Source of the DNA: Pyrobaculum calidifontis JCM 11548
Lineage (GTDB): Archaea; Thermoproteota; Thermoprotei; Thermoproteales; Thermoproteaceae
Reading direction: 5' to 3'
Assembly (NCBI RefSeq): GCF_000015805.1
Contig: NC_009073.1
Span: 1,860,001-1,892,000, forward strand
DNA length: 32,000 bases
Part shown: positions 1-32,000 of the stretch, piece by piece
How the letters are laid out: each line of letters starts with the position of its first letter
Position numbering within the stretch: the first letter of the stretch is position 1
Notes under the pieces: generated by a model
Database searches by the model: none
Told to the model about the DNA's origin: nothing
What the model saw: only the letters and a program-made list of their open reading frames with translations
Translations under genes and position numbers: made by a program

Positions 1-996
1 GCGGAGGTGGACTTAAAAGCCTACAAAAAGGCCAAGGAAAGAGGAGAGAAATACGAAGTAAAGGCCAAAGTAAGGGGCAAAGTGAAGCGAGATAGAGGAG
101 ACAGGGGAATGCACTTTGCCGCATGCCCAGAGGCCGTCATGGTGAAAGAGGACGAATACCAAACCGACTTTATGCCAACGCCACTATTCCGAGTCAGAAA
201 CCTAGCTGGAGTCTATGGAATGTTTCAGATAGGACTGGCAGTAAACTATGAGAAGAGGTTTTCCTACGGACTCGCAATTCAAGAGGATATAAAAGACTTA
301 TTCAATGTCGGCGTTAAGATAGAGGGCTTATCATACGCGCTTGGCGCGATGTATTGGGGCAATAAGTTTACTGGCATTCCGGTCTCAGGCGGTAAAATGA
401 TCTACATTTTGACAAAGGGGAAGTATGAGGTGTATAGGATTGACTACTACGCGGGAGATGTCCGCGGATGCCTCATTATAGACCAGGACTGGCTCTACAG
501 AGTCTACCCCACGGCAGTACAAACCTCTGGTAATGAGATAATAATGGGCGACGCCTACATGACAGATGCAGATATTCAGATACCAGGGACGACGACAATC
601 TTTTACAAGAGATACACTGGCACTGGTTCGCCTAATGATAGCCCCATCTATGAAATACAGGTACCCCATCTGGCTGGATGGTTCTATCAGGAGTGCCCTG
701 GTATGTTAGACCGTGTTGAGGTCGGCGCGGGTGTTGACTTGGGTAAGCTGATATTGCGGAAGGCGGCTCAAGCTGGGAAAGTGGTTGCCGAGAGGTTTGC
801 CAAAGTCATTGAACTCGTCGGCGTTGATGTTGCCTGGACTTCTGGAACTAACTTTTTTGTAGTGTTGGGCGGGTTGCGGTTTGACGCCCCCTCTGGCAAG
901 CAGTTTGACTTGTACTTCTATACTACGCAGTACAAGGTGGAGATTCCTTGGTGCGGCCAAGTAGATCTGCCGTTTCTCTACGCGGAGTTTAGGTAG
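1..996 (+). CDS. hypothetical protein, no recognisable family; the frame is open to the window edge, so the 5' end may lie upstream (GTG at 7 is the first in-window start)
   Basis: 329-codon ORF in the track, followed 13 nt downstream by a T7 run. I recognise no motif. It is visibly more A/T-rich than the neighbouring genes (one hand-counted 60-nt line, 541-600, gave 29 G+C). Confidence 0.5.
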   Translation, partial: AEVDLKAYKKAKERGEKYEVKAKVRGKVKRDRGDRGMHFAACPEAVMVKEDEYQTDFMPTPLFRVRNLAGVYGMFQIGLAVNYEKRFSYGLAIQEDIKDLFNVGVKIEGLSYALGAMYWGNKFTGIPVSGGKMIYILTKGKYEVYRIDYYAGDVRGCLIIDQDWLYRVYPTAVQTSGNEIIMGDAYMTDADIQIPGTTTIFYKRYTGTGSPNDSPIYEIQVPHLAGWFYQECPGMLDRVEVGAGVDLGKLILRKAAQAGKVVAERFAKVIELVGVDVAWTSGTNFFVVLGGLRFDAPSGKQFDLYFYTTQYKVEIPWCGQVDLPFLYAEFR

Positions 997-1008
997 TCTA
1001 ACGTACCC

Positions 1009-1015
1009 TTTTTTT
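1009..1015 (+). terminator. oligo-T tract (T7), putative archaeal terminator for the 1-996 gene
   Basis: TTTTTTT lies 13 nt after the TAG at 994-996. Archaeal RNA polymerase terminates at oligo-T runs. A second T6 run (1024-1029) lies inside the convergent gene. Confidence 0.4.
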
Positions 1016-1017
1016 AG

Positions 1018-2364
1018 CTACCCTTTTTTCAGCCTCTCTATGCCTGGGGGCGCGACGCCTCTGCGTTGGACTAGTGCTACTTCGCCGCTGTGGGGTAGGC
1101 CTATGACGGCCACCTGCCCGTAGAGGCCTCCTAGGTCGTATACGTCGCCTGGCTTTGCCCCTGGCACTGGGATTAGCCTCACACCTAGGGTCTTGTCGAG
1201 GTGGACTGCTAGGGCCATGACGTCTGCTATCAGTGCGGCTACGGTGTCTCGCGGGGTTTCGGCGGGTATTCCCACCATGTCCACGCCGGTGTTGCACACC
1301 GCCGCCATGGCCTTGAGGAGGTCGAAGGTTATGTGCCCCTCGGCCGCGGCCTTTGACATGACGGCGTCTTCGCTCACTGGGATAAAGGCGCCGGATAGGC
1401 CTCCCACGGTGGAGGTGGCCATGGCGCCCCCCTTCTTGACCGCGTCTACGAAGAGTGCTAGGGCGAAAACCGTGCCGGGGGACCCGACCCGGGGGAGGCC
1501 CATGGCCTCGAGGATGGCGGCCACGGAGTCTCCCACCTTGGGGGAGGGTGCGACGCTTAGGTCCACGGCCCCGAACTCTACCCCCAGCTCCTTGGCCACC
1601 TCTCTGCCCACCAGCTCCCCGAGGCGCGTTATCTTGAAGGCGGCCCTCTTGATGGCGTCGTGGAGCGTGCGCACGTCTGCGTTTGGCATATTCCGCACCA
1701 CCGCCTCGATGACCCCCGGCCCGCTCACCGCTATGTTCACCACCGCGTCTGGGAGGCCGAGGCCGTGGTAGGCAAGCGGCATGAAGGGGACGTCCTCGGG
1801 GGCGTTGGCGGCGACGGCGAATCTCGCGGCGGCGTGGGGCTTTAGGCTGAGCACCACGTCGGCCGAGGCCCTCACAGCGTCTAAGTTCACCCCAGTGTAG
1901 GTGGAGGCCACGTTGAGAAACCCCGCCAGCCTAGTGGTGGAGTTGAGGACATCCGGAAGCGCCTCGATGAGGGCCCTGTCGCCCCTGGAGGCGCCGGCGT
2001 GTATAAATCCCGAGAAGCCGCCCACCATGTCCACGCCGTATTTCACTGCCAGCTCCTCGAGGCGCCGGGCGGCCTCCAGAGCCGCCTCGGCCTTCCCCGA
2101 GGGCTCTAGGAGGATGGACATGGGCGACACCGCCAGCCTCACGGTCACAATCCTGACGCCCAGCCTAGAGGCCACCTTCTCCACGGCCGGCCTAAGCCTC
2201 TTCAAGTAGGGCAGGAGGACCTCCTCCAGCGCGTCGGCCAGCTCCGCGGCGCTGGGCCTGGCGGCTGGGACCGTGTTTACGCTGAGGGTGACCGCGCGTA
2301 TGTCCAACTCTCTGAAGAGCACCATCTCGAGGACTTCGCCTATCTCCGAGGGGTCGAACCTCAT
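1018..2364 (-). CDS. UPF0210 / DUF711 family protein (PFL-like fold, function unknown)
   Basis: 448 aa. The N-terminus MRFDPSEIGEVLEMV..LDIRAVTLSVN and the overall length match my memory of the UPF0210 family. It overlaps by 4 nt the upstream ACT-domain gene, which is the classical partner. Confidence 0.8.
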   Translation of the reverse strand: MRFDPSEIGEVLEMVLFRELDIRAVTLSVNTVPAARPSAAELADALEEVLLPYLKRLRPAVEKVASRLGVRIVTVRLAVSPMSILLEPSGKAEAALEAARRLEELAVKYGVDMVGGFSGFIHAGASRGDRALIEALPDVLNSTTRLAGFLNVASTYTGVNLDAVRASADVVLSLKPHAAARFAVAANAPEDVPFMPLAYHGLGLPDAVVNIAVSGPGVIEAVVRNMPNADVRTLHDAIKRAAFKITRLGELVGREVAKELGVEFGAVDLSVAPSPKVGDSVAAILEAMGLPRVGSPGTVFALALFVDAVKKGGAMATSTVGGLSGAFIPVSEDAVMSKAAAEGHITFDLLKAMAAVCNTGVDMVGIPAETPRDTVAALIADVMALAVHLDKTLGVRLIPVPGAKPGDVYDLGGLYGQVAVIGLPHSGEVALVQRRGVAPPGIERLKKG

Positions 2365-2636
2365 ATCCTCTGCATGTAGCGAAACACGTCGATGTGGTGT
2401 ACCGCCACCATGACGCCCAGCCGCCTCCCCTCCTCCTCCAGCTCTCTCCTAAGCGCGGCGATGTCCACATCCGCCTTAGACACGTCGACGATCATGACCA
2501 TGGAGAATATGTCCTTTACAACGGTTTGAGATATGTCCACGATGTTCGCGTTGTGCTTGGCCAGCACGGAGGCTATGCCGGCCACTATGCCCACTCTGTC
2601 TGCGCCGAGGACGCTCACTACCACGTAGTCGCCCAT
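2361..2636 (-). CDS. ACT domain protein (UPF0237 family)
   Basis: 91 aa. VVVSVLGADRVGIVAGIASVLAKHNANIVDISQTV is a typical ACT beta-alpha-beta start. It overlaps the UPF0210 gene by ATGA. A TATA box lies about 21 nt upstream. Confidence 0.8.
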   Translation of the reverse strand: MGDYVVVSVLGADRVGIVAGIASVLAKHNANIVDISQTVVKDIFSMVMIVDVSKADVDIAALRRELEEEGRRLGVMVAVHHIDVFRYMQRI

Positions 2637-2652
2637 GGCTAAAAGTCGCCCG

Positions 2653-2661
2653 TATTTAAAA
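2653..2661 (-). promoter_or_regulatory. TATA box (TATTTAAAA / TTTTAAATA) for the ACT-UPF0210 operon
   Basis: A/T-rich octamer centred about 21 nt upstream of the ATG at 2636. The same spacing recurs at many genes in this window. Confidence 0.55.
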
Positions 2662-2726
2662 TGTGCTCAAGAGAGGTTTCAAAACTTGGCGAAGGCATCT
2701 ATTTATGGATGGGCGAATTTTCTCAT

Positions 2727-3497
2727 ATGAAAATCGCCGTGTTGGTAAAGACGGCGCTGGACACAGGCCAGCTCAGGGTGAGAGACACCGTCGTAGTGGA
2801 GGAGACGCCGCTTAAGATAAGCGACATTGACAGAAACGCGGTTGAGGAGGCGGTGAAGCTCAAGGGGCAGGGCCAGGCCTACGGGGTCACGGTGTTGAAG
2901 TGGGGGCCGCTACAGAAGAGAGTGCAGGAGGCTGAGAACGTCCTAAGAGAGGCCTTGGCCATGGGCCTCGACGAGGCGTACCTAGTGGCAGACGAGGCCC
3001 TCCTCAACGCCAGCCACGTGGCCACGGCCAAGGCGATAGCCGCCGTGGTGAAAAAGGTTGGGGCAGACCTCGTGTTGGCGGGCGAGGCCACCGTTGACAA
3101 CTACACTGGGCAAATCCCCGCGAGAGTGGCGGCGGAGCTGGGGTGGCCGGTGATCACATACGCCAGAGAGCTTAAGGTGGAGGGCGGCAAAGTGGTGGCC
3201 AAGAGGGACTTAGAAGACCGGGTGGAGGTGGTGGAGGCGCCCCTCCCCGCGGTGGTCTCTGTGACTAGGGAGATAAACCAGCCCAGGATACCCACGCTTC
3301 TAGCCATTAGGGCGGCCATGAAGAAGCCTGTGCACAAGCTGACGCTCGGCGACTTGGGTATTTCCCTAGACGTGAAGGCCAAGGCGTCGTACAAGCCCGT
3401 GGTAATTCAGCGCAAGAAGGTCATCATCAAGGACGGCACGCCCGAGGAAAAGGCGGAGAAGCTTATACAGTACCTGAGGCAGGAGGGGGTGGTATGA
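2727..3497 (+). CDS. etfB: electron transfer flavoprotein, beta subunit
   Basis: The ORF track starts at 2661, but the ETF-beta-like sequence begins MKIAVLVKTALD at the ATG at 2727. A TATA-like CTATTTAT lies about 25 nt upstream. The stop overlaps the etfA start (ATGA). Confidence 0.85.
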   Translation: MKIAVLVKTALDTGQLRVRDTVVVEETPLKISDIDRNAVEEAVKLKGQGQAYGVTVLKWGPLQKRVQEAENVLREALAMGLDEAYLVADEALLNASHVATAKAIAAVVKKVGADLVLAGEATVDNYTGQIPARVAAELGWPVITYARELKVEGGKVVAKRDLEDRVEVVEAPLPAVVSVTREINQPRIPTLLAIRAAMKKPVHKLTLGDLGISLDVKAKASYKPVVIQRKKVIIKDGTPEEKAEKLIQYLRQEGVV

Positions 3498-4390
3498 AGG
3501 CGCTAGTCGTTTTCCCGAACAAGGAGTTGCTCTACGCTGCCTCTACGCTGGGCGAGGTGGGCGCCCTAGTCTTCAGCGACGCGGAGGCGGCCGCAGTGTC
3601 TGGAAAGGCAAGCAAGGTGTACGTGGCCGCTGTGGACCCACGCGTGCCAGAGCTTGTGGCCGAGGCGGCGGCGAAGGCGGCGGGCGGCTACGACGTAGTG
3701 CTGTTGCCCTCCACCAAGAACGCCAAGACCGTGGGCGGCCTGTTGGCCCAGCGGCTGGGGGCCGAGTTTTTGACCGACGTCCTGTCGCTGAAGGCGGAGG
3801 GGGGCGTGGTGAAGGCTGAGCGCTACGTGTTTGGAAACAAGGCGGTGGCCGCCGTAGAGTCGCCGACGCCGGTGGTTGTGTCAATAGCGCCGGGCAGATT
3901 CCAAGGCGAGCCGCCAGCCGTGCAGAGCTCCGTGGAGAAGATACAGGTAGACGCAGCGCCGAAGACGAGGGTTGTGGCAGTGGAGGAGAAGGCAAAGGGC
4001 GCCGTGAGGCTTGAGGAGGCCGAAATCATAGTATCCGTGGGAAGGGGCTTTAAGAAGAAGGAAGATATACAAATGGCCTTTGAGCTTGCCAAGATACTCG
4101 GCGGCCAAGTGGGCTGTTCACGCCCAATAGCGGCCGACCTCAAGTGGCTGCCAGAAGAGCACTGGGTCGGCCTCTCTGGGAAGAAGGTTAAGCCGAAGCT
4201 CTACCTAGCGATAGGCATATCTGGCCAGCCCCAGCACATCGCCGGCATTTTAGACAGCAGGATTATAGCCGCCATAAACAGCGACCCCGCGGCCCCCATC
4301 TTCCAATACGCCGACTACGGAGTGGTAGAAGACCTCTACAAAATCGTGCCGATACTTATAAACAAGCTGTCTAAGCTAAAATCGGCCTAA
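3494..4390 (+). CDS. etfA: electron transfer flavoprotein, alpha subunit
   Basis: The C-terminal FAD-binding region (IVSVGRG...[44 protein letters not shown]) matches the ETF-alpha signature region. Confidence 0.9.
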
Positions 4391-4998
4391 ATCAAAACCT
4401 GCAATTTTACCTCCTCCTCCCTCGCCCCGTTTTTGTCTATTACCACTAGGTCTATCCCGCCGCCTGAGACTGGGTCCCGCTCCAGCGCCGCCTTGAGTGC
4501 TTGGACGGCGAGCTTCTTTGCGTCTTGGAGCGACATGTCTGGCTTATACGAGGCGTCTATTATGGCAATCGCGAGCTTCGCCCCGGTGCCCAACGCCGCG
4601 TAGTTGTCCTCGATGAGGCTGCCCAGGGGGTCCATGACGATGAGGTGGGGCCCCTCGTCGTCTATGCCGCCGACGAGCACCTCGGCGAAGAACGGCATAA
4701 ACCGCCTAGAGAACATCACCACAGACAGCAACTTGGCCATGGCATGCACCGAGGGCTTCCTCTTCATCTCAAGCTCATACGCCTTTGCGTTTAATTTGAG
4801 GATCTTGGCCAGCGTCTGCATGTCGGCGATGATGCCCGCCGACGCTATGGCCAGCCTGTCGTTTACAATGAACACCTTCTTCCCCGCCGTGCTAAGCGTA
4901 TAGAATCCGTAGGAGACCCTTTTCTCCGCGGCGAGCACTACGCCCTCCTTAGTCTTTATGCCCACCGCTGTGGCGCCTATAGACACCTCCTCTCCCAT
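4387..4998 (-). CDS. psmB: proteasome subunit beta
   Basis: 203 aa. A short propeptide is followed by [20 protein letters not shown] (N-terminal Thr nucleophile context), with a typical archaeal beta-subunit body. Confidence 0.9.
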
Positions 4999-5017
4999 GG
5001 CCTACGCCACGTGCCCC

Positions 5018-5031
5018 ATTTTTAAATATAT
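5018..5031. promoter_or_regulatory. shared, near-palindromic TATA element (ATTTTTAAATATAT) between divergent psmB and rtcA
   Basis: Centred about 27 nt from the psmB ATG (4998) and about 22 nt from the rtcA TTG (5047). Confidence 0.55.
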
Positions 5032-5046
5032 CGCGGCACAACATTT

Positions 5047-6114
5047 TTGACCCACGGCAATACTGGAGGCGTGATTCGCATTGACGGATCGTACGGGGAG
5101 GGAGGCGGCCAAATTCTCCGGACTGCCATTGCACTGTCGGCACTTTTGGGAGTCCCGGTTGAGGTCTTCAATATTAGGGCGAAGCGGGCCAACCCAGGCC
5201 TACAGCCCCAGCACCTCACCGGCGTAAACGCCGCGGCTCTGTTGACAGACGCCGAGCTGGAGGGGGCGGCCAAGGGGTCCACTAGGCTGGTGTTTAAGCC
5301 CAAGACTATTAAGTGCGGCGGCTTTCAGATCGACATCGGCACGGCGGGTAGCATCTCGCTGGTTATTCAGACGTTGACTCCCATTGCCCTCTTCGCACCG
5401 TGCCCCGTGAGGCTGAGCATCACGGGGGGCACCGACGTGGCGTGGGCGCCGCCCATAGACTACATGAGGTTCGTCTTTGCGCCAGTGGTGGGGAGATTTG
5501 GCGGCCGGGTTAAGATCGAGGTGTTGAGGCGGGGGCACTACCCCAAGGGCGGCGGGCGCGTGGAGGTGGAGGTGGCGCCCGTGGACGTGCTAAAGCCCGT
5601 CGACGCGGTGGACTTTGGGAAAGTGTTGAAGATCCGCGGTATTTCGCATGCCGTCAATCTCCCGGCCCACGTGGCGGAGAGGCAGGCAAGGGCCGCGGCC
5701 GAGGCCTTGGCCAAGGAGGGGTACGCCGCCGACATCTCCACCGAGGTGAGAAACGACGGGCTGGGCCCCGGCTCTGGGGTCGTCCTGTGGGCCGAGTCAG
5801 ACGTGGGCAACGTGGTGGGGGGAGACGCCCTGGGCGAGAGGGGGAAGCCCGCGGAGGCCGTGGGGAGGGAGGCCGCCGAGAAGTTGCTCACGGCGCTTAA
5901 GTCGGGCGCCTCTGTGGACTCCCACATGGCCGACATGGCCGTGGTGTATATGGCCCTCGCAGAGGGCGTCAGCCGCATCACTACGCCGGAGCTCACCCTG
6001 CACCTCCAGACGAATATGTACATAGTGGAGCGCTTTCTCCCAGTCAAGTTTAGAGTGGAGAAGCTTGGCCAACGCCACTTGATCGAGGTCAACGGCGTGG
6101 GCCGCCGGCGCTAG
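5047..6114 (+). CDS. rtcA: RNA 3'-terminal phosphate cyclase
   Basis: [24 protein letters not shown].. and the C-terminal VDSHMADM (adenylylated His region) are RtcA hallmarks. The start is TTG at 5047 or GTG at 5071. Confidence 0.9.
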
Positions 6115-7157
6115 GCCCTCCTCCGAATCTCCCGCAGCTTCTCCAAGGCCAGCGGGACGTAGTACTTGTTCAACACGTAGTCCACCACCTCCCTTGTTCC
6201 GTGGCAGTTTAGCGTAGAGATGTGGGCCACTGGGTTGAACAACTCCCTGGCCTTCTCTAGCTCCTCCTGCGTGGCTATGTCCACCTTGTTTACCACAGCG
6301 ACTGTGGGGGCCTCAAAGCTCGTCTTAATCTCGTCGTAGAGCCTCTTCTGCATTTCTAAGCTGTAGCCGCTGTGGGGGGTGGGGTCCACGAGGAAGAGGA
6401 TCACGTTGGCCAAGTGGCGCAGGGCGAGCACGGCCTGCCGCTCAATGGCGTTGCGCTCGGCCAGCGGCCTGTCTAAGAGGCCCGGCGTGTCGACAATCTG
6501 GACCTTGTCCCCCTTTAGGATGATGTGGCCCAGGTGGATCTGCTTAGTTGTGAAGGGGTACTCAGCCACCTCGGGCTCCGCGGTGGACACGCACCTCACG
6601 AAGCTACTCTTCCCCACGTTGGGCGCCCCCGCGACGGCGATTGTGAAGAGCGTGGGGTCCACCGACGGTAGCTTTCTAAGGTAGATCACGACTTCTCTGA
6701 GCTTGTCGAGCTCCGGCGCCAAGTCCCTCAGTAGGTCTATAACTCTGGCTTGGTACATCTTCCTCGCCTTGTAGAGCTGGCTCTTGTCCGCCGCCGTCCT
6801 CACGGCCGTGATAGCCTCCTTGGCTATGGCTTTTATGGCGATGTGGGCGTTGCCCACCTTAGCCACCGCGTGTTTATACACCTGCGCGCCGTATACCACG
6901 TCTATGAGCTCTCTGTAGAAGGGGTGCAACTTGTCGAGAAAGGGCATTCTAAGCGCCATGTCCCTAAGAGTCGAGGCGAGAAGCTTGCCCGAGGTCACTA
7001 TCCGCCTAATCTCCAGCCTCTTCTGTTTCACAAAGGCGGGCTCAGCCGTGGAGCCCCTAGCCTCCTCTCGGGCATAGGCGGTGAGAAACATAGAGATGAG
7101 CTCGTCGGCGGTGTATATGTAGGGCAACTTGGCCTTATCCACGACCTCGAAAGACAC
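6111..7157 (-). CDS. NOG1-family GTP-binding protein (archaeal Nog1-like GTPase)
   Basis: G1 [10 protein letters not shown]3 DTPG and G4 NKVD motifs, preceded by the long helical N-terminal domain typical of NOG1. GTG start. Convergent 4-nt overlap with rtcA. Confidence 0.8.
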
Positions 7158-7176
7158 GAGGCGGATTGGGCACCGC

Positions 7177-7196
7177 TATATAAACGTATTTAAAAG
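7177..7196 (-). promoter_or_regulatory. TATA-rich element (TATATAAACGTATTTAAAAG) upstream of the NOG1-like gene
   Basis: TTTATATA on the minus strand is centred about 23 nt upstream of the GTG at 7157. The second box, ATTTAAAA, could also fire on the plus strand (see findings). Confidence 0.5.
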
Positions 7197-7458
7197 CCCT
7201 TTCCATGCGGTGAACTTCGGTAAGAAGATGTGTCTCAACTACCTCGACCCCGGCGTTCCAAATCCCTTGACCGCTACTTTACGCCCTCCCTTATAGGCTG
7301 GCATGTGTTATCACTCTATCTTACGCCTAACAGCCCTAGATTGGCGTTGGTAAGGTAGATGTATAGTACGCCGTTTTTGTCGTACTTTACCTCAATTCCC
7401 CTGTCCAATGGCTTGCGAACTTCAACACTTCTACTCTTTGTTTAAACGTCGTTGGGGT

Positions 7459-8384
7459 TTATTGCCGAAGTCGCTTTGCTGCGGCCGTGTACCACACCAC
7501 GAATACTACCGTGGCGATTATGATGAGAGGCGCCGTGGTCAAGAGGTAGTACGAATACCCCATTAAGCTTATAAGGACGCCGGCAATCAGCGGAGCGGGG
7601 ATCGAGGTTAAAGACTGGAGCGCCTCTATCGACGAGAATACAGTGAGAGTCTCTGCATCGCCCTTGGAGAAACCTCTTACAAATTTCTGAAAATTCGGGA
7701 TGTAAAGCGACGGCGATAGACTAAAGGCTAGTATGGCAACTCCAACAAGCGCGATTTTACCAACGTCGCTAGGCGCGTAGTATCCAAGCGAAAGAGACAA
7801 GTACCCCAAAGCTATAACGACGCTGGACAGCGCTATGAAGTGCACAGGCTTGTTCACCCTATCCGCCACCGCGCCCATAATGGGCGCGAGAATTAGAAAC
7901 CCAGCTTCAATTGCCGCAGTTGCTATGCCAGCGGGCAGAGGGCCCCCGAGAAGGTCCCAGAGGACGATCACCGAGTACACCGCCACGCCAGTTTCAAAGA
8001 AGGAGGTAACAACATCGTAGACAATTACGGGGTTAGAGACTATGGCCCGCAGTCTGCGGAGAGAGTCTCTTAAGCTACCAGCGACTTCTCCGGGACAACA
8101 ATGTTGACCAGGGATCTATTGAACGGCCTTAAACCCATATACAAGCCCGCAAACAGCGCCACAAATACGACGAGTTCAAGCGTCCCCCTAACGACAGTGA
8201 ACAACGGAAAGAGGACGGCCATGAGCACCGTCATGAGGGGCATCAGCAGGAACGACCTTGGCCCCGCCCTCAGAGACAGCGCAGTAGCCAGAGCCACGAC
8301 AACAAACGTCACCGCTTTCTCAAGCGAGTACGCCACCCCAATGACCTCTTCGCCAACTCCCCTCTCCCTCAACAACGCCGGCAA
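7459..8384 (-). pseudogene. MFS-type transporter remnant (frameshifted, internally deleted)
   Basis: There are two hydrophobic ORFs (8384-8070 and 7986-7459) in different frames. The downstream frame is open from about 8104. The N fragment carries a ..LSLRAGPRSFLL.. loop and the C fragment carries ..GAVADRVNKPVHF.. These resemble the MFS TM2-3 and TM8-9 'G-x-L-x-DR-x-G-R' loops. The segment expected between them (TM5-6) is absent. A TM1-like peptide (FPLVAVGVVVALLMYMALMTL*) sits in yet another frame at 8404-8469. Confidence 0.55.
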
Positions 8385-8507
8385 AAAACTAGAGAAGCCC
8401 TTGTAACTATAAAGTCATAAGAGCCATGTACATGAGGAGGGCTACTACCACGCCCACTGCCACCAAAGGGAATTATGAACGTATTTAAAAAGCCAGTAGT
8501 CTATGCC

Positions 8508-9284
8508 GTGGTCATAGCCCTGTTGACCGACTTCGGGACCAAGGACTACTTCGTGGCGGCGATGAAGGGGGTCATCCTCTCCATAAACCCCAACGCCGTG
8601 GTAGTAGACATAACCCACGAGGTGCCGCCGCAGGACGTGTGGACGGGGGCCTTCGTGCTCAAGTCCGTGTACAAGTGGTTTCCCCGAGGCACAATCTTCG
8701 TGGCAGTGGTGGACCCAGGCGTGGGAACCGAGAGGGCGCCCCTCCTGCTCCAGACAAGGAACTACTTCTTCGTAGGCCCAGACAACGGCGTACTCTCCCT
8801 AGCCGCCCAAGAGGACGGGGTAGTGGCGGCGTACCGCATTGAGGCGAGGCTCCCCAGGGTCTCTAGGACCTTCCACGGACGGGACGTGTTTGCCCCAGCG
8901 GCGGCCTACCTGTCGCTGGGCATTAGCCCCTCCATGCTGGGAGCGCCCATGGGCCAATGGAAGAGGCTAGAGGCGCCCCGCGCAGAGTACAGAGAAGGCG
9001 CGCTTTACGCCCACACGATCTACGTGGACAGATTTGGCAACGTCTACACCTCGGCCACCGAGGAGGACGTCAGACAGCTGGCGTCCCCCGGCGACGTCCT
9101 CTGCGTAGAGGGGCCGGCCACGATCAGGGCTCGGTACGTGGAGGCCTACGGCTACGCCTCGCCCGGGGAGACGGTGGCCCTGATAAACAGCGAGGGGTAC
9201 CTAGAGCTGGCCATCTCCATGGGAAACGCCGCGGCCACCTACGGCCTAAAGCCGGGGCAAGCGATAAAAATACGGAGGTGTTGA
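8508..9284 (+). CDS. SAM hydrolase / SAM-dependent halogenase family protein (DUF62)
   Basis: LLTDFGTKDYFVAAMKGV.., VVDPGVGTER, FVGPDNGVL and FHGRDVFAPAAAYL are DUF62 motifs. The ORF track starts at 8475, but a TATTTAAAA box at 8482-8490 lies inside that extension, about 22 nt before the in-frame GTG at 8508 (MVIALLTDFG). Confidence 0.85.
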   Translation: MVIALLTDFGTKDYFVAAMKGVILSINPNAVVVDITHEVPPQDVWTGAFVLKSVYKWFPRGTIFVAVVDPGVGTERAPLLLQTRNYFFVGPDNGVLSLAAQEDGVVAAYRIEARLPRVSRTFHGRDVFAPAAAYLSLGISPSMLGAPMGQWKRLEAPRAEYREGALYAHTIYVDRFGNVYTSATEEDVRQLASPGDVLCVEGPATIRARYVEAYGYASPGETVALINSEGYLELAISMGNAAATYGLKPGQAIKIRRC

Positions 9285-9534
9285 CGCACGTGATGACCTA
9301 GCGCCGCCGCACTGAGACGTGAGGACGGCCATCCTATCTGACCTTTGAAAACGCCCAGTAGTCCTTAGACAAGTTGTAGAGGTCGTAGGTGTAGGCTCCA
9401 GACCCGTGGTGGGCCACTGGCGTACGTGGAGTATTCATTGAAGCCCAGGCGGGCCTCTCTGCCCCAGAGAAAAGCTCTGTCGAGTTTAAATGTTTTCCAG
9501 CTAACAGTACCGAGTGCGGGAAGGGTAAAGAGAA

Positions 9535-9663
9535 GCCCCCTCCCAGCACGCCGGTTTCCCGGGCCCTCGCGGAGCCCAGTACTCCCGAGCGCGGCGCCGG
9601 CCTTAACTTCCGGGTTCTGATGAGACCGGGTGTAGCACCGGCGCCTATGGCCGGGTTAGGGGC
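9535..9663 (-). rRNA. rrf: 5S ribosomal RNA (stand-alone)
   Basis: The minus strand reads GCCCCTAACCCGGCCATAGGCGCCGG...CCCGGTCTCATCAGAACCCGGAAGTTAAGGCCGGCGCCGCG..GGGAGTACTGGG..GCGAGGGCCCGGGAAACCGGCGTGCTGGGAGGGGGC. The conserved 5S loop/helix motifs (GAACCCGGAAGTTAAG, GGGAGTACTGGG, CCGGGAAAC) are present and the 5' and 3' ends pair as helix I. A TATA box lies about 25 nt upstream and a T-rich tract follows. The ends are good to about +/-5 nt. Confidence 0.9.
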
Positions 9664-9683
9664 AGTACCCCTAATTGCTCTAG

Positions 9684-9691
9684 TTTATAAA
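9684..9691 (-). promoter_or_regulatory. TATA box (TTTATAAA) of the 5S rRNA gene
   Basis: Centred about 25 nt upstream of the inferred 5S 5' end. It overlaps the last codons and stop (AGT TTA TAA) of the upstream PaREP1-family gene. Confidence 0.6.
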
Positions 9692-10245
9692 CTTTTCTGG
9701 CCGGGGGTGGTGCTCGGCGTCGTCGCGGTCTGCCTTTTCAGTGTTCCACAGACGTTGTCGTAGAGTTCGCCTAGGTGTTCTGAGAACGGCTGTAGGAGGG
9801 CGCAGATGAGGTGGGCCGCCGTCTTGTCGTCTGGTATGTCCGTTAAAAGGCCCTCTGGGTCTGGCCCGTTGTACTGGTAGCGGTGTAGTTGGAGGGCTAT
9901 GGCCGTGTTTTTCACCACCTCAACGCCGGCGAATTTGGCCAACTCGGCGGCGATCTTGAACATGACAGAGGTGGGGGCTAGGGCTATTACCACGTCCACA
10001 TCCTCCACCTCCTCTTCCCCTGCCCTTATCTTGCGGGAGCCGGGGTAGATGGGCTTTAGCTTGTCTCTGTGCTCGGCGGCTAAGGCGCCTAGGTAGGCCT
10101 TCCACGCCTGAAAGGCCTTGCCGGCGGCGTTGCGGACGAGACCATCTTCCAAAAACTCTAGAGAAAGCCTAGCCTCCACGAGGGCCTCCCTGAGCCTGGC
10201 CTGTCTATAGGACTCAATGTCTTTCCAGGTCTTGGTAGGAAACAC
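9685..10245 (-). CDS. PaREP1/PaREP8-family protein
   Basis: 186 aa. ..YRQARLREALVEARLSLEFLEDGLVRNAAGKAFQAWKAYLGALA.. and ..ALQLHRYQYNGPDPEG.. match my memory of the Pyrobaculum PaREP1/PaREP8 repetitive family. Confidence 0.7.
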   Translation of the reverse strand: MFPTKTWKDIESYRQARLREALVEARLSLEFLEDGLVRNAAGKAFQAWKAYLGALAAEHRDKLKPIYPGSRKIRAGEEEVEDVDVVIALAPTSVMFKIAAELAKFAGVEVVKNTAIALQLHRYQYNGPDPEGLLTDIPDDKTAAHLICALLQPFSEHLGELYDNVCGTLKRQTATTPSTTPGQKSL

Positions 10246-10297
10246 GTAGTGTTGCGCGGCAGGGGAATATAACTTTTCAGCGGGGCTTGGCTGTTGG

Positions 10298-10945
10298 CTA
10301 TGGCGCGTTGGCTACTTTTACCGTGTCTATGAACTGGACTTTCATTTCTACGTTCCACGCCGTGGAGGGGGCTCCCCTTTGTATGGAGAACTTTCCTTCG
10401 GCCGCCAATACGCCGTCGCAGTACACATAGACGTAGTAGTCTGTGGCGGGGGCTTGGCTGATTGAGACGGAGCCGTCGGAGTCTGTTGGGGAGAAGATGT
10501 ACAGCCACCTGCCCCTCGTCGCGGCGTCTACCACCTTGGCCACACAGCCGGCCACGGGCTTCCCCGCGCCGTCTCTGATGGCTACTGTCACTGGGTATAC
10601 CCACGTCCGGATTCCCCACTGGGGTGACCCCAGCTCGATCGTGTCGCGGGTTACCGCGCTGTCGTAGATCCACACGACGTTGCCCCCGAGGACTTCGTAC
10701 AGCGAGGCGAATCCCCAGGCCACGCGGAGCGTGTAGCCGGGGCCCCAGGGCAGTGGGTAGAGCAGGCGCCCCGAGGTTATGTAGGAGAGGCCCACCACCG
10801 CGCCTCTTCCATCGTACACGACTGCGGTGCCTTCGGAGAGGGGCCTGCCGTTCCAGTCGAGCACCATGGCCCAAGTCGCCGATGCGAGGAGGAGGACGGC
10901 GGCGAGGAGCCTCACGCCTTTCTTTGCGCGTGTATTTAAATTCAT
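10298..10945 (-). CDS. hypothetical secreted protein (signal peptide, beta-rich)
   Basis: It contains (M/V)RLLAAVLLLASATWA, a signal-like segment. The TATA at 10932-10942 lies inside the first codons of the track ORF, so the real start is probably the GTG at 10915 (about 205 aa). I recognise no family. Confidence 0.6.
   Translation of the reverse strand: MNLNTRAKKGVRLLAAVLLLASATWAMVLDWNGRPLSEGTAVVYDGRGAVVGLSYITSGRLLYPLPWGPGYTLRVAWGFASLYEVLGGNVVWIYDSAVTRDTIELGSPQWGIRTWVYPVTVAIRDGAGKPVAGCVAKVVDAATRGRWLYIFSPTDSDGSVSISQAPATDYYVYVYCDGVLAAEGKFSIQRGAPSTAWNVEMKVQFIDTVKVANAP
10932..10942. promoter_or_regulatory. shared palindromic TATA (GTATTTAAATT) for the divergent 10298-10915 and 10960-11880 genes
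   Basis: ATTTAAAT is centred 22-23 nt from GTG 10915 (minus strand) and GTG 10960 (plus strand). Confidence 0.55.
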
Positions 10946-10950
10946 GACGC

Positions 10951-11880
10951 TTGAGTCGTGTGAGAGTGGTGCTCTTCGGCGGGCTTGGCTTTATAGGTGC
11001 CAATGTGGTTGAGGCGTTGGCCGGCGAGGAGCTCTACGTGGCGCACCGCCCCTCTTCTCCGTCTAAGAGGCCTCTCATTGCCCAGTTCGTCTCTCGATAC
11101 GCCCAGCTCGTGGAGTACAGAGACCCAGCCGCCGTGATTGAGCGCGTGAGGCCCGACGTTGTGGTAAACTTGGTGGGGGAGTACTTCGGTGGGGTTGAAG
11201 AGCTTAGGGAGGCGAACGCGGAGTTTCCCAAGAGGCTGTGCGACGCCGCGAGGCGCGTGGGGTGGAGGGGGAAGGTGGTCCACTTCTCCGCGGCCACCGT
11301 GAGGGGGCCCGTGGGGGAGGTCATTGAGGAGGAGAGGCCCCACCTCTCTGGGATACGCCCAGTATCCCCCTTTGACCAGTTCAAGGCGGAGGGGGAGGCC
11401 GTGGTGGCCAACTGCTTCGACGACTGGGTCATTGTCAGGCCTACGCTGGTCTACGGGAGGTTCAACGACCACCCAGAGTGGGTCACTTTGACGAGGCTGG
11501 TCTCCAGAGGCATTGCGCCTGCCATATCGGCGGGGGTGTCCTCTATCTCTGCCAGAGAGTTGGCCAAGGCGGTCAAGCGCTCTCTCCACTTGTCGAGGGA
11601 GTACTTCTTTGCCACGGAGTGTCAGCCGAGGCCCCTCGCCGAGTTTGTAGACGCCATTGCCACGGCCCTGGGGAAGAGGGCTGTGAAAATCCCGGTGCCG
11701 GCCGCCCTCCTAAAGGTCGCCGCGCCAAGGGAGCTGAGGCCCCACCTGCCCTTCCTCGGCAAGAGGTTCAGTTGCGAGAAGATGAGGAGTCTCCTGGGCT
11801 TTGTCCCCGCGCCGGACTTCCAGCGGGAGGTGGCTGAAATGGTGCACTACATCGTGGGCGGGGGCCCCGGTGGGACATGA
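10951..11880 (+). CDS. NAD-dependent epimerase/dehydratase family protein
   Basis: Rossmann motif VVLFGGLGFIGANVV at the N-terminus, with SDR-extended length. The likely start is GTG 10960 (MRVVLFGG) rather than TTG 10951. Confidence 0.8.
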   Translation: MSRVRVVLFGGLGFIGANVVEALAGEELYVAHRPSSPSKRPLIAQFVSRYAQLVEYRDPAAVIERVRPDVVVNLVGEYFGGVEELREANAEFPKRLCDAARRVGWRGKVVHFSAATVRGPVGEVIEEERPHLSGIRPVSPFDQFKAEGEAVVANCFDDWVIVRPTLVYGRFNDHPEWVTLTRLVSRGIAPAISAGVSSISARELAKAVKRSLHLSREYFFATECQPRPLAEFVDAIATALGKRAVKIPVPAALLKVAAPRELRPHLPFLGKRFSCEKMRSLLGFVPAPDFQREVAEMVHYIVGGGPGGT

Positions 11881-12203
11881 TCGAGGTGGTGGCGTTTTTG
11901 CCCGTGGAATTCGGCGTGTGTAGGACATGCGACGAGATTGCCAACGTGTTCAAGATTAGGCTTAGGGAGTCGTTGGAGTTGCCGGACGACGCGGCGAGGC
12001 TTCTAGCGGCCTTGGCCAAGCTGGGCCCCGTCCCCGTGAGGGTCACGGCGCCGACCACGTTGAGGGGGCTTTGGCTAATGGTGAAGTACCGCACCGGCAA
12101 AATTCCGCTGGTCATCGTCAACGGCAGGTTAATTCACAGCGGGCCCGTGGACGACGTGGAGGGGCTAGTTGAGCGGATAGCGGCGGCGCTACGTGGCCCC
12201 TAG
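11877..12203 (+). CDS. small conserved hypothetical protein, possible thioredoxin-fold (CxxC)
   Basis: 108 aa. It has a CRTC motif near the N-terminus and a ..KIPLVIVNGRLIHSG.. segment reminiscent of glutaredoxin-like proteins. The ATG overlaps the epimerase stop (ATGA). Confidence 0.5.
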   Translation: MIEVVAFLPVEFGVCRTCDEIANVFKIRLRESLELPDDAARLLAALAKLGPVPVRVTAPTTLRGLWLMVKYRTGKIPLVIVNGRLIHSGPVDDVEGLVERIAAALRGP

Positions 12204-13061
12204 CAGAGACCTCAGCCTGCAGACTGTGCACACCTCCCCGCTGGTGGGCTCGCCGCAGATTTTGCACTTCTTCACCGGCTCCTCTTCGGCCGGGCGGAAC
12301 TTCGTGTTGAAGTCCACGACGCCGCGCATGAGCTTGAGGTCGAAGTCTGGGTCCCTCCTCCTGGCGGCCCGTAGCATCTCTACCACCTCGGCGTGCGCCG
12401 CGCCGCAGAGGCCGTATTCGCAACACACCTCGTTGACGGGGAGGCCCTTCGACTTGCAGTACGCCTCGTTTTCCTCCGGCCTTGCAAATATGAGGGGCCT
12501 AATCTTGGTGAGAAGCAGGCCCCGGCCCTCTACCTTGGGCAAAATTTTGAAGTTCCACTGGTGGTTCTGCCCGGCCAAGTTCTTGAAGTAGTAGGCCAAG
12601 AAGTCGTACATGTGGTGGCCCGTGGCCACCTTGGTGGCGCCGAGCTCCCTGGGCACCTTGTTCATTATGTAGCGCTTCACTGCGCCGCACACTGAGCATA
12701 TCGGCCTCCCGCTGGCCTTAGAGGCGGCGAGTATGTCCAAGTAGTCCTTGGCGTAGGCCACGTGGAGCTCGACGCCCAGGGCCTCCGCCTGCCTCTTCAC
12801 GATCTCCTCCAGCTTGGGGGAGTAGCCAAAGCCGAGGTTTATGTGGAGGGCCTTCACCTCGGCGTCTACTCTATACTCCTCGACGTACTCCCTTAGAAGC
12901 GACAACGCGGCGCAGCTGTCCTTCCCGCCCGACACCGCAACGTAGATCACGTCCCCCATTTCCACAAGCCTATACCGGCGGATAGTCTCAAAGACCCGCC
13001 GCCGGTACGACCCCAAGTCAACCCCCTGCTTAGTCACAGCGATGCGGATTTGCACAAGCAC
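12189..13061 (-). CDS. PP-loop ATP pyrophosphatase, TtuA/Ncs6-like tRNA 2-thiolation enzyme
   Basis: PP-loop VAVSGGKDS, central PICSVCGAVKR and ATGHH motifs, and a C-terminal zinc ribbon CKICGEPTSGEVCTVC. Confidence 0.7.
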   Translation of the reverse strand: MLVQIRIAVTKQGVDLGSYRRRVFETIRRYRLVEMGDVIYVAVSGGKDSCAALSLLREYVEEYRVDAEVKALHINLGFGYSPKLEEIVKRQAEALGVELHVAYAKDYLDILAASKASGRPICSVCGAVKRYIMNKVPRELGATKVATGHHMYDFLAYYFKNLAGQNHQWNFKILPKVEGRGLLLTKIRPLIFARPEENEAYCKSKGLPVNEVCCEYGLCGAAHAEVVEMLRAARRRDPDFDLKLMRGVVDFNTKFRPAEEEPVKKCKICGEPTSGEVCTVCRLRSLLGAT

Positions 13062-13073
13062 GGGGCCGTCTTC

Positions 13074-13084
13074 GATAAAAATAC
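13074..13084. promoter_or_regulatory. shared TATA (GATAAAAATAC) between the divergent PP-loop gene and the 13103 membrane-protein gene
   Basis: Centred about 24 nt upstream of ATG 13103 and 19-25 nt upstream of the GTG codons at 13061 and 13055. Confidence 0.5.
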
Positions 13085-13102
13085 TTTGCTCACTTATCTA
13101 CT

Positions 13103-13585
13103 ATGGACCCTGGCATCCGCAGGGGGCTTTGGGGCAGCGTCGTGGCGGCCGTTTTGATAGAGGCCGTGTTGATCCTCTCCCAGGCCTACGGCATTTTCCA
13201 CGCCGCGCCTCTGGCCCTCATGTCGGCGCTTGTGGCCGTGGCGGTGTACGTCTACTTCAACTTCACCAAGGCGCTGAGGAGCGCCGCCTTTACGGCTCTC
13301 GGCCCCCCGGTGATAGGCACAGCCGCAGTGGGAGTGGCGCTTATGTGGACCGGCGCCGGCGTGGGGGCGGCCCTAGTGGCCTTGGCGTACCTCGGGGAGC
13401 CTGTGATGGGCTACTTCGTGTACAAGAGGCTGAGGGAAATAAACGCCGCGTGGGCAACGCTCTTCCTCGCCTCAGCAGCCGCCTACGCCTACACCTTGCC
13501 CACGGTGCTCCTCGGCTACTGGCAGATACCCGCGGCCGCCGACGCGATAAAGCTCGCCGCCCTCATCTACTTCCTCAGGCGCTAG
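13103..13585 (+). CDS. hypothetical integral membrane protein (4-5 TM)
   Basis: 160 aa, almost entirely hydrophobic helices, with good TATA spacing. I recognise no family. Confidence 0.6.
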
Positions 13586-14946
13586 GGCCTCGCCGCCTGT
13601 AGTTGTCTAACCTTTTCTATGTGCTTTGCGAGAGCCTCGGCGCTTGGCTCCACGTCTGGCAGAGCTCCCCGCAGGTATTCGTCGTATGCGGCTAGGTCTA
13701 GGAGGCCGTGGCCCGACATGTTGAAGAGTATTGTGATTGGCCTCCCCTCCCTCTTCGCGGCTAGGGCAAGCTCCACGGCGGCCTTCACCGCGTGGGCAGA
13801 CTCAGGCGCGGGAACCACGCCCTCGGTTCTGGCGAAGAGCACCGCCGCCTCGAAGACCTCCCTCTGGCCGTACGCCACGGCGCCTACCTCCCCCTCTGCC
13901 ACCAGGAGGGAGAGCGTTGGGGCACACCCGTGGTATCTAAGGCCCCCGGCGTGTATGGGAGGCGGCTTGTAGTCGTGGCCTATGGTGAACATCTTGATCA
14001 ACGGGGTCAAGCCCGCCGTGTCGCCGAAGTCGTAGAGGTACTCCCCCTTGGTCAACGTGGGCACGGCCTTGGGCTCCACGGCGAGGAACTTCACATCCTT
14101 CTCCGCCTTGCCCACCTTCTTCTCGTAGTAGAAAGGCCAGAAGAGGCCGGAGAAGGAGCTCCCACCGCCGCAGGCCCCCACCACGTAGTCCGGGTAGTCG
14201 TCGAACTGCCTAATCTGCTCCAGGGCCTCGAGGCCTATCACCGTCTGGTGTATCAGGACGTGGTTTAAGACGGAGCCTAGGACGTACTTTGCGCCGTTTT
14301 TGACCGCATCCTCCACGGCCTCGGATATGGCTATGCCCAGAGACCCTGGGTGGTTGGGGTCCTCTGAGAGGAACCTACGGCCGGCCTCGGTCCTGTCGCT
14401 GGGGCTCGGCACCACCTCGGCCCCCCAGAGCTCCATCAACACCCGCCTATACGGCTTCTGCAAATACGAGGCTCTGACCATGTAGACTGTGGCCTTTACG
14501 CCGAAGAGAGACGCGGCGAAGGCGACGGAGGAGCCCCACTGCCCGGCCCCAGTCTCCGTAGTCACTCTCCCCACGCCCTCCCTTGAGACGTAGTAGAGCT
14601 GGGCCACCGCCGTGTTGGGCTTGTGGGAGCCCGGCGGCGAGACGCCCTCGAACTTGTAGTAAATGCGCGCGGGGGTCTTCAAGGCCTCTTCAAGCCTCCT
14701 GGCCCTCACCAGAGGGGTGGGCCTCCATATCAGGTACACGTCTCTGACCTCCCGCGGTATCGATATCCACCTCTCCTGCGAAAACTCCTGCCTAACCAAC
14801 TCCCTGGCGAAGAGCATCTCGAAGTCCTTGGGCGCAACCGGCTCCCCATTCGGCTTTAGGTACGGAGGAAGCGGCTTGGGGAGGTCGGGCACTATGTTGT
14901 ACCACCGAGTGGGGACCATCCACTCCTCCGTCGACGACCTACGCAT
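13582..14946 (-). CDS. trpB2: tryptophan synthase beta chain-like protein, TrpB2 type
   Basis: [15 protein letters not shown] is the N-terminal extension typical of TrpB2. PLP-lysine context [11 protein letters not shown] and glycine loop [11 protein letters not shown] are present. The track ORF starts at 15036, but TATA spacing favours ATG 14946 ([17 protein letters not shown]). Confidence 0.85.
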
Positions 14947-14963
14947 GGCCGCTAGATGCATAA

Positions 14964-14973
14964 GGTATAAATA
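14964..14973. promoter_or_regulatory. shared TATA (GGTATAAATA) for divergent trpB2 and the 14993 operon
   Basis: Centred about 22 nt from ATG 14946 (minus strand) and about 25 nt from ATG 14993 (plus strand). Confidence 0.55.
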
Positions 14974-14992
14974 CGTTGGCTCAGTGGACTCT

Positions 14993-15514
14993 ATGAGCTT
15001 TAGGAAGACGCTCCTCGAGAGAATAGCCTCGTACATCCCCGGCTACGCTGGGTACAAAAAGAAGGAGGTCAGGCGGGAAACCGACGCCCTGGTGAGGAGG
15101 CACGTCGCCTCTATTCTGGCCCAAGCCGCCCAGTCCCTCGTCCTCTCGCCCGCAGATGCGCGGCTAGTGGCCGCAAACCCCGAGGCGAGGTACCTCTGGG
15201 ACTCCGTAAAGGCGGCGCTGGACAGAGTGACCCAGAGGATAGACAAGGCCCCCCACGGCTACTCCGGCTTCTTCGACTTAGTCAAGGTAGACGAGGCGGC
15301 CCTCGAGGAAGTGTACCGGCACGACCTCGCCTTGGTGGAATACGCCAAGAAGATCGCCGACGCCGCCGCCGCTGTCAAGTCGCTGAGGCCTGGGAGCGAG
15401 GAGTGGGCCAAGGCGCTGAGAGAGCTGTTGTCCCTCGTAGAGGCCCTCGACGCCGAGGTGGACAAGAGGGCCGCAATCCTAAAGGGCATAAGGGAGCCGC
15501 CCCAGCTTAAGTAG
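14993..15514 (+). CDS. hypothetical all-helical soluble protein (173 aa), upstream partner of the SPFH gene
   Basis: It is the in-frame internal ATG of the 14663-15514 track ORF. The upstream part of that ORF is antisense to trpB2. The sequence [37 protein letters not shown]... is rich in A/L/E/R/K with no TM segment. Its stop lies 5 nt before the next ATG. Confidence 0.6.
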
Positions 15515-15519
15515 AGGCC

Positions 15520-16542
15520 ATGCCGCAGGTCATCCAGTGGGTCAACCCCAGGGAGGGGGACATCATCTGGCGGTACCCCGTGGATAGAATTGAGTGGGGG
15601 GCCCAGCTCATAGTCGAGGAGTGGCAGGCGGCGGTCTTCATGCGCGACGGCAAGGTGTACGACGTCTTTCGCGCGGGGCGCCACACGTTGACCACTCTCA
15701 ACCTGCCCCTCCTAACCCAGGCGTTGAGCAGAGTGGCTGGGTTCGACAAATCGCCTTTCACAGCCACAGTGATATTCGTCTCCCTAAAGCAACACCAGCT
15801 CCCGTTCGGAGGCCGGGGGCAGACCGCCGAGCTGGCCCCCATACAGTTCTACGGCACGGCGTGGTTTAGAGTGGCAGACCCAGCCCTCTTCGTCACCCAA
15901 GTGGTAGGCGGGCAGAACGTCTACACCACCGAGGACCTGCAGAAGTTCTTGAGGGGCTACTTCAACGAGCTCCTCATGGCCGAGCTCTCCAAGCAGTCCA
16001 TCTTCACAATATACGCCAACCTGGAACAAGCCAGCTTTGTGGCAAAGGCGGCCATAGACCCCCACTTCCGCCGCATAGGCCTAGAGCTCATCGACCTGAA
16101 ATTTGAAGGACTCGACGTCACAGACCCCGTGTGGAGAGACCGGCTGTTCTACATAAGAGCCACCGGCGTAAACCCAGCCGAGTACCTGCGCATGGAGACT
16201 GTCCAAAAAGCCGCCGCAGAGCTCGGCAAAAGCCCAGGCGCCGCCGCGGGCACAGGCATAGTCCTCATACCGCCCCTCCTATGGCCACAACAGACGGCCC
16301 AACAACCCGCAACCGCACAACCGGCGCCCCAGGCCACCCCACAGCAACAACCGCAAGTAGCCGTATCACAGGGCCAACAACAACAGGGCATTGTCTGCCC
16401 CCAGTGTGGATATGTAAACCCCCCTGGGGCTAAGTTCTGTATAAACTGCGGCTATATGCTGGGGAAGAAGTGCCCCCAGTGCGGCTACGTAAATCCGCCA
16501 GATGCCAAGTTCTGCGCTAACTGCGGCACGAGACTGACTTAG
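15520..16542 (+). CDS. SPFH/band-7 superfamily protein of the YdjI / COG4260 type with a C-terminal double zinc ribbon
   Basis: The N-terminal ..IQWVNPREGDIIWRYP...GAQLIVEEWQAAVFMRDGKVYDVFRAGRHTLTTLNLPLL....SPFTATVIFV.. matches my memory of YdjI-like ('virion core protein'-type) SPFH proteins. The C-terminus carries two CPQCGYVNPP(G/D)AKFC(I/A)NCG ribbons. Confidence 0.8.
   Translation: MPQVIQWVNPREGDIIWRYPVDRIEWGAQLIVEEWQAAVFMRDGKVYDVFRAGRHTLTTLNLPLLTQALSRVAGFDKSPFTATVIFVSLKQHQLPFGGRGQTAELAPIQFYGTAWFRVADPALFVTQVVGGQNVYTTEDLQKFLRGYFNELLMAELSKQSIFTIYANLEQASFVAKAAIDPHFRRIGLELIDLKFEGLDVTDPVWRDRLFYIRATGVNPAEYLRMETVQKAAAELGKSPGAAAGTGIVLIPPLLWPQQTAQQPATAQPAPQATPQQQPQVAVSQGQQQQGIVCPQCGYVNPPGAKFCINCGYMLGKKCPQCGYVNPPDAKFCANCGTRLT
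16396..16527 (+). repeat. tandem duplication (75-nt period) encoding two zinc-ribbon modules
   Basis: 16396-16452 (TGCCCCCAGTGTGGATATGTAAACCCCCCTGGGGCTAAGTTCTGTATAAACTGCGGC) versus 16471-16527 (TGCCCCCAGTGCGGCTACGTAAATCCGCCAGATGCCAAGTTCTGCGCTAACTGCGGC). Confidence 0.85.
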
Positions 16543-16726
16543 CTAGTTACGATAAGAGGTGGTACGACGGTGCTACGTGCAAAACCAGTCAGTCCCACCC
16601 CTATGGCGGTTCTCCCCTCACAGTGTCGTCCAACCACTGCGTCTATTGGCGCAATGCATACCTCTATAGCGACCAGCGGCATGGGTCTAGGCCCTGTGCT
16701 CTATGCCGATTAGAGGTGCATTCGCC

Positions 16727-18880
16727 ATGCGGAGTACTCTAATAGTGATACTACTGGCGTGGCTGGCCTTAGCCAAAGGCATAGGCGTTGTAATCTACGA
16801 AGTAGAAATAAGCGGTGAGCTTGCAGAAGACATCTATGGGCGAGGCGTCGAAGTAGTGGGCGTCGGACCGCTACCCCTCTTCGTGGCGCCTGCCGGCGAA
16901 GACTATGCGGTTTTTGCGTTCACTGGCAACGTCACCCGCGTCAAATTCTTCAACATGTCTAGAGCCTACGTCGTAGTTCCCCGCGGCCCTCCGCCCGAGA
17001 CGCCGGGCGACTTCTACCTAGAAACTCCCCAAGGAAGGTACCCCCTCCGCTTCCGAAGCGGGGGGCCAGTGCTGGCCATCGTCGACTCGCTGGAGAGCCT
17101 TGAAAAAGTGCTCGCAGAGATGGGCTATGTGCCGCAAAGGGGCGGCAGGGCGAGGCTAGTAGGGGGAAGCCAGCAAGGCCGGCAACCCGAGCCCCTGCCA
17201 GAGCCTCTGGCCGCTTCGGTGGGTAGCACTGTGTACCCACTAGGGGGCGTCTACTTTAGAAATGTCAACGCAAAAGTGGGCGTAGTGGAGGTACAGCCGC
17301 ACGGAGACATCCAAGTTTGTTCGAACGTGAGAAACGTGGCGTATGTGGGGTTAGACGTAAATCAGCTCCTCTTAGGTTACGTCGCAGTGAACGGCACAGT
17401 GCAAGGCAACATAGTTGTACAAATCTACAAGGTCAACTCTGATGGAACATGTAGCAAGATAGGCGAGGAGAAGTACCCCCTCTATGCTGTTAGGTCGATG
17501 TACTACACTGTGGCCGGCGTAAACCCTACCTCGTCGCAAAACACGCAGATAGGCGTGAAAGTAATCTTGAACATTACGTCTGTAAGCGGCTCGCCTGTGG
17601 TGAAGGTGCAGGGAATGGCTGAGTACATTAGAACGGTGCATCACGGCTTTGAGGTGTCCGACTACTCTGTAGAGGTCGCGTGGGGCGACTTCGCCGGTAG
17701 CCGAAGTCCCATATACGTAGGGGCCAGGGTCTCAAGCATTTTGCTAGGCCCCTACATGATGCCTGACGGCGTGTTGCAAGACGGGACAAGATCTCTAAGC
17801 GTTGTAATTGAGGCCGACCCCGTAAACGGAGCTTGCCAGACTCTGTACTGGAGGCTTTACATAAACGGCTACAGCTACGAATACGGCTCGTCCACAGGAG
17901 TCCAGCTCTCGGGAACGTGTAGATACAGCGTGCAAATCTCCGGCGGATTTCCACTGCTTGCGGTTAGACACGCCAAGACTCTGACAGAGGATCTCATGTA
18001 TCAACTGAGGATCTCGTACAACGACGGAAGCGCGCCCTTTGTTAGATACTACTGGCTCAATCCCCACACCCCACTGAGAGGGTCTAGGTGGGCCGAGGTG
18101 TGGAAATCAACGCCGAATAGTCAAGGCAAAATACCTGAAATATGGCAAGAGCCACACCTCCTCACCCAGTTGCAGTTGCTGGGAATGTACGGCGGCTGGG
18201 GCGGCTCCGACGCGACTAGCAAGCTACGGGTACACGGCCTTGTGAGTATTTTTGCAGACAGTCTTTCGCGGGGGCCGGCCATTGTCATGTATGTAACGGG
18301 AAGGGTGCTCCAGCCCTCCGGCGCCACATCGCCCGTGGGCTACTGGGAGGTGCGCCTCAGGTTCCCAATCCCAGTCTCAACTGGGGCCCCTATCTACGCA
18401 GCCTACGTGGGAGATTCGAGGTTTGAAGAGCTTAGCCCGCCTCAGTGGGTGTGGATAGCCAAGATGCTTAAAAAGGCGGTAGACTTCCTAGTGGGAGCCC
18501 TGCAGTTAGACAGGTTCAAGACACTTATACACTCGGTGTTCTCCTACGCCGTGGGCCAGCTCCTAGAGTCGGCAGGCCCCCGCGCCGATGCCGCAAATGT
18601 AGATCCCTACACCTTGAAGCTGTACTACAACGCCGGGTGGGCCAACGACAAGCCGTGGGATACCGTGCTCTACTGGGCCCTCTTTAACTCCGACAAATTT
18701 ACCACATTTACAGTTACATACGTCAAGGTATATCCCATCGAAGCCACGCCAAACATAAACTTAAACCTTAGGCCTTCAAATGCTGAGCGATATTATCCTG
18801 AGGTGGATCACAGTTTTGTAAAACTGTGGGCCTTCAAGAGACTCACCGGGGCCGAGGCGATCTACATATGGCTGAGCTAG
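16727..18880 (+). CDS. large hypothetical secreted/extracellular protein (about 717 aa from ATG 16727; track ORF starts at 16703)
   Basis: Signal-like MRSTLIVILLAWLALAKG, and several N-x-S/T sequons (NVT, NMS, NGT, NIT). I recognise no family. Markedly A/T-richer than the flanks (line 17401-17460 hand count: 24 G+C of 60). Confidence 0.65.
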   Translation: MRSTLIVILLAWLALAKGIGVVIYEVEISGELAEDIYGRGVEVVGVGPLPLFVAPAGEDYAVFAFTGNVTRVKFFNMSRAYVVVPRGPPPETPGDFYLETPQGRYPLRFRSGGPVLAIVDSLESLEKVLAEMGYVPQRGGRARLVGGSQQGRQPEPLPEPLAASVGSTVYPLGGVYFRNVNAKVGVVEVQPHGDIQVCSNVRNVAYVGLDVNQLLLGYVAVNGTVQGNIVVQIYKVNSDGTCSKIGEEKYPLYAVRSMYYTVAGVNPTSSQNTQIGVKVILNITSVSGSPVVKVQGMAEYIRTVHHGFEVSDYSVEVAWGDFAGSRSPIYVGARVSSILLGPYMMPDGVLQDGTRSLSVVIEADPVNGACQTLYWRLYINGYSYEYGSSTGVQLSGTCRYSVQISGGFPLLAVRHAKTLTEDLMYQLRISYNDGSAPFVRYYWLNPHTPLRGSRWAEVWKSTPNSQGKIPEIWQEPHLLTQLQLLGMYGGWGGSDATSKLRVHGLVSIFADSLSRGPAIVMYVTGRVLQPSGATSPVGYWEVRLRFPIPVSTGAPIYAAYVGDSRFEELSPPQWVWIAKMLKKAVDFLVGALQLDRFKTLIHSVFSYAVGQLLESAGPRADAANVDPYTLKLYYNAGWANDKPWDTVLYWALFNSDKFTTFTVTYVKVYPIEATPNINLNLRPSNAERYYPEVDHSFVKLWAFKRLTGAEAIYIWLS

Positions 18881-19401
18881 TCTACAAACTCCTCCTTTTT
18901 TCAGCCATCTGTCTCGCCTCTTTACTCGCCTTCGTAGTCCCTTGGGGGACGCTGGTGCCCTCGCTTTTCGGCCTACTTCTCTTCCTCTGGTCTGCCCTAT
19001 TTGCCTCCTTCTTAGGTGCAAAGGGGCGCCACTACGTCTACCTACTACTTCTCTATACGCCTTTCTTCGCCGCGCCGCTTTACACGGCGGCCATGGCAGT
19101 GTCGCCTCTCTCCTTTCTAGCCGCCGTGATAGCCTTTTTCTACCTGGCGTATAAACGTTTCGGAATACTCCTCGGCGTGGCCTATGTGATTCTAGTGGCC
19201 ATGCTCGGCGGAGTGTATCTCTACCTCATCGACTTAGCAACAGGTGGGCTAGTCGAGAGAGCCACAAAGGAGGGCTTAATGCCAGACGCCATGTGGACTG
19301 TGCCCGCCTTCTTCATACCCGCCGCCGTGGCGACGGTCTTGGCGCACATCTCAGCCGCATTTATCTACAGAGCCGCGGGAATTAAGCCCAGAGAGGAGTG
19401 A
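18868..19401 (+). CDS. hypothetical polytopic membrane protein (177 aa)
   Basis: The internal ATG of the track ORF gives MAELVYKLLLFSAICLASLLAFVV... with 5-6 hydrophobic helices. It overlaps the end of the 725-aa gene by 13 nt, which suggests co-transcription. Confidence 0.6.
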   Translation: MAELVYKLLLFSAICLASLLAFVVPWGTLVPSLFGLLLFLWSALFASFLGAKGRHYVYLLLLYTPFFAAPLYTAAMAVSPLSFLAAVIAFFYLAYKRFGILLGVAYVILVAMLGGVYLYLIDLATGGLVERATKEGLMPDAMWTVPAFFIPAAVATVLAHISAAFIYRAAGIKPREE

Positions 19402-19527
19402 CCTCGTTACAACGTATGTTTAGGGCAAGCTCTTGCAAAAGGAGCCCCGTCTGTTAGCGCCTGCGGGGCATGGGACAGTGCCAGAGTGTCGATAGTTAAC
19501 TTATTTTAGAGTCAAACATTAATCCCC

Positions 19528-19827
19528 ATGGGTGCTGGGGAGGTCGCCGCCGCAGTGGCAACGCTGGCGGTGGGAATTTACTTAATTTTGGCATCTCTAG
19601 GCACAGTGCCCCTGGCCGTGAATTTCCTGCTCGGGCTAGCCGCGGCCACCTTCGGCGTGTCCTACGCCGTAGTAGGTAGGACGAGGGAAGCGGCCTTTTG
19701 GGGAGGGCTCTTGCTAATTGTTGGCGTAGCCCTCATCTACGGCGGCGGTGCGTCGCCCCTCCTCGTAGTCGGCGTAGTGCTGGTCTTCGCCTCGCTGGTT
19801 GCCCTGCTAAGTCTCCTGCGCAAGTAA
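19528..19827 (+). CDS. hypothetical small membrane protein (99 aa, 3-4 TM, Gly/Ala/Leu/Val-rich)
   Basis: Hydrophobic ORF with a TATA-like AACTTATTTTAGAG (19498-19511) about 24 nt upstream of the ATG. Confidence 0.55.
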   Translation: MGAGEVAAAVATLAVGIYLILASLGTVPLAVNFLLGLAAATFGVSYAVVGRTREAAFWGGLLLIVGVALIYGGGASPLLVVGVVLVFASLVALLSLLRK

Positions 19828-19921
19828 ACACACTGGCCACAGCAGACACACAATCCAACTTCAAACGAGTAGTCAAACAGTGGTCAAGTCTTACATAGGG
19901 AGTACTAAGAGGTCCCTGTAG

Positions 19922-20767
19922 CTAGAGTCTCTTTTCTGCCTTGTACTTGCCCACTCTCGCCGCGGCTAAGTTGAGCACGAGCCTGGTCGCCGCTCCCAGG
20001 CTGGCGACGCCTCCGCCCACTGCGCCGAGGGCCGGCGGCAGGCCCACATAAGCCGCCGCCATTGCGCCAAGCGCCGCGGCGCCGGCCACAACGGCCGCGG
20101 CCATCCCCAGCGCCTCCGCGCGGCCTCTCGCCGATATTGGGTACTCCATGTAGAGCACTGTGCCGTCTGTGGCGTCGACCGCCGCACTGTACCTCCTTCC
20201 GCGGTAGTCGTAGGCCAAGCGCCAGATGGGGTAATAGACGAGGCCCTCGAGGCGCCACTCAACGCCTATCTTCACCTTGAAGACCTGGGCGTATGCCCTG
20301 GCCTCTTCCACCACCTCTTGAAGCGAGGTGAAGGCGGCCTCTGGGTCTAGGTCCGGCGAGTGGAAGACTCCGACTCTCTCTAGGGTGGGCTTGAATGGGG
20401 TGCGCCACCTCGCGGGGAATCTAAAGCCCGTCGGGAGGGGGACTGGGGGGCTAGAGGTGGCTAGGGCTGTGGCGTATGTGGCAAGTTGGTCGAGAGGTGG
20501 GAAAGACACGTAGTAGAGGTAGAGGGGGAGGAAGTGTAGCTCTGCCTCCACTGGGGATGCGGCGGGGAGGTCCTCGGGGGCCGCCGTGGGTCTAAAGTTT
20601 AGCACAGCCTTAAACGCCGCGGTCTTGTCCACCGCGGGCTTGAAGATGTAGACGTTTTCATAGGTCTTTCCCTCGCTCAGCGCTGTGCCGCAGTATGGAC
20701 ACACGTAGAATCTGCGCCCGGGCGGCGCCTCGTACTTAGCGCCGCAGAAGGGGCACTGGATAATCAC
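19922..20767 (-). CDS. zinc-ribbon protein with C-terminal Gly/Ala-rich membrane anchor (paralog B, 281 aa)
   Basis: The GTG start overlaps the upstream stop (GTGA). The N-terminus (M/V)IIQCPFCGAKYEAPPGRRFYVCPYCG is a CxxC-x17-CxxC ribbon. It shares the motifs LHFLPLYLYYV and YYPIWRLAYDYRGRRYSAAVDATDGTVLYMEYP with the upstream gene. The C-terminal ~60 aa are G/A-rich hydrophobic. The upstream part of the 372-aa track ORF overlaps the previous gene and is R/G-rich. Confidence 0.7.
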   Translation of the reverse strand: MIIQCPFCGAKYEAPPGRRFYVCPYCGTALSEGKTYENVYIFKPAVDKTAAFKAVLNFRPTAAPEDLPAASPVEAELHFLPLYLYYVSFPPLDQLATYATALATSSPPVPLPTGFRFPARWRTPFKPTLERVGVFHSPDLDPEAAFTSLQEVVEEARAYAQVFKVKIGVEWRLEGLVYYPIWRLAYDYRGRRYSAAVDATDGTVLYMEYPISARGRAEALGMAAAVVAGAAALGAMAAAYVGLPPALGAVGGGVASLGAATRLVLNLAAARVGKYKAEKRL

Positions 20768-21783
20768 GTCTCTACCCTCCTGCTCTTCAAAAGGCCCCCA
20801 GCCGCGAGGTACGCAGCGGCCGCGCCGCCGACCAGCGCCGCGGCTCCAAACAGTGGGTCTGCCGCAACTGCTACCGCCGCGCCCAGTCCCCCGAGTAGGC
20901 CGGCCGCCGCGGCGGCGCCCACGACGCTTATCGCCCTGTTTTCCACGAAGGAGGGCTCCTCGGCCACTACCACGGCGCCGTCCCACCCGGCGGAGTAGTA
21001 GCTGTAGTGAGACCCCTTGTAGAAGTACGGCACAATCCACATGGGCAAGTAGGTGAGCGGCGACACGGCGAGCTTCTCCACTGTGTAGTCCACGGCCTTG
21101 TCCACCACGCTCGTGGCGGCGGCGATGACGCCCAGCATAGCCCTGGCTCTCTCAGAGGCGTCGCTGTCCACGGCGGCCAAGAGCTTGGGGACGAGGGCGC
21201 GCACCGCCTTGGCCTTGGCCTGCTCCTCTGTAAACTCGCCCGCAAGAAAGGCGGAGGCAGTGGCGGCCTCCTTCGCCACCTCGGGCAGAGGCTTGGGCTC
21301 CGGCGCAGTCTTGAAGAAGTGGTCCACTAGCTTGTCCACGGAGAGGCCCCATGCAGACCTCCTCGCAAGCACGGCCACCACGTCGCTAAGCCGCACGGCG
21401 CCCTCCACGTCGACGGTCCTAGTCACCACCCGCGTCTGAGGCCTCCCTCCTACGTACACCGTCTTGGTGTAGGTCACGACTACGCGCGCTTTGTACACTG
21501 CGGACATTGCCACGTCCACTAGGTAGAAGGGCAGGTAGAGGAGCGTGGGGGCGGCGAAGTTTATGTCCCGCATCCGCCTGCCGAGGTTGAAGTCCCTCTT
21601 CGTCCTCTCCACGGCGCGTCTAATGACCTCGGAGGCCGAGAGCGTGGGCACGGCCAGCGCCCTCCCGGCGGAGCCGTCAAGAAAGTTGGGCTGGCCGCAG
21701 TACCTACACACGACTACCACCGAGTCAGGCGTCACGTCAAGCGGCGCGCCGCAGTACCGGCACCGCAACTCCACATACCCCAC
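20764..21783 (-). CDS. zinc-ribbon protein with C-terminal Gly/Ala-rich membrane anchor (paralog A, 339 aa)
   Basis: N-terminal CRYCGAPLDVTPDSVVVVCRYCG ribbon, LLYLPFYLVDV and TYLPMWIVPYFYKGSHYSYYSAGWDGAVVVAEEP motifs, and G/A-rich C-terminal TM segments. A TATA (GATATAAAAAATT, 21801-21813) lies about 23 nt upstream of the GTG start. Confidence 0.7.
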   Translation of the reverse strand: MGYVELRCRYCGAPLDVTPDSVVVVCRYCGQPNFLDGSAGRALAVPTLSASEVIRRAVERTKRDFNLGRRMRDINFAAPTLLYLPFYLVDVAMSAVYKARVVVTYTKTVYVGGRPQTRVVTRTVDVEGAVRLSDVVAVLARRSAWGLSVDKLVDHFFKTAPEPKPLPEVAKEAATASAFLAGEFTEEQAKAKAVRALVPKLLAAVDSDASERARAMLGVIAAATSVVDKAVDYTVEKLAVSPLTYLPMWIVPYFYKGSHYSYYSAGWDGAVVVAEEPSFVENRAISVVGAAAAAGLLGGLGAAVAVAADPLFGAAALVGGAAAAYLAAGGLLKSRRVET

Positions 21784-21822
21784 GGAGGCCCAGTGGCTGA
21801 GATATAAAAAATTGGGCCGCCG

Positions 21823-22014
21823 TTATGTGTCTCGGCGCGGGCCCCCTGCCTTAAGCAACCTCTCCGCCCGCTTTCGGACTAACTCCCGCCAGGCAAGCTT
21901 GGCTTCCTCAAACCTATCCCACACGGCGGCCATCCTCCTCCTAAGCTCCTCCACCCTCTCCAACGTCTCTTCAACCTCCACGTCAGAGACGTTCTCTTCT
22001 GCCTCCACAGCCAA
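21823..22014 (-). CDS. small acidic/basic coiled-coil protein (about 61-63 aa)
   Basis: ..EETLERVEELRRRMAAVWDRFEEAKLAWRELVRKRAERLL.. It is heptad-like, on the same strand and immediately upstream of the zinc-ribbon pair. A TATA-like AATTTAA lies at about 22029-22035. Starts with TTG 22014 or GTG 22008. Confidence 0.4.
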   Translation of the reverse strand: MAVEAEENVSDVEVEETLERVEELRRRMAAVWDRFEEAKLAWRELVRKRAERLLKAGGPRRDT

Positions 22015-22110
22015 GCCGCCGCCCCGGGTTAAATTCTTTTTCGACTACAGCGGGCACCCTGCTGGCGGTCCACTGCGGAAATGCTTAATAACTACAAACC
22101 CTACGCCTAT

Positions 22111-22467
22111 ATGCGCGTCGTTGTTCCCCTAGATGAGAATAGGGGGTGGGACTCCAAGATATCGGACGAGTTCGGCCACGCCCCCTACTTCGCCCTCGTA
22201 GATGGAGACAGTTTGACAATAGTAGAGGGGCCGAAGGTGATAACTGGGAGAGGGCCTAGGTGGGCCGAGCTGTACACTAAGCTGAAGCCCGATGTAGTGA
22301 TCACAAAGGAGATCGGGAAGCCAGCGTACGCCGCCTTTAGGCAAAAGGGCGTCACCGTGTACTACGCAGACGCCAAGACGCTGAGAGAAGCCGTGGAGAA
22401 GTGGAAGAGAGGCGAGCTAAGAGAGTTCCCCGAAGAGCTAGCCCACGAGCCCCACCACGAACACTAA
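22111..22467 (+). CDS. NifB/NifX-family (dinitrogenase FeMo-cofactor biosynthesis-like) domain protein
   Basis: MRVVVPLDE....ISDEFGHAPYFALVD...KPDVVITKEIGKPAYAAFRQKGVTVY fits the NifX/NifB C-terminal domain pattern. It has a His-rich tail (HEPHHEH). The track ORF starts at 22081, but TATA spacing favours ATG 22111. Confidence 0.75.
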   Translation: MRVVVPLDENRGWDSKISDEFGHAPYFALVDGDSLTIVEGPKVITGRGPRWAELYTKLKPDVVITKEIGKPAYAAFRQKGVTVYYADAKTLREAVEKWKRGELREFPEELAHEPHHEH

Positions 22468-23216
22468 TACGGGCTAGCCTGCTCCATCACAATCTCACTG
22501 GGCAGTACTCTCGCACATTGCACACCCCTTGACCAGCGGCAGTCCACTGTGGCCAAAGCCGCCTGGTCCTCTCGGAGTCCACCAACCCCTTAATCATCTG
22601 TTCTCACTCCAGCCCCCCACCCCCCGGCCACGTCAAGGCTCAGCTTGACGATGTCGGCCAGGGGGTTCTCCTCGCCACGGCGGAACATTGCTCAAAACAG
22701 CCCTCTAATCTCGTCCAAGTAGCCCCCGTGAAGATCGACGTGCCGCTGTCCTTATTGGCCGCCTCCACTTTCTTCAACTCCACCTCTAAGTCAGCCGCTA
22801 CGACCGAGACAGGCGGAAGTACATACTTGCTCTACCGCAACGGCGGAAGATTTGTAATTGGGAAAGAGGAGGCCGCTAGCCTCAGCGAAGTTATATACGG
22901 CCTCGGCAGTGCGGCACAAGAAAACTGACCTATAGACGCTCAAGAGCTAAGCCGACGCGGAGCCGTGGCGAAGTTTCCCCAGCAATGTGGAAAAAGACAA
23001 AAGAGGCGAGGCCTGTGATGTCCACAGGTGATGTGGAAACCACCAAGCGTGTATTTGAGTAGCCAAAATGGCGAGAATTGTCGCGGCGGCAGATCATGGG
23101 CGCGTAGCATTAGGATAAGCCCATACGACAAGTCCAAGGTAGAGGAAATAGCAGATGAGAGCCGTAAGATGAGTGCCCTACTGCCAAAGTACGAAATAGG
23201 AAGAGGCGGAGAAGAG

Positions 23217-23328
23217 TGGTGGGCCGTAGGGGACTCTCAGGGGGTTCCCCCTTTTGAACCCCTGGCTTCCGCGCCGGCGGCTCTACGGGTCTGGAGCCCG
23301 CCGCTCTGCCTGGCTGAGCTAACGGCCC
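23217..23328 (-). tRNA. tRNA-Trp (anticodon CCA) with two putative non-canonical introns; CCA encoded
   Basis: The minus strand reads GGGCCGT TA GCTC AGCCAGGCA GAGC G GCGGG CTCCAGA CCCGT [21 nt = variable loop + ~16-nt insert] AGGGG TTCAAA[~19-nt insert containing GGGGGAACCCCC]T CCCCT ACGGCCC A CCA. The acceptor, D, anticodon and T stems all pair. The 112 nt split into about 74 mature, about 35 inserted and 3 for CCA. Confidence 0.8.
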
Positions 23329-23349
23329 GTACGTGCTATCTTTTTCTGC

Positions 23350-23360
23350 TTAAAAGTTTA
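23350..23360 (-). promoter_or_regulatory. TATA box (AAACTTTTAAG) of tRNA-Trp
   Basis: Centred about 27 nt upstream of the tRNA 5' end (23328), in the 48-nt gap after the SWIM gene stop. Confidence 0.55.
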
Positions 23361-23376
23361 ACTGCCCTATTCGGCG

Positions 23377-24015
23377 CTATGGCGCATCTCCGCGTTGGGC
23401 GTCTTGGAGGAGCGCCTTGGCTACCTTATAGCTTACTTTGACTCCCTGGAGCTTTACGGGGGCGTTGTCACATAGGATTTCCACCTCTGGCTCCGCCGAC
23501 ACGACGTAGACGGCGAATCTGCGCCTTTTCCCACAGTCGAGGATTGTGTCAGACTGCTCCAATGGCACAACGCGGTGCTCCAGCGCCCCCCTCACCTTTA
23601 CGTCTACGCACTCCACCTCCGCCGAGGCGAAGTAGACGGGGCGGTTTTCCACTGCCTCAACCGCCCTCTTGAAGCGGCGGTAGAGGAGGACGGAGGCCAC
23701 GTGTGTGCAAATGCCCCTCCGCCTCCTCCAGCCGAATGTGGAGTAGTAGCAAGTACACTCCCACCGCCCCTCCCTCGCGCTCCACCACACTTGGTAGAGC
23801 GGCTTCCAGTCTCCCAGCTCCCTCACCCCCTCCACGACGTAGAGGCCCTCCCTCACCTCGCGCACGTGGGGCAGTCTGAAGAGGGCCCTCTTGACCCACG
23901 ACCGGCTCTTTCCGGGGAAATCCCGCCTAAGCCTGTCGAGGGCGATGCGGAGGGGGTCGCCGTTGGGGCGTCTATTTTTGCCTGTGGTATAGCCTATGCG
24001 GCGGTTTCGAGGCAT
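23377..24015 (-). CDS. SWIM zinc-finger domain protein
   Basis: 212 aa. CTCYYSTFGWRRRRGICTH fits the SWIM CxC-x(n)-CxH signature. Its ATG overlaps the nuclease stop by 1 nt (TAATG). Confidence 0.7.
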   Translation of the reverse strand: MPRNRRIGYTTGKNRRPNGDPLRIALDRLRRDFPGKSRSWVKRALFRLPHVREVREGLYVVEGVRELGDWKPLYQVWWSAREGRWECTCYYSTFGWRRRRGICTHVASVLLYRRFKRAVEAVENRPVYFASAEVECVDVKVRGALEHRVVPLEQSDTILDCGKRRRFAVYVVSAEPEVEILCDNAPVKLQGVKVSYKVAKALLQDAQRGDAP

Positions 24016-24746
24016 TATCGCTTGGCTAATTTAGCTACGACAGCCGCCATTAGCAGTAGGGCCACGACTACGGCTAACAGTGCCAAGGCGTAGCCGCCGA
24101 AGGCTATGGCAGTTTCAGTTACCGTGGTAGTGGTGGTTACCGTGTACGTGACAGGCTCCTTTTGCGTTACCGTATGCGTAACCACCACTGTATCTGTCAC
24201 AGTTTTGGTGACCGTCACCGTGGCTGTGACTGTGTTTGTGGTCGCCACCGTAGTGGTGGAAGTCTGAGTTACTGTGACGGTGACGGGGGTTACGCTGGTC
24301 GTCGCCTTAGGCGCAGCGGCCTTGGGCAAGTAGAGGGGCCACGGCGGGTGGAACTCGTTGGGGTAGTCCACGTATGCGGCGTAGCCGCGCTCGACGAGCC
24401 ACTGGTTTACGTTCAGCCAATGCGTCTCGTTGTAGTCGAGGTACGCCACAGCGACGAAGCGTCCATATCTGTCGGTCTTGTACAAGTCGTCTATGTCTAG
24501 ACAGACCCGCCTCCCCAGGAGGAGGGCCTCAAGCGCCGCCTTGGCCCTCTGCCCCTCAGCAGTAGAGAGCTCGGGAGCGTCGACGTCGGCCAGCCTAACC
24601 CGCTCGGGCAAGCCAGACACATAGAACGTGTCCCCATCGACGACCCTAGTGACTACGCCGCAGTGCTCCTCAACTGCGCCAAACGTTGGGACTGCAAACA
24701 ACAGCGCAAGAGCGACAACAGCGGCAAACAAGCCCAACCTCAACAC
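24015..24746 (-). CDS. staphylococcal-nuclease-like thermonuclease with signal peptide, Thr/Val-rich stalk and C-terminal TM anchor
   Basis: Signal-like MLRLGLFAAVVALALLFAVPTFG. SNase core VVDGDTFYV...RVRLADVDAPE....DRYGRFVAVAYL. About 64 aa of T/V low complexity. C-terminal hydrophobic helix followed by KLAKR. Confidence 0.8.
   Translation of the reverse strand: MLRLGLFAAVVALALLFAVPTFGAVEEHCGVVTRVVDGDTFYVSGLPERVRLADVDAPELSTAEGQRAKAALEALLLGRRVCLDIDDLYKTDRYGRFVAVAYLDYNETHWLNVNQWLVERGYAAYVDYPNEFHPPWPLYLPKAAAPKATTSVTPVTVTVTQTSTTTVATTNTVTATVTVTKTVTDTVVVTHTVTQKEPVTYTVTTTTTVTETAIAFGGYALALLAVVVALLLMAAVVAKLAKR
24111..24302 (-). repeat. low-complexity Thr/Val-coding tract (ACC/GTN repeats)
   Basis: Encodes TTSVTPVTVTVTQTSTTTVATTNTVTATVTVTKTVTDTVVVTHTVTQKEPVTYTVTTTTTVTE. 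On the plus strand it appears as reiterated GTGAC/GGTNAC units. Confidence 0.8.
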
Positions 24747-24749
24747 ACC

Positions 24750-25694
24750 CTACTCTAGGCCAGCATCCGTGATGCGGTAGTCTATACGGACGTCCGGGGG
24801 CATGCCGGGGACGTCGAGAGGCCACATGTAGCCCTCCGCCTTGGCCTTATTCGGCCTAGCCATCATGAACCTGGCGTTTACCGCGTGCGCCAACACGTTT
24901 CCCCCGGCGGGCCTCTTGCCCACGGAAAAGGCCTCGGGGACGTCCATGACCTGGTTTGTGAGCACCGACGTTAGCCCAAACGTCCTGGCGTGTCTCCTCA
25001 GCCAATCCACGAGGTAGTGAATGCGTTGCTGTCTAGCCGCCAGCATCTCCCTCCCAACGAACTCGGCGCGGTACAGCGCAGTAATGGTGTCAATCACGGC
25101 GAGGCGGCAGCCCTCCGCTATGTGCCGTGGTAGGTCGAACTTGACGATTTGCTCAAGCTGAACCACGTTGGCCGGCTGATAAACGACGATTGCCTCTAAC
25201 GCCTTGTCGACGTCGAGGCCGAACCTCTTTGCCACTGCCTCGACAAGGCCGTCGTTGAACGTCCCCTCGGTGTCTATGTACACCACACGCGTCGTGAAGC
25301 CCTGCGCCAACGCCGCGACAGAGAGCTGGTGTGCCAGCATGGACTTGCCCGCGCCGAATTCCCCGGCGAATTCGTAGATGAAGGCTTCGCGGATGCCGCG
25401 CCAGGGAGTCTTCTCGTCGAATTCGGAGACTCCGGTCTTGAAAACGCGCCTCTGTTGCGAGCGGAGCTCCCTAGCCGTTAACGGCCTAGTCGTGCCGACG
25501 CGCTGAATTGCCTGTTGAAGGATTTTGACGGCGCGGTCGTACTCCACGCCAGCCTCCACCAGCTCCTCAACGGTGAACTCGGCCAAGTGCTCCACAGACG
25601 TAACCCCAAGCTCCCTAAGACGCTCAAGCGTCTTAGGGCCAACTCCCTCAAGCTCCTCTAGGGGGTCTCTTTCCCTCTTCTTGCTCATACCCAT
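24750..25694 (-). CDS. RadA/Rad51-family recombinase (N-terminal HhH domain + RecA core); either RadA itself or a divergent paralog
   Basis: The HhH region is LEELEGVGPKTLERLRELGVTSVEHLAEFTVEEL. Walker A is GEFGAGKS and Walker B is LAVIDT. ..ALYRAEFVGREMLAARQQ.. and ..TNQVM...GGNVLAHA.. parallel RadA. Several segments differ from the canonical archaeal RadA as I remember it (GEFGSGKTQ, ERGGL insert). TATA spacing favours the second ATG (25688). Confidence 0.75.
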   Translation of the reverse strand: MGMSKKRERDPLEELEGVGPKTLERLRELGVTSVEHLAEFTVEELVEAGVEYDRAVKILQQAIQRVGTTRPLTARELRSQQRRVFKTGVSEFDEKTPWRGIREAFIYEFAGEFGAGKSMLAHQLSVAALAQGFTTRVVYIDTEGTFNDGLVEAVAKRFGLDVDKALEAIVVYQPANVVQLEQIVKFDLPRHIAEGCRLAVIDTITALYRAEFVGREMLAARQQRIHYLVDWLRRHARTFGLTSVLTNQVMDVPEAFSVGKRPAGGNVLAHAVNARFMMARPNKAKAEGYMWPLDVPGMPPDVRIDYRITDAGLE

Positions 25695-25875
25695 ATCTCG
25701 TGGCCGGGTTTATACGTGTTAAGATAATGGGGCTTCCTAGTCTGTGTCTACGTATGTGGAAAGCCGTCTTATGGTTATTTTCGGCAACTTATGGGACTAG
25801 TCAATGGAACCGTCGTGTTCACGCCTCTGCGACATCTCACTTGAAGGCTGGCATTCCGCGAAGACCCCTGGGCAT

Positions 25876-26289
25876 TTACGGCTTCACGCCTATTCTCCTC
25901 GCCACTTCTTCCACTAGCCGGGCCACTCTCTCTATCGCCTTTTCCACTTGCTCTCTCTGGGCCCACCCCTCGTAGTAGTTTATGTGCATGGCGTTGGCCT
26001 GAGCCCACGCGTCGTGTACCCAGTCGCCGAGCTCCTCGGCCATCTTCTTGGCGTAGCGCCACAGCTCCCCGTGGGAGGCCAGCCTCTGGGAGTCCCGCCA
26101 ATAGGCGTAGGCCTTGACCGCCAGGGCCGCGGCCCCCCACGCCTTTTCGCTGGCCTGCCTGAGGTCCCCAGCCGCTAGCTCGGCCCTGGCCGCCTCAAGG
26201 AGGTCTAGGGCTGCCCTTGCATATTCCACAGCCCTCTGTGGAGGTCGGCGCCGCGGGTGAGCCAGTCCAGGAGGAGGTCCTCTAGGCAC
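25876..26289 (-). CDS. PaREP1-family helical domain protein (C-terminal portion of a split PaREP1 gene)
   Basis: ..AELAAGDLRQASEKAWGAAALAVKAYA....SHGELWRYA....WAQANAMHINYYEGW.. matches the PaREP1 domain pattern as I remember it. The first ~20 codons of the track ORF ([16 protein letters not shown]) look like out-of-frame sequence. An alternative start is the GTG at 26229. Confidence 0.7.
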   Translation of the reverse strand: MPRGPPPGLAHPRRRPPQRAVEYARAALDLLEAARAELAAGDLRQASEKAWGAAALAVKAYAYWRDSQRLASHGELWRYAKKMAEELGDWVHDAWAQANAMHINYYEGWAQREQVEKAIERVARLVEEVARRIGVKP

Positions 26290-26360
26290 ACCCCCTCGGC
26301 CTCGGCGGCGCGTCTAAGCGCCTCGGCGATGCGGCGGGGGAGCAGAAGGGCCTCCATCAT
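26205..26360 (-). CDS. 51-aa ribbon-helix-helix-like ORF (N-terminal portion of the split PaREP1 gene); not in the ORF track
   Basis: Hand translation gives [51 protein letters not shown]. The ATG overlaps the purP stop (ATGA). The ..[24 protein letters not shown].. segment resembles the N-terminal module of full-length PaREP1 proteins. Confidence 0.45.
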
Positions 26361-27397
26361 GTGGTAACCTCCTCCAGCCGCCCCTGCTGGGCTGCCTCTC
26401 TTATCTCCATGGCAATCCTCCTACCCATGGAGATGGGCCTACCGAAGTACAGCTTTGAATACTGCCCGCCCACGCCCAAGTAGACGTTTGTACCCCCGCC
26501 TATCCGAGGCGCCACGTCGTACACCACGAGGTCCAGCTGGGGGGTTACGATGAACTGGAGGGTGAATGGGCCAATTACCCCAGGCGGCACGAGCCTCCTC
26601 GCCGCTTCCACAAACCTATGCCCAACGTCGAACACCTTCTCCAGGAGGGACTCTCTTATGGTGGCCGGCTCGTGGCCCACTTCTATGTACCTAACCTCGG
26701 GGTTTAGCTCCAGTTGCTCTCTCGCTGGGAGGCGGTAGACGCCGTCTAAGTCGCTCTGTATCCTCCTGTCAAAGCTGTGGAGCTCAAGCCTCCTGCGTAG
26801 GGGGGAGTAGAAGTAGTTGGCGTTGAAGTGTGCGCCGAGGACTAGCTCCTCTATCGACGCGTGGTCGAGGTCCTCCAGCCTAATCACCCCCGCCTCTGCC
26901 AGCCTCTTGGCCTTCTTGTAGAGGTCGTCTCTGTCCCTCGCCACGAAGAACCCCCTCTCCACCCTCCTCTCCGCCTCCGGCATTTTAACGATCACAGGCC
27001 TGTCCACCTCGTCGGGTCTAAAGGTCCGGGGCCTCCTTATCCCCGCCTCGTCCAAGAGGCGGTAGTAGTTGTAGGGCCCCGTCCGCTCCTCCCACCTCAG
27101 CAGAAACCTATTGCCGAAGATGGGCACGGGGAACTCTCTCTCAATGGCGTCATAGCCCACATACACCGCGAAAGAGCGGTTTGGCACAAACACAGCCTCC
27201 TCCGCCTTCAACACGTCGACGATCTTCAATATGTCCCGGTAGTCCTCCAACACGATGAGCCTATCCACCACGGGGAACTCCCGATACGCCCTATCCCTCC
27301 CCCTCTTTGCAACGGCAATAGTCCTCAGCCCCTCGTCCCTGGCACCGTCCAACACATCCAAGGCGCTGTGAGAGGCAAGCACCGCCACCGAGACCAC
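26357..27397 (-). CDS. purP: 5-formaminoimidazole-4-carboxamide ribonucleotide (FAICAR) synthetase PurP
   Basis: N-terminal [20 protein letters not shown] and an ATP-grasp body of about 345 aa are typical of archaeal PurP. GTG start. Confidence 0.85.
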
Positions 27398-27412
27398 GGC
27401 CTACACTCCCAC

Positions 27413-27435
27413 GGATAATAAAAACTTTAAAATTG
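27413..27435. promoter_or_regulatory. A/T-rich block with back-to-back TATA boxes for divergent purP and hemA
   Basis: GGATAATAAAAACTTTAAAATTG. One box is centred about 25 nt from GTG 27397 (minus strand) and the other about 25 nt from ATG 27452 (plus strand). Confidence 0.55.
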
Positions 27436-27451
27436 GGGCGGCGGACCTCGT

Positions 27452-28627
27452 ATGGACTTCCTCGCCCCCCTCTCCGCCGTCGTTTTAACCTACAGAGAAG
27501 TGGGAGGCGACGCGTTGGGGGCCCTCGCCGAGGAGATGCGAAAATGCGCCGAGGAGTTGGCCAAGGCCACGCCCATGTTCGTCCTCCACACATGTGGCAG
27601 AGTAGAGGTCTACCTATACGGCGCGTCGGAGGAGGAAGTGGCGCGGGTGGCCGCCCGCTACAGGCGCTTCGCCGAGGGAGTAAAGGTGCTTAGGGGGGCA
27701 GAGGCGGCTCGGCACCTCTTCGCAGTGGCGGCAGGCCTCGACTCCATGCTCATAGGCGAGACCGACATTCTGGGCCAGCTGGAGGAGGCCTACGACAGGC
27801 AGGTAAAGGCGGGGTACACCAGGGGGCTCCTCAAGACGGTGGTGGAGAGGGCGGTGAGAGTGGGGAAGCGGGTGAGGACAGAGACGGGAATTTCCAGGGG
27901 GCCCAGAGGCCTCGGCTCCCTGGCGGTGATGTACGTGTCGAGGATGTTGGACCTCAGAGAGGCCTCTGTCGCAGTCCTCGGCGCGGGGGCAGTGGGAGCG
28001 GGACTGGCCATGGAGCTCGCGGCCAGGGGGGTCAAAAGGCTCGTCGTCCTAAACCGCACCTATGAAAAGGCAGTGGAAGTGGCCAACAGAGTGGGAGGCG
28101 AGGCGAGGCCCCTCACAGAGGAGGAGGTGGAGAAGTGCCTCGCCGAATGCGACGTGGTCTTCTCCTCAGTCCACACCCTCCAGCCGGTTATCAAGCGCGT
28201 CCCCCCGGAGGCCAGAGTCAAGGTAATCGTCGACCTCGGCGTCCCCAGCTCCGTGGTCCCCAACCTACCCGTCGCCGTGGTCAAAATAGAGGACTTGAGA
28301 GAGCTGGCAGAGGAGTACAACAGGGAAAGGGCAGGGGAGGTGGAAAAGGCCTGGGCCATCGTGGATGAGGAGGTAGCCCGCCTGCCCAGACTGCTTGCCA
28401 GGCGCTACGTGGAAGAGGCAACATCCGCCATAATGGCCCAGGCCATGGCCGCCGCAGAGGAGGAGGGGAAGCGGGCCGGGTGCGACACAGCTGTCCTAGC
28501 CGCCAAAACCACAGTCAAGAGAACCCTACTTCCCCTAATTACAAAACTCAAGGAAATGGCTGAAAACGGTAAAGCGGAAGAAGCCGCAAAACTCATCCAA
28601 CTCCTACAAGAAGCCTTGCAATCTTAA
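27452..28627 (+). CDS. hemA: glutamyl-tRNA reductase
   Basis: Catalytic-Cys region [22 protein letters not shown], and NADPH-binding [31 protein letters not shown]. Confidence 0.9.
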
Positions 28628-28658
28628 TACATCTAAAAAATGCAAGATCTCCTCTACT

Positions 28659-29573
28659 TTATCTCGGCGGTGATAGTGAGCTTGTTATCACAACGTGACA
28701 GGGATCCTCATTGCGCTTATGTCTTAGCAACAGCCAACGGTATATCACCCTATGTCTCCACTTGTCTATCCCTCGCTGTAGCGCTAACCGCAGTCCGTAC
28801 GCCTTTGCAGAATAATAGACGTAGCCGGGTAAGCCGAGGAGTGCCTTTAGGAAGCTACGCCACGACACGGGCTCTAGCTTAAGGGCAGAGGAGACGTAGG
28901 CCATTATGTAGAAGTCAGCCCTCTCATAACCCCCAGTCGTCTCATCACGTAAGTGGTCTCCACCCGTCTTGACTATCCGCCACTCCCACCCTTTGCACTC
29001 CACATATTTCTTAACCCATGCGTCTTCAAACACGTTAAGCCAGGGCGGTATCTTAACCCCCTCCAACGCGCGTCTCCTCAGGAGCGTGTCATGGAGCCCA
29101 CCTCTCACTTTGAAGTTCTCAATTGCATGAGTCACCTCGTCAAATCCCCTGACTCTCACCCACGCCGCTCTCTCCTGCCATCTCGGCGTATAGTCAATTC
29201 CCCACACAAGGCCAACGCGGGGCTCTTCCACATAGCCCCGCGCCTCTTCCCACCAGCCGCTTCTCAATATGAAGTCATCGTCTAGGAAGAAGAGCCACTC
29301 GTCACTGAACCGCTCGAAGAAGATGTCAATGGCGGTCTGCCTAGCAGTGGCACGGGTGGGCTTGTGCCACCCGTACAGCCTGCTTCTCTCCACAACAAGC
29401 TCTTTCCCATGCGCATCGGCAAAGCGTTTTACAAATTCCCTCGTCTTAGGCGTATCGGAGTCGTCTACGAGGATTATGGCGCGGTAAGGCACTTGTAGCG
29501 AGGAGACCCAGACGGCCTCGAAATCCGCTCCCACCTTCTCCGCCGAGTTCTTCGTAATCATAGACAAAATCAT
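28659..29573 (-). CDS. glycosyltransferase family 2-like protein
   Basis: N-terminal ..SMITKNSAEKV...AIILVDDSDTPKT.. and a DxD-like LDDDF. A/T-richer than the flanks. Confidence 0.65.
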   Translation of the reverse strand: MILSMITKNSAEKVGADFEAVWVSSLQVPYRAIILVDDSDTPKTREFVKRFADAHGKELVVERSRLYGWHKPTRATARQTAIDIFFERFSDEWLFFLDDDFILRSGWWEEARGYVEEPRVGLVWGIDYTPRWQERAAWVRVRGFDEVTHAIENFKVRGGLHDTLLRRRALEGVKIPPWLNVFEDAWVKKYVECKGWEWRIVKTGGDHLRDETTGGYERADFYIMAYVSSALKLEPVSWRSFLKALLGLPGYVYYSAKAYGLRLALQRGIDKWRHRVIYRWLLLRHKRNEDPCHVVITSSLSPPR

Positions 29574-29590
29574 TATGTCGAAAAACAGCG

Positions 29591-29608
29591 ATGTTAAAAT
29601 ATCTTAAA
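29591..29608. promoter_or_regulatory. A/T-rich TATA elements between the divergent GT2 gene and the membrane-protein gene
   Basis: ATGTTAAAATATCTTAAA. The boxes are centred about 25 nt from ATG 29573 (minus strand) and ATG 29629 (plus strand). Confidence 0.5.
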
Positions 29609-29628
29609 CCCTCCTCTGGAGACCTCTT

Positions 29629-31023
29629 ATGCGATTTTCCAGTTCTAGGCTCTTAGCCTTTACCTCTGGTGGGTTAGCCCTATTGGCATCTCTTGTATTC
29701 TCGTTGTCTGTCTCTAGAAGGCTTCCGCCGAACGATTTGGCTGTGTTAAACTTAGTTAACTCGGCATACTCGATTGGAATTAATTTGATGTCTTATGTCA
29801 CCGGATGGTATCCCCGTGTTTTAGCTAAGGACCCGGGGGCCTATGGAAGCCTTTTCGCGGCTGGCCTTCTTACCGCCGGTGTGGCGTGGGCCGCGGCGGC
29901 GGGCTACCTCCTTCTCTTTGCCCACTACGGCGCGTGGGACCCCGCGCTCCTCGCCTTGCTGGGGGCAATGCTCGTGCTCTACGCCGTGCCGGCTGGGGCC
30001 TACCTCTCTGTTCACAGACAGCGCCTGGCGGCGGCGCTTGGGGCGGCGTCTCAGCTTGTGAAAATTGGGGGCGCCCTGGCCGTTAGACAGCACCCAACTG
30101 TGGAGGCGGTGCTCACAGTCAACGTGCTCATGTCTCTGCCCCAAGCTCTCGCCATTAGAGTCAAGCCGGCGTTTAGGGGTGCTCTCCTCACCTTATTCCG
30201 CCTCGTGAGGGGGGCGCCTTTTCAGACTCTGTCTCTGGCTACCACGGCGCTGGGCGGGCTTATGCAGTACGTGGTAGCGGCGGCGGGGGGCGCCGTCATG
30301 TTGTACTATGGGTTTGTGCTTTTCCAACTGTCAAAGATGGTATACCCCGCTCTCACCATTGTCCCCTTGATGTACGGCTCGCTCCTCACCGCGGCGGACA
30401 AGGAGAGGCGGGCGCTGGTGGACGGCGCCATTATTCTGTTCCTCTATGCGGTCCCCGCCGCGGTTATGCTCAAGGCACCTGAGGCCCTCTTGGCCGTGCT
30501 TAGGCCGCAGGAGCTGGGAAACGGTGAGCTCTTGGCCGCGATGCGGCTAAACGCAGTAGCGCTACTCCTCTCGGGGGTTCAGCTTCACGCGTGGAACGTC
30601 TTGTTGGGCGTTGAACCGAGGGAGATCCTCACGCTTAGGGATAGGCCGGCCAAGGCCCTCCTCCTCGACATCGCCTTCTTCCCCGCAAATGTGTTGCTGA
30701 CCTACGTGGCCGTGTCTAGGCTGGGGGCGGTGGGTCTCGTGGCGGCGAACGCCGCCGCCCTCGCCTACTCCGCCGTGGTTAGGCTCTACTATCTCCCAAT
30801 GTGGAAGCCACTCCTCGCGCTGTACCTCTCCCACTTCGCCGCGCTGGGCGCCGCCGTGCTGGTCCCCCCGCTCCCCCTCCAACCCTCTACTAATGTAGCC
30901 GTTGCGCTGGCTGTCGCCGCCGCCTATGCGCTGTACCTCGCCGCGCCCGTTGCAACCGTGCTCCTCGCCGCCTCGCCCGTCTACCGCCAGCTGGCCCTAC
31001 GCCTGTTAAATCGCCGACACTAA
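29629..31023 (+). CDS. polytopic membrane protein, possibly a Wzx/MOP-type oligosaccharide flippase
   Basis: 464 aa with about 12-14 hydrophobic helices, located between two glycosyltransferase genes. The assignment rests on context and topology only. Confidence 0.5.
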   Translation: MRFSSSRLLAFTSGGLALLASLVFSLSVSRRLPPNDLAVLNLVNSAYSIGINLMSYVTGWYPRVLAKDPGAYGSLFAAGLLTAGVAWAAAAGYLLLFAHYGAWDPALLALLGAMLVLYAVPAGAYLSVHRQRLAAALGAASQLVKIGGALAVRQHPTVEAVLTVNVLMSLPQALAIRVKPAFRGALLTLFRLVRGAPFQTLSLATTALGGLMQYVVAAAGGAVMLYYGFVLFQLSKMVYPALTIVPLMYGSLLTAADKERRALVDGAIILFLYAVPAAVMLKAPEALLAVLRPQELGNGELLAAMRLNAVALLLSGVQLHAWNVLLGVEPREILTLRDRPAKALLLDIAFFPANVLLTYVAVSRLGAVGLVAANAAALAYSAVVRLYYLPMWKPLLALYLSHFAALGAAVLVPPLPLQPSTNVAVALAVAAAYALYLAAPVATVLLAASPVYRQLALRLLNRRH

Positions 31024-32000
31024 GTCGGCCAGCTTTTTGGCAAAGACGTCTAGTGTTAGACCCTTTGCCTTGGCGACGGAGGCGGCGGACGCGGCTTTCC
31101 AGGCCTTGGGGTCTGTGAGGAACTTGGCCAACTGCTCCACTGCCTCCTCAGCGCTTGCGTAGCCCAGCCCGGCCCCCTGGGCCAAGTCGCTCCACGTGCC
31201 TCCGCTTTTGTGGACCACGGGGGGTAGCCCCCTGGCCATGGCCTCGGCCACGGCTATCCCCCAGTGCTCGTTTATCGTGGCGTGGAAGAAGGCCCTGGCC
31301 CTGTCCATGGTGGCGTTTATCTCCCGCCTCGGGGCATTGGGGATTAGGCGGACGGCGTGTGCCACGCCGCTTTTCTCAGCCAGCCTCTTCACCTCCTCCA
31401 TGTAGGCCCTCAGCGTGGGCGTGGCGGCGCCGCCGAAGATGTACAGCATTGCGCCCGGCACCTCTTTCACGAGGCGCGGCGCCACCTCTGTGACGGCCCA
31501 GTGGTAGCGCTTCTCCTGCGAGAAGCGGCCCAGCATAACCACGGCGGGCTCCCTCTCCTCGAAGGGCCTAGGCGACTCCACCACCTCTACGTTGGGCGCA
31601 ATTGGGGGGTTGAGGACGGTTGGCCTCTCCCCATATACCTCCTTGGCCACGTCGGCGGTCCAGCTTGAGTTGGCGAGGACTAGGCTGGCGTAGTGGAAGG
31701 GGTTCTCCCTGGCGTACCTTGGCAACAGCTTGACGTAGATGCGCCAGTAGAGGCTCAGCGGGAAGCGGGAGTAGCGCTCTGTTATGTAGGGATCCTCCCC
31801 ATAGGCCAGGCCGGTGCCCCTGAAGCGGGGGTCTATGAACACCTCGAAGGGGAAGTGTATGTACTCCACCAGGGGCGCCGCGCCGGCGATGGGCTTATAC
31901 GCCACCTCGTCTGTGAAAATGAGCCGCGGCCTGTACTTCTCAACGGCCCTCTTGGCCGGCAACCACACCAGGAGCCTGGCCCAAAGGCCGAAGGCCTTGG
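31006..32000 (-). CDS. glycosyltransferase family 4 (GT-B) protein, 5' end beyond the window
   Basis: ..VVMLGRFSQEKRY....IFGGA......NEHWGIAVAEAMARGLPPVVHKSGG.. is the GT4 C-terminal E-x7-E-type region. The reading frame stays open to position 32000. Convergent 18-nt overlap with the previous gene. Confidence 0.8.
   Translation of the reverse strand, partial: KAFGLWARLLVWLPAKRAVEKYRPRLIFTDEVAYKPIAGAAPLVEYIHFPFEVFIDPRFRGTGLAYGEDPYITERYSRFPLSLYWRIYVKLLPRYARENPFHYASLVLANSSWTADVAKEVYGERPTVLNPPIAPNVEVVESPRPFEEREPAVVMLGRFSQEKRYHWAVTEVAPRLVKEVPGAMLYIFGGAATPTLRAYMEEVKRLAEKSGVAHAVRLIPNAPRREINATMDRARAFFHATINEHWGIAVAEAMARGLPPVVHKSGGTWSDLAQGAGLGYASAEEAVEQLAKFLTDPKAWKAASAASVAKAKGLTLDVFAKKLADLVSAI

Follow-up and report, generated by a model that had tools for sequence, protein, structure and literature searches.

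A candidate PspA-independent relative of the YdjG-YdjH-YdjI membrane module in Pyrobaculum calidifontis, with a helical partner of its SPFH protein

Introduction

It is common for SPFH proteins to assemble into cages that surround proteases. Cup-like oligomers have been described for the superfamily (PMC7619361). The closest described system to the locus examined here is the pspA-ydjG-ydjH-ydjI (pspA-samGHI) operon of Bacillus subtilis, in which YdjG and YdjH recruit the soluble SPFH protein YdjI to the membrane (PMC8581546; bioRxiv 10.64898/2026.02.06.704340). In Bacillus, YdjI/PspA has been reported to be anchored directly by YdjH, and YdjH itself matches TPM_phosphatase (1e-23). In the sections of PMC11237479 that deal with band-7, YdjG, zinc ribbon (ZnR) and DUF4178 proteins, YdjG is described as a protein that combines a YpeB-like domain with zinc ribbons and a TM segment, and the Toastrack and DUF4178 domains are tied to PSP-like systems.

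The window analyzed here is a stretch of 32,000 nucleotides from P. calidifontis JCM 11548 (NC_009073.1, positions 1,860,001 to 1,892,000). An earlier note on this DNA had described eight genes, here g1 to g8, between window positions 14993 and 22014 and had proposed that they form an archaeal counterpart of the Bacillus YdjI/PspA module.

Results

The eight genes of the locus

All eight open reading frames were present at or near the positions given in the earlier note and had the features described there. They occupy both strands and are divided among five or more putative transcription units. The remark that they carry no enzyme-like motif was borne out, as none of the eight products matched any enzyme family in Pfam or NCBIfam. 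No match to the anti-phage defence models of PADLOC was obtained among the eight products, and a PHROGs search returned just two marginal zinc-ribbon/helical matches.

The SPFH protein and two YdjG-like proteins

The g2 gene (15520-16542, plus strand) encodes a soluble 340-aa SPFH protein of the YdjI/SamI type; its linker is rich in Q and P, and two zinc ribbons are present at the C terminus. The Pfam matches were Band_7_1 (4.7e-28), two copies of Zn_Ribbon_1 and DZR (3.6e-13), and BLASTP aligned g2 with Bacillus YdjI over its full length (3e-21). The description of g2 as a YdjI-type SPFH protein is thus correct, since the Band_7_1 domain, the C-terminal zinc ribbon and the BLASTP match identify it as a true member of the family. 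No TM segment was predicted in g2. The two zinc ribbons correspond to a 57-nt direct repeat (16396-16452 and 16471-16527) whose copies start 75 nt apart. None of the eight products matched NfeD or any peptidase family in Pfam or NCBIfam, none matched the TPM domain of YdjH in Pfam, and YdjH used as a phmmer query gave no match, neither in the window nor among 80 related loci.

The g7 gene (20764-21783, minus strand) encodes a 339-aa protein that has a zinc ribbon, a long beta-hairpin with a helical/beta domain and, at the C terminus, a TM hairpin of two helices. Its AF2 model has a pLDDT of 88 and places the TM helices at residues 280-307 and 310-332; no match was found among solved structures. 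The g7 family profile (A2) aligned with Bacillus YdjG over 261 columns (hhalign 98.2%, E 6e-14), and tblastn linked g7 to the ydjG locus at 1.5e-4. The neighboring g6 gene (19922-20767, minus strand) encodes a 281-aa protein with an N-terminal zinc ribbon (Zn_Ribbon_TF, 8e-6), a beta-rich YpeB/PepSY-like domain (PepSY, 0.044) and a C-terminal hydrophobic anchor (TM segment 217-244). Directly compared with YdjG, g6 reached 64.7% in hhalign, and the N-terminal part alone was covered. That g6 and g7 are paralogs with an N-terminal ribbon and a C-terminal TM anchor, as had been proposed, is supported by BLASTP between the two proteins (2e-5 and 5e-5) and by the comparison of the two family profiles (hhalign 99.3%, E 1e-20). 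As judged by these profile comparisons, g7 and g6 are homologs of Bacillus YdjG and not mere analogues. The start of g6 overlaps the stop of g7 (GTGA), which suggests translational coupling, and a g7 homolog precedes a g6 homolog in every archaeal locus examined. A TATA-like box (TTTTTTATATC, coding strand) is located in the 39-nt gap 5′ of g7, between g8 and g7.

The helical protein g1

The g1 gene (14993-15514, plus strand) encodes a 173-aa, all-helical protein without a TM segment, and its stop codon lies 5 nt from the start of g2. A TATA-like sequence, GTATAAATA, is found about 25-30 nt 5′ of its ATG. No Pfam family was matched, and the NCBIfam search gave a weak match to LIMLP_15305 (1e-5). 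The g1 family comprises 2,133 representative clusters (E ≤ 1e-3), and its alignment (A1) contains the conserved motifs IPGYxGY and GYSGFFD; the g1 motif was absent among 2.9 million viral contigs.

The AF2 model of g1 is an all-helical bundle (pLDDT 84) with four segments of about 29-32 residues (18-48, 53-84, 101-129 and 136-165). The N-terminal helix is amphipathic: most aligned family members have a muH of 0.6-0.75, which is comparable to the N-terminal helix of Bacillus PspA (0.53). Its pLDDT in the model is low, and this suggests that the helix does not pack onto the bundle. Many relatives have a cationic amphipathic tail at the C terminus, which the g1 of the window lacks.

The comparisons with PspA, Vipp1 and ESCRT-III gave uniformly negative results. 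The g1 profile scored 0.15% against PspA and 0.24% against an archaeal Snf7 in hhalign, and a search of PDB sequences returned only designed coiled coils and nucleoporins. Foldseek with the g1 model gave no match in the PDB better than an E value of 0.09, and the 50 best matches listed were generic helical bundles that included no PspA, Vipp1 or ESCRT-III. None of the eight products matched PspA_IM30 or Snf7 in Pfam, and phmmer likewise found no PspA encoded in the window. The suggestion that a component of the locus resembles PspA/ESCRT-III was therefore not upheld by profile, PDB sequence or Foldseek comparison. The predicted fold of g1 also differs from that of ESCRT-III, which combines a long alpha1-alpha2 hairpin with alpha3-alpha5: the AF2 model has four segments of about 30 residues and not the long hairpin.

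g5 and the passenger genes g3, g4 and g8

The g5 gene (19528-19827, plus strand) encodes a 99-aa protein with about four TM segments and has a TATA-like box of its own about 25 nt upstream. In other Thermoproteaceae its homolog comes immediately after the SPFH gene and the two overlap, as found in Thermoproteus (46% identity, 3e-12), P. islandicum (63% identity, 4e-22) and P. arsenaticum. Proteins of about 115 aa with four TM segments are encoded 3′ of SPFH genes outside the Thermoproteaceae, and g5 matched these with an hhalign score of 82.9% (E 9e-6), a value to be read with the shared TM composition in mind. This score between two hydrophobic profiles points to a possible link between g5 and the bacterial-type 4-TM proteins.

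The three other genes behaved differently from the conserved set. The g3 gene (16703-18880, plus strand) encodes a 725-aa ORFan with an N-terminal signal/anchor as its sole hydrophobic segment. It had no match in Pfam, NCBIfam, PHROGs or PADLOC, its relatives among 5.8e9 proteins fell into two clusters (P. calidifontis at 100% and one relative at 91%), and it was not found in the P. islandicum, P. arsenaticum or Thermoproteus loci. The g4 gene (18868-19401, plus strand; 177 aa, about five TM segments) overlaps the end of g3 by 13 nt, and its tblastn matches were confined to five P. calidifontis-type contigs (L001-L004 and L006) at 100% identity. The g8 gene (21823-22014, minus strand) encodes a 63-aa, highly charged, helical protein that was matched by tblastn in four of these contigs only (L001-L004). 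It was not found upstream of g7 in P. islandicum, P. arsenaticum or Thermoproteus, and in the two Pyrobaculum species the upstream neighbor of g7 is a divergent aminotransferase gene. Thus g3 is a lineage-specific insertion, g4 is a lineage-specific passenger linked to g3, and g8 is probably outside the module. The earlier note had counted the secreted/membrane block and the 63-aa gene as parts of a module of seven to eight genes; this was an over-count, since the homologs of all three are confined to contigs that match the window over those genes.

Conservation and gene order

In Thermoproteus, g1-g2-g5-g7-g6 form one tight operon on the same strand with overlapping or abutting genes, and the same arrangement was seen in one metagenome locus (L036). 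In Pyrobaculum, g7-g6 is inverted, unrelated genes have been inserted, and the five conserved genes are now distributed over at least three transcription units. All five nevertheless lie within about 6-7 kb in P. islandicum and P. arsenaticum despite the inversion, and the genes inserted there (Zip, DUF1152) are unlike those of the window. Two unclassified archaeal loci (L013 and L015) contain g1-like, SPFH, g7 and g6 homologs in this order.

Among the 67 informative metagenome loci, a YdjI-type SPFH gene lies 3′ of g1 in 60, and within 200 nt in 52. The g1 protein represents a large family without a Pfam entry that is the near-obligate 5′ partner of YdjI-type SPFH genes in archaea and bacteria. 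A YdjG-like gene is present in 17 of the 23 long g1 loci, often upstream of g1 (a 250-aa YdjG-like protein scored 98.8% against the g7 profile), and at least seven further loci have a small 4-TM gene 3′ of the SPFH gene. Exceptions to the linkage were a locus with the g7/g6 pair and no SPFH gene in 8 kb upstream or in the 2.4 kb of contig downstream (L014), and one with g1 and no SPFH gene (L079). The named matches from Thermoproteales came from Pyrobaculum and Thermoproteus only, with none from Caldivirga or Vulcanisaeta. The module was also found in Methanomethylicia, Nitrososphaeria and bacteria, including Acidobacteria. Overall, the clustering of g1, g2, g5, g7 and g6 is far beyond chance, and the conserved co-localization for which the earlier note had suggested a test extends across Pyrobaculum and Thermoproteus and well beyond them.

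PspA, Snf7, TPM and Toastrack were outside the 25 commonest Pfam families among the 150 ORFs nearest to g1-SPFH pairs, and phmmer with PspA and Snf7 found nothing in the 80 loci. In one unclassified archaeon a Snf7-like gene is located 3 kb from the module. Individual loci contained other partners of PSP-like systems: a ZnR-Toastrack protein is encoded between g1 and the SPFH gene in a bacterial module (L009), a ZnR-2xDUF4178 protein is encoded 3′ of the SPFH gene in another locus (L092), and two representatives carry a fusion of g1 with DUF4178.

Discussion

The reading that best accounts for these results is that g1, g2, g5, g7 and g6 probably constitute a five-gene, PspA-independent and YdjH-less relative of YdjG-YdjH-YdjI (SamGHI) that would act at the cytoplasmic face of the membrane, while g3, g4 and g8 are unrelated, species-specific insertions. 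The novelty would lie in a version of a known SPFH membrane module that is independent of PspA and has a helical partner, g1, that was previously undescribed. By analogy with Bacillus, the g7/g6 pair, which is probably a hetero-oligomer because of its translational coupling, could form a membrane receptor together with the 4-TM protein g5. This receptor may dock oligomeric g2 through zinc-ribbon and beta-domain contacts, and because YdjH is missing from the module in the window the docking logic may differ from that in Bacillus. We infer that g1 would contact both g2 and the bilayer, the latter through its conserved amphipathic N-terminal helix, and that it may serve as effector or regulator in place of YdjH/PspA. 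The likely output would be the sensing and stabilization of stressed membrane patches. A bolder version, which we consider rather improbable, is that g1 founds a widespread family of peripheral-membrane effectors (at least 2,000 clusters in archaea and bacteria) that are recruited by YdjI-type SPFH scaffolds and perform the membrane sealing or stabilization of PspA without the ESCRT-III fold. If this is true, SPFH-coupled membrane repair would have been solved twice by non-homologous proteins, by PspA in the Firmicutes and by the g1 family.

It is very unlikely that all seven to eight genes form an archaeal membrane-remodelling machine of cryptic PspA/ESCRT-III-like parts, with g1 as the cryptic PspA, that offsets the lack of Cdv and FtsZ in Thermoproteales. 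The homologies to YdjI and YdjG are real, g1 resembles PspA in being helical with an amphipathic N-terminal helix, and a Snf7-like gene does lie near one archaeal module. The premise that Thermoproteales lack FtsZ and ESCRT-III/Vps4 also agrees with PMC11188069, which reports CdvA-like proteins in this order. However, the profile scores of g1 against PspA and Snf7 are negligible, its PDB sequence matches and the 50 best Foldseek matches listed contain no PspA, Vipp1 or ESCRT-III, its model has no long hairpin, and g3, g4 and g8 are species-specific. The 25 commonest Pfam families of the 150 ORFs nearest to g1-SPFH pairs do not include PspA, Snf7, TPM or Toastrack, and phmmer with PspA, Snf7 and YdjH recovered nothing in the 80 loci. 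The named Thermoproteales matches are restricted to two genera, and the presence of the module in Methanomethylicia, Nitrososphaeria and bacteria such as Acidobacteria means that the module does not represent a solution peculiar to Thermoproteales for their lack of Cdv/FtsZ. For module composition and homology this interpretation is largely refuted. The opposite extreme, a chance neighborhood of unrelated hypothetical membrane genes, is barely credible: the division of the genes among five or more putative transcription units on both strands and the three unconserved genes speak for it, but the five-gene set has been kept through rearrangements, is a single operon in Thermoproteus, and includes a g1-SPFH adjacency seen in 60 of 67 loci. 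It is already refuted for g1, g2, g5, g6 and g7, and it holds for g3, g4 and g8.

We consider it doubtful that an SPFH cage controls a membrane protease or the quality control of membrane proteins in the manner of HflK/C-FtsH or stomatin-NfeD, with g1 and the YdjG-like proteins as adaptors and the client encoded elsewhere. The general habit of SPFH proteins of caging proteases fits, as do the peptidase neighbors found (S41 in L009, TldD in L080, and M48 in three of 150 neighbors), but these neighbors are sporadic, the conserved core contains no protease or NfeD domain, and the TM anchor that characterizes SPFH proteins of the HflK/C and stomatin types is missing from g2. In addition, YdjI, the closest characterized relative, works with PspA and in stress signalling, not with a protease (PMC8581546). 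We regard as equally doubtful a device for membrane-stress signalling and not repair, in which the YdjG-like proteins would signal and the SPFH/g1 pair would restrain them, as has been proposed for SamI and SamG-SamH in B. subtilis. There, loss of SamI is reported to result in constitutive SamG/SamH-dependent stress signalling, and PspA is dispensable for the phenotype (10.64898/2026.02.06.704340). Zinc ribbons moreover occur in every partner class (YdjG-like, SPFH, the ZnR-g1 fusion P0109, ZnR-Toastrack, Arrestin_N-ZnR and ZnR-DUF4178). The module, on the other hand, has no conserved transcription factor or kinase, and this interpretation overlaps with the five-gene SamGHI relative, from which sequence analysis cannot separate it.

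The five-gene SamGHI relative can finally be placed among the known systems. Like the stomatin/NfeD and HflK/C-FtsH operons, it encodes an SPFH scaffold alongside small membrane proteins, and it differs from them in having no NfeD domain, no protease and no membrane anchor in g2 itself. PspA-free neighborhoods of PSP partners with Toastrack, DUF4178 and Band-7 have been described (Ravi et al. 2024, PMC11237479); compared with those in the sections of that paper cited above, which make no mention of the g1 family or of a g1-SPFH dyad, the module in the window lacks Toastrack and DUF4178. Like PspA, Vipp1 and ESCRT-III, g1 is small, all-helical and cytoplasmic with a conserved amphipathic N-terminal helix, and its gene, like that of B. 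subtilis PspA, is co-encoded with an SPFH protein. The Gly/aromatic loop motifs of g1 were, however, not seen in the Bacillus PspA compared, with which no alignment was obtained.

The closest similarity is to the Bacillus operon. Two kinds of protein are encoded together in both systems. One (g2/YdjI) is a soluble SPFH protein of the Band_7_1 type that has a low-complexity linker and, at the C terminus, a zinc ribbon. The other (g7) is of the YdjG type, in which an N-terminal zinc ribbon is followed by a beta-rich domain like that of YpeB and by a TM anchor at the C terminus. Of the proposed archaeal counterpart of the YdjI/PspA module, the YdjI and YdjG homologies and the conserved linkage have thus survived, and PspA, YdjH, g3, g4 and g8 have not: the Bacillus operon has PspA and the TPM-domain protein YdjH, and the module in the window has neither. 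YdjG, which has two zinc ribbons in Bacillus, is duplicated in the window into two diverged paralogs with one ribbon each, and two conserved components are added, the helical protein g1 and the 4-TM protein g5. In the widespread form outside the Thermoproteaceae, the YdjG-like protein has no TM segment, unlike Bacillus YdjG, and g1 lies between the YdjG-like and SPFH genes, in the position that is occupied by ydjH in Bacillus.

Results

The eight ORFs described in the earlier note were all present in the window. On the plus strand, g1 (14993-15514, 173 aa) and g2 (15520-16542, 340 aa) were soluble by hydropathy, g3 (16703-18880, 725 aa) had an N-terminal hydrophobic segment only, and g4 (18868-19401, 177 aa) and g5 (19528-19827, 99 aa) had approximately five and four TM segments, respectively. 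On the minus strand, g6 (19922-20767, 281 aa) and g7 (20764-21783, 339 aa) had C-terminal TM segments, and g8 (21823-22014, 63 aa) was a small ORF. The Pfam searches returned a clear Band_7_1 SPFH domain (4.7e-28) and two zinc ribbons for g2, nothing more than a zinc ribbon each for g6 and g7 plus a weak PepSY match in g6, and no match for g1, g3, g4, g5 or g8. The two ribbons of g2 are encoded by a direct repeat with a 57-nt unit (16396-16452 and 16471-16527), in which the copies start 75 nt apart, are separated by an 18-nt spacer and still share 77% DNA identity. The g6 and g7 proteins are distant paralogs (BLASTP 2e-5 and 5e-5; family profiles 99.3%, E 1e-20). A defence-system or viral origin was rejected because PADLOC matched none of the eight products, PHROGs gave marginal matches for g6 and g8 only, and the g1 motif was found in none of 2.9 million viral contigs.

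Each of g1, g5 and g7 is preceded, at approximately 25-30 nt, by a TATA-like box, and a weaker box precedes g8. Considered along with the distances between the genes, these boxes suggest that the present-day transcription units are g1-g2, g3-g4, g5, g7-g6 and g8; the overlap of g7 and g6 is a GTGA junction. The length of g1 varied between gene callers (205 or 173 aa), and the start at 14993, which gives 173 aa, is supported by the family alignment and the TATA-like box. The longest reading frame that includes g1 starts at 14663 (283 aa; 14663-15514, plus strand) and overlaps the 5' part of a TrpB-like (TrpB2) gene (13582-15036, minus strand).

Elsewhere in the window, the Pyrobaculum H/ACA-type sRNA PyrR208 (74.9 bits) adjoins the 5S rRNA gene (73.1 bits), at 9408-9466 and 9538-9658 on the minus strand; both scores exceed the Rfam gathering scores and are consistent with Pyrobaculum. 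Between a Nitro_FeMo-Co-family gene and the next minus-strand gene, approximately 900 nt (22468-23376) contained no convincing ORF. ARAGORN found no tRNA in this interval, and a tRNA-like match at 23239-23321 (minus strand) scored 23.1 bits, below the gathering score of 29. This element may be a tRNA that is degenerate or interrupted by an intron, or a different ncRNA.

The genes that belong together were recognized from the contexts of their homologs. In two Thermoproteus loci (L011 and L012), g1 (195 aa) was followed by the SPFH gene (355 aa) and by genes for proteins of 98, 342 and 283 aa, all five on a single strand with overlapping or abutting ends. As determined by tblastn, the 98-aa protein is the homolog of g5 (46% identity), the 342-aa protein that of g7 and the 283-aa protein that of g6; this result also rejected g8 as the small gene after the Thermoproteus SPFH gene. 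The metagenome locus L036 had the same five-gene arrangement. In P. islandicum and P. arsenaticum, g5 came directly after the SPFH gene and g7-g6 lay inverted approximately 2 kb farther. Other genes intervened in these two loci: Zip separated g1 from the SPFH gene, and DUF1152 and a 266/288-aa gene came next. In contrast, g3, g4 and g8 were absent from the Thermoproteus, P. islandicum and P. arsenaticum loci, and their tblastn matches were restricted to contigs matching the window, among which hot-spring metagenome contigs had an identical gene order. Among 5.8 billion proteins, g3 was represented by two clusters only and was 100% identical to the NCBI P. calidifontis protein; as an ORFan it was rejected as a module member, and so was g4, which is likewise missing from the other loci. 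No repeats flanked g3-g4 that would mark an insertion scar. The module of seven to eight genes proposed in the earlier note was therefore retained in part: g1, g2, g5, g7 and g6 are kept in relatives, whereas g3-g4, by comparison of these loci, was inserted between g2 and g5 in this species only, and g8 is an unconserved small ORF.

Scanning metagenomes with the g1 profile yielded 559 confirmed loci, of which the best 80 were analyzed with locally built HMMs. In 67 of these the sequence continued for at least 400 bp past the end of g1, and in 60 of the 67 a YdjI-type SPFH gene lay downstream in the same orientation, within 200 nt in 52 cases. Most of the exceptions were Pyrobaculum contigs that end approximately 0.4-2.1 kb from g1, and we infer that they were too short to span the Zip and minus-strand insertions seen in P. 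islandicum and P. arsenaticum. A YdjG-like gene was present in 17 of 23 long loci. Outside Thermoproteaceae, the recurrent order was a YdjG-like protein of approximately 250 aa with no TM segment (98.8% against the g7 profile), g1, the SPFH protein, and a 4-TM protein of approximately 115 aa. The match of this last protein to the g5 family (82.9%, E 9e-6), which its hydrophobic composition may inflate, is only suggestive of kinship. The third partner was ZnR-Toastrack in a Pyrinomonadaceae genome and Arrestin_N-ZnR, in place of the YdjG-like protein, in Methanomethylicia. In the Methanomethylicia locus L007, the Arrestin_N-like gene with a C-terminal zinc ribbon (7003-7599) lies two genes upstream of g1, with a 102-aa 4-TM gene between them. 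A 766-aa ZnR-2xDUF4178 protein followed the SPFH gene in locus L092 (5885-8185), two representative proteins (P0200 and P0220) were g1-DUF4178 fusions, and ZnR-g1 fusions were also found. According to PMC11237479, the beta-rich domain DUF4178 occurs in PspA-CesT/Tir-polyamine operons.

The genes flanking the module core were unrelated housekeeping genes. Among the 150 nearest neighbour ORFs, PspA_IM30, Snf7, TPM and Toastrack were outside the 25 commonest Pfam families listed, and phmmer searches of the 80 loci with PspA, Snf7 and YdjH found nothing. Caldivirga and Vulcanisaeta were not among the named matches of the word-indexed searches. On the unclassified archaeal metagenome contig L013, a g1-like/SPFH/g7/g6 module is followed, approximately 2 kb downstream of its last gene, by a Snf7/ESCRT-III-family gene (12191-12850; Pfam Snf7, 1.3e-6), with intervening genes, one of them on the opposite strand; this Snf7-family gene was the sole ESCRT-III-family gene seen near any module. 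In the Pyrinomonadaceae locus L009, a complete, divergent gas-vesicle cluster (1372-7764; GvpA/J, F/L, G, K and an ArsA-like ATPase) adjoins the bacterial g1/ZnR-Toastrack/SPFH operon.

The comparison locus for the Bacillus system was pspA-ydjG-ydjH-ydjI of Bacillus stercoris (subtilis group), which was located with a published ydjG primer (PMC8581546) and which contains PspA_IM30, Zn_Ribbon_TF, TPM_phosphatase, and Band_7_1 with a zinc ribbon. The g2 protein aligned with YdjI from end to end, linker and ribbon included (3e-21), as expected of the YdjI-family SPFH protein that the earlier note had proposed. The zinc-ribbon/TM paralogs were also related to YdjG: the g7 family profile matched YdjG with 98.2% probability (E 6e-14, 261 columns; 1.5e-4 by plain tblastn), from the second YdjG zinc ribbon through the 'YxPFW' and 'LPxW..Y.Y....Y....G..G' beta motifs. 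PMC11237479 describes YdjG as zinc ribbons, a YpeB-related domain and a TM segment, in agreement with this alignment and with the weak PepSY match of g6. No window product resembled YdjH/TPM or PspA.

A word-indexed search found 63 g1 homologs, distributed over Pyrobaculum, Thermoproteus, Methanomethylicia, Nitrososphaeria and Pyrinomonadaceae, and an exhaustive profile search gave 2,133 representative clusters at E<=1e-3 (1,315 at E<=1e-10), nearly all of them stand-alone proteins of approximately 170 aa. Invariance was concentrated in two loops rich in Gly and aromatic residues (IPGYxGY and GYSGFFD) and at a small number of charged positions. In the AF2 model (pLDDT 84, pTM 0.77), four helical segments of approximately 29-32 residues are preceded by a short N-terminal helix of lower confidence, which is strongly amphipathic across most of the family (muH 0.6-0.75). 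The orthologs of P. islandicum, P. arsenaticum and Thermoproteus end in a cationic amphipathic tail (GLLDRLFKRT, GILGRLLGR, GIFDKLFKRW; muH up to 0.97), which resembles the MinD membrane-targeting sequence. The window g1 has no such tail and ends in ...REPPQLK (15490-15514).

Scanning all 21 members of the g1 alignment gave scattered sub-threshold matches only, so that placement in any Pfam family was rejected; one homolog, P0163, had a DUF2383 match just under the cut-off that is not general in the family. NCBIfam gave a single weak sub-threshold match (1e-5) to LIMLP_15305, a g1-related family with no assigned function. The identification of g1 as a PspA/ESCRT-III protein was rejected on the basis of hhalign (0.15% against Bacillus PspA and 0.24% against archaeal Snf7), of profile and sequence searches of the PDB, which showed no similarity, and of Foldseek against the PDB, in which the 50 best matches listed were generic helical bundles.

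Discussion

The sequence comparisons show that the five conserved genes form a relative of the YdjG/YdjI module, without PspA and YdjH and with the near-obligate helical partner g1. In B. subtilis, soluble YdjI is recruited by the membrane proteins YdjG/YdjH (PMC8581546; bioRxiv 10.64898/2026.02.06.704340). By analogy, the g7/g6 pair and g5 would form a membrane receptor, g2 would be an SPFH scaffold brought to the membrane, and g1 would be a g2-bound effector or regulator whose amphipathic helix touches the bilayer. The module may instead have a role purely in signalling, or may act as a quality-control scaffold.

The earlier note had gone further and suggested a cryptic ESCRT-III-like machine replacing Cdv/FtsZ. 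Its premise agrees with PMC11188069, in which FtsZ, ESCRT-III and Vps4 are absent from Thermoproteales and CdvA-like proteins are put forward as division candidates. The suggestion itself finds no support: no part has such a fold or sequence, and three of the genes are passengers. Nor is the module particular to Thermoproteales; it is also found in Methanomethylicia, Nitrososphaeria and Acidobacteria, and therefore is not specific to a group that lacks Cdv and FtsZ. To judge by the published description of the CdvA-like zinc-ribbon families of Thermoproteales (arCOG03733/03734), with a zinc ribbon, a long coiled coil, a CdvA-like domain and no TM segment (PMC11188069), identity with these is unlikely. 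An attractive but unsupported candidate for the division or remodelling machinery of Thermoproteales is thus struck off.

No description of the g1-SPFH dyad was found in the literature searched, including under Band_7_1/PF13421/COG4260 and LIMLP_15305. The present results offer a means of annotating thousands of 'hypothetical' genes and define a minimal conserved set for biochemistry. Proteins of the YdjI/SamI type are understood in B. subtilis only, where they are interpreted as PspA adaptors. The YdjG-YdjI pairing is far older and wider, extending over Thermoproteaceae, Methanomethylicia, Nitrososphaeria, Acidobacteria and many metagenomic lineages, and in the g1-containing loci examined, where PspA and YdjH were not found, it is accompanied by g1 and a small 4-TM protein. 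Known families account for the SPFH and YdjG components, and what is new is the combination: in contrast to the Bacillus system, the window module dispenses with PspA and YdjH, has its YdjG component duplicated, and adds g1 and a 4-TM protein.

What the first reader, a model, noticed from the sequence alone, without database searches (positions are those of the whole stretch)
14993..16542. Tightly coupled helical protein and YdjI-type SPFH protein
The 173-aa ORF ends 5 nt before the SPFH ATG, and the pair has one TATA box (14964-14973), so it is very likely a bicistron. The SPFH product has no obvious N-terminal TM helix, like YdjI-type proteins. The partner is all-helical and charged, begins with an amphipathic-looking [15 protein letters not shown], and belongs to no family I recognise. 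It occupies the position PspA has relative to ydjI-type genes in Firmicutes.
Basis: partly seen in the sequence, partly recalled or inferred. Interest (0 to 1): 0.65.

Follow-up and report, generated by a model that had tools for sequence, protein, structure and literature searches.

The report
Unknown helical partner of soluble SPFH
A 173-residue helical protein of no known family is encoded directly upstream of a membrane-anchor-less SPFH (flotillin-like) scaffold gene in 156 of 157 informative loci from archaea and bacteria, so it is very probably an undescribed subunit of that membrane-associated system, but it is not a relative of the membrane-repair protein PspA.

Summary
ORF 14993-15514 (173 aa) ends 5 nt before the SPFH ORF 15520-16542, behind a positionally conserved TATA box. 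The SPFH protein is YdjI/SamI-type: Pfam Band_7_1, no TM helix, a Q/P-rich linker and two C-terminal zinc ribbons.

The partner belongs to a large family with no Pfam model (2137 cluster representatives at E<=1e-3; distantly related to NCBIfam LIMLP_15305). It carries two conserved Gly/aromatic motifs, IPGYxGY..RRE.D..R and [12 protein letters not shown]. In 172 loci from Thermoproteales, Bathyarchaeia, Caldarchaeales, Methanomethylicia, Nezhaarchaeota, Acidobacteriota and metagenomes, 156 of 157 with enough sequence have a Band_7_1 gene downstream on the same strand, usually -1 to +40 nt away.

The PspA idea fails as homology: no Pfam signal, hhalign probability 0.25%, and a confident compact four-helix-bundle model with no significant fold match. 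It survives only as a positional analogy. The wider module also holds two YdjG-like zinc-ribbon membrane proteins and a small multi-TM protein, all present in the window 4 kb downstream, and no PspA in any locus.

Most likely it is an SPFH-binding adaptor or regulator. That is inferred, not shown. I rate it a new variant of a known kind, of moderate interest.

The parts
14966..14973 (+). TATA-like box (TATAAATA) 19 nt upstream of the partner's ATG; implies a leaderless transcript
   Evidence: Sequence. An equivalent A/T box sits at the same position in 10 of 11 Thermoproteales orthologs (alignment A5).
14993..15514 (+). 173-aa partner gene: all-alpha, predicted four-helix bundle, founding window member of an uncharacterised family
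   Evidence: ORF. Homologs. AF2 model pLDDT 85.1, pTM 0.77. No Pfam family. No TM segment.
15014..15097 (+). Conserved motif 1 (aa 8-35): [28 protein letters not shown]; invariant P16 G17 G20 R27 D31 R35
   Evidence: Alignment A1. Family-wide consensus iPGf.GY...E.RReaDkl.R. Information profile.
15248..15340 (+). Conserved motif 2 (aa 86-116): [31 protein letters not shown]; invariant G89 G92 L104 D111 L114. Residues 85-100 form a loop with low pLDDT when the protein is modelled alone
15514..15517 (+). GAGG, a Shine-Dalgarno-like element overlapping the partner's stop codon, 2 nt before the SPFH ATG
   Evidence: SD-like motifs occur in 91 of 103 tight junctions against a 27% background.
15520..16542 (+). 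340-aa YdjI/SamI-type SPFH protein
   Evidence: PF13421 Band_7_1, 4.7e-28. No TM segment. 30% identical, 5e-24, to a ydjI-annotated Ralstonia gene.
15565..16131 (+). SPFH/Band_7_1 domain (aa 16-204)
16237..16383 (+). Q/P/A-rich low-complexity linker (about aa 240-288)
   Evidence: Translation. The same feature is reported for B. subtilis YdjI (PMC8581546).
16387..16536 (+). Two C-terminal zinc ribbons (aa 290-339)
   Evidence: PF12773 DZR 3.6e-13; PF13240 x2, 7.1e-17.
19528..19827 (+). 99-aa small multi-TM protein. It is the ortholog of the 98-aa gene that directly follows the SPFH gene in Thermoproteus
   Evidence: 46% identity, 1e-16, to L008 7654-7947. TM segments. A comparable small TM protein lies next to the pair in most archaeal loci, though homology to that c100 group is tentative.
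19922..20767 (-). YdjG-like protein 2 (281 aa from the GTG at 20767): TFIIB-type Zn ribbon, globular domain with a weak PepSY signal, and a C-terminal TM segment
   Evidence: GTGA start/stop overlap and upstream GGAGGG. Pfam Zn_Ribbon_TF 8.2e-6 and PepSY 0.044. c333 HMM 1.3e-75. TM.
20764..21783 (-). YdjG-like protein 1 (339 aa): N-terminal Zn ribbon, globular domain, C-terminal TM region
   Evidence: c333 HMM 3.2e-84. TM at residues 284-332. 26% identity over 292 aa to the Zn-ribbon protein directly downstream of the Paracoccus SPFH gene.

Best explanation
The 173-aa ORF encodes a cytoplasmic four-helix-bundle protein from a large, uncharacterised family. It is a dedicated operon partner of TM-less, zinc-ribbon-tailed Band_7_1 (YdjI/SamI-type) SPFH proteins.

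**Shown.**
- The two genes share a conserved, leaderless-type promoter position and a coupling-type junction.
- They stay adjacent on the same strand across TACK archaea and several bacterial lineages.
- They belong to a larger module with one or two YdjG-like Zn-ribbon membrane proteins and a small multi-TM protein.
- No PspA is encoded in any of these loci.

**Inferred.**
- The partner binds the SPFH protein in fixed proportion and acts as its adaptor or regulator at the inner face of the membrane.
- The contact is made through the one strongly conserved pole of the bundle. That pole carries the PGYxGY turn, the GYSGFFD loop and the R27/D31/R35/D111/R159 charge cluster, and the C-terminus emerges from it.
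- In some lineages the C-terminus is extended by a basic-hydrophobic tail or a TM helix.
- The assembly would work like the B. subtilis SamGHI system: a soluble SPFH oligomer recruited to, and restraining or organising, a membrane-embedded sensor complex. This family fills the slot that PspA and/or YdjH fill in Firmicutes, without being homologous to either.
For: **Synteny.**
- 82 of 89 loci in the archaea-rich set have the SPFH gene downstream on the same strand. 58 are directly adjacent (gaps -17 to +94), and the 7 without it are all cut by a contig end.
- 74 of 83 loci in the metagenome set do so. 8 of the 9 without it have less than 440 nt of downstream sequence.
- Individual contexts agree in Methanomethylicia, Nitrososphaeria, Thermoproteus and Pyrinomonadaceae, and in a contig carrying LpxB, which I take as a bacterial marker from general knowledge.

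**Coupling signals.**

**Family size and motifs.**

**Structure.** The model is confident. Conservation concentrates in residues 11-35 and 81-116 plus R159. In an up-down bundle these lie at one pole, which scores 2.84 bits against 1.99 for the other.

**Membrane-proximal additions and fusions.**
- A KKGGLFDKLFKRGK-type tail in most Thermoproteales.
- A C-terminal TM helix in P0195.
- An N-terminal Zn ribbon in P0066, and DUF4178 in P0171 and P0196.
- A ZnR-TM-Toastrack gene inserted between the pair in Pyrinomonadaceae and 7 metagenome loci.
- DUF4178, Toastrack and band-7+ZnR are all catalogued as Psp-system associates in PMC11237479.

**Module.**
- YdjG-like proteins occur in 60 of 86 and in 23 of 83 loci, and a small TM protein is common.
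- All five genes are contiguous on one strand in Thermoproteus L008.
- Two-gene loci such as L006 and L089 contain only the partner and the SPFH gene, so the pair is the minimal unit.

**Functional frame.** It comes from experiments on B. subtilis YdjI/SamI (PMC8581546; bioRxiv 10.64898/2026.02.06.704340).
Against: - No direct evidence of a physical interaction.
- The membrane-binding reading of the C-terminal tails is weak. Hydrophobic moments do not exceed shuffled controls, and my MinD positive control (sequence from memory) failed the same test. The window's own protein lacks the tail.
- The 'one conserved pole' argument rests on predicted topology. I could not inspect coordinates.
- Band_7_1 loci in Ralstonia, Paracoccus and Bacteroides lack the partner altogether, so it is not a universal requirement of this SPFH class.
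- Homology of the window's Zn-ribbon membrane proteins to B. subtilis YdjG itself was not tested. Only the architecture was compared.
- One locus (L091) has the partner with no SPFH gene in 5 kb downstream.
Confidence: 0.6

Rival explanations
1. The partner is a functional analogue, or an unrecognisably diverged homolog, of PspA/ESCRT-III. In this reading it is a polymerising membrane-repair effector that the SPFH protein recruits to damaged membrane.
For: - It occupies the gene slot next to a YdjI-type SPFH gene, with YdjG-like proteins nearby.
- No PspA is encoded in any of the roughly 170 loci.
- B. subtilis YdjI binds and localises PspA (PMC8581546).
- The family's fusion and insertion partners, DUF4178 and Toastrack, are Psp-associated domains.
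- From general knowledge, not tested here: Thermoproteales are reported to lack the Cdv/ESCRT-III division system.
Against: - No PspA_IM30 or Snf7 signal in 34 members.
- hhalign gives 0.25% probability.
- The model is a compact bundle of roughly 30-residue helices, not a long hairpin. No PspA, Vipp1 or ESCRT-III entry appears in the top 50 of the PDB search, and a phage PspA scores TM 0.21 in BFVD.
- Invariant Gly/Pro/aromatic loop motifs are not a feature of ESCRT-III proteins, to my knowledge.
- The N-terminal helix is not detectably amphipathic.
Confidence: 0.12
2. The partner supplies in trans the helical wall or lid that canonical SPFH proteins (HflK/C, flotillin, stomatin) carry as a C-terminal coiled coil. 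On this view the pair is a split SPFH cage.
For: - Only about 35 residues separate the end of the Band_7_1 domain (aa 204) from the low-complexity linker, which leaves no room for a long coiled coil.
- The partner is all-helical, made in the same operon and translationally coupled.
Against: - The predicted partner is a closed four-helix bundle and not an extended coiled coil.
- No SPFH-partner fusion appears among the 150 best representatives.
- Partner-less Band_7_1 proteins exist.
- No sequence similarity to SPFH C-terminal regions was detected in the Pfam scans.
Confidence: 0.08
3. The partner is a dedicated assembly chaperone or inhibitor. It keeps the soluble SPFH protein unassembled until a membrane signal arrives, acting as a brake on the brake, and is not a structural subunit.
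For: - Strict co-expression.
- A conserved loop that is poorly ordered when modelled alone could fold on binding.
- The regulatory logic of the Psp and Sam systems involves such inhibitory partners.
Against: No evidence separates this from the adaptor model. The membrane-directed C-terminal additions fit a membrane-proximal subunit better than a cytosolic holdase.
Confidence: 0.1
4. The adjacency is incidental, or the ORF is not a real gene.
For: GC-rich sequence produces many long spurious ORFs, and several are visible.
Against: Thousands of homologs with conserved motifs across two domains of life. Adjacency in 156 of 157 informative loci.
Confidence: 0.01

Closest known systems
Bacillus subtilis pspA-ydjGHI (samGHI) operon
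   Same: [quoted passage not shown]
- It is accompanied by Zn-ribbon membrane protein(s) with the YdjG architecture (ZnR, globular PepSY/YpeB-like domain, TM).
- A helical cytoplasmic protein is encoded upstream of the SPFH gene.
   Different: - No PspA was detected by jackhmmer, and no TPM-domain YdjH appears in the Pfam-annotated loci.
- A non-homologous 170-aa four-helix-bundle family and a small multi-TM protein are present instead.
- The system here is archaeal and acidobacterial, not firmicute.
- Direct sequence comparison with the B. subtilis proteins was not possible.
PspA / Vipp1 / ESCRT-III superfamily
   Same: All-helical, cytoplasmic, about 170-220 aa, and encoded next to a YdjI-type SPFH gene.
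   Different: - No sequence, profile or fold similarity.
- Short helices packed as a closed bundle.
- Invariant Gly/aromatic loop motifs.
- No demonstrable amphipathic N-terminal helix.
SPFH-NfeD operons (stomatin-STOPP, QmcA-YbbJ, FloA/FloT-NfeD2)
   Same: A small accessory protein is encoded in a tight two-gene operon with an SPFH protein, conserved across bacteria and archaea. This comparison is from general knowledge.
   Different: As I recall, NfeD proteins are membrane proteins with a beta-barrel (OB-fold) soluble domain, and their SPFH partners are membrane-anchored. Here both proteins lack TM segments, the partner is all-alpha, and no NfeD Pfam hit was found.
NCBIfam NF047596, LIMLP_15305 family (Leptospira)
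   Same: Homologous over nearly the full length. Bacterial members of the present family hit it at 1e-11 to 1e-13, covering profile positions 14-172 of 175. The window protein hits at 1e-5.
   Different: All scores are far below the model's equivalog cutoff (25-50 bits against 210). The Leptospira family has no described function, and its only literature mention is as a gene flanking a small RNA.
Generic antiparallel four-helix bundles (Chlamydia IncA soluble domain 6e6a, FAT domain, Rx coiled-coil domain)
   Same: These are the best geometric matches to the model, with TM-scores of about 0.5-0.57.
   Different: E-values are 0.2 or worse and identities 10-12%. This is fold-level analogy only, and none carries the family's motifs.

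Membership tests
PspA/IM30 - ESCRT-III (for the 173-aa partner) | Match to Pfam PspA_IM30 (PF04012) or Snf7 | tested here: not met
   No such hit at E<=1 for the window protein or for any of 34 family members.
PspA/IM30 - ESCRT-III (for the 173-aa partner) | Profile-level sequence similarity to PspA | tested here: not met
   hhalign of A1 against E. coli PspA gives 0.25% probability over 19 columns.
PspA/IM30 - ESCRT-III (for the 173-aa partner) | Fold: long alpha1-alpha2 helical hairpin followed by further helices | tested here: not met
   The AF2 model has four main helices of 29-32 residues in a compact fold with pTM 0.77. No ESCRT-III, PspA or Vipp1 entry is in the PDB top 50. A phage PspA scores TM 0.21.
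PspA/IM30 - ESCRT-III (for the 173-aa partner) | Amphipathic N-terminal membrane-binding helix | tested here: inconclusive
   The hydrophobic moment is 0.28 and 54% of shuffles reach it, but the test also failed on my positive control.
PspA/IM30 - ESCRT-III (for the 173-aa partner) | Polymerisation into rings, rods or carpets on membrane | not testable with these tools
   This needs purified protein, EM and liposome assays.
Band_7_1 / YdjI (SamI)-type SPFH (for the 340-aa protein) | Pfam PF13421 above the gathering score | tested here: met
   98.7 bits against a cutoff of 24, E 4.7e-28, covering profile positions 1-199 of 211.
Band_7_1 / YdjI (SamI)-type SPFH (for the 340-aa protein) | No transmembrane or hairpin anchor | tested here: met
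   The maximum 19-residue Kyte-Doolittle mean is 1.05, below the 1.6 threshold used.
Band_7_1 / YdjI (SamI)-type SPFH (for the 340-aa protein) | Low-complexity region followed by C-terminal zinc finger(s) | tested here: met
   A Q/P-rich stretch at about aa 240-288, then DZR and two Zn_Ribbon_1 matches. The feature is described for YdjI in PMC8581546 and PMC11237479.
Band_7_1 / YdjI (SamI)-type SPFH (for the 340-aa protein) | Encoded with a YdjG-type Zn-ribbon membrane protein | tested here: inconclusive
   Proteins with the published YdjG architecture (ZnR, weak PepSY, TM) are in the module and in partner-less Band_7_1 loci. No B. subtilis YdjG sequence was available for a direct comparison.
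Band_7_1 / YdjI (SamI)-type SPFH (for the 340-aa protein) | Operon with pspA and a TPM-domain ydjH | tested here: not met
   jackhmmer with PspA found nothing in the ORFs of about 170 loci. No TPM family is listed in the Pfam-annotated contexts.
NCBIfam NF047596 LIMLP_15305 family (for the partner) | Score at or above the curated equivalog cutoff of 210 bits | tested here: not met
   The window protein scores 25.5 bits and bacterial relatives 44-50 bits. It is a distant homolog and not a member of the equivalog.
NfeD (classical SPFH operon partner) | NfeD Pfam domain, OB-fold beta-barrel, membrane anchoring | tested here: not met
   No NfeD hit, an all-alpha model and no TM segment.

The most novel reading that the evidence does not exclude
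The family is a previously unrecognised class of sub-membrane effector that, together with a soluble SPFH scaffold and Zn-ribbon membrane sensors, forms a PspA-independent membrane-stress or membrane-organising system. That system would be widespread in TACK archaea, including Thermoproteales (reported to lack ESCRT-III), and in some bacteria. It would be a non-homologous replacement of PspA with its own fold and its own membrane- or partner-docking motif (PGYxGY / GYSGFFD).
Probability: 0.2. Interest if true: 0.8.

Novelty: new variant of a known kind. Interest (0 to 1): 0.55.

Why it matters
SPFH proteins organise membranes in all domains of life. How the anchor-less YdjI/SamI class is coupled to the membrane and to effectors is known only for B. 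subtilis, where PspA and YdjG/H are involved.

This finding defines a large uncharacterised protein family: at least 1307 cluster representatives at E<=1e-10, with no Pfam model and no detectable fold relative. It is the near-invariant operon partner of that SPFH class in TACK archaea and several bacteria, inside a module that keeps the YdjG-like component but has no PspA.

That yields three things:
- a concrete, testable candidate for the missing adaptor or effector in archaeal SPFH systems;
- a sequence signature (two Gly/aromatic motifs) suitable for defining a new family;
- evidence that the link between SPFH and Zn-ribbon membrane proteins is older and more general than the link between SPFH and PspA.

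Tried and rejected
1. **The search for related loci with the full 34-sequence alignment failed.** It had no sufficiently conserved stretch. Sub-alignments A2 and A4 worked.
No model of the pair could be made.
3. **Internal duplication is rejected.** The idea came from PGYAGY resembling HGYSGFF. hhalign of the N-half against the C-half gives 1.8% probability, and column-shuffled controls reach 4.2%.
4. **The amphipathic-helix tests are inconclusive.** The C-terminal tails and the N-terminus do not beat shuffled controls, and the MinD control (sequence from memory) also failed. I keep the tail only as a residue-pattern observation.
5. **Anti-phage defence is unsupported.** There are no PADLOC hits for the partner, the SPFH protein, the 410-aa insert or the 725-aa neighbour.
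6. **The viral structure library gave nothing significant**.
7. **PDB sequence and profile searches returned only designed coiled coils and nucleoporin coiled coils**.
8. **The weak single-protein Pfam hits (FAA_hydro_N_2, ApoLp-III, NPV_P10) are treated as helical-composition noise.** All fall far below their cutoffs and are inconsistent between members.
9. **Literature searches found no description of this pairing** (COG4260, PF13421, SPFH+archaea+zinc ribbon). One combined query timed out.
10. **The antisense and overlapping-frame ORF clusters in the neighbourhood analysis are shadow ORFs of the real genes** and were ignored.
Full report
**1. The observation**

The 173-codon ORF starts with ATG at 14993 and stops with TAG at 15512-15514. 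Five bases (AGGCC) separate it from the ATG of a 340-codon ORF at 15520-16542.

TATAAATA lies at 14966-14973, 19 nt before the first ATG. I aligned the 90 nt upstream of eleven Pyrobaculum/Thermoproteus orthologs. An A/T box (TATAAATA, TTTAAATA or TTTATATA) falls at the same distance in ten of them, while the surrounding sequence is not conserved. That spacing is what a leaderless archaeal transcript would need. This last point is established knowledge about archaeal promoters and was not tested here.

I saw no A/T-rich box in the last 120 nt of the first gene (read). A GAGG overlaps its stop codon. Across loci, a Shine-Dalgarno-like 4-mer precedes the SPFH start in 91 of 103 tightly spaced junctions, against 27% of random 19-nt windows from the same loci. 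A bicistron is therefore the natural reading, although no transcript data were available.

**2. The SPFH half**

The 340-aa protein matches Pfam Band_7_1 (PF13421) at 98.7 bits against a cutoff of 24. It also matches DZR and two Zn_Ribbon_1 models at residues 290-339. It has no TM-like segment. A Q/P/A-rich low-complexity linker lies between the SPFH domain and the zinc ribbons.

[quoted passage not shown] The window protein is 30% identical (5e-24) to a Ralstonia megaplasmid gene annotated ydjI. I could not obtain the B. subtilis sequence for a direct comparison.

**3. The partner is a real member of a large unnamed family**

A word-indexed search found 63 homologs. They come from Pyrobaculum and Thermoproteus (56-98% identity), Methanomethylicia and Nitrososphaeria (about 48%), and Pyrinomonadaceae bacteria (about 33%), and none has a Pfam domain.

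A profile of 34 of them, searched against 1.84 billion cluster representatives, returned 2137 hits at E<=1e-3, 1307 at <=1e-10 and 284 at <=1e-30. Almost all are 160-180 aa long.

The alignment is not that of a featureless coiled coil. P16, G17, G20, R27, D31, R35, G89, G92, L104, D111, L114 and R159 are invariant. They form two motifs, LERIxSYIPGYxGY..E.RRE.D..R and A..GYSGFFD.VKV.E..L..VY..DL.L. The same consensus holds for 148 distant representatives.

Bacterial members hit NCBIfam NF047596 (LIMLP_15305 family, Leptospira) over nearly the whole profile at 1e-11 to 1e-13. The window protein hits at 1e-5. All are far below the equivalog cutoff. The Leptospira family is therefore a distant relative. 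It has no described function, and its only literature mention is as a gene flanking a small RNA.

**4. Predicted structure, and the PspA question**

AF2 with the 34-sequence alignment gave a confident model: pLDDT 85.1, pTM 0.77, and five models within 3 pLDDT units of each other. The predicted elements are:
- a short helix at 7-13;
- the PGY turn;
- helices at 18-48, 53-84 (kinked), 101-129 and 136-167;
- a 16-residue loop (85-100) that carries GYSGFFD and has lower confidence.

Foldseek found nothing at E<=1e-3 in the PDB or in BFVD. The best geometric matches are generic antiparallel four-helix bundles, such as the IncA soluble domain (TM about 0.55), the FAT domain and the Rx coiled-coil domain. 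No PspA, Vipp1 or ESCRT-III entry is in the PDB top 50, and a phage PspA in BFVD scores TM 0.21.

The other tests agree:
- None of the 34 members shows any PspA_IM30 or Snf7 signal at E<=1.
- hhalign of the family profile against E. coli PspA gives 0.25% probability.
- Sequence and profile searches of the PDB return only designed coiled coils.

The partner is therefore not a detectable PspA/ESCRT-III homolog, and its predicted shape is different. The suggested amphipathic N-terminus is not supported by a hydrophobic-moment test, although that test has little power. An internal duplication, suggested by the two similar GY.G motifs, is not supported either.

**5. The linkage to SPFH is nearly absolute**

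I assembled three sets of loci:
- contexts of individual homologs;
- 80 loci from species-representative genomes, out of 493 confirmed matches, covering Pyrobaculum, Thermoproteus, Caldarchaeales, Bathyarchaeia, Methanomethylicia and Nezhaarchaeota;

I then called ORFs and searched them with HMMs for the partner and for the SPFH domain.

| Set | Loci | SPFH gene downstream, same strand | Loci without it |
|---|---|---|---|
| Archaea-rich | 89 | 82 | 7, all truncated by a contig end |
| Metagenome | 83 | 74 | 8 with under 440 nt downstream, plus L091 |

In the first set 58 pairs are directly adjacent, with gaps from -17 to +94 nt and a median of about 2. In the second set most gaps fall between -1 and +40 nt.

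The single informative exception is L091, where an opposite-strand gene follows the partner and only 196 nt of upstream sequence exist. Overall, 156 of 157 informative loci keep the pair.

Where the two genes are not adjacent, the insert is one of three things:
- a same-strand gene of about 410 aa that overlaps the partner's stop by 4 nt, found in Bathyarchaeia, with no Pfam family and only a weak central zinc ribbon;
- a ZnR-TM-Toastrack (DUF4097) protein, found in Pyrinomonadaceae and seven metagenome loci;
- an opposite-strand Zip transporter gene (Pfam-annotated in P. islandicum L007), with similarly placed opposite-strand ORFs in Pyrobaculum sp. WP30 (L011) and P. oguniense (L012) that I did not annotate.

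Bacterial provenance is secure for the Pyrinomonadaceae MAGs, which have TonB, peptidase S41 and gas-vesicle neighbours. The LpxB neighbour in L089 also points to a bacterium, which I infer from general knowledge of LpxB. The one 'Acidiferrales' contig (L055) shares its other neighbours with Bathyarchaeia and may be mis-binned.

**6. The pair sits inside a larger module that resembles ydjGHI without pspA**

Clustering the neighbours shows two further recurrent families on the same strand.

The first family has an N-terminal zinc ribbon, a globular domain of about 200 aa and usually C-terminal TM segments. It often occurs as two tandem paralogs and is found in 60 of 86 and 23 of 83 loci. Pfam gives Zn_Ribbon_TF (8e-6) and a weak PepSY/YpeB signal (0.044) for the window copy. 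[quoted passage not shown]

The second is a multi-TM protein of about 100 aa.

In Thermoproteus all five genes are contiguous on one strand: partner, SPFH, 98 aa, 342 aa, 283 aa.

In the window they are split into two blocks. The pair lies at 14993-16542. Then come an unrelated 725-aa secreted protein and a 191-aa membrane protein. After those come:
- the 99-aa TM protein at 19528-19827, which is 46% identical (1e-16) to the Thermoproteus 98-aa protein;
- two YdjG-like genes on the minus strand at 20764-21783 and 19922-20767. The second starts at a GTG that overlaps the first one's TGA and is preceded by GGAGGG.

jackhmmer with PspA found no hit in the ORFs of any locus.

Band_7_1 genes on Ralstonia, Paracoccus and Bacteroides plasmids lack the partner, with a best HMM E-value of 0.16. 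They do have the zinc-ribbon family next to them: 2e-44 in Paracoccus, directly downstream of the SPFH gene, and weak hits in the other two.

The association between SPFH and a Zn-ribbon membrane protein therefore looks older and more general. The 173-aa family appears to be one of several alternative third components, alongside PspA plus YdjH in Firmicutes and DUF350 or TelA-type neighbours in the proteobacterial examples.

**7. How it probably works**

*Shown.* The partner and the SPFH gene are co-inherited, closely spaced and usually joined by a coupling-type junction. Both proteins lack TM segments, and the other module members are membrane proteins.

*Inferred from alignment plus predicted topology.* Conservation is concentrated in residues 11-35, 81-116 and around R159. 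In an up-down-up-down bundle these all lie at one pole, together with the C-terminus. The opposite pole (residues 45-60 and 125-140) is variable and carries the indels.

That pole displays aromatic and glycine residues next to basic ones. This could be a protein-docking surface or a membrane-interface surface.

Lineage-specific additions leave from the same end:
- a basic-hydrophobic KKGGLFDKLFKRGK-type tail in most Thermoproteales, which the window protein lacks;
- a TM helix in P0195;
- DUF4178 in two fusions, and a zinc ribbon at the N-terminus of P0066.

Two-gene loci with no other module member nearby (L006, L089) argue that the pair is the minimal functional unit.

Taking the B. subtilis work as the frame, SamI is a soluble SPFH oligomer recruited by SamG/SamH that restrains their signalling and localises PspA. 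On that basis the best-supported model is that the partner binds the SPFH protein and links or regulates its engagement with the membrane-embedded Zn-ribbon and small-TM proteins.

I put about 0.6 on 'SPFH-binding accessory subunit of a YdjG/I-like module that is not a PspA homolog'. I put much less on any particular sub-mechanism, whether membrane adaptor, inhibitor or in-trans helical wall.

**8. Novelty**

The SPFH protein is a member of a known family. Tight operons of an SPFH gene with a small accessory gene are a known kind of arrangement (NfeD, PspA-YdjGHI).

The partner family is what appears new. I found no Pfam model, no significant structural relative, no literature and a distinctive motif pair. 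Its near-obligate linkage to YdjI-type SPFH genes in a PspA-less module across TACK archaea and some bacteria also appears to be undescribed. The full-text searches I could run found no description. The two comparative-genomics papers closest to the topic do not mention it.

I rate it a new variant of a known kind and of moderate interest. It gives SPFH and Psp researchers a defined, testable candidate component, but its function remains inferred.

Noticed in passing
window 13582-15036 (-): The longest ORF of the divergent PALP-family (pyridoxal-phosphate enzyme; it looks TrpB-like to me) gene overlaps the partner's start by 44 nt. In-frame Met codons at residues 26, 31 and 40 (about 14961, 14946 and 14919) would remove the overlap. 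That would leave a divergent promoter region of 30-75 nt containing the TATA box.
   Followed up: partly
window 16703-18880 (+) and 18826-19401 (+): A 725-aa protein with an N-terminal signal/TM segment and no Pfam or PADLOC hit, plus a 191-aa multi-TM protein, lie between the two halves of the module. They are absent from the equivalent position in Thermoproteus and P. islandicum.
   Followed up: partly
window 15488-15514; compare P0007, P0009-P0011, P0019, P0028-P0029: The window's partner ends at ...REPPQLK. It lacks the roughly 20-residue basic-hydrophobic C-terminal tail (e.g. EEKKGGLFDKLFRRGKS) that most other Pyrobaculum and Thermoproteus orthologs carry. Pyrinomonadaceae members end in a short P[LM]FS motif. 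The resemblance to the MinD membrane-targeting helix is from memory, and the hydrophobic-moment test was inconclusive.
   Followed up: partly
L007 6563-7309, L011, L012 (Pyrobaculum islandicum, sp. WP30, oguniense): In P. islandicum (L007) an opposite-strand Zip-family metal transporter gene is inserted between the partner and the SPFH gene; L011 and L012 have opposite-strand ORFs at the same place that I did not annotate. This breaks the bicistron in these species, yet both genes are retained.
   Followed up: no
L036 6495-7727 and about 18 other Bathyarchaeia/Caldarchaeales loci: A gene of about 410 aa with no Pfam family (weak central Zn ribbon) overlaps the partner's stop by 4 nt and separates it from the SPFH gene. 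It clusters by BLAST with the YdjG-like family.
   Followed up: partly
L003 1-4812 (Pyrinomonadaceae MAG): A gas-vesicle gene cluster (GvpA, GvpL/F x3, GvpG, an ArsA-like ATPase) lies divergently, immediately upstream of the partner/Toastrack/SPFH operon.
   Followed up: no
P0171, P0196, P0066, P0195, P0166 (representatives): Rare fusions of the partner domain were seen: C-terminal DUF4178 (twice), an N-terminal zinc ribbon, a C-terminal TM helix, and a 220-residue Q/G/P/S-rich tail. Their genomic contexts could not be looked up.
   Followed up: partly
L055 (contig labelled Candidatus Acidiferrales bacterium): Its neighbours are shared with Bathyarchaeia loci: what look to me like a class I lysyl-tRNA synthetase and an FAD oxidoreductase (my reading of the sequences), plus the same small TM protein. 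The contig may be mis-binned archaeal DNA.
   Followed up: no
L172-L174 (Ralstonia, Paracoccus and Bacteroides plasmids): Partner-less Band_7_1 genes are flanked by DUF350, TelA-like/DUF2927, YidD-like and zinc-ribbon proteins. This suggests several alternative accessory sets exist for this SPFH class.
   Followed up: partly
window 24015-24746 (-): A 243-aa protein has a signal-like N-terminus, a C-terminal TM helix and a long T/V-rich low-complexity stretch (TVTVTQTSTTTVATTNTVTATVTVTKTVTD...). It was seen only in the ORF list.
   Followed up: no

Follow-up and report, generated by a model that had tools for sequence, protein, structure and literature searches.

Gene organization of the locus

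The window, a stretch of 32,000 nucleotides of Pyrobaculum calidifontis JCM 11548 DNA, contains three minus-strand open reading frames, designated A, B and C, at the coordinates reported in a first-pass annotation made from the sequence alone. Gene A (20764..21783, minus strand) encodes a 339-aa protein, identified from its open reading frame, sequence and homologs as an A-type homolog of SamG/YdjG; alternative starts at V4 or L6 are possible, and elsewhere gene callers give a 334-aa product. Gene B (19922..20767, minus strand) begins with GTG and encodes a B-type SamG/YdjG paralog of 281 aa. ORF C (21823..22014, minus strand) encodes a small coiled-coil protein of 63 aa if translated from TTG, or more likely 61 aa if translated from GTG at 22008.

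The genes found to accompany A and B lie on the plus strand. c2 (14993..15514) encodes a soluble protein of 173 aa (about 175 aa in the family) and c1 (15520..16542) a soluble SPFH protein of 340 aa. They are followed by two inserted genes (16703..19401, plus strand), which encode proteins of 725 aa (with a hydrophobic segment at the N terminus) and 191 aa (multi-TM), and by c13 (19528..19827, plus strand), which encodes a small multi-TM protein of 99 aa. In Pyrobaculum the module is split: about 3.4 kb separates c2-c1 from B-A, which are encoded on the plus and the minus strand, respectively. As a result of this split co-transcription has been lost, and the case for a shared function of A-B and c1 is drawn from other lineages.

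A and B are ancient paralogs

The stop codon of A (TGA, 20764-20766) and the start codon of B (GTG, 20765-20767) overlap in the sequence GTGA, as had been noted. Both proteins carry the motif L-[YF]-LP-[FL]-YL (LLYLPFYLV in A, LHFLPLYLY in B) and the longer motif beginning Y-x-P-x-W (YLPMWIVPYFYKGSHYSYYSAGWDGAVVVAEEP in A, YYPIWRLAYDYRGRRYSAAVDATDGTVLYMEYP in B) that were first read by eye. The similarity of A and B exceeded chance: BLASTP returned two colinear HSPs (E = 1e-5 and 6e-5), and profile-profile comparison with hhalign gave a probability of 99.5% (E = 6.8e-23) across 233 columns.

In the tree, the A-type (54 sequences) and B-type (50 sequences) proteins formed separate clades with parallel internal structure, and wherever the genes were paired their order was A then B. 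The separate clades and the constant gene order support the proposal that an ancient tandem duplication has been retained, and A and B are true paralogs. The distance between the stop and start codons ranged from -10 to +7 nt in 41 of the 50 A-B pairs, 17 of which had the 4-nt overlap. That A and B are so tightly coupled is consistent with a putative A-B heteromer.

Domain architecture of A and B

An N-terminal zinc ribbon was present in both proteins as first described, with the difference that the spacing is CxxC-x14-CxxC in each and not x16/17. The ribbon of A (21697..21762, minus strand) is formed by C8, C11, C26 and C29, and that of B (20690..20755, minus strand) by C5, C8, C23 and C26; all four cysteines were invariant among 17 members of the A family and 16 members of the B family. 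The Pfam zinc-ribbon matches of A fell below threshold, and scans of A, B and C against Pfam, NCBIfam and PADLOC returned only such sub-threshold zinc-ribbon matches and no match to a defence system.

The C-terminal beta-sheet motif of A (residues 244-277; 20953..21054, minus strand) directly precedes the membrane anchor and reads Y-L-P-x-W...Y.Y.G..Y....DG.V...E.P. It aligns with residues 177-210 of B (20138..20239, minus strand) and with VLLPVWMVSYDYERAEHIFAMNGQTGKVVGKPP of YdjG, and in the AlphaFold2 model of A it forms strands E244-255, E258-265 and E271-277. The motif in B overlaps a weak match to the Pfam PepSY domain (PF03413; E = 0.026, below the cutoff) over the sequence VDATDGTV. Few other members showed this match, and the PepSY assignment was not confirmed when checked across the B family. 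The alpha/beta domain of A and B is possibly YpeB/PepSY-like. PepSY domains are typically extracytoplasmic, whereas the domain of A and B is predicted to be cytoplasmic.

Hydropathy analysis located the hydrophobic segments of A and B at their C termini only. The anchor of A (residues 284-332; 20788..20934, minus strand) is a Gly/Ala-rich hydrophobic helical hairpin with Kyte-Doolittle windows of at least 1.5, and in the AlphaFold2 model (pLDDT 88.3, pTM 0.77) the hairpin consists of helices 280-307 and 310-332. The anchor of B (residues 217-270; 19958..20119, minus strand) is likewise Gly/Ala-rich and hydrophobic, and the family alignment shows this region to be conserved; its hydropathy is clear for residues 217-250, and the remaining tail is Gly-rich and weaker. 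Hydropathy in both proteins and the modelled hairpin in A thus agree with the membrane anchors that had been suggested to follow the long motif. The ribbon and the alpha/beta domain are predicted to be cytoplasmic. Neither a search of the A profile against PDB sequences nor a Foldseek search of the A model against the PDB returned anything significant; matches of A to TldD/E, secretins and beta-pore-formers were set aside as noise (best E = 0.2, TM below 0.12).

A and B belong to the YdjG/SamG family

A B. subtilis-type operon was retrieved (locus L069) by way of the primer sequences given in PMC8581546. The A1 profile matched YdjG with 55 bits and an E-value, for that single comparison, of 3e-19. 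Profile positions 4-305 corresponded to YdjG residues 51-330, so that the alignment ran from the second zinc ribbon of YdjG to its TM segment and took in nearly all of A. The A2 profile, which represents the B-type proteins, matched YdjG with 24.5 bits (E = 9e-10). The Cys4 ribbon, the homologous core with its motifs, the C-terminal TM anchor and the linkage to an SPFH gene, all features of the YdjG/SamG family, were found in A and B, which are archaeal representatives of this family. The first-pass annotation knew of no function for proteins of this layout. This statement has to be revised in view of experimental work on the bacterial homolog, YdjG/SamG of B. subtilis (PMC8581546; bioRxiv 10.64898/2026.02.06.704340).

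YdjG consists of two zinc ribbons, a domain that Ravi et al. called YpeB-related, and a TM segment (PMC11237479). The motifs (L/I)P(F/V)W and P-x-W...Y.Y...G.V in its alpha/beta domain also occur in A and B, its anchor is likewise hydrophobic and C-terminal, and its gene is likewise linked to a Band_7_1 SPFH gene whose product has C-terminal zinc ribbons. The proteins differ in that YdjG has two ribbons and is anchored by one C-terminal TM segment, whereas A and B each have one ribbon and a hairpin of about 50 aa that is rich in Gly and Ala. Furthermore, in archaea the gene is duplicated as two anciently diverged, translationally coupled paralogs, in contrast to the YdjG gene of the pspA-ydjGHI (pspA-samGHI) operon. 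The archaeal module also lacks PspA and the TPM protein YdjH/SamH of that operon and contains the four-helix-bundle protein c2 instead.

A conserved gene neighbourhood across archaea

A genome scan yielded 68 loci. A and B were adjacent in 50 of them, and c2 and c1 were present in 45-47; the order was c2-c1-A-B or A-B-c2-c1 on one strand. The lineages that carry the module include the Thermoproteales, Desulfurococcales/Acidilobaceae, Thermococcus (in the scan, metagenome-assembled genomes), Methanomethylicota (Methanomethylicia), Culexmicrobium and Nitrososphaerota, among others. It had been suggested that relatives of A and B might neighbour SPFH or PspA genes. In the archaeal loci the SPFH part of this suggestion held, with c1 adjoining A-B in most of 47 loci. 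The PspA part did not, as neither PspA nor a TPM protein turned up in the window or the scanned flanks of the module. PspA and the YdjH/SamH partner are a feature of the Bacillus operon and not of the protein family. A search of the module flanks for further conserved neighbours found none; the flanks held unrelated housekeeping genes that differed between lineages. In cluster-name look-ups, distant family members carried no name other than 'hypothetical protein'.

c1 comprises an SPFH domain (Pfam Band_7_1, E = 4.7e-28), a low-complexity linker and a C-terminal double zinc ribbon (DZR, E = 3.6e-13). Its profile matched YdjI with 143.9 bits (E = 3e-46) over the full length, including the C-terminal zinc ribbons. 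By hydropathy, TM segments are absent from both c1 and c2, and c1 shares with YdjI/SamI the TM-free architecture of SPFH domain, linker and zinc ribbons. c1 is the YdjI/SamI ortholog and the conserved partner of A-B.

The fourth conserved member of the module, c2, adjoined c1 in all 45 loci that have it. It is a soluble four-helix bundle (AlphaFold2 pLDDT 83.5) with the conserved motifs IPGYxGYxxKExRRExD and GYSGFFD, and no Pfam family matched it. Foldseek returned generic helical bundles only, the best being the IncA four-helix bundle (TM 0.62), and the PDB profile search returned designed coiled coils only. Neither in sequence nor in fold did c2 match PspA_IM30, Snf7 or Vipp1 significantly, and no ESCRT-III protein appeared in the Foldseek top 50; HMM, Pfam, PDB profile, AlphaFold2 and Foldseek analyses together identified c2 only as a generic four-helix bundle, not as PspA or YdjH. 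In an acidobacterium, a c2 homolog likewise occurs in linkage with a Band_7_1 gene, and the anchor there is not A-B but a zinc-ribbon-TM-Toastrack protein. A weak NCBIfam match of c2 to the Leptospira LIMLP_15305 family (E = 1e-5) was far below the cutoff.

c13 is an accessory member specific to the Thermoproteaceae. It lies between c1 and A in four Thermoproteus loci (L009, L010, L012 and L039) and immediately follows c1 in two Pyrobaculum loci (L001 and L005). The two genes inserted between c1 and c13 in the window had no family matches, were missing from that position in other lineages, and occupy an interval that differs between strains; they lie outside the conserved module.

Proposed function of the A-B module

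On the basis of the YdjG/SamG homology and the adjacency of the SPFH gene across archaea, the A-B module represents a known membrane-stress module in a form not previously described. To our knowledge, SamG/YdjG and SamI/YdjI have been studied in B. subtilis only. We propose that A and B, translated from a leaderless, translationally coupled transcript, would form a heteromer on the cytoplasmic side, held in the membrane by their C-terminal Gly/Ala-rich hairpins. The heteromer would serve c1, the soluble SPFH protein, both as its receptor at the membrane and as a regulatory partner, with c2 and, in the Thermoproteaceae, c13 working alongside, and the module as a whole would sense membrane stress or maintain the membrane, as in the case of SamGHI in B. 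subtilis. We consider that A-B probably serves as the receptor and regulatory partner of c1 in such a membrane-stress role.

In B. subtilis, YdjG interacts with YdjH, and both are needed for the membrane localisation of YdjI and PspA; in two-hybrid analysis the partner of YdjI and PspA was YdjH and not YdjG (PMC8581546). Since the archaeal module has no YdjH/TPM homolog, direct contact between A/B and the SPFH protein is an extrapolation from the bacterial system. A like logic, in which a small membrane-integral receptor recruits soluble oligomerising proteins on the cytoplasmic side, is found in the Psp/ESCRT-III systems, where PspA is paired with PspBC, LiaI or YdjGH (PMC8581546, PMC11237479). 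The archaeal module differs from these in containing no PspA/ESCRT-III homolog.

A bolder version of the proposal, which we regard as speculative and on balance doubtful, is that c2-SPFH-(c13)-A-B constitutes an ancient, self-contained archaeal membrane-maintenance machine that operates without PspA or ESCRT-III. An obligate A-B heteromer would nucleate SPFH assembly, and c2 would be the effector that replaces PspA. If this were true, the SamG-SamI partnership would either predate the recruitment of PspA or be independent of it.

Alternatively, A and B could be a self-standing pair for stress sensing and signalling whose output is independent of the SPFH protein, which would only damp the signal or, in Pyrobaculum, be disconnected from it. 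SamI restrains SamGH signalling in B. subtilis, and its loss leaves that signalling unrestrained, which places SamG/H upstream (bioRxiv 10.64898/2026.02.06.704340); in addition, the Pyrobaculum A-B genes have a likely promoter of their own and lie apart from c2-c1. In most other lineages, however, A-B lies directly beside the SPFH gene, and no kinase or HTH output domain was found in A, B or their conserved neighbours. We consider a self-standing signalling pair unlikely, and it overlaps the receptor model more than it excludes it.

The association of a tail-anchored zinc-ribbon protein with a soluble SPFH protein is conserved across many archaeal phyla. The comparison separates the core of the system, a SamG-type anchor and a SamI-type SPFH protein, from lineage-specific parts such as PspA and SamH. 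It also points to thermostable proteins from Pyrobaculum, Thermococcus and the Desulfurococcales for structural work, and genetic tests would be feasible should the module occur in a strain that is genetically tractable.

ORF C and the putative promoter of A

Between ORF C and A lies a TATA-like box (21802..21812, minus strand; AATTTTTTATAT, written as TTTTTATAT at 21802-21810), about 22-27 nt upstream of the GTG of A. The box is conserved in another strain, which has an A protein 97% identical to this one. Judged by what is generally known of archaeal promoters, it is likely the promoter of a leaderless A-B transcript.

ORF C had been taken as the first gene of a three-gene operon, in which its product could be a functional subunit or adaptor of an A-B complex. 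It is on the same strand as A, 39 nt upstream, and the open reading frame is retained (61-63 aa) in close strains and called by gene finders. Gene calls for it, however, were limited to the same strain or very close relatives, and no C homolog was found beside A in any of the 68 loci, including those of other Pyrobaculum and Thermoproteus genomes and of other lineages. The sole similarity of ORF C was to 34 coiled-coil residues of a secreted Pyrobaculum protein family. Comparison of two close strains gave 8/7/9 differences at codon positions 1/2/3 of ORF C (186 nt), which is no third-position bias, compared to 1/5/23 in A (1020 nt). With a species-specific distribution, no codon-position bias and a conserved TATA-like box on its downstream side, ORF C is not demonstrably in the operon and not a conserved member of it. 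It is probably outside the A-B system, and a role as subunit of an A-B complex is very unlikely.

Other family assignments

Adjacent Thermoproteales paralogs have also been described in arCOG03733 and arCOG03734, CdvA-related proteins proposed as cell-division components, and one of the two has an N-terminal zinc ribbon (PMC11188069). By their published description, these proteins are specific to the Thermoproteales and combine a long coiled coil with a CdvA-like domain, and the ribbon is missing from one of the two paralogs (PMC11188069). A and B, on the other hand, both have a ribbon and a TM anchor, and their family spans many archaeal phyla and Bacillus. It is highly improbable that A and B are these arCOG proteins, from which the description sets them apart.

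The reading of B and its relatives as TFIIB-type transcription factors, which the NCBI names ('TFIIB-type zinc ribbon-containing protein'; 'transcription factor IIB, partial') and a Pfam Zn_Ribbon_TF match to B (E = 6e-6) would favour, can practically be dismissed, as the match scored 26.1 bits against a cutoff of 29 and was limited to the 30-aa ribbon, cyclin-fold core repeats were absent, and B has a C-terminal membrane anchor and aligns with YdjG over its remainder. Assignment to the YdjG/SamG family corrects these misleading annotations and provides names for several archaeal families labelled 'hypothetical', for which Pfam and NCBIfam offer no model.

A and B are paralogous, membrane-anchored zinc-ribbon proteins

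The first-pass annotation described three minus-strand ORFs as an operon, and all three are present: ORF C (21823-22014, 63 aa, TTG start), gene A (20764-21783, 339 aa, GTG start) and gene B (281 aa, from a GTG start at 20767 to 19922). The sequence reads GTGA where the TGA stop of A overlaps the GTG start of B. Gene callers on related contigs place the A start five codons later, which gives a 334-aa protein. The motifs listed for A and B were found, except that the ribbon is CxxC-x14-CxxC in both proteins rather than having the x16/17 spacing reported. The four ribbon cysteines are invariant in the family alignments of both A and B. The proposed paralogy was correct, as both BLASTP and profile-profile similarity were significant. 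BLASTP of A against B gave two colinear HSPs: the first (E = 1e-5) takes in the ribbon and extends through LYLPFY, the second (E = 6e-5) covers the C-terminal motif. The A-family and B-family profiles aligned over 233 columns with 99.5% probability (E = 6.8e-23).

Hydropathy analysis placed hydrophobic segments only at the C terminus, at residues 284-332 of A and 217-250 of B, the latter with a Gly-rich continuation. The AlphaFold2 model of A was confident (pLDDT 88.3, pTM 0.77). Its N-terminal half comprises the zinc ribbon, a helix (50-68), a very long beta-hairpin (80-139) and a helical insert, and its C-terminal half a long helix (186-217), a four-stranded sheet (223-277) and a helical hairpin (280-332). 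A pore-forming or secretin-like role for the long hairpin was rejected, as Foldseek matches were non-significant and it had no other basis.

A word-indexed search recovered homologs of A and B only from Pyrobaculum, Thermoproteus and a few distant sequences, labelled "hypothetical", "zinc ribbon domain-containing" or, misleadingly, "TFIIB-type". TFIIB identity was rejected, since the match is confined to the ribbon and below threshold, and a TM anchor is present. The family is large, as 2015 representative proteins came up at E ≤1e-3 (277 at ≤1e-10) when the profile search was exhaustive; neither Pfam nor NCBIfam holds a model of its core.

The A-B pair is an archaeal form of YdjG/SamG

The combination of an SPFH protein (c1) with a zinc-ribbon membrane protein brought B. 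subtilis pspA-ydjGHI (now pspA-samGHI) into the comparison. The first ten codons of ydjG, taken from a published primer (PMC8581546), were used in a degenerate DNA search, which retrieved an operon of Bacillus type from metagenomic sequence (L069). The A profile matched YdjG with 55 bits (E = 3e-19, single comparison) at profile positions 4-305, and the alignment, which spans the second zinc ribbon of YdjG to its TM segment, contains MYIPFWMF and LLPVWMVSYDYERAEHIFAMNGQTGKVVGKPP. YdjG was likewise matched by the B profile (E = 9e-10). Ravi et al. (PMC11237479) describe YdjG as a pair of zinc ribbons with a YpeB-related domain, itself uncharacterised, and a TM segment. The c1 protein, an SPFH (Pfam Band_7_1) protein that ends in a double zinc ribbon and lacks a TM segment, matched YdjI over its full length, terminal zinc ribbons included (143.9 bits, E = 3e-46). 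The pair is thus no orphan: it is the duplicated archaeal version of a bacterial protein whose partners are known. No description of archaeal homologs or of the duplicated pair was found in the literature searched, papers on the Bacillus system included.

YdjI is a soluble SPFH protein, and the membrane foci of YdjI and PspA need the membrane proteins YdjG and YdjH; YdjG-YdjH, YdjH-YdjI and YdjH-PspA interactions were reported (PMC8581546). Signalling by the SamGH membrane complex is held back by SamI (bioRxiv 10.64898/2026.02.06.704340). In the Bacillus system YdjH is the two-hybrid contact to the SPFH protein, and the archaea are without YdjH.

A and B form a conserved block with c1 and c2

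Sixty-eight loci from the scan, one genome per species, were compared: ORFs were called, scored against the profiles of A and B, and all clustered. In 50 loci an A-type gene has a B-type gene directly downstream in the same orientation; these loci come from lineages that include Thermoproteaceae, Desulfurococcales, Acidilobaceae, Pyrodictiaceae, Thermococcus, Methanomethylicota, Culexmicrobium, Geoarchaeota and Nitrososphaerota-labelled MAGs. The gap from A stop to B start is -10 to +7 nt in 41 of these 50 pairs, with a 4-nt overlap in 17. A neighbour-joining tree rooted on YdjG separated the paralogs: the 54 A-type proteins make up a single pure clade, and 50 of the 51 B-type proteins a second. 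The two clades mirror each other in lineage structure, indicating that the duplication took place before the module spread among these lineages. A and B are ancient, translationally coupled partners.

Clusters c1 and c2 are found together in 45-47 loci, where the genes are nearly always contiguous and share a strand; the order is c2-c1-A-B or A-B-c2-c1. The block is flanked by unrelated housekeeping genes that differ by lineage, so it behaves as a self-contained unit. The A-B pair is genomically tied to c2 and to the soluble SamI/YdjI ortholog.

Several variants were observed. One Desulfurococcaceae MAG (L024, 5063-9539) carries two complete pairs in tandem, A-B-A-B, downstream of c2-c1. Bathyarchaeia and Thermoplasmata have a single, intermediate-type copy, sometimes with a second copy of 410 aa; in eight of their loci (L053, at 3194-4246; L052, L057-L060, L063 and L065) a gene for an M48 (HtpX-like) membrane peptidase divergently adjoins the single-copy SamG-like gene. 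In one Thermoprotei MAG (L054, 7087-7986), a single case, the end of a spermidine synthase gene coincides exactly with the A start; Psp systems have been linked with polyamine genes (Ravi et al., PMC11237479).

c2 and the SPFH protein as a probable conserved pair

The c2 gene lies at 14993-15514 (plus strand); family alignment sets its start at ATG 14993 and shortens the mechanical ORF (14663-15514, 283 aa) to 173 aa. Its family of soluble proteins of ~175 aa has the strongly conserved motifs IPGYxGYxxKExRRExD and GYSGFFDxVKVDE, and c2 was modelled as a four-helix bundle (pLDDT 83.5). No family assignment was obtained. Foldseek returned generic helical bundles, none significant (best, IncA, TM 0.62), sequence profiles gave no relationship to PspA or ESCRT-III, and direct comparison with YdjH (TPM domain) and PspA matched neither.

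In a Pyrinomonadaceae (Acidobacteria) MAG (L072, 6001-9903), c2 is followed by a zinc-ribbon-TM-Toastrack protein (DUF4097, faint match) and a Band_7_1 SPFH protein with a triple zinc ribbon. This arrangement suggests that c2 and the SamI-type SPFH protein are a conserved pair with a variable membrane partner, which supports A-B as occupants of the membrane-partner slot. The block continues with a 167-aa protein and a double-zinc-ribbon protein, and a gas-vesicle gene cluster adjoins it.

Proposed role of the module

A and B both combine a zinc ribbon of cytoplasmic type with an anchor at the C terminus. We propose that they assemble as a heteromer at the cytoplasmic surface of the membrane, where the heteromer would dock the SPFH protein and perhaps regulate it; c2 would act as a soluble cofactor or effector. 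By analogy with SamGHI, the module may serve in membrane-stress sensing or maintenance. That it is a PspA-independent SPFH membrane module with c2 as a new effector is a tentative reading, and we consider it rather improbable. Action of A-B as an autonomous sensor overlaps with the docking model and does not exclude it.

The docking proposal has two weak points: the Bacillus SPFH contact was through YdjH, and the Pyrobaculum module is split. In the window c2 is followed by c1 (15520-16542, plus), two non-conserved genes (16703-19401, plus) and the small multi-TM gene c13 (19528-19827, plus), which is convergent with B-A. This split, convergent layout is common to three Pyrobaculum loci (L001, L005 and L077), whereas Thermoproteus has an unbroken c2-c1-c13-A-B; c13 directly follows c1 in other Pyrobaculum genomes. 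The products of the two intervening genes (725 aa with an N-terminal hydrophobic segment; 191 aa, multi-TM) had no family matches, and their position between the SPFH gene and c13 is empty in other lineages. The interval looks like an insertion hot spot. In L077, whose A protein is 97% identical, the B-c13 interval holds two more genes (390 and 205 aa).

ORF C and other readings of the pair

A three-gene operon including C, as first annotated, is disfavoured. No other relative at genus level keeps C beside A. The exact ORF is called in many same-species metagenome contigs, and a strain with a 97% identical A protein has a 61-aa version (GTG start, TTG lost). Comparison of the two strains showed 24 differences in 186 nt of C (8/7/9 over the three codon positions) and 29 in 1020 nt of A (1/5/23), so there is no sign of purifying selection on the C protein. 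The central ~80 nt of C are almost identical between strains and both ends highly diverged. A TATA-like box, TTTTTATAT, lies 22-27 nt upstream of the A start, between C and A, and is conserved in both strains, which fits an independent leaderless A-B transcript. We regard C as, at best, a small ORF that is young and confined to the strain level, and probably not a component of the system.

C resembles only one other protein, over 34 aa of coiled coil (NMSD...L.EVE..R.....FE..K.A). This protein, secreted, rich in N-x-S/T and 300-350 aa long, is encoded at other positions close to the locus in other genomes of Pyrobaculum (L003, 4410-5321; L007, 9933-10964); no further pieces of its gene were found in the window. 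In Pyrobaculum sp. WP30 the gene for this secreted protein is immediately downstream of B.

A CdvA-like arCOG03733/03734 pair (PMC11188069) is an unlikely identity for A-B, being set apart by its published description.

Remaining window content

Elsewhere the window is ordinary chromosome of Pyrobaculum type, encoding a proteasome subunit, ETF, RtcA, a NOG1-type GTPase, RadA, PurP-like domains, HemA, glycosyltransferases and PaREP1. A 212-aa minus-strand ORF (23377-24015) has a SWIM-like CxC...CxH pattern (WECTCYY...GICTHV), with no Pfam match at 1e-3, and belongs to a run of minus-strand genes that also includes an SNase-domain gene (24015-24746) and RadA (24750-25694). A possible truncated transporter is the 175-aa minus-strand ORF at 7459-7986, whose match to MFS_1 is confined to the first half of that model; a PaREP1-family gene lies nearby (9685-10245, minus).

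Follow-up and report, generated by a model that had tools for sequence, protein, structure and literature searches.

How a cytoplasmic recombinase, a surface nuclease and a zinc-finger protein come to be packed into one apparent operon is the question raised by a locus of Pyrobaculum calidifontis JCM 11548. The window analysed is a stretch of 32,000 nucleotides (NC_009073.1:1860001-1892000), in which three contiguous minus-strand ORFs encode a RadA-family protein, a staphylococcal-type nuclease (SNase) and a SWIM zinc-finger protein, with an intron-containing tRNA-Trp gene lying downstream (Table 1).

Table 1. Positions and supporting evidence for the features of the radA-SNase-SWIM locus in the window.
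Feature	Position	Strand	Remarks
TATA box TATAAA for radA transcription	25709..25714	-	Sole TATA-like hexamer 5' of the three genes
radA	25694..24750	-	314 aa; Pfam Rad51 and HHH_5; start probably at 25688
Gene for a predicted secreted SNase	24746..24015	-	243 aa; GTG start; Pfam SNase above cut-off
Predicted parts of the nuclease	Signal, aa 1-24; core, aa 31-134; Thr/Val stalk, aa ~146-212; TM helix, aa 214-240		Hydropathy, composition
Segment swapped relative to L006 (nuclease gene and first 19 SWIM codons)	23959..24749	-	blastn vs L006
SWIM gene	24015..23377	-	212 aa; Thermoproteales-specific, Ted-cluster-associated family
SWIM motif CxCx13CxH (C87, C89, C103, H105)	23701..23757	-	Invariant in 42 homologs
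TATA-like TTTTAA of the tRNA gene	23350..23355	-	~24 nt before tRNA position 1
tRNA-Trp (CCA), two introns, encoded CCA end	23217..23328	-	Rfam tRNA 23.1 bits, below gathering score; span by eye

The gene junctions and the single upstream TATA element described in the initial annotation were confirmed. Only the 3 nt GGT separate the radA stop codon TAG (24752..24750) from the GTG start of the nuclease, and the TAA of the nuclease overlaps the ATG of the SWIM gene by 1 nt (TAATG). A scan of 2.7 kb of the minus strand for A/T runs of at least 6 nt returned five, with no element comparable to the radA TATA box before the nuclease gene. The TATAAA hexamer lies ~24 nt upstream of the second ATG of radA, a spacing that suits a leaderless mRNA, and this second ATG was the start chosen by the gene callers in the related loci L032 and L036 (312 aa). 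radA is thus probably transcribed from this one TATA box as a leaderless mRNA, and co-transcription of the three genes is plausible. Three assemblies share the tight packing without an internal promoter, which would agree with the genes being selected for expression together. A scan for bacterial promoters and terminators was uninformative, the host being an archaeon.

The RadA-family protein has an HhH domain (HHH_5, E 3.1e-7, aa 12-61) followed by a Rad51-type ATPase core (Rad51, E 3.7e-38, aa 85-312) with Walker A and B motifs, GEFGAGKS and LAVIDT aligning to the corresponding RadA motifs; the HhH and RecA layout reported earlier is therefore correct. In a neighbor-joining (NJ) tree, the Thermoproteales sequences formed one group relative to the RadAs of Sulfolobus and Pyrococcus. 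The window RadA fell in clade A, which tracks the Pyrobaculum/Thermoproteus split; clade B was its sister, and a Caldivirga/Vulcanisaeta clade C lay outside. The HhH hairpins are intact in clade A and degenerate in clade B, whose members are full length with a degenerate N-domain and an intact ATPase core. Clade B is also multi-copy, with at least 5 full-length members of one 90% cluster on five contigs of Pyrobaculum sp. 3827-6. These paralogs are misannotated as Fis-family regulators.

A deviation from canonical RadA, also claimed in the initial annotation, was borne out in that the window protein did not reach the NCBIfam RadA equivalog cut-offs (NF003301 / TIGR02236; 192.9 vs 259 bits and 169.7 vs 361 bits). 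It is not, however, a peculiarity of this protein, as sub-cut-off scores were common to every Thermoproteales RadA tested, with clade A highest (185-196 bits), followed by clade C (155-162 bits) and clade B (109-120 bits). Since even the top-scoring clade misses the cut-offs, the RadA models under-represent the order. The FxxA polymerisation motif reads PLTA in the window protein, compared with FMRA in Pyrococcus and FKTA in Sulfolobus, and none of clades A, B and C has the Phe; the window protein also carries GGN instead of GGH. Unlike RadB and aRadC, which have no N-domain, the window RadA is full length and keeps its HhH domain. RadB models gave only 51-77 bits on it, far under their cut-offs. 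Every complete genome examined (P. aerophilum, P. oguniense, Thermoproteus) had a clade-A radA in ordinary chromosomal surroundings, and the dN/dS of the window radA, about 0.03, indicates very strong purifying selection. Because the protein belongs to clade A, retains the HhH domain, has top scores among the Thermoproteales RadAs tested and comes from a lineage found in ordinary contexts, the question of housekeeping gene or paralog, which the initial annotation had left to phylogeny, resolves towards the housekeeping-type RadA of Pyrobaculum/Thermoproteus, which would act as a normal strand-exchange recombinase. A search of the literature for Thermoproteales RadA paralogs found nothing.

The nuclease scored 44.5 bits against Pfam SNase (PF00565; cut-off 21), and its residues D39, R51, D56, E59, Y94 and R96 align to D21, R35, D40, E43, Y85 and R87 of staphylococcal thermonuclease, so that both the catalytic and the Ca-binding residues are present. 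Its N-terminal segment and a C-terminal helix are hydrophobic, and between the core and this helix lies a Thr/Val stretch (70 aa with 32 Thr and 16 Val) in which no tandem repeats were found. The anatomy proposed earlier, of signal peptide, SNase core, stalk and membrane anchor, agrees with Pfam, alignment, hydropathy and composition. The protein shares the SNase fold, the catalytic Asp/Glu/Arg, and a predicted signal peptide and membrane anchor with staphylococcal-type thermonucleases, including surface-anchored ones. It differs from them in its Thr/Val-rich stalk of about 65 aa and in having its predicted anchor at the C-terminus rather than the N-terminus. The nuclease is predicted to be exported and anchored by its C-terminal helix, on a stalk that is presumably glycosylated, and most likely degrades extracellular DNA. 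Homologs that stand alone in unrelated contexts, such as those in L033 (90% nt identity over the nuclease core) and L034 (72%), presumably do the same. Close homologs are mostly on Pyrobaculum-like metagenome contigs, and remoter ones occur in other Thermoprotei, e.g. Pyrolobus.

The SWIM protein carries the CxCxnCxH signature of SWIM zinc fingers, although its Pfam SWIM score (PF04434; 16.5 bits, E 0.0063) falls short of the 19.6 gathering cut-off. Its family is confined to Thermoproteales. A SWIM gene of this family normally overlaps an upstream gene for a ~300-aa P-loop ATPase (HerA/FtsK-like), a partner that is absent in the window. Such an overlapping stop/start pair recurs in L008, L009, L010, L012, L016, L021 and L028, and the ATPase-SWIM pair is for this reason taken as the older state. 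In 11 of ~21 loci, SWIM has a RadA-family gene no more than about 5 kb away; at least 5 arrangements occur, and clades A, B and C are all involved. SWIM loci may also occur in several copies, with two in P. oguniense and three in V. distributa.

The eukaryotic Shu complex, in which a small SWIM zinc-finger protein (Shu2/SWS1) works with Rad51 paralogs, offers a parallel, the archaeal SWIM genes likewise lying near RecA/Rad51-family genes. Most archaeal family members have CxHxAA, which fits the extended Shu2/SWS1 motif CxC..CxHxxA. The window protein departs from that motif, with CTHVAS (Ser at +3) in place of the CTHVAA of the family majority. In archaea, the association is seen solely in gene neighborhoods, where a HerA/FtsK-like ATPase instead of a Rad51 paralog is usually encoded directly beside SWIM. 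Neither a Foldseek search of PDB and BFVD with an AF2 model of the SWIM protein (pLDDT 80.6; PDB E <= 0.001) nor a search of PDB with the family profile gave a match. Homology to Shu2/SWS1 was rejected, as neither sequence nor fold matched, and the likeness is one of functional analogy only. A literature search for archaeal SWIM-RadA links likewise found nothing. Gene neighborhood, the one line of support for a RadA-SWIM link, suggests a cytoplasmic zinc-finger protein that cooperates with Ted ATPases and with members of the RadA family, perhaps as an adaptor that binds DNA or protein. The window protein may rely on partners whose genes lie elsewhere.

Ted stands for Thermoproteales exchange of DNA, a system with a TedA channel, a VirB4-like ATPase, TedB, and a TedC pilin. 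Ted loci have been described as containing VirB4-like, ParA-like and 'recombinase' genes, with recombination genes noted in those of Pyrobaculum and Vulcanisaeta (Beltran et al. 2023; PMC9905601). The clusters around SWIM relatives share with this system VirB4/HerA-like and ParA-like ATPases, a TedC homolog and a multi-TM TedA-like protein, and they also contain a clade-B RadA paralog. Homologs of TedC and TedA and a VirB4-like ATPase were all found in L016, and TedC and TedA homologs in L012, L010 and L011. The ORF directly after SWIM in L012 matched TedC (PDB 8DFT, E 3e-24), and L016 encodes a TedC homolog (PDB 8DFT, E 3e-9) and, after it, a protein for which six TM helices are predicted. 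PDB searches with other cluster proteins (profiles p136, p259 and the small ATPase; single sequences p108 and p147) gave nothing usable. The SWIM-bearing clusters frequently occur in several copies, a pattern that suits mobile elements more than one domesticated Ted system. The Ted paper names a 'rad50 recombinase'; SWIM, RadA, the PIN-like protein and the small ATPase go unmentioned in it (PMC9905601). We suspect that this recombinase is the clade-B RadA paralog, which, like RadB and aRadC, derives from RadA and has kept its ATPase core intact. In L012, a metagenome-assembled genome (MAG), the operon reads clade-A radA, small TM protein, ATPase, SWIM, TedC, TedA, with radA overlapping the next gene of the module. 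A clade-A radA within a Ted-like operon blurs the divide between 'housekeeping' and 'Ted-associated' genes.

We compared the window with its relatives at the locus itself. The radA-SNase-SWIM order was found only in the window and in L032 and L036, which are very close relatives, and was absent in P. aerophilum, P. oguniense, Thermoproteus, L006, L007 and L012; in all of these but L006 and L012, radA is followed by unrelated genes. In L006, whose RadA is 96% identical, SWIM is kept and a small ATPase occupies the nuclease slot. In blastn, homology between the window and L006 ends at the radA stop codon and restarts at 23958, with sharp boundaries, and in place of the intervening segment L006 has a 325-nt spacer and a gene for a ~300-aa P-loop ATPase. 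Divergence is also mosaic along the locus, with a dS between the window and L032 of 0.23 for the nuclease and 0.98 for radA. Searches by tblastn of the 32-kb window with the VirB4/HerA-like ATPase and other L009 cluster proteins matched only radA, SNase and SWIM, and those with the TedC/TedA homologs of L012 and L016 gave no match. The window holds no TedA/TedB/TedC locus, SWIM alone remaining. All three genes are under purifying selection as judged by dN/dS, and in the SWIM gene it persists beside the nuclease (dN/dS 0.09-0.12), so the three may be functionally tied. The dedicated three-gene pathway that the initial annotation had proposed is unsupported, since only L032 and L036 share the gene order, L006 has the ATPase and SNases stand alone elsewhere. 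A trio not conserved across Thermoproteales comes close to the outcome that the annotation had itself set against its proposal.

We consider it probable that the locus is a mosaic of an ordinary radA and a decayed, nuclease-substituted remnant of a Ted-type module, with no dedicated three-part machine. On this reading, the stretch between radA and tRNA-Trp, which differs among relatives, would be a variable interval. An earlier state would have held part of a Ted-type (T4SS-like) module there, as L012 still shows, with L006 keeping the ATPase and SWIM. In the lineage of the window, the ATPase, whatever filled the spacer, and the first 19 SWIM codons would then have been replaced by a nuclease gene that circulates among related strains. 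The product of that gene, exported on its Thr-rich stalk, would degrade extracellular DNA, and SWIM would remain without a pilin or channel gene alongside. We infer the direction of the swap, from ATPase to nuclease, from the distribution of the arrangements and not from a rooted history.

Three other explanations were weighed against the mosaic. The nuclease and SWIM genes could have been carried in by, or be left over from, a mobile Ted-like integrative element at tRNA-Trp, the adjacency to radA being accidental and SWIM having no tie to the chromosomal RadA. Ted-like clusters that carry SWIM and clade-B radA do show a patchy, multi-copy distribution (P. oguniense, V. distributa, Pyrobaculum sp. 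3827-6), and the downstream genes have a lower dS than radA. The content of the radA-to-tRNA-Trp interval also differs among P. aerophilum, L006 and the window; P. aerophilum, too, has tRNA-Trp at a distance of 2.1 kb from radA, recognised by a sequence 96% identical to the 5' half of the window tRNA gene, but other genes fill the space. However, neither an integrase gene nor att-like direct repeats around the tRNA were found in the window, the SWIM protein had no match among plasmid, phage and IMG/VR sequences, a RadA-family gene near SWIM in so many loci and arrangements is hard to obtain by accident, and radA in L012 overlaps the following module gene. We therefore regard such an element as unlikely. 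It is quite unlikely that the trio is instead a working DNA-uptake module, in which the surface nuclease, recruited into a Ted-derived operon, cuts or resects incoming DNA that SWIM hands on and RadA recombines. Operon-like packing behind one promoter in three assemblies, SWIM relatives in Ted clusters with RadA paralogs and purifying selection on all three genes speak for it. Surface nucleases (EndA, NucA) also take part in the DNA uptake of naturally competent bacteria. Against it are the restriction of the linkage to very close relatives, the nuclease family standing alone in other contexts, the absence of pilin, channel and transfer ATPase genes from the 32-kb window, an in-frame stop in the SWIM gene of L032, and the nuclease having replaced, not joined, the conserved ATPase partner of SWIM. 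What stands of the earlier suggestion of DNA uptake and recombination is the occurrence of the SWIM family in Ted clusters beside RadA paralogs, together with the L012 operon; the trio as a pathway does not.

The radA-like gene might also be a specialised paralog serving its neighbors, with a separate canonical radA elsewhere in the genome. The sub-cut-off RadA scores, the missing FxxA Phe, the GGN in place of GGH and the clade-A gene inside the Ted-like operon of L012 would agree with this. The deviations are nevertheless common to all Thermoproteales RadAs tested, among which clade A scores best; these RadAs cluster together relative to Sulfolobus and Pyrococcus, each complete genome examined has a clade-A gene in an ordinary setting, and radA is under very strong purifying selection. 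Such a paralog is accordingly very unlikely. A defence module, also suggested initially, found no backing in PADLOC, which returned nothing for the nuclease or SWIM, and this reading was dropped. Weak partial 'mad8' matches were limited to the window radA (E 5.5e-6, around the P-loop), the small ATPase of L006 and the large ATPase of L009, the last also matching HerA.

The three window genes belong to known families; under the mosaic interpretation, their packing is young and mosaic at strain level, and the locus itself is of modest interest. The SWIM gene has value as a pointer: Ted-type clusters carry a conserved gene set unmentioned in PMC9905601, namely SWIM, the overlapping ~300-aa HerA/FtsK-like ATPase, a PIN-like small protein and a RadA paralog of full length whose DNA-binding N-domain is degenerate, and in one lineage (L012) an ordinary-type radA heads a Ted-like operon. 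These are candidate coupling proteins for the question of how imported DNA is handed to the archaeal recombination machinery, and such a candidate list is useful because these organisms are not genetically tractable. Going further, SWIM and the small ATPase could be undescribed Ted components that couple transferred ssDNA to RadA-family recombinases, as a functional counterpart of SWIM-Rad51-paralog mediators; some Pyrobaculum would then have a radA-led Ted operon, and in the lineage of the window a surface nuclease would have been recruited to replace the ATPase, so that uptake and recombination of foreign DNA would be nuclease-assisted. We put this forward as speculation with little chance of being right.

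Two observations concern annotation. The tRNA-Trp introns lie after the anticodon loop and within the T-loop, as read by eye from insertions relative to the Rfam model, and this gene was missed by ARAGORN, which was run on the window and 21 loci. The RadA annotation models, for their part, miss the whole order Thermoproteales.

The initial annotation described the three minus-strand genes and their proteins accurately, and their ORFs, junctions, single TATA element and domains were all borne out. Read from the DNA, the radA stop and the nuclease GTG are 3 nt apart, and the nuclease stop and the SWIM start overlap by one base in TAATG. A/T runs of at least six bases number just five on the minus strand in 2.7 kb. 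The spacing of the TATAAA element is compatible with a leaderless mRNA from the second ATG of radA (25688), the start chosen by gene callers in two relatives. A PaREP1/HEPN-like gene (window 25876-26289, minus strand) lies directly upstream of radA, as it does in the related loci L006 and L036; in P. aerophilum, a PaREP1 gene lies between radA and tRNA-Trp.

Features of the locus and of a nearby pair of RNA genes, in window coordinates
Feature	Position	Strand	Remarks
radA ORF (protein 1)	25694..24750	-	314 aa
Nuclease ORF (protein 2)	24746..24015	-	243 aa, GTG start
SWIM ORF (protein 3)	24015..23377	-	212 aa
TATAAA	25714..25709	-	sole TATA-like element upstream of the three genes
TTTTAA	23355..23350	-	about 24 nt upstream of the tRNA
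tRNA-Trp (anticodon CCA)	23328..23217	-	extent by eye; two introns
Pyrobaculum H/ACA-like sRNA 208	9408-9466	-	adjoins 5S rRNA gene
5S rRNA gene	9538-9658	-	adjoins sRNA 208

A Pyrobaculum-specific sRNA outside this locus assigns the organism to that genus. Of the two tRNA-Trp introns, one follows the anticodon loop and the other interrupts the T-loop. ARAGORN reported no tRNA in the window, missing this intron-bearing gene, and the Rfam tRNA model matched 23321..23239 (anticodon CCA, two insertions) with 23.1 bits, below the gathering score. In L006, thiC (L006:5157-6452) lies between the tRNA-Trp region and a Nitro_FeMo-Co gene; the window has no thiC at the corresponding place (window 22618-22792 vs L006:4553-6285).

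The radA/SNase/SWIM linkage, proposed earlier as a unit to look for in Thermoproteales, proved not to be conserved. Downstream of radA lie a β-lactamase-fold gene in P. aerophilum, a convergent methyltransferase gene in Thermoproteus, and other, unrelated genes in P. oguniense and locus L007. Besides the window, the radA-nuclease-SWIM order was found only in L032 (3.5 kb at 87% nt identity to the window) and L036, both very close relatives. The RadA of L006 is 96% identical to that of the window and the two loci are collinear on both sides; homology breaks off precisely with the stop codon of radA and restarts at SWIM codon 20. Where the window has the nuclease gene, L006 carries a spacer of 325 nt and a gene for a P-loop ATPase of 299 aa. 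The contents differ in P. aerophilum too, where tRNA-Trp lies 2.1 kb from radA with different intervening genes, and thus the radA-to-tRNA interval is a variable slot. Synonymous divergence between the window and L032 falls from 0.98 in radA to 0.44 in SWIM and 0.23 in the nuclease, so exchange of the two downstream genes is more recent than that of radA. The L032 SWIM gene (L032:2278-2910) contains an in-frame stop at codon 177, which reflects either an orphan gene in decay or an error in the sequence.

Protein 2 belongs to the staphylococcal-type nucleases, with a Pfam score exceeding the cut-off and the catalytic positions filled by D39, R51, D56, E59, Y94 and R96. It has a hydrophobic N-terminus, a C-terminal hydrophobic helix and a 70-residue stretch containing 32 Thr and 16 Val. 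Homologs in L033 (nuclease core 90% identical at the nt level) and L034 (72%) stand alone in unrelated contexts. The nuclease gene behaves as an independent gene, and its presence here is probably a recent strain-level substitution.

Protein 1 contains Rad51 and HhH domains and can be aligned over its full length with the RadA proteins of Pyrococcus and Sulfolobus. A neighbour-joining tree with these two as outgroups resolved the RadA homologs into three groups: clade A (window, P. aerophilum, P. oguniense, Thermoproteus), its sister clade B (about 48% identical to the window protein), and clade C (Caldivirga and Vulcanisaeta), outside both. The deviation from canonical RadA seen in the initial annotation is real, comprising odd motifs and a sub-cut-off score, but is common to clades A-C rather than peculiar to the window gene. 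GEFGAGKS is shared by all three clades, and in all Thermoproteales RadAs examined, GGN replaces GGH and the FxxA polymerisation motif (window aa ~72-76) lacks its Phe, with Pro, Ala or Val instead. NCBIfam RadA scores were 185-196 bits for clade A, 155-162 for clade C and 109-120 for clade B, every clade falling below the cut-off of 259 bits. In the HhH domain, clade A retains the GVGP hairpins, which are degenerate in clade B. Clade A occurs in ordinary chromosomal surroundings (P. aerophilum, P. oguniense, Thermoproteus), and its dN/dS of 0.03 indicates very strong purifying selection. Clade B is multi-copy: P. ferrireducens has two copies, and in Pyrobaculum sp. 3827-6 a single 90% cluster has at least five full-length members, spread over five contigs. 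From the tree, hairpins, contexts and dN/dS, we conclude that the window radA is probably of housekeeping type, the ordinary recombinase rather than a paralog. Clade-B RadAs, often labelled 'Fis family transcriptional regulator' at NCBI, are full length despite the degenerate HhH, and always lie within clusters resembling the Ted (Thermoproteales exchange of DNA) system (L008, L009, L016, protein clusters).

A likely origin of the SWIM gene is suggested by L012, a Pyrobaculum MAG locus whose clade-A radA is 72% identical to the window radA. Here, mostly overlapping genes (L012:6154-10936) encode RadA first, followed by a 174-aa membrane protein, a ~300-aa ATPase, SWIM, a TedC homolog and a TedA-like protein. 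The TedC homolog matches PDB 8DFT, presumably the TedC pilin of Pyrobaculum calidifontis, along the entire mature protein (E 3e-24). This gene run is a radA-led Ted-type operon, and a block of the same gene order (TM protein-ATPase-SWIM-TedC-TedA) occurs inside a full cluster in the Thermoproteus loci L010 and L011. After radA, L006 retains ATPase-SWIM only, and the window SWIM only, with the nuclease substituting for the ATPase. In the simplest ordering of L012, L006 and the window, a Ted module next to radA would have been lost and replaced step by step, a direction inferred because the ATPase-SWIM pair is widely conserved. The window SWIM gene is most likely a leftover of this Ted-associated module.

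A serious rival is that mobile-element debris at the tRNA explains the position of the nuclease and SWIM genes, as the multi-copy nature of Ted-like clusters would favor, although neither an integrase nor an att repeat was found in the window. The initial interpretation was upheld in part: the proposed tie to DNA uptake and recombination gains support for SWIM from its Ted gene neighbourhoods, but the trio is not conserved. A three-part DNA-uptake pathway of nuclease, SWIM and RadA is possible but unsupported, and a defence role is without support. The locus is a variant arrangement of genes from known families.

Among about 21 loci whose flanks could be used, 11 have a RadA-family gene at most about 5 kb from SWIM, in at least five arrangements. 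Clade-A genes are upstream of and co-directional with SWIM (window, L006, L032, L036, L012), and clade-B (L008, L009, L016) and clade-C (L024, Caldivirga) genes are downstream; others are upstream (L025, of clade C and on the other strand; L027, Vulcanisaeta) or convergent (L026). Clade-B RadA and SWIM also appear together on several metagenome contigs, judged by equal contig sizes in both homolog sets. Chance proximity would be about 1% per locus, assuming one to few radA per 2-Mb genome. Although the loci are not independent of one another, the fact that they are arranged in such varied ways favors a real association over chance; this association could reflect functional partnership or joint residence in Ted-like clusters.

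The SWIM family is small and confined to Thermoproteales, with 222 proteins in a 5.8-billion-sequence set and 177 representatives in an exhaustive profile search, about 10 of them full length; many shorter proteins match the profile over the N-terminal ~105 residues only. A scan of one genome per species gave 20 loci, some genomes having two or three copies. CxCx13CxH is invariant in 42 homologs, although the Pfam score of protein 3 is under the cut-off, and dN/dS of 0.09-0.12 indicates purifying selection in ATPase-type and nuclease-type loci alike. A fair AF2 model (pLDDT 80.6) predicts that the zinc site lies in a helical/β N-terminal part, and that a long helix and a C-terminal domain rich in β-structure follow. 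The model had no structural neighbour in PDB or BFVD and the family profile no match among PDB sequences; therefore, the resemblance to Shu2/SWS1, a eukaryotic SWIM protein working with Rad51 paralogs, is only an analogy, based on a SWIM protein near a RecA/Rad51-family protein.

Clusters around SWIM relatives (L008 of P. ferrireducens, L009, L016 of P. oguniense, L021, L028) share an order: a ParA-like ATPase, a small protein, a 650-670-aa HerA/VirB4-like ATPase, two ~250-aa proteins, the ~300-aa ATPase (Walker A TGLPGSGKT, Walker B IDEAHRF), SWIM, and a 136-aa protein. In L008, L009 and L016, whose contigs reach far enough, clade-B RadA comes next. Overlap of the ATPase gene with SWIM is nearly constant. 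The 136-aa protein (L009:6581-6991 and homologs) has PIN-like acidic motifs (YVDVFS, DAWHESH, VVTRDYDA) and no match in Pfam or PDB. Further on, L016 encodes a 156-aa protein matching 8DFT (E 3e-9) and next a protein with six predicted TM helices. The SWIM clusters are therefore loci of the Ted type reported by Beltran et al. (PMC9905601). That study described VirB4-, ParA- and HerA-like genes and a 'rad50 recombinase' in the Pyrobaculum and Vulcanisaeta loci, with 'Rad50' coating ssDNA and starting strand invasion; neither RadA nor SWIM turned up in a term search of the main text. Since 'Rad50' is given RadA's strand-invasion role there, we suspect that this gene is the clade-B RadA paralog. 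Ted-type DNA-exchange clusters thus have four conserved members that had gone unremarked, namely SWIM, its ATPase partner, the PIN-like protein and the RadA paralog, and the main interest lies beyond the window, in this extra gene set found via SWIM.

In a Thermoproteus MAG, a 4857-aa ORF begins right after the TedC/TedA-like genes (L010:8004-12576, L011:5647-10219).
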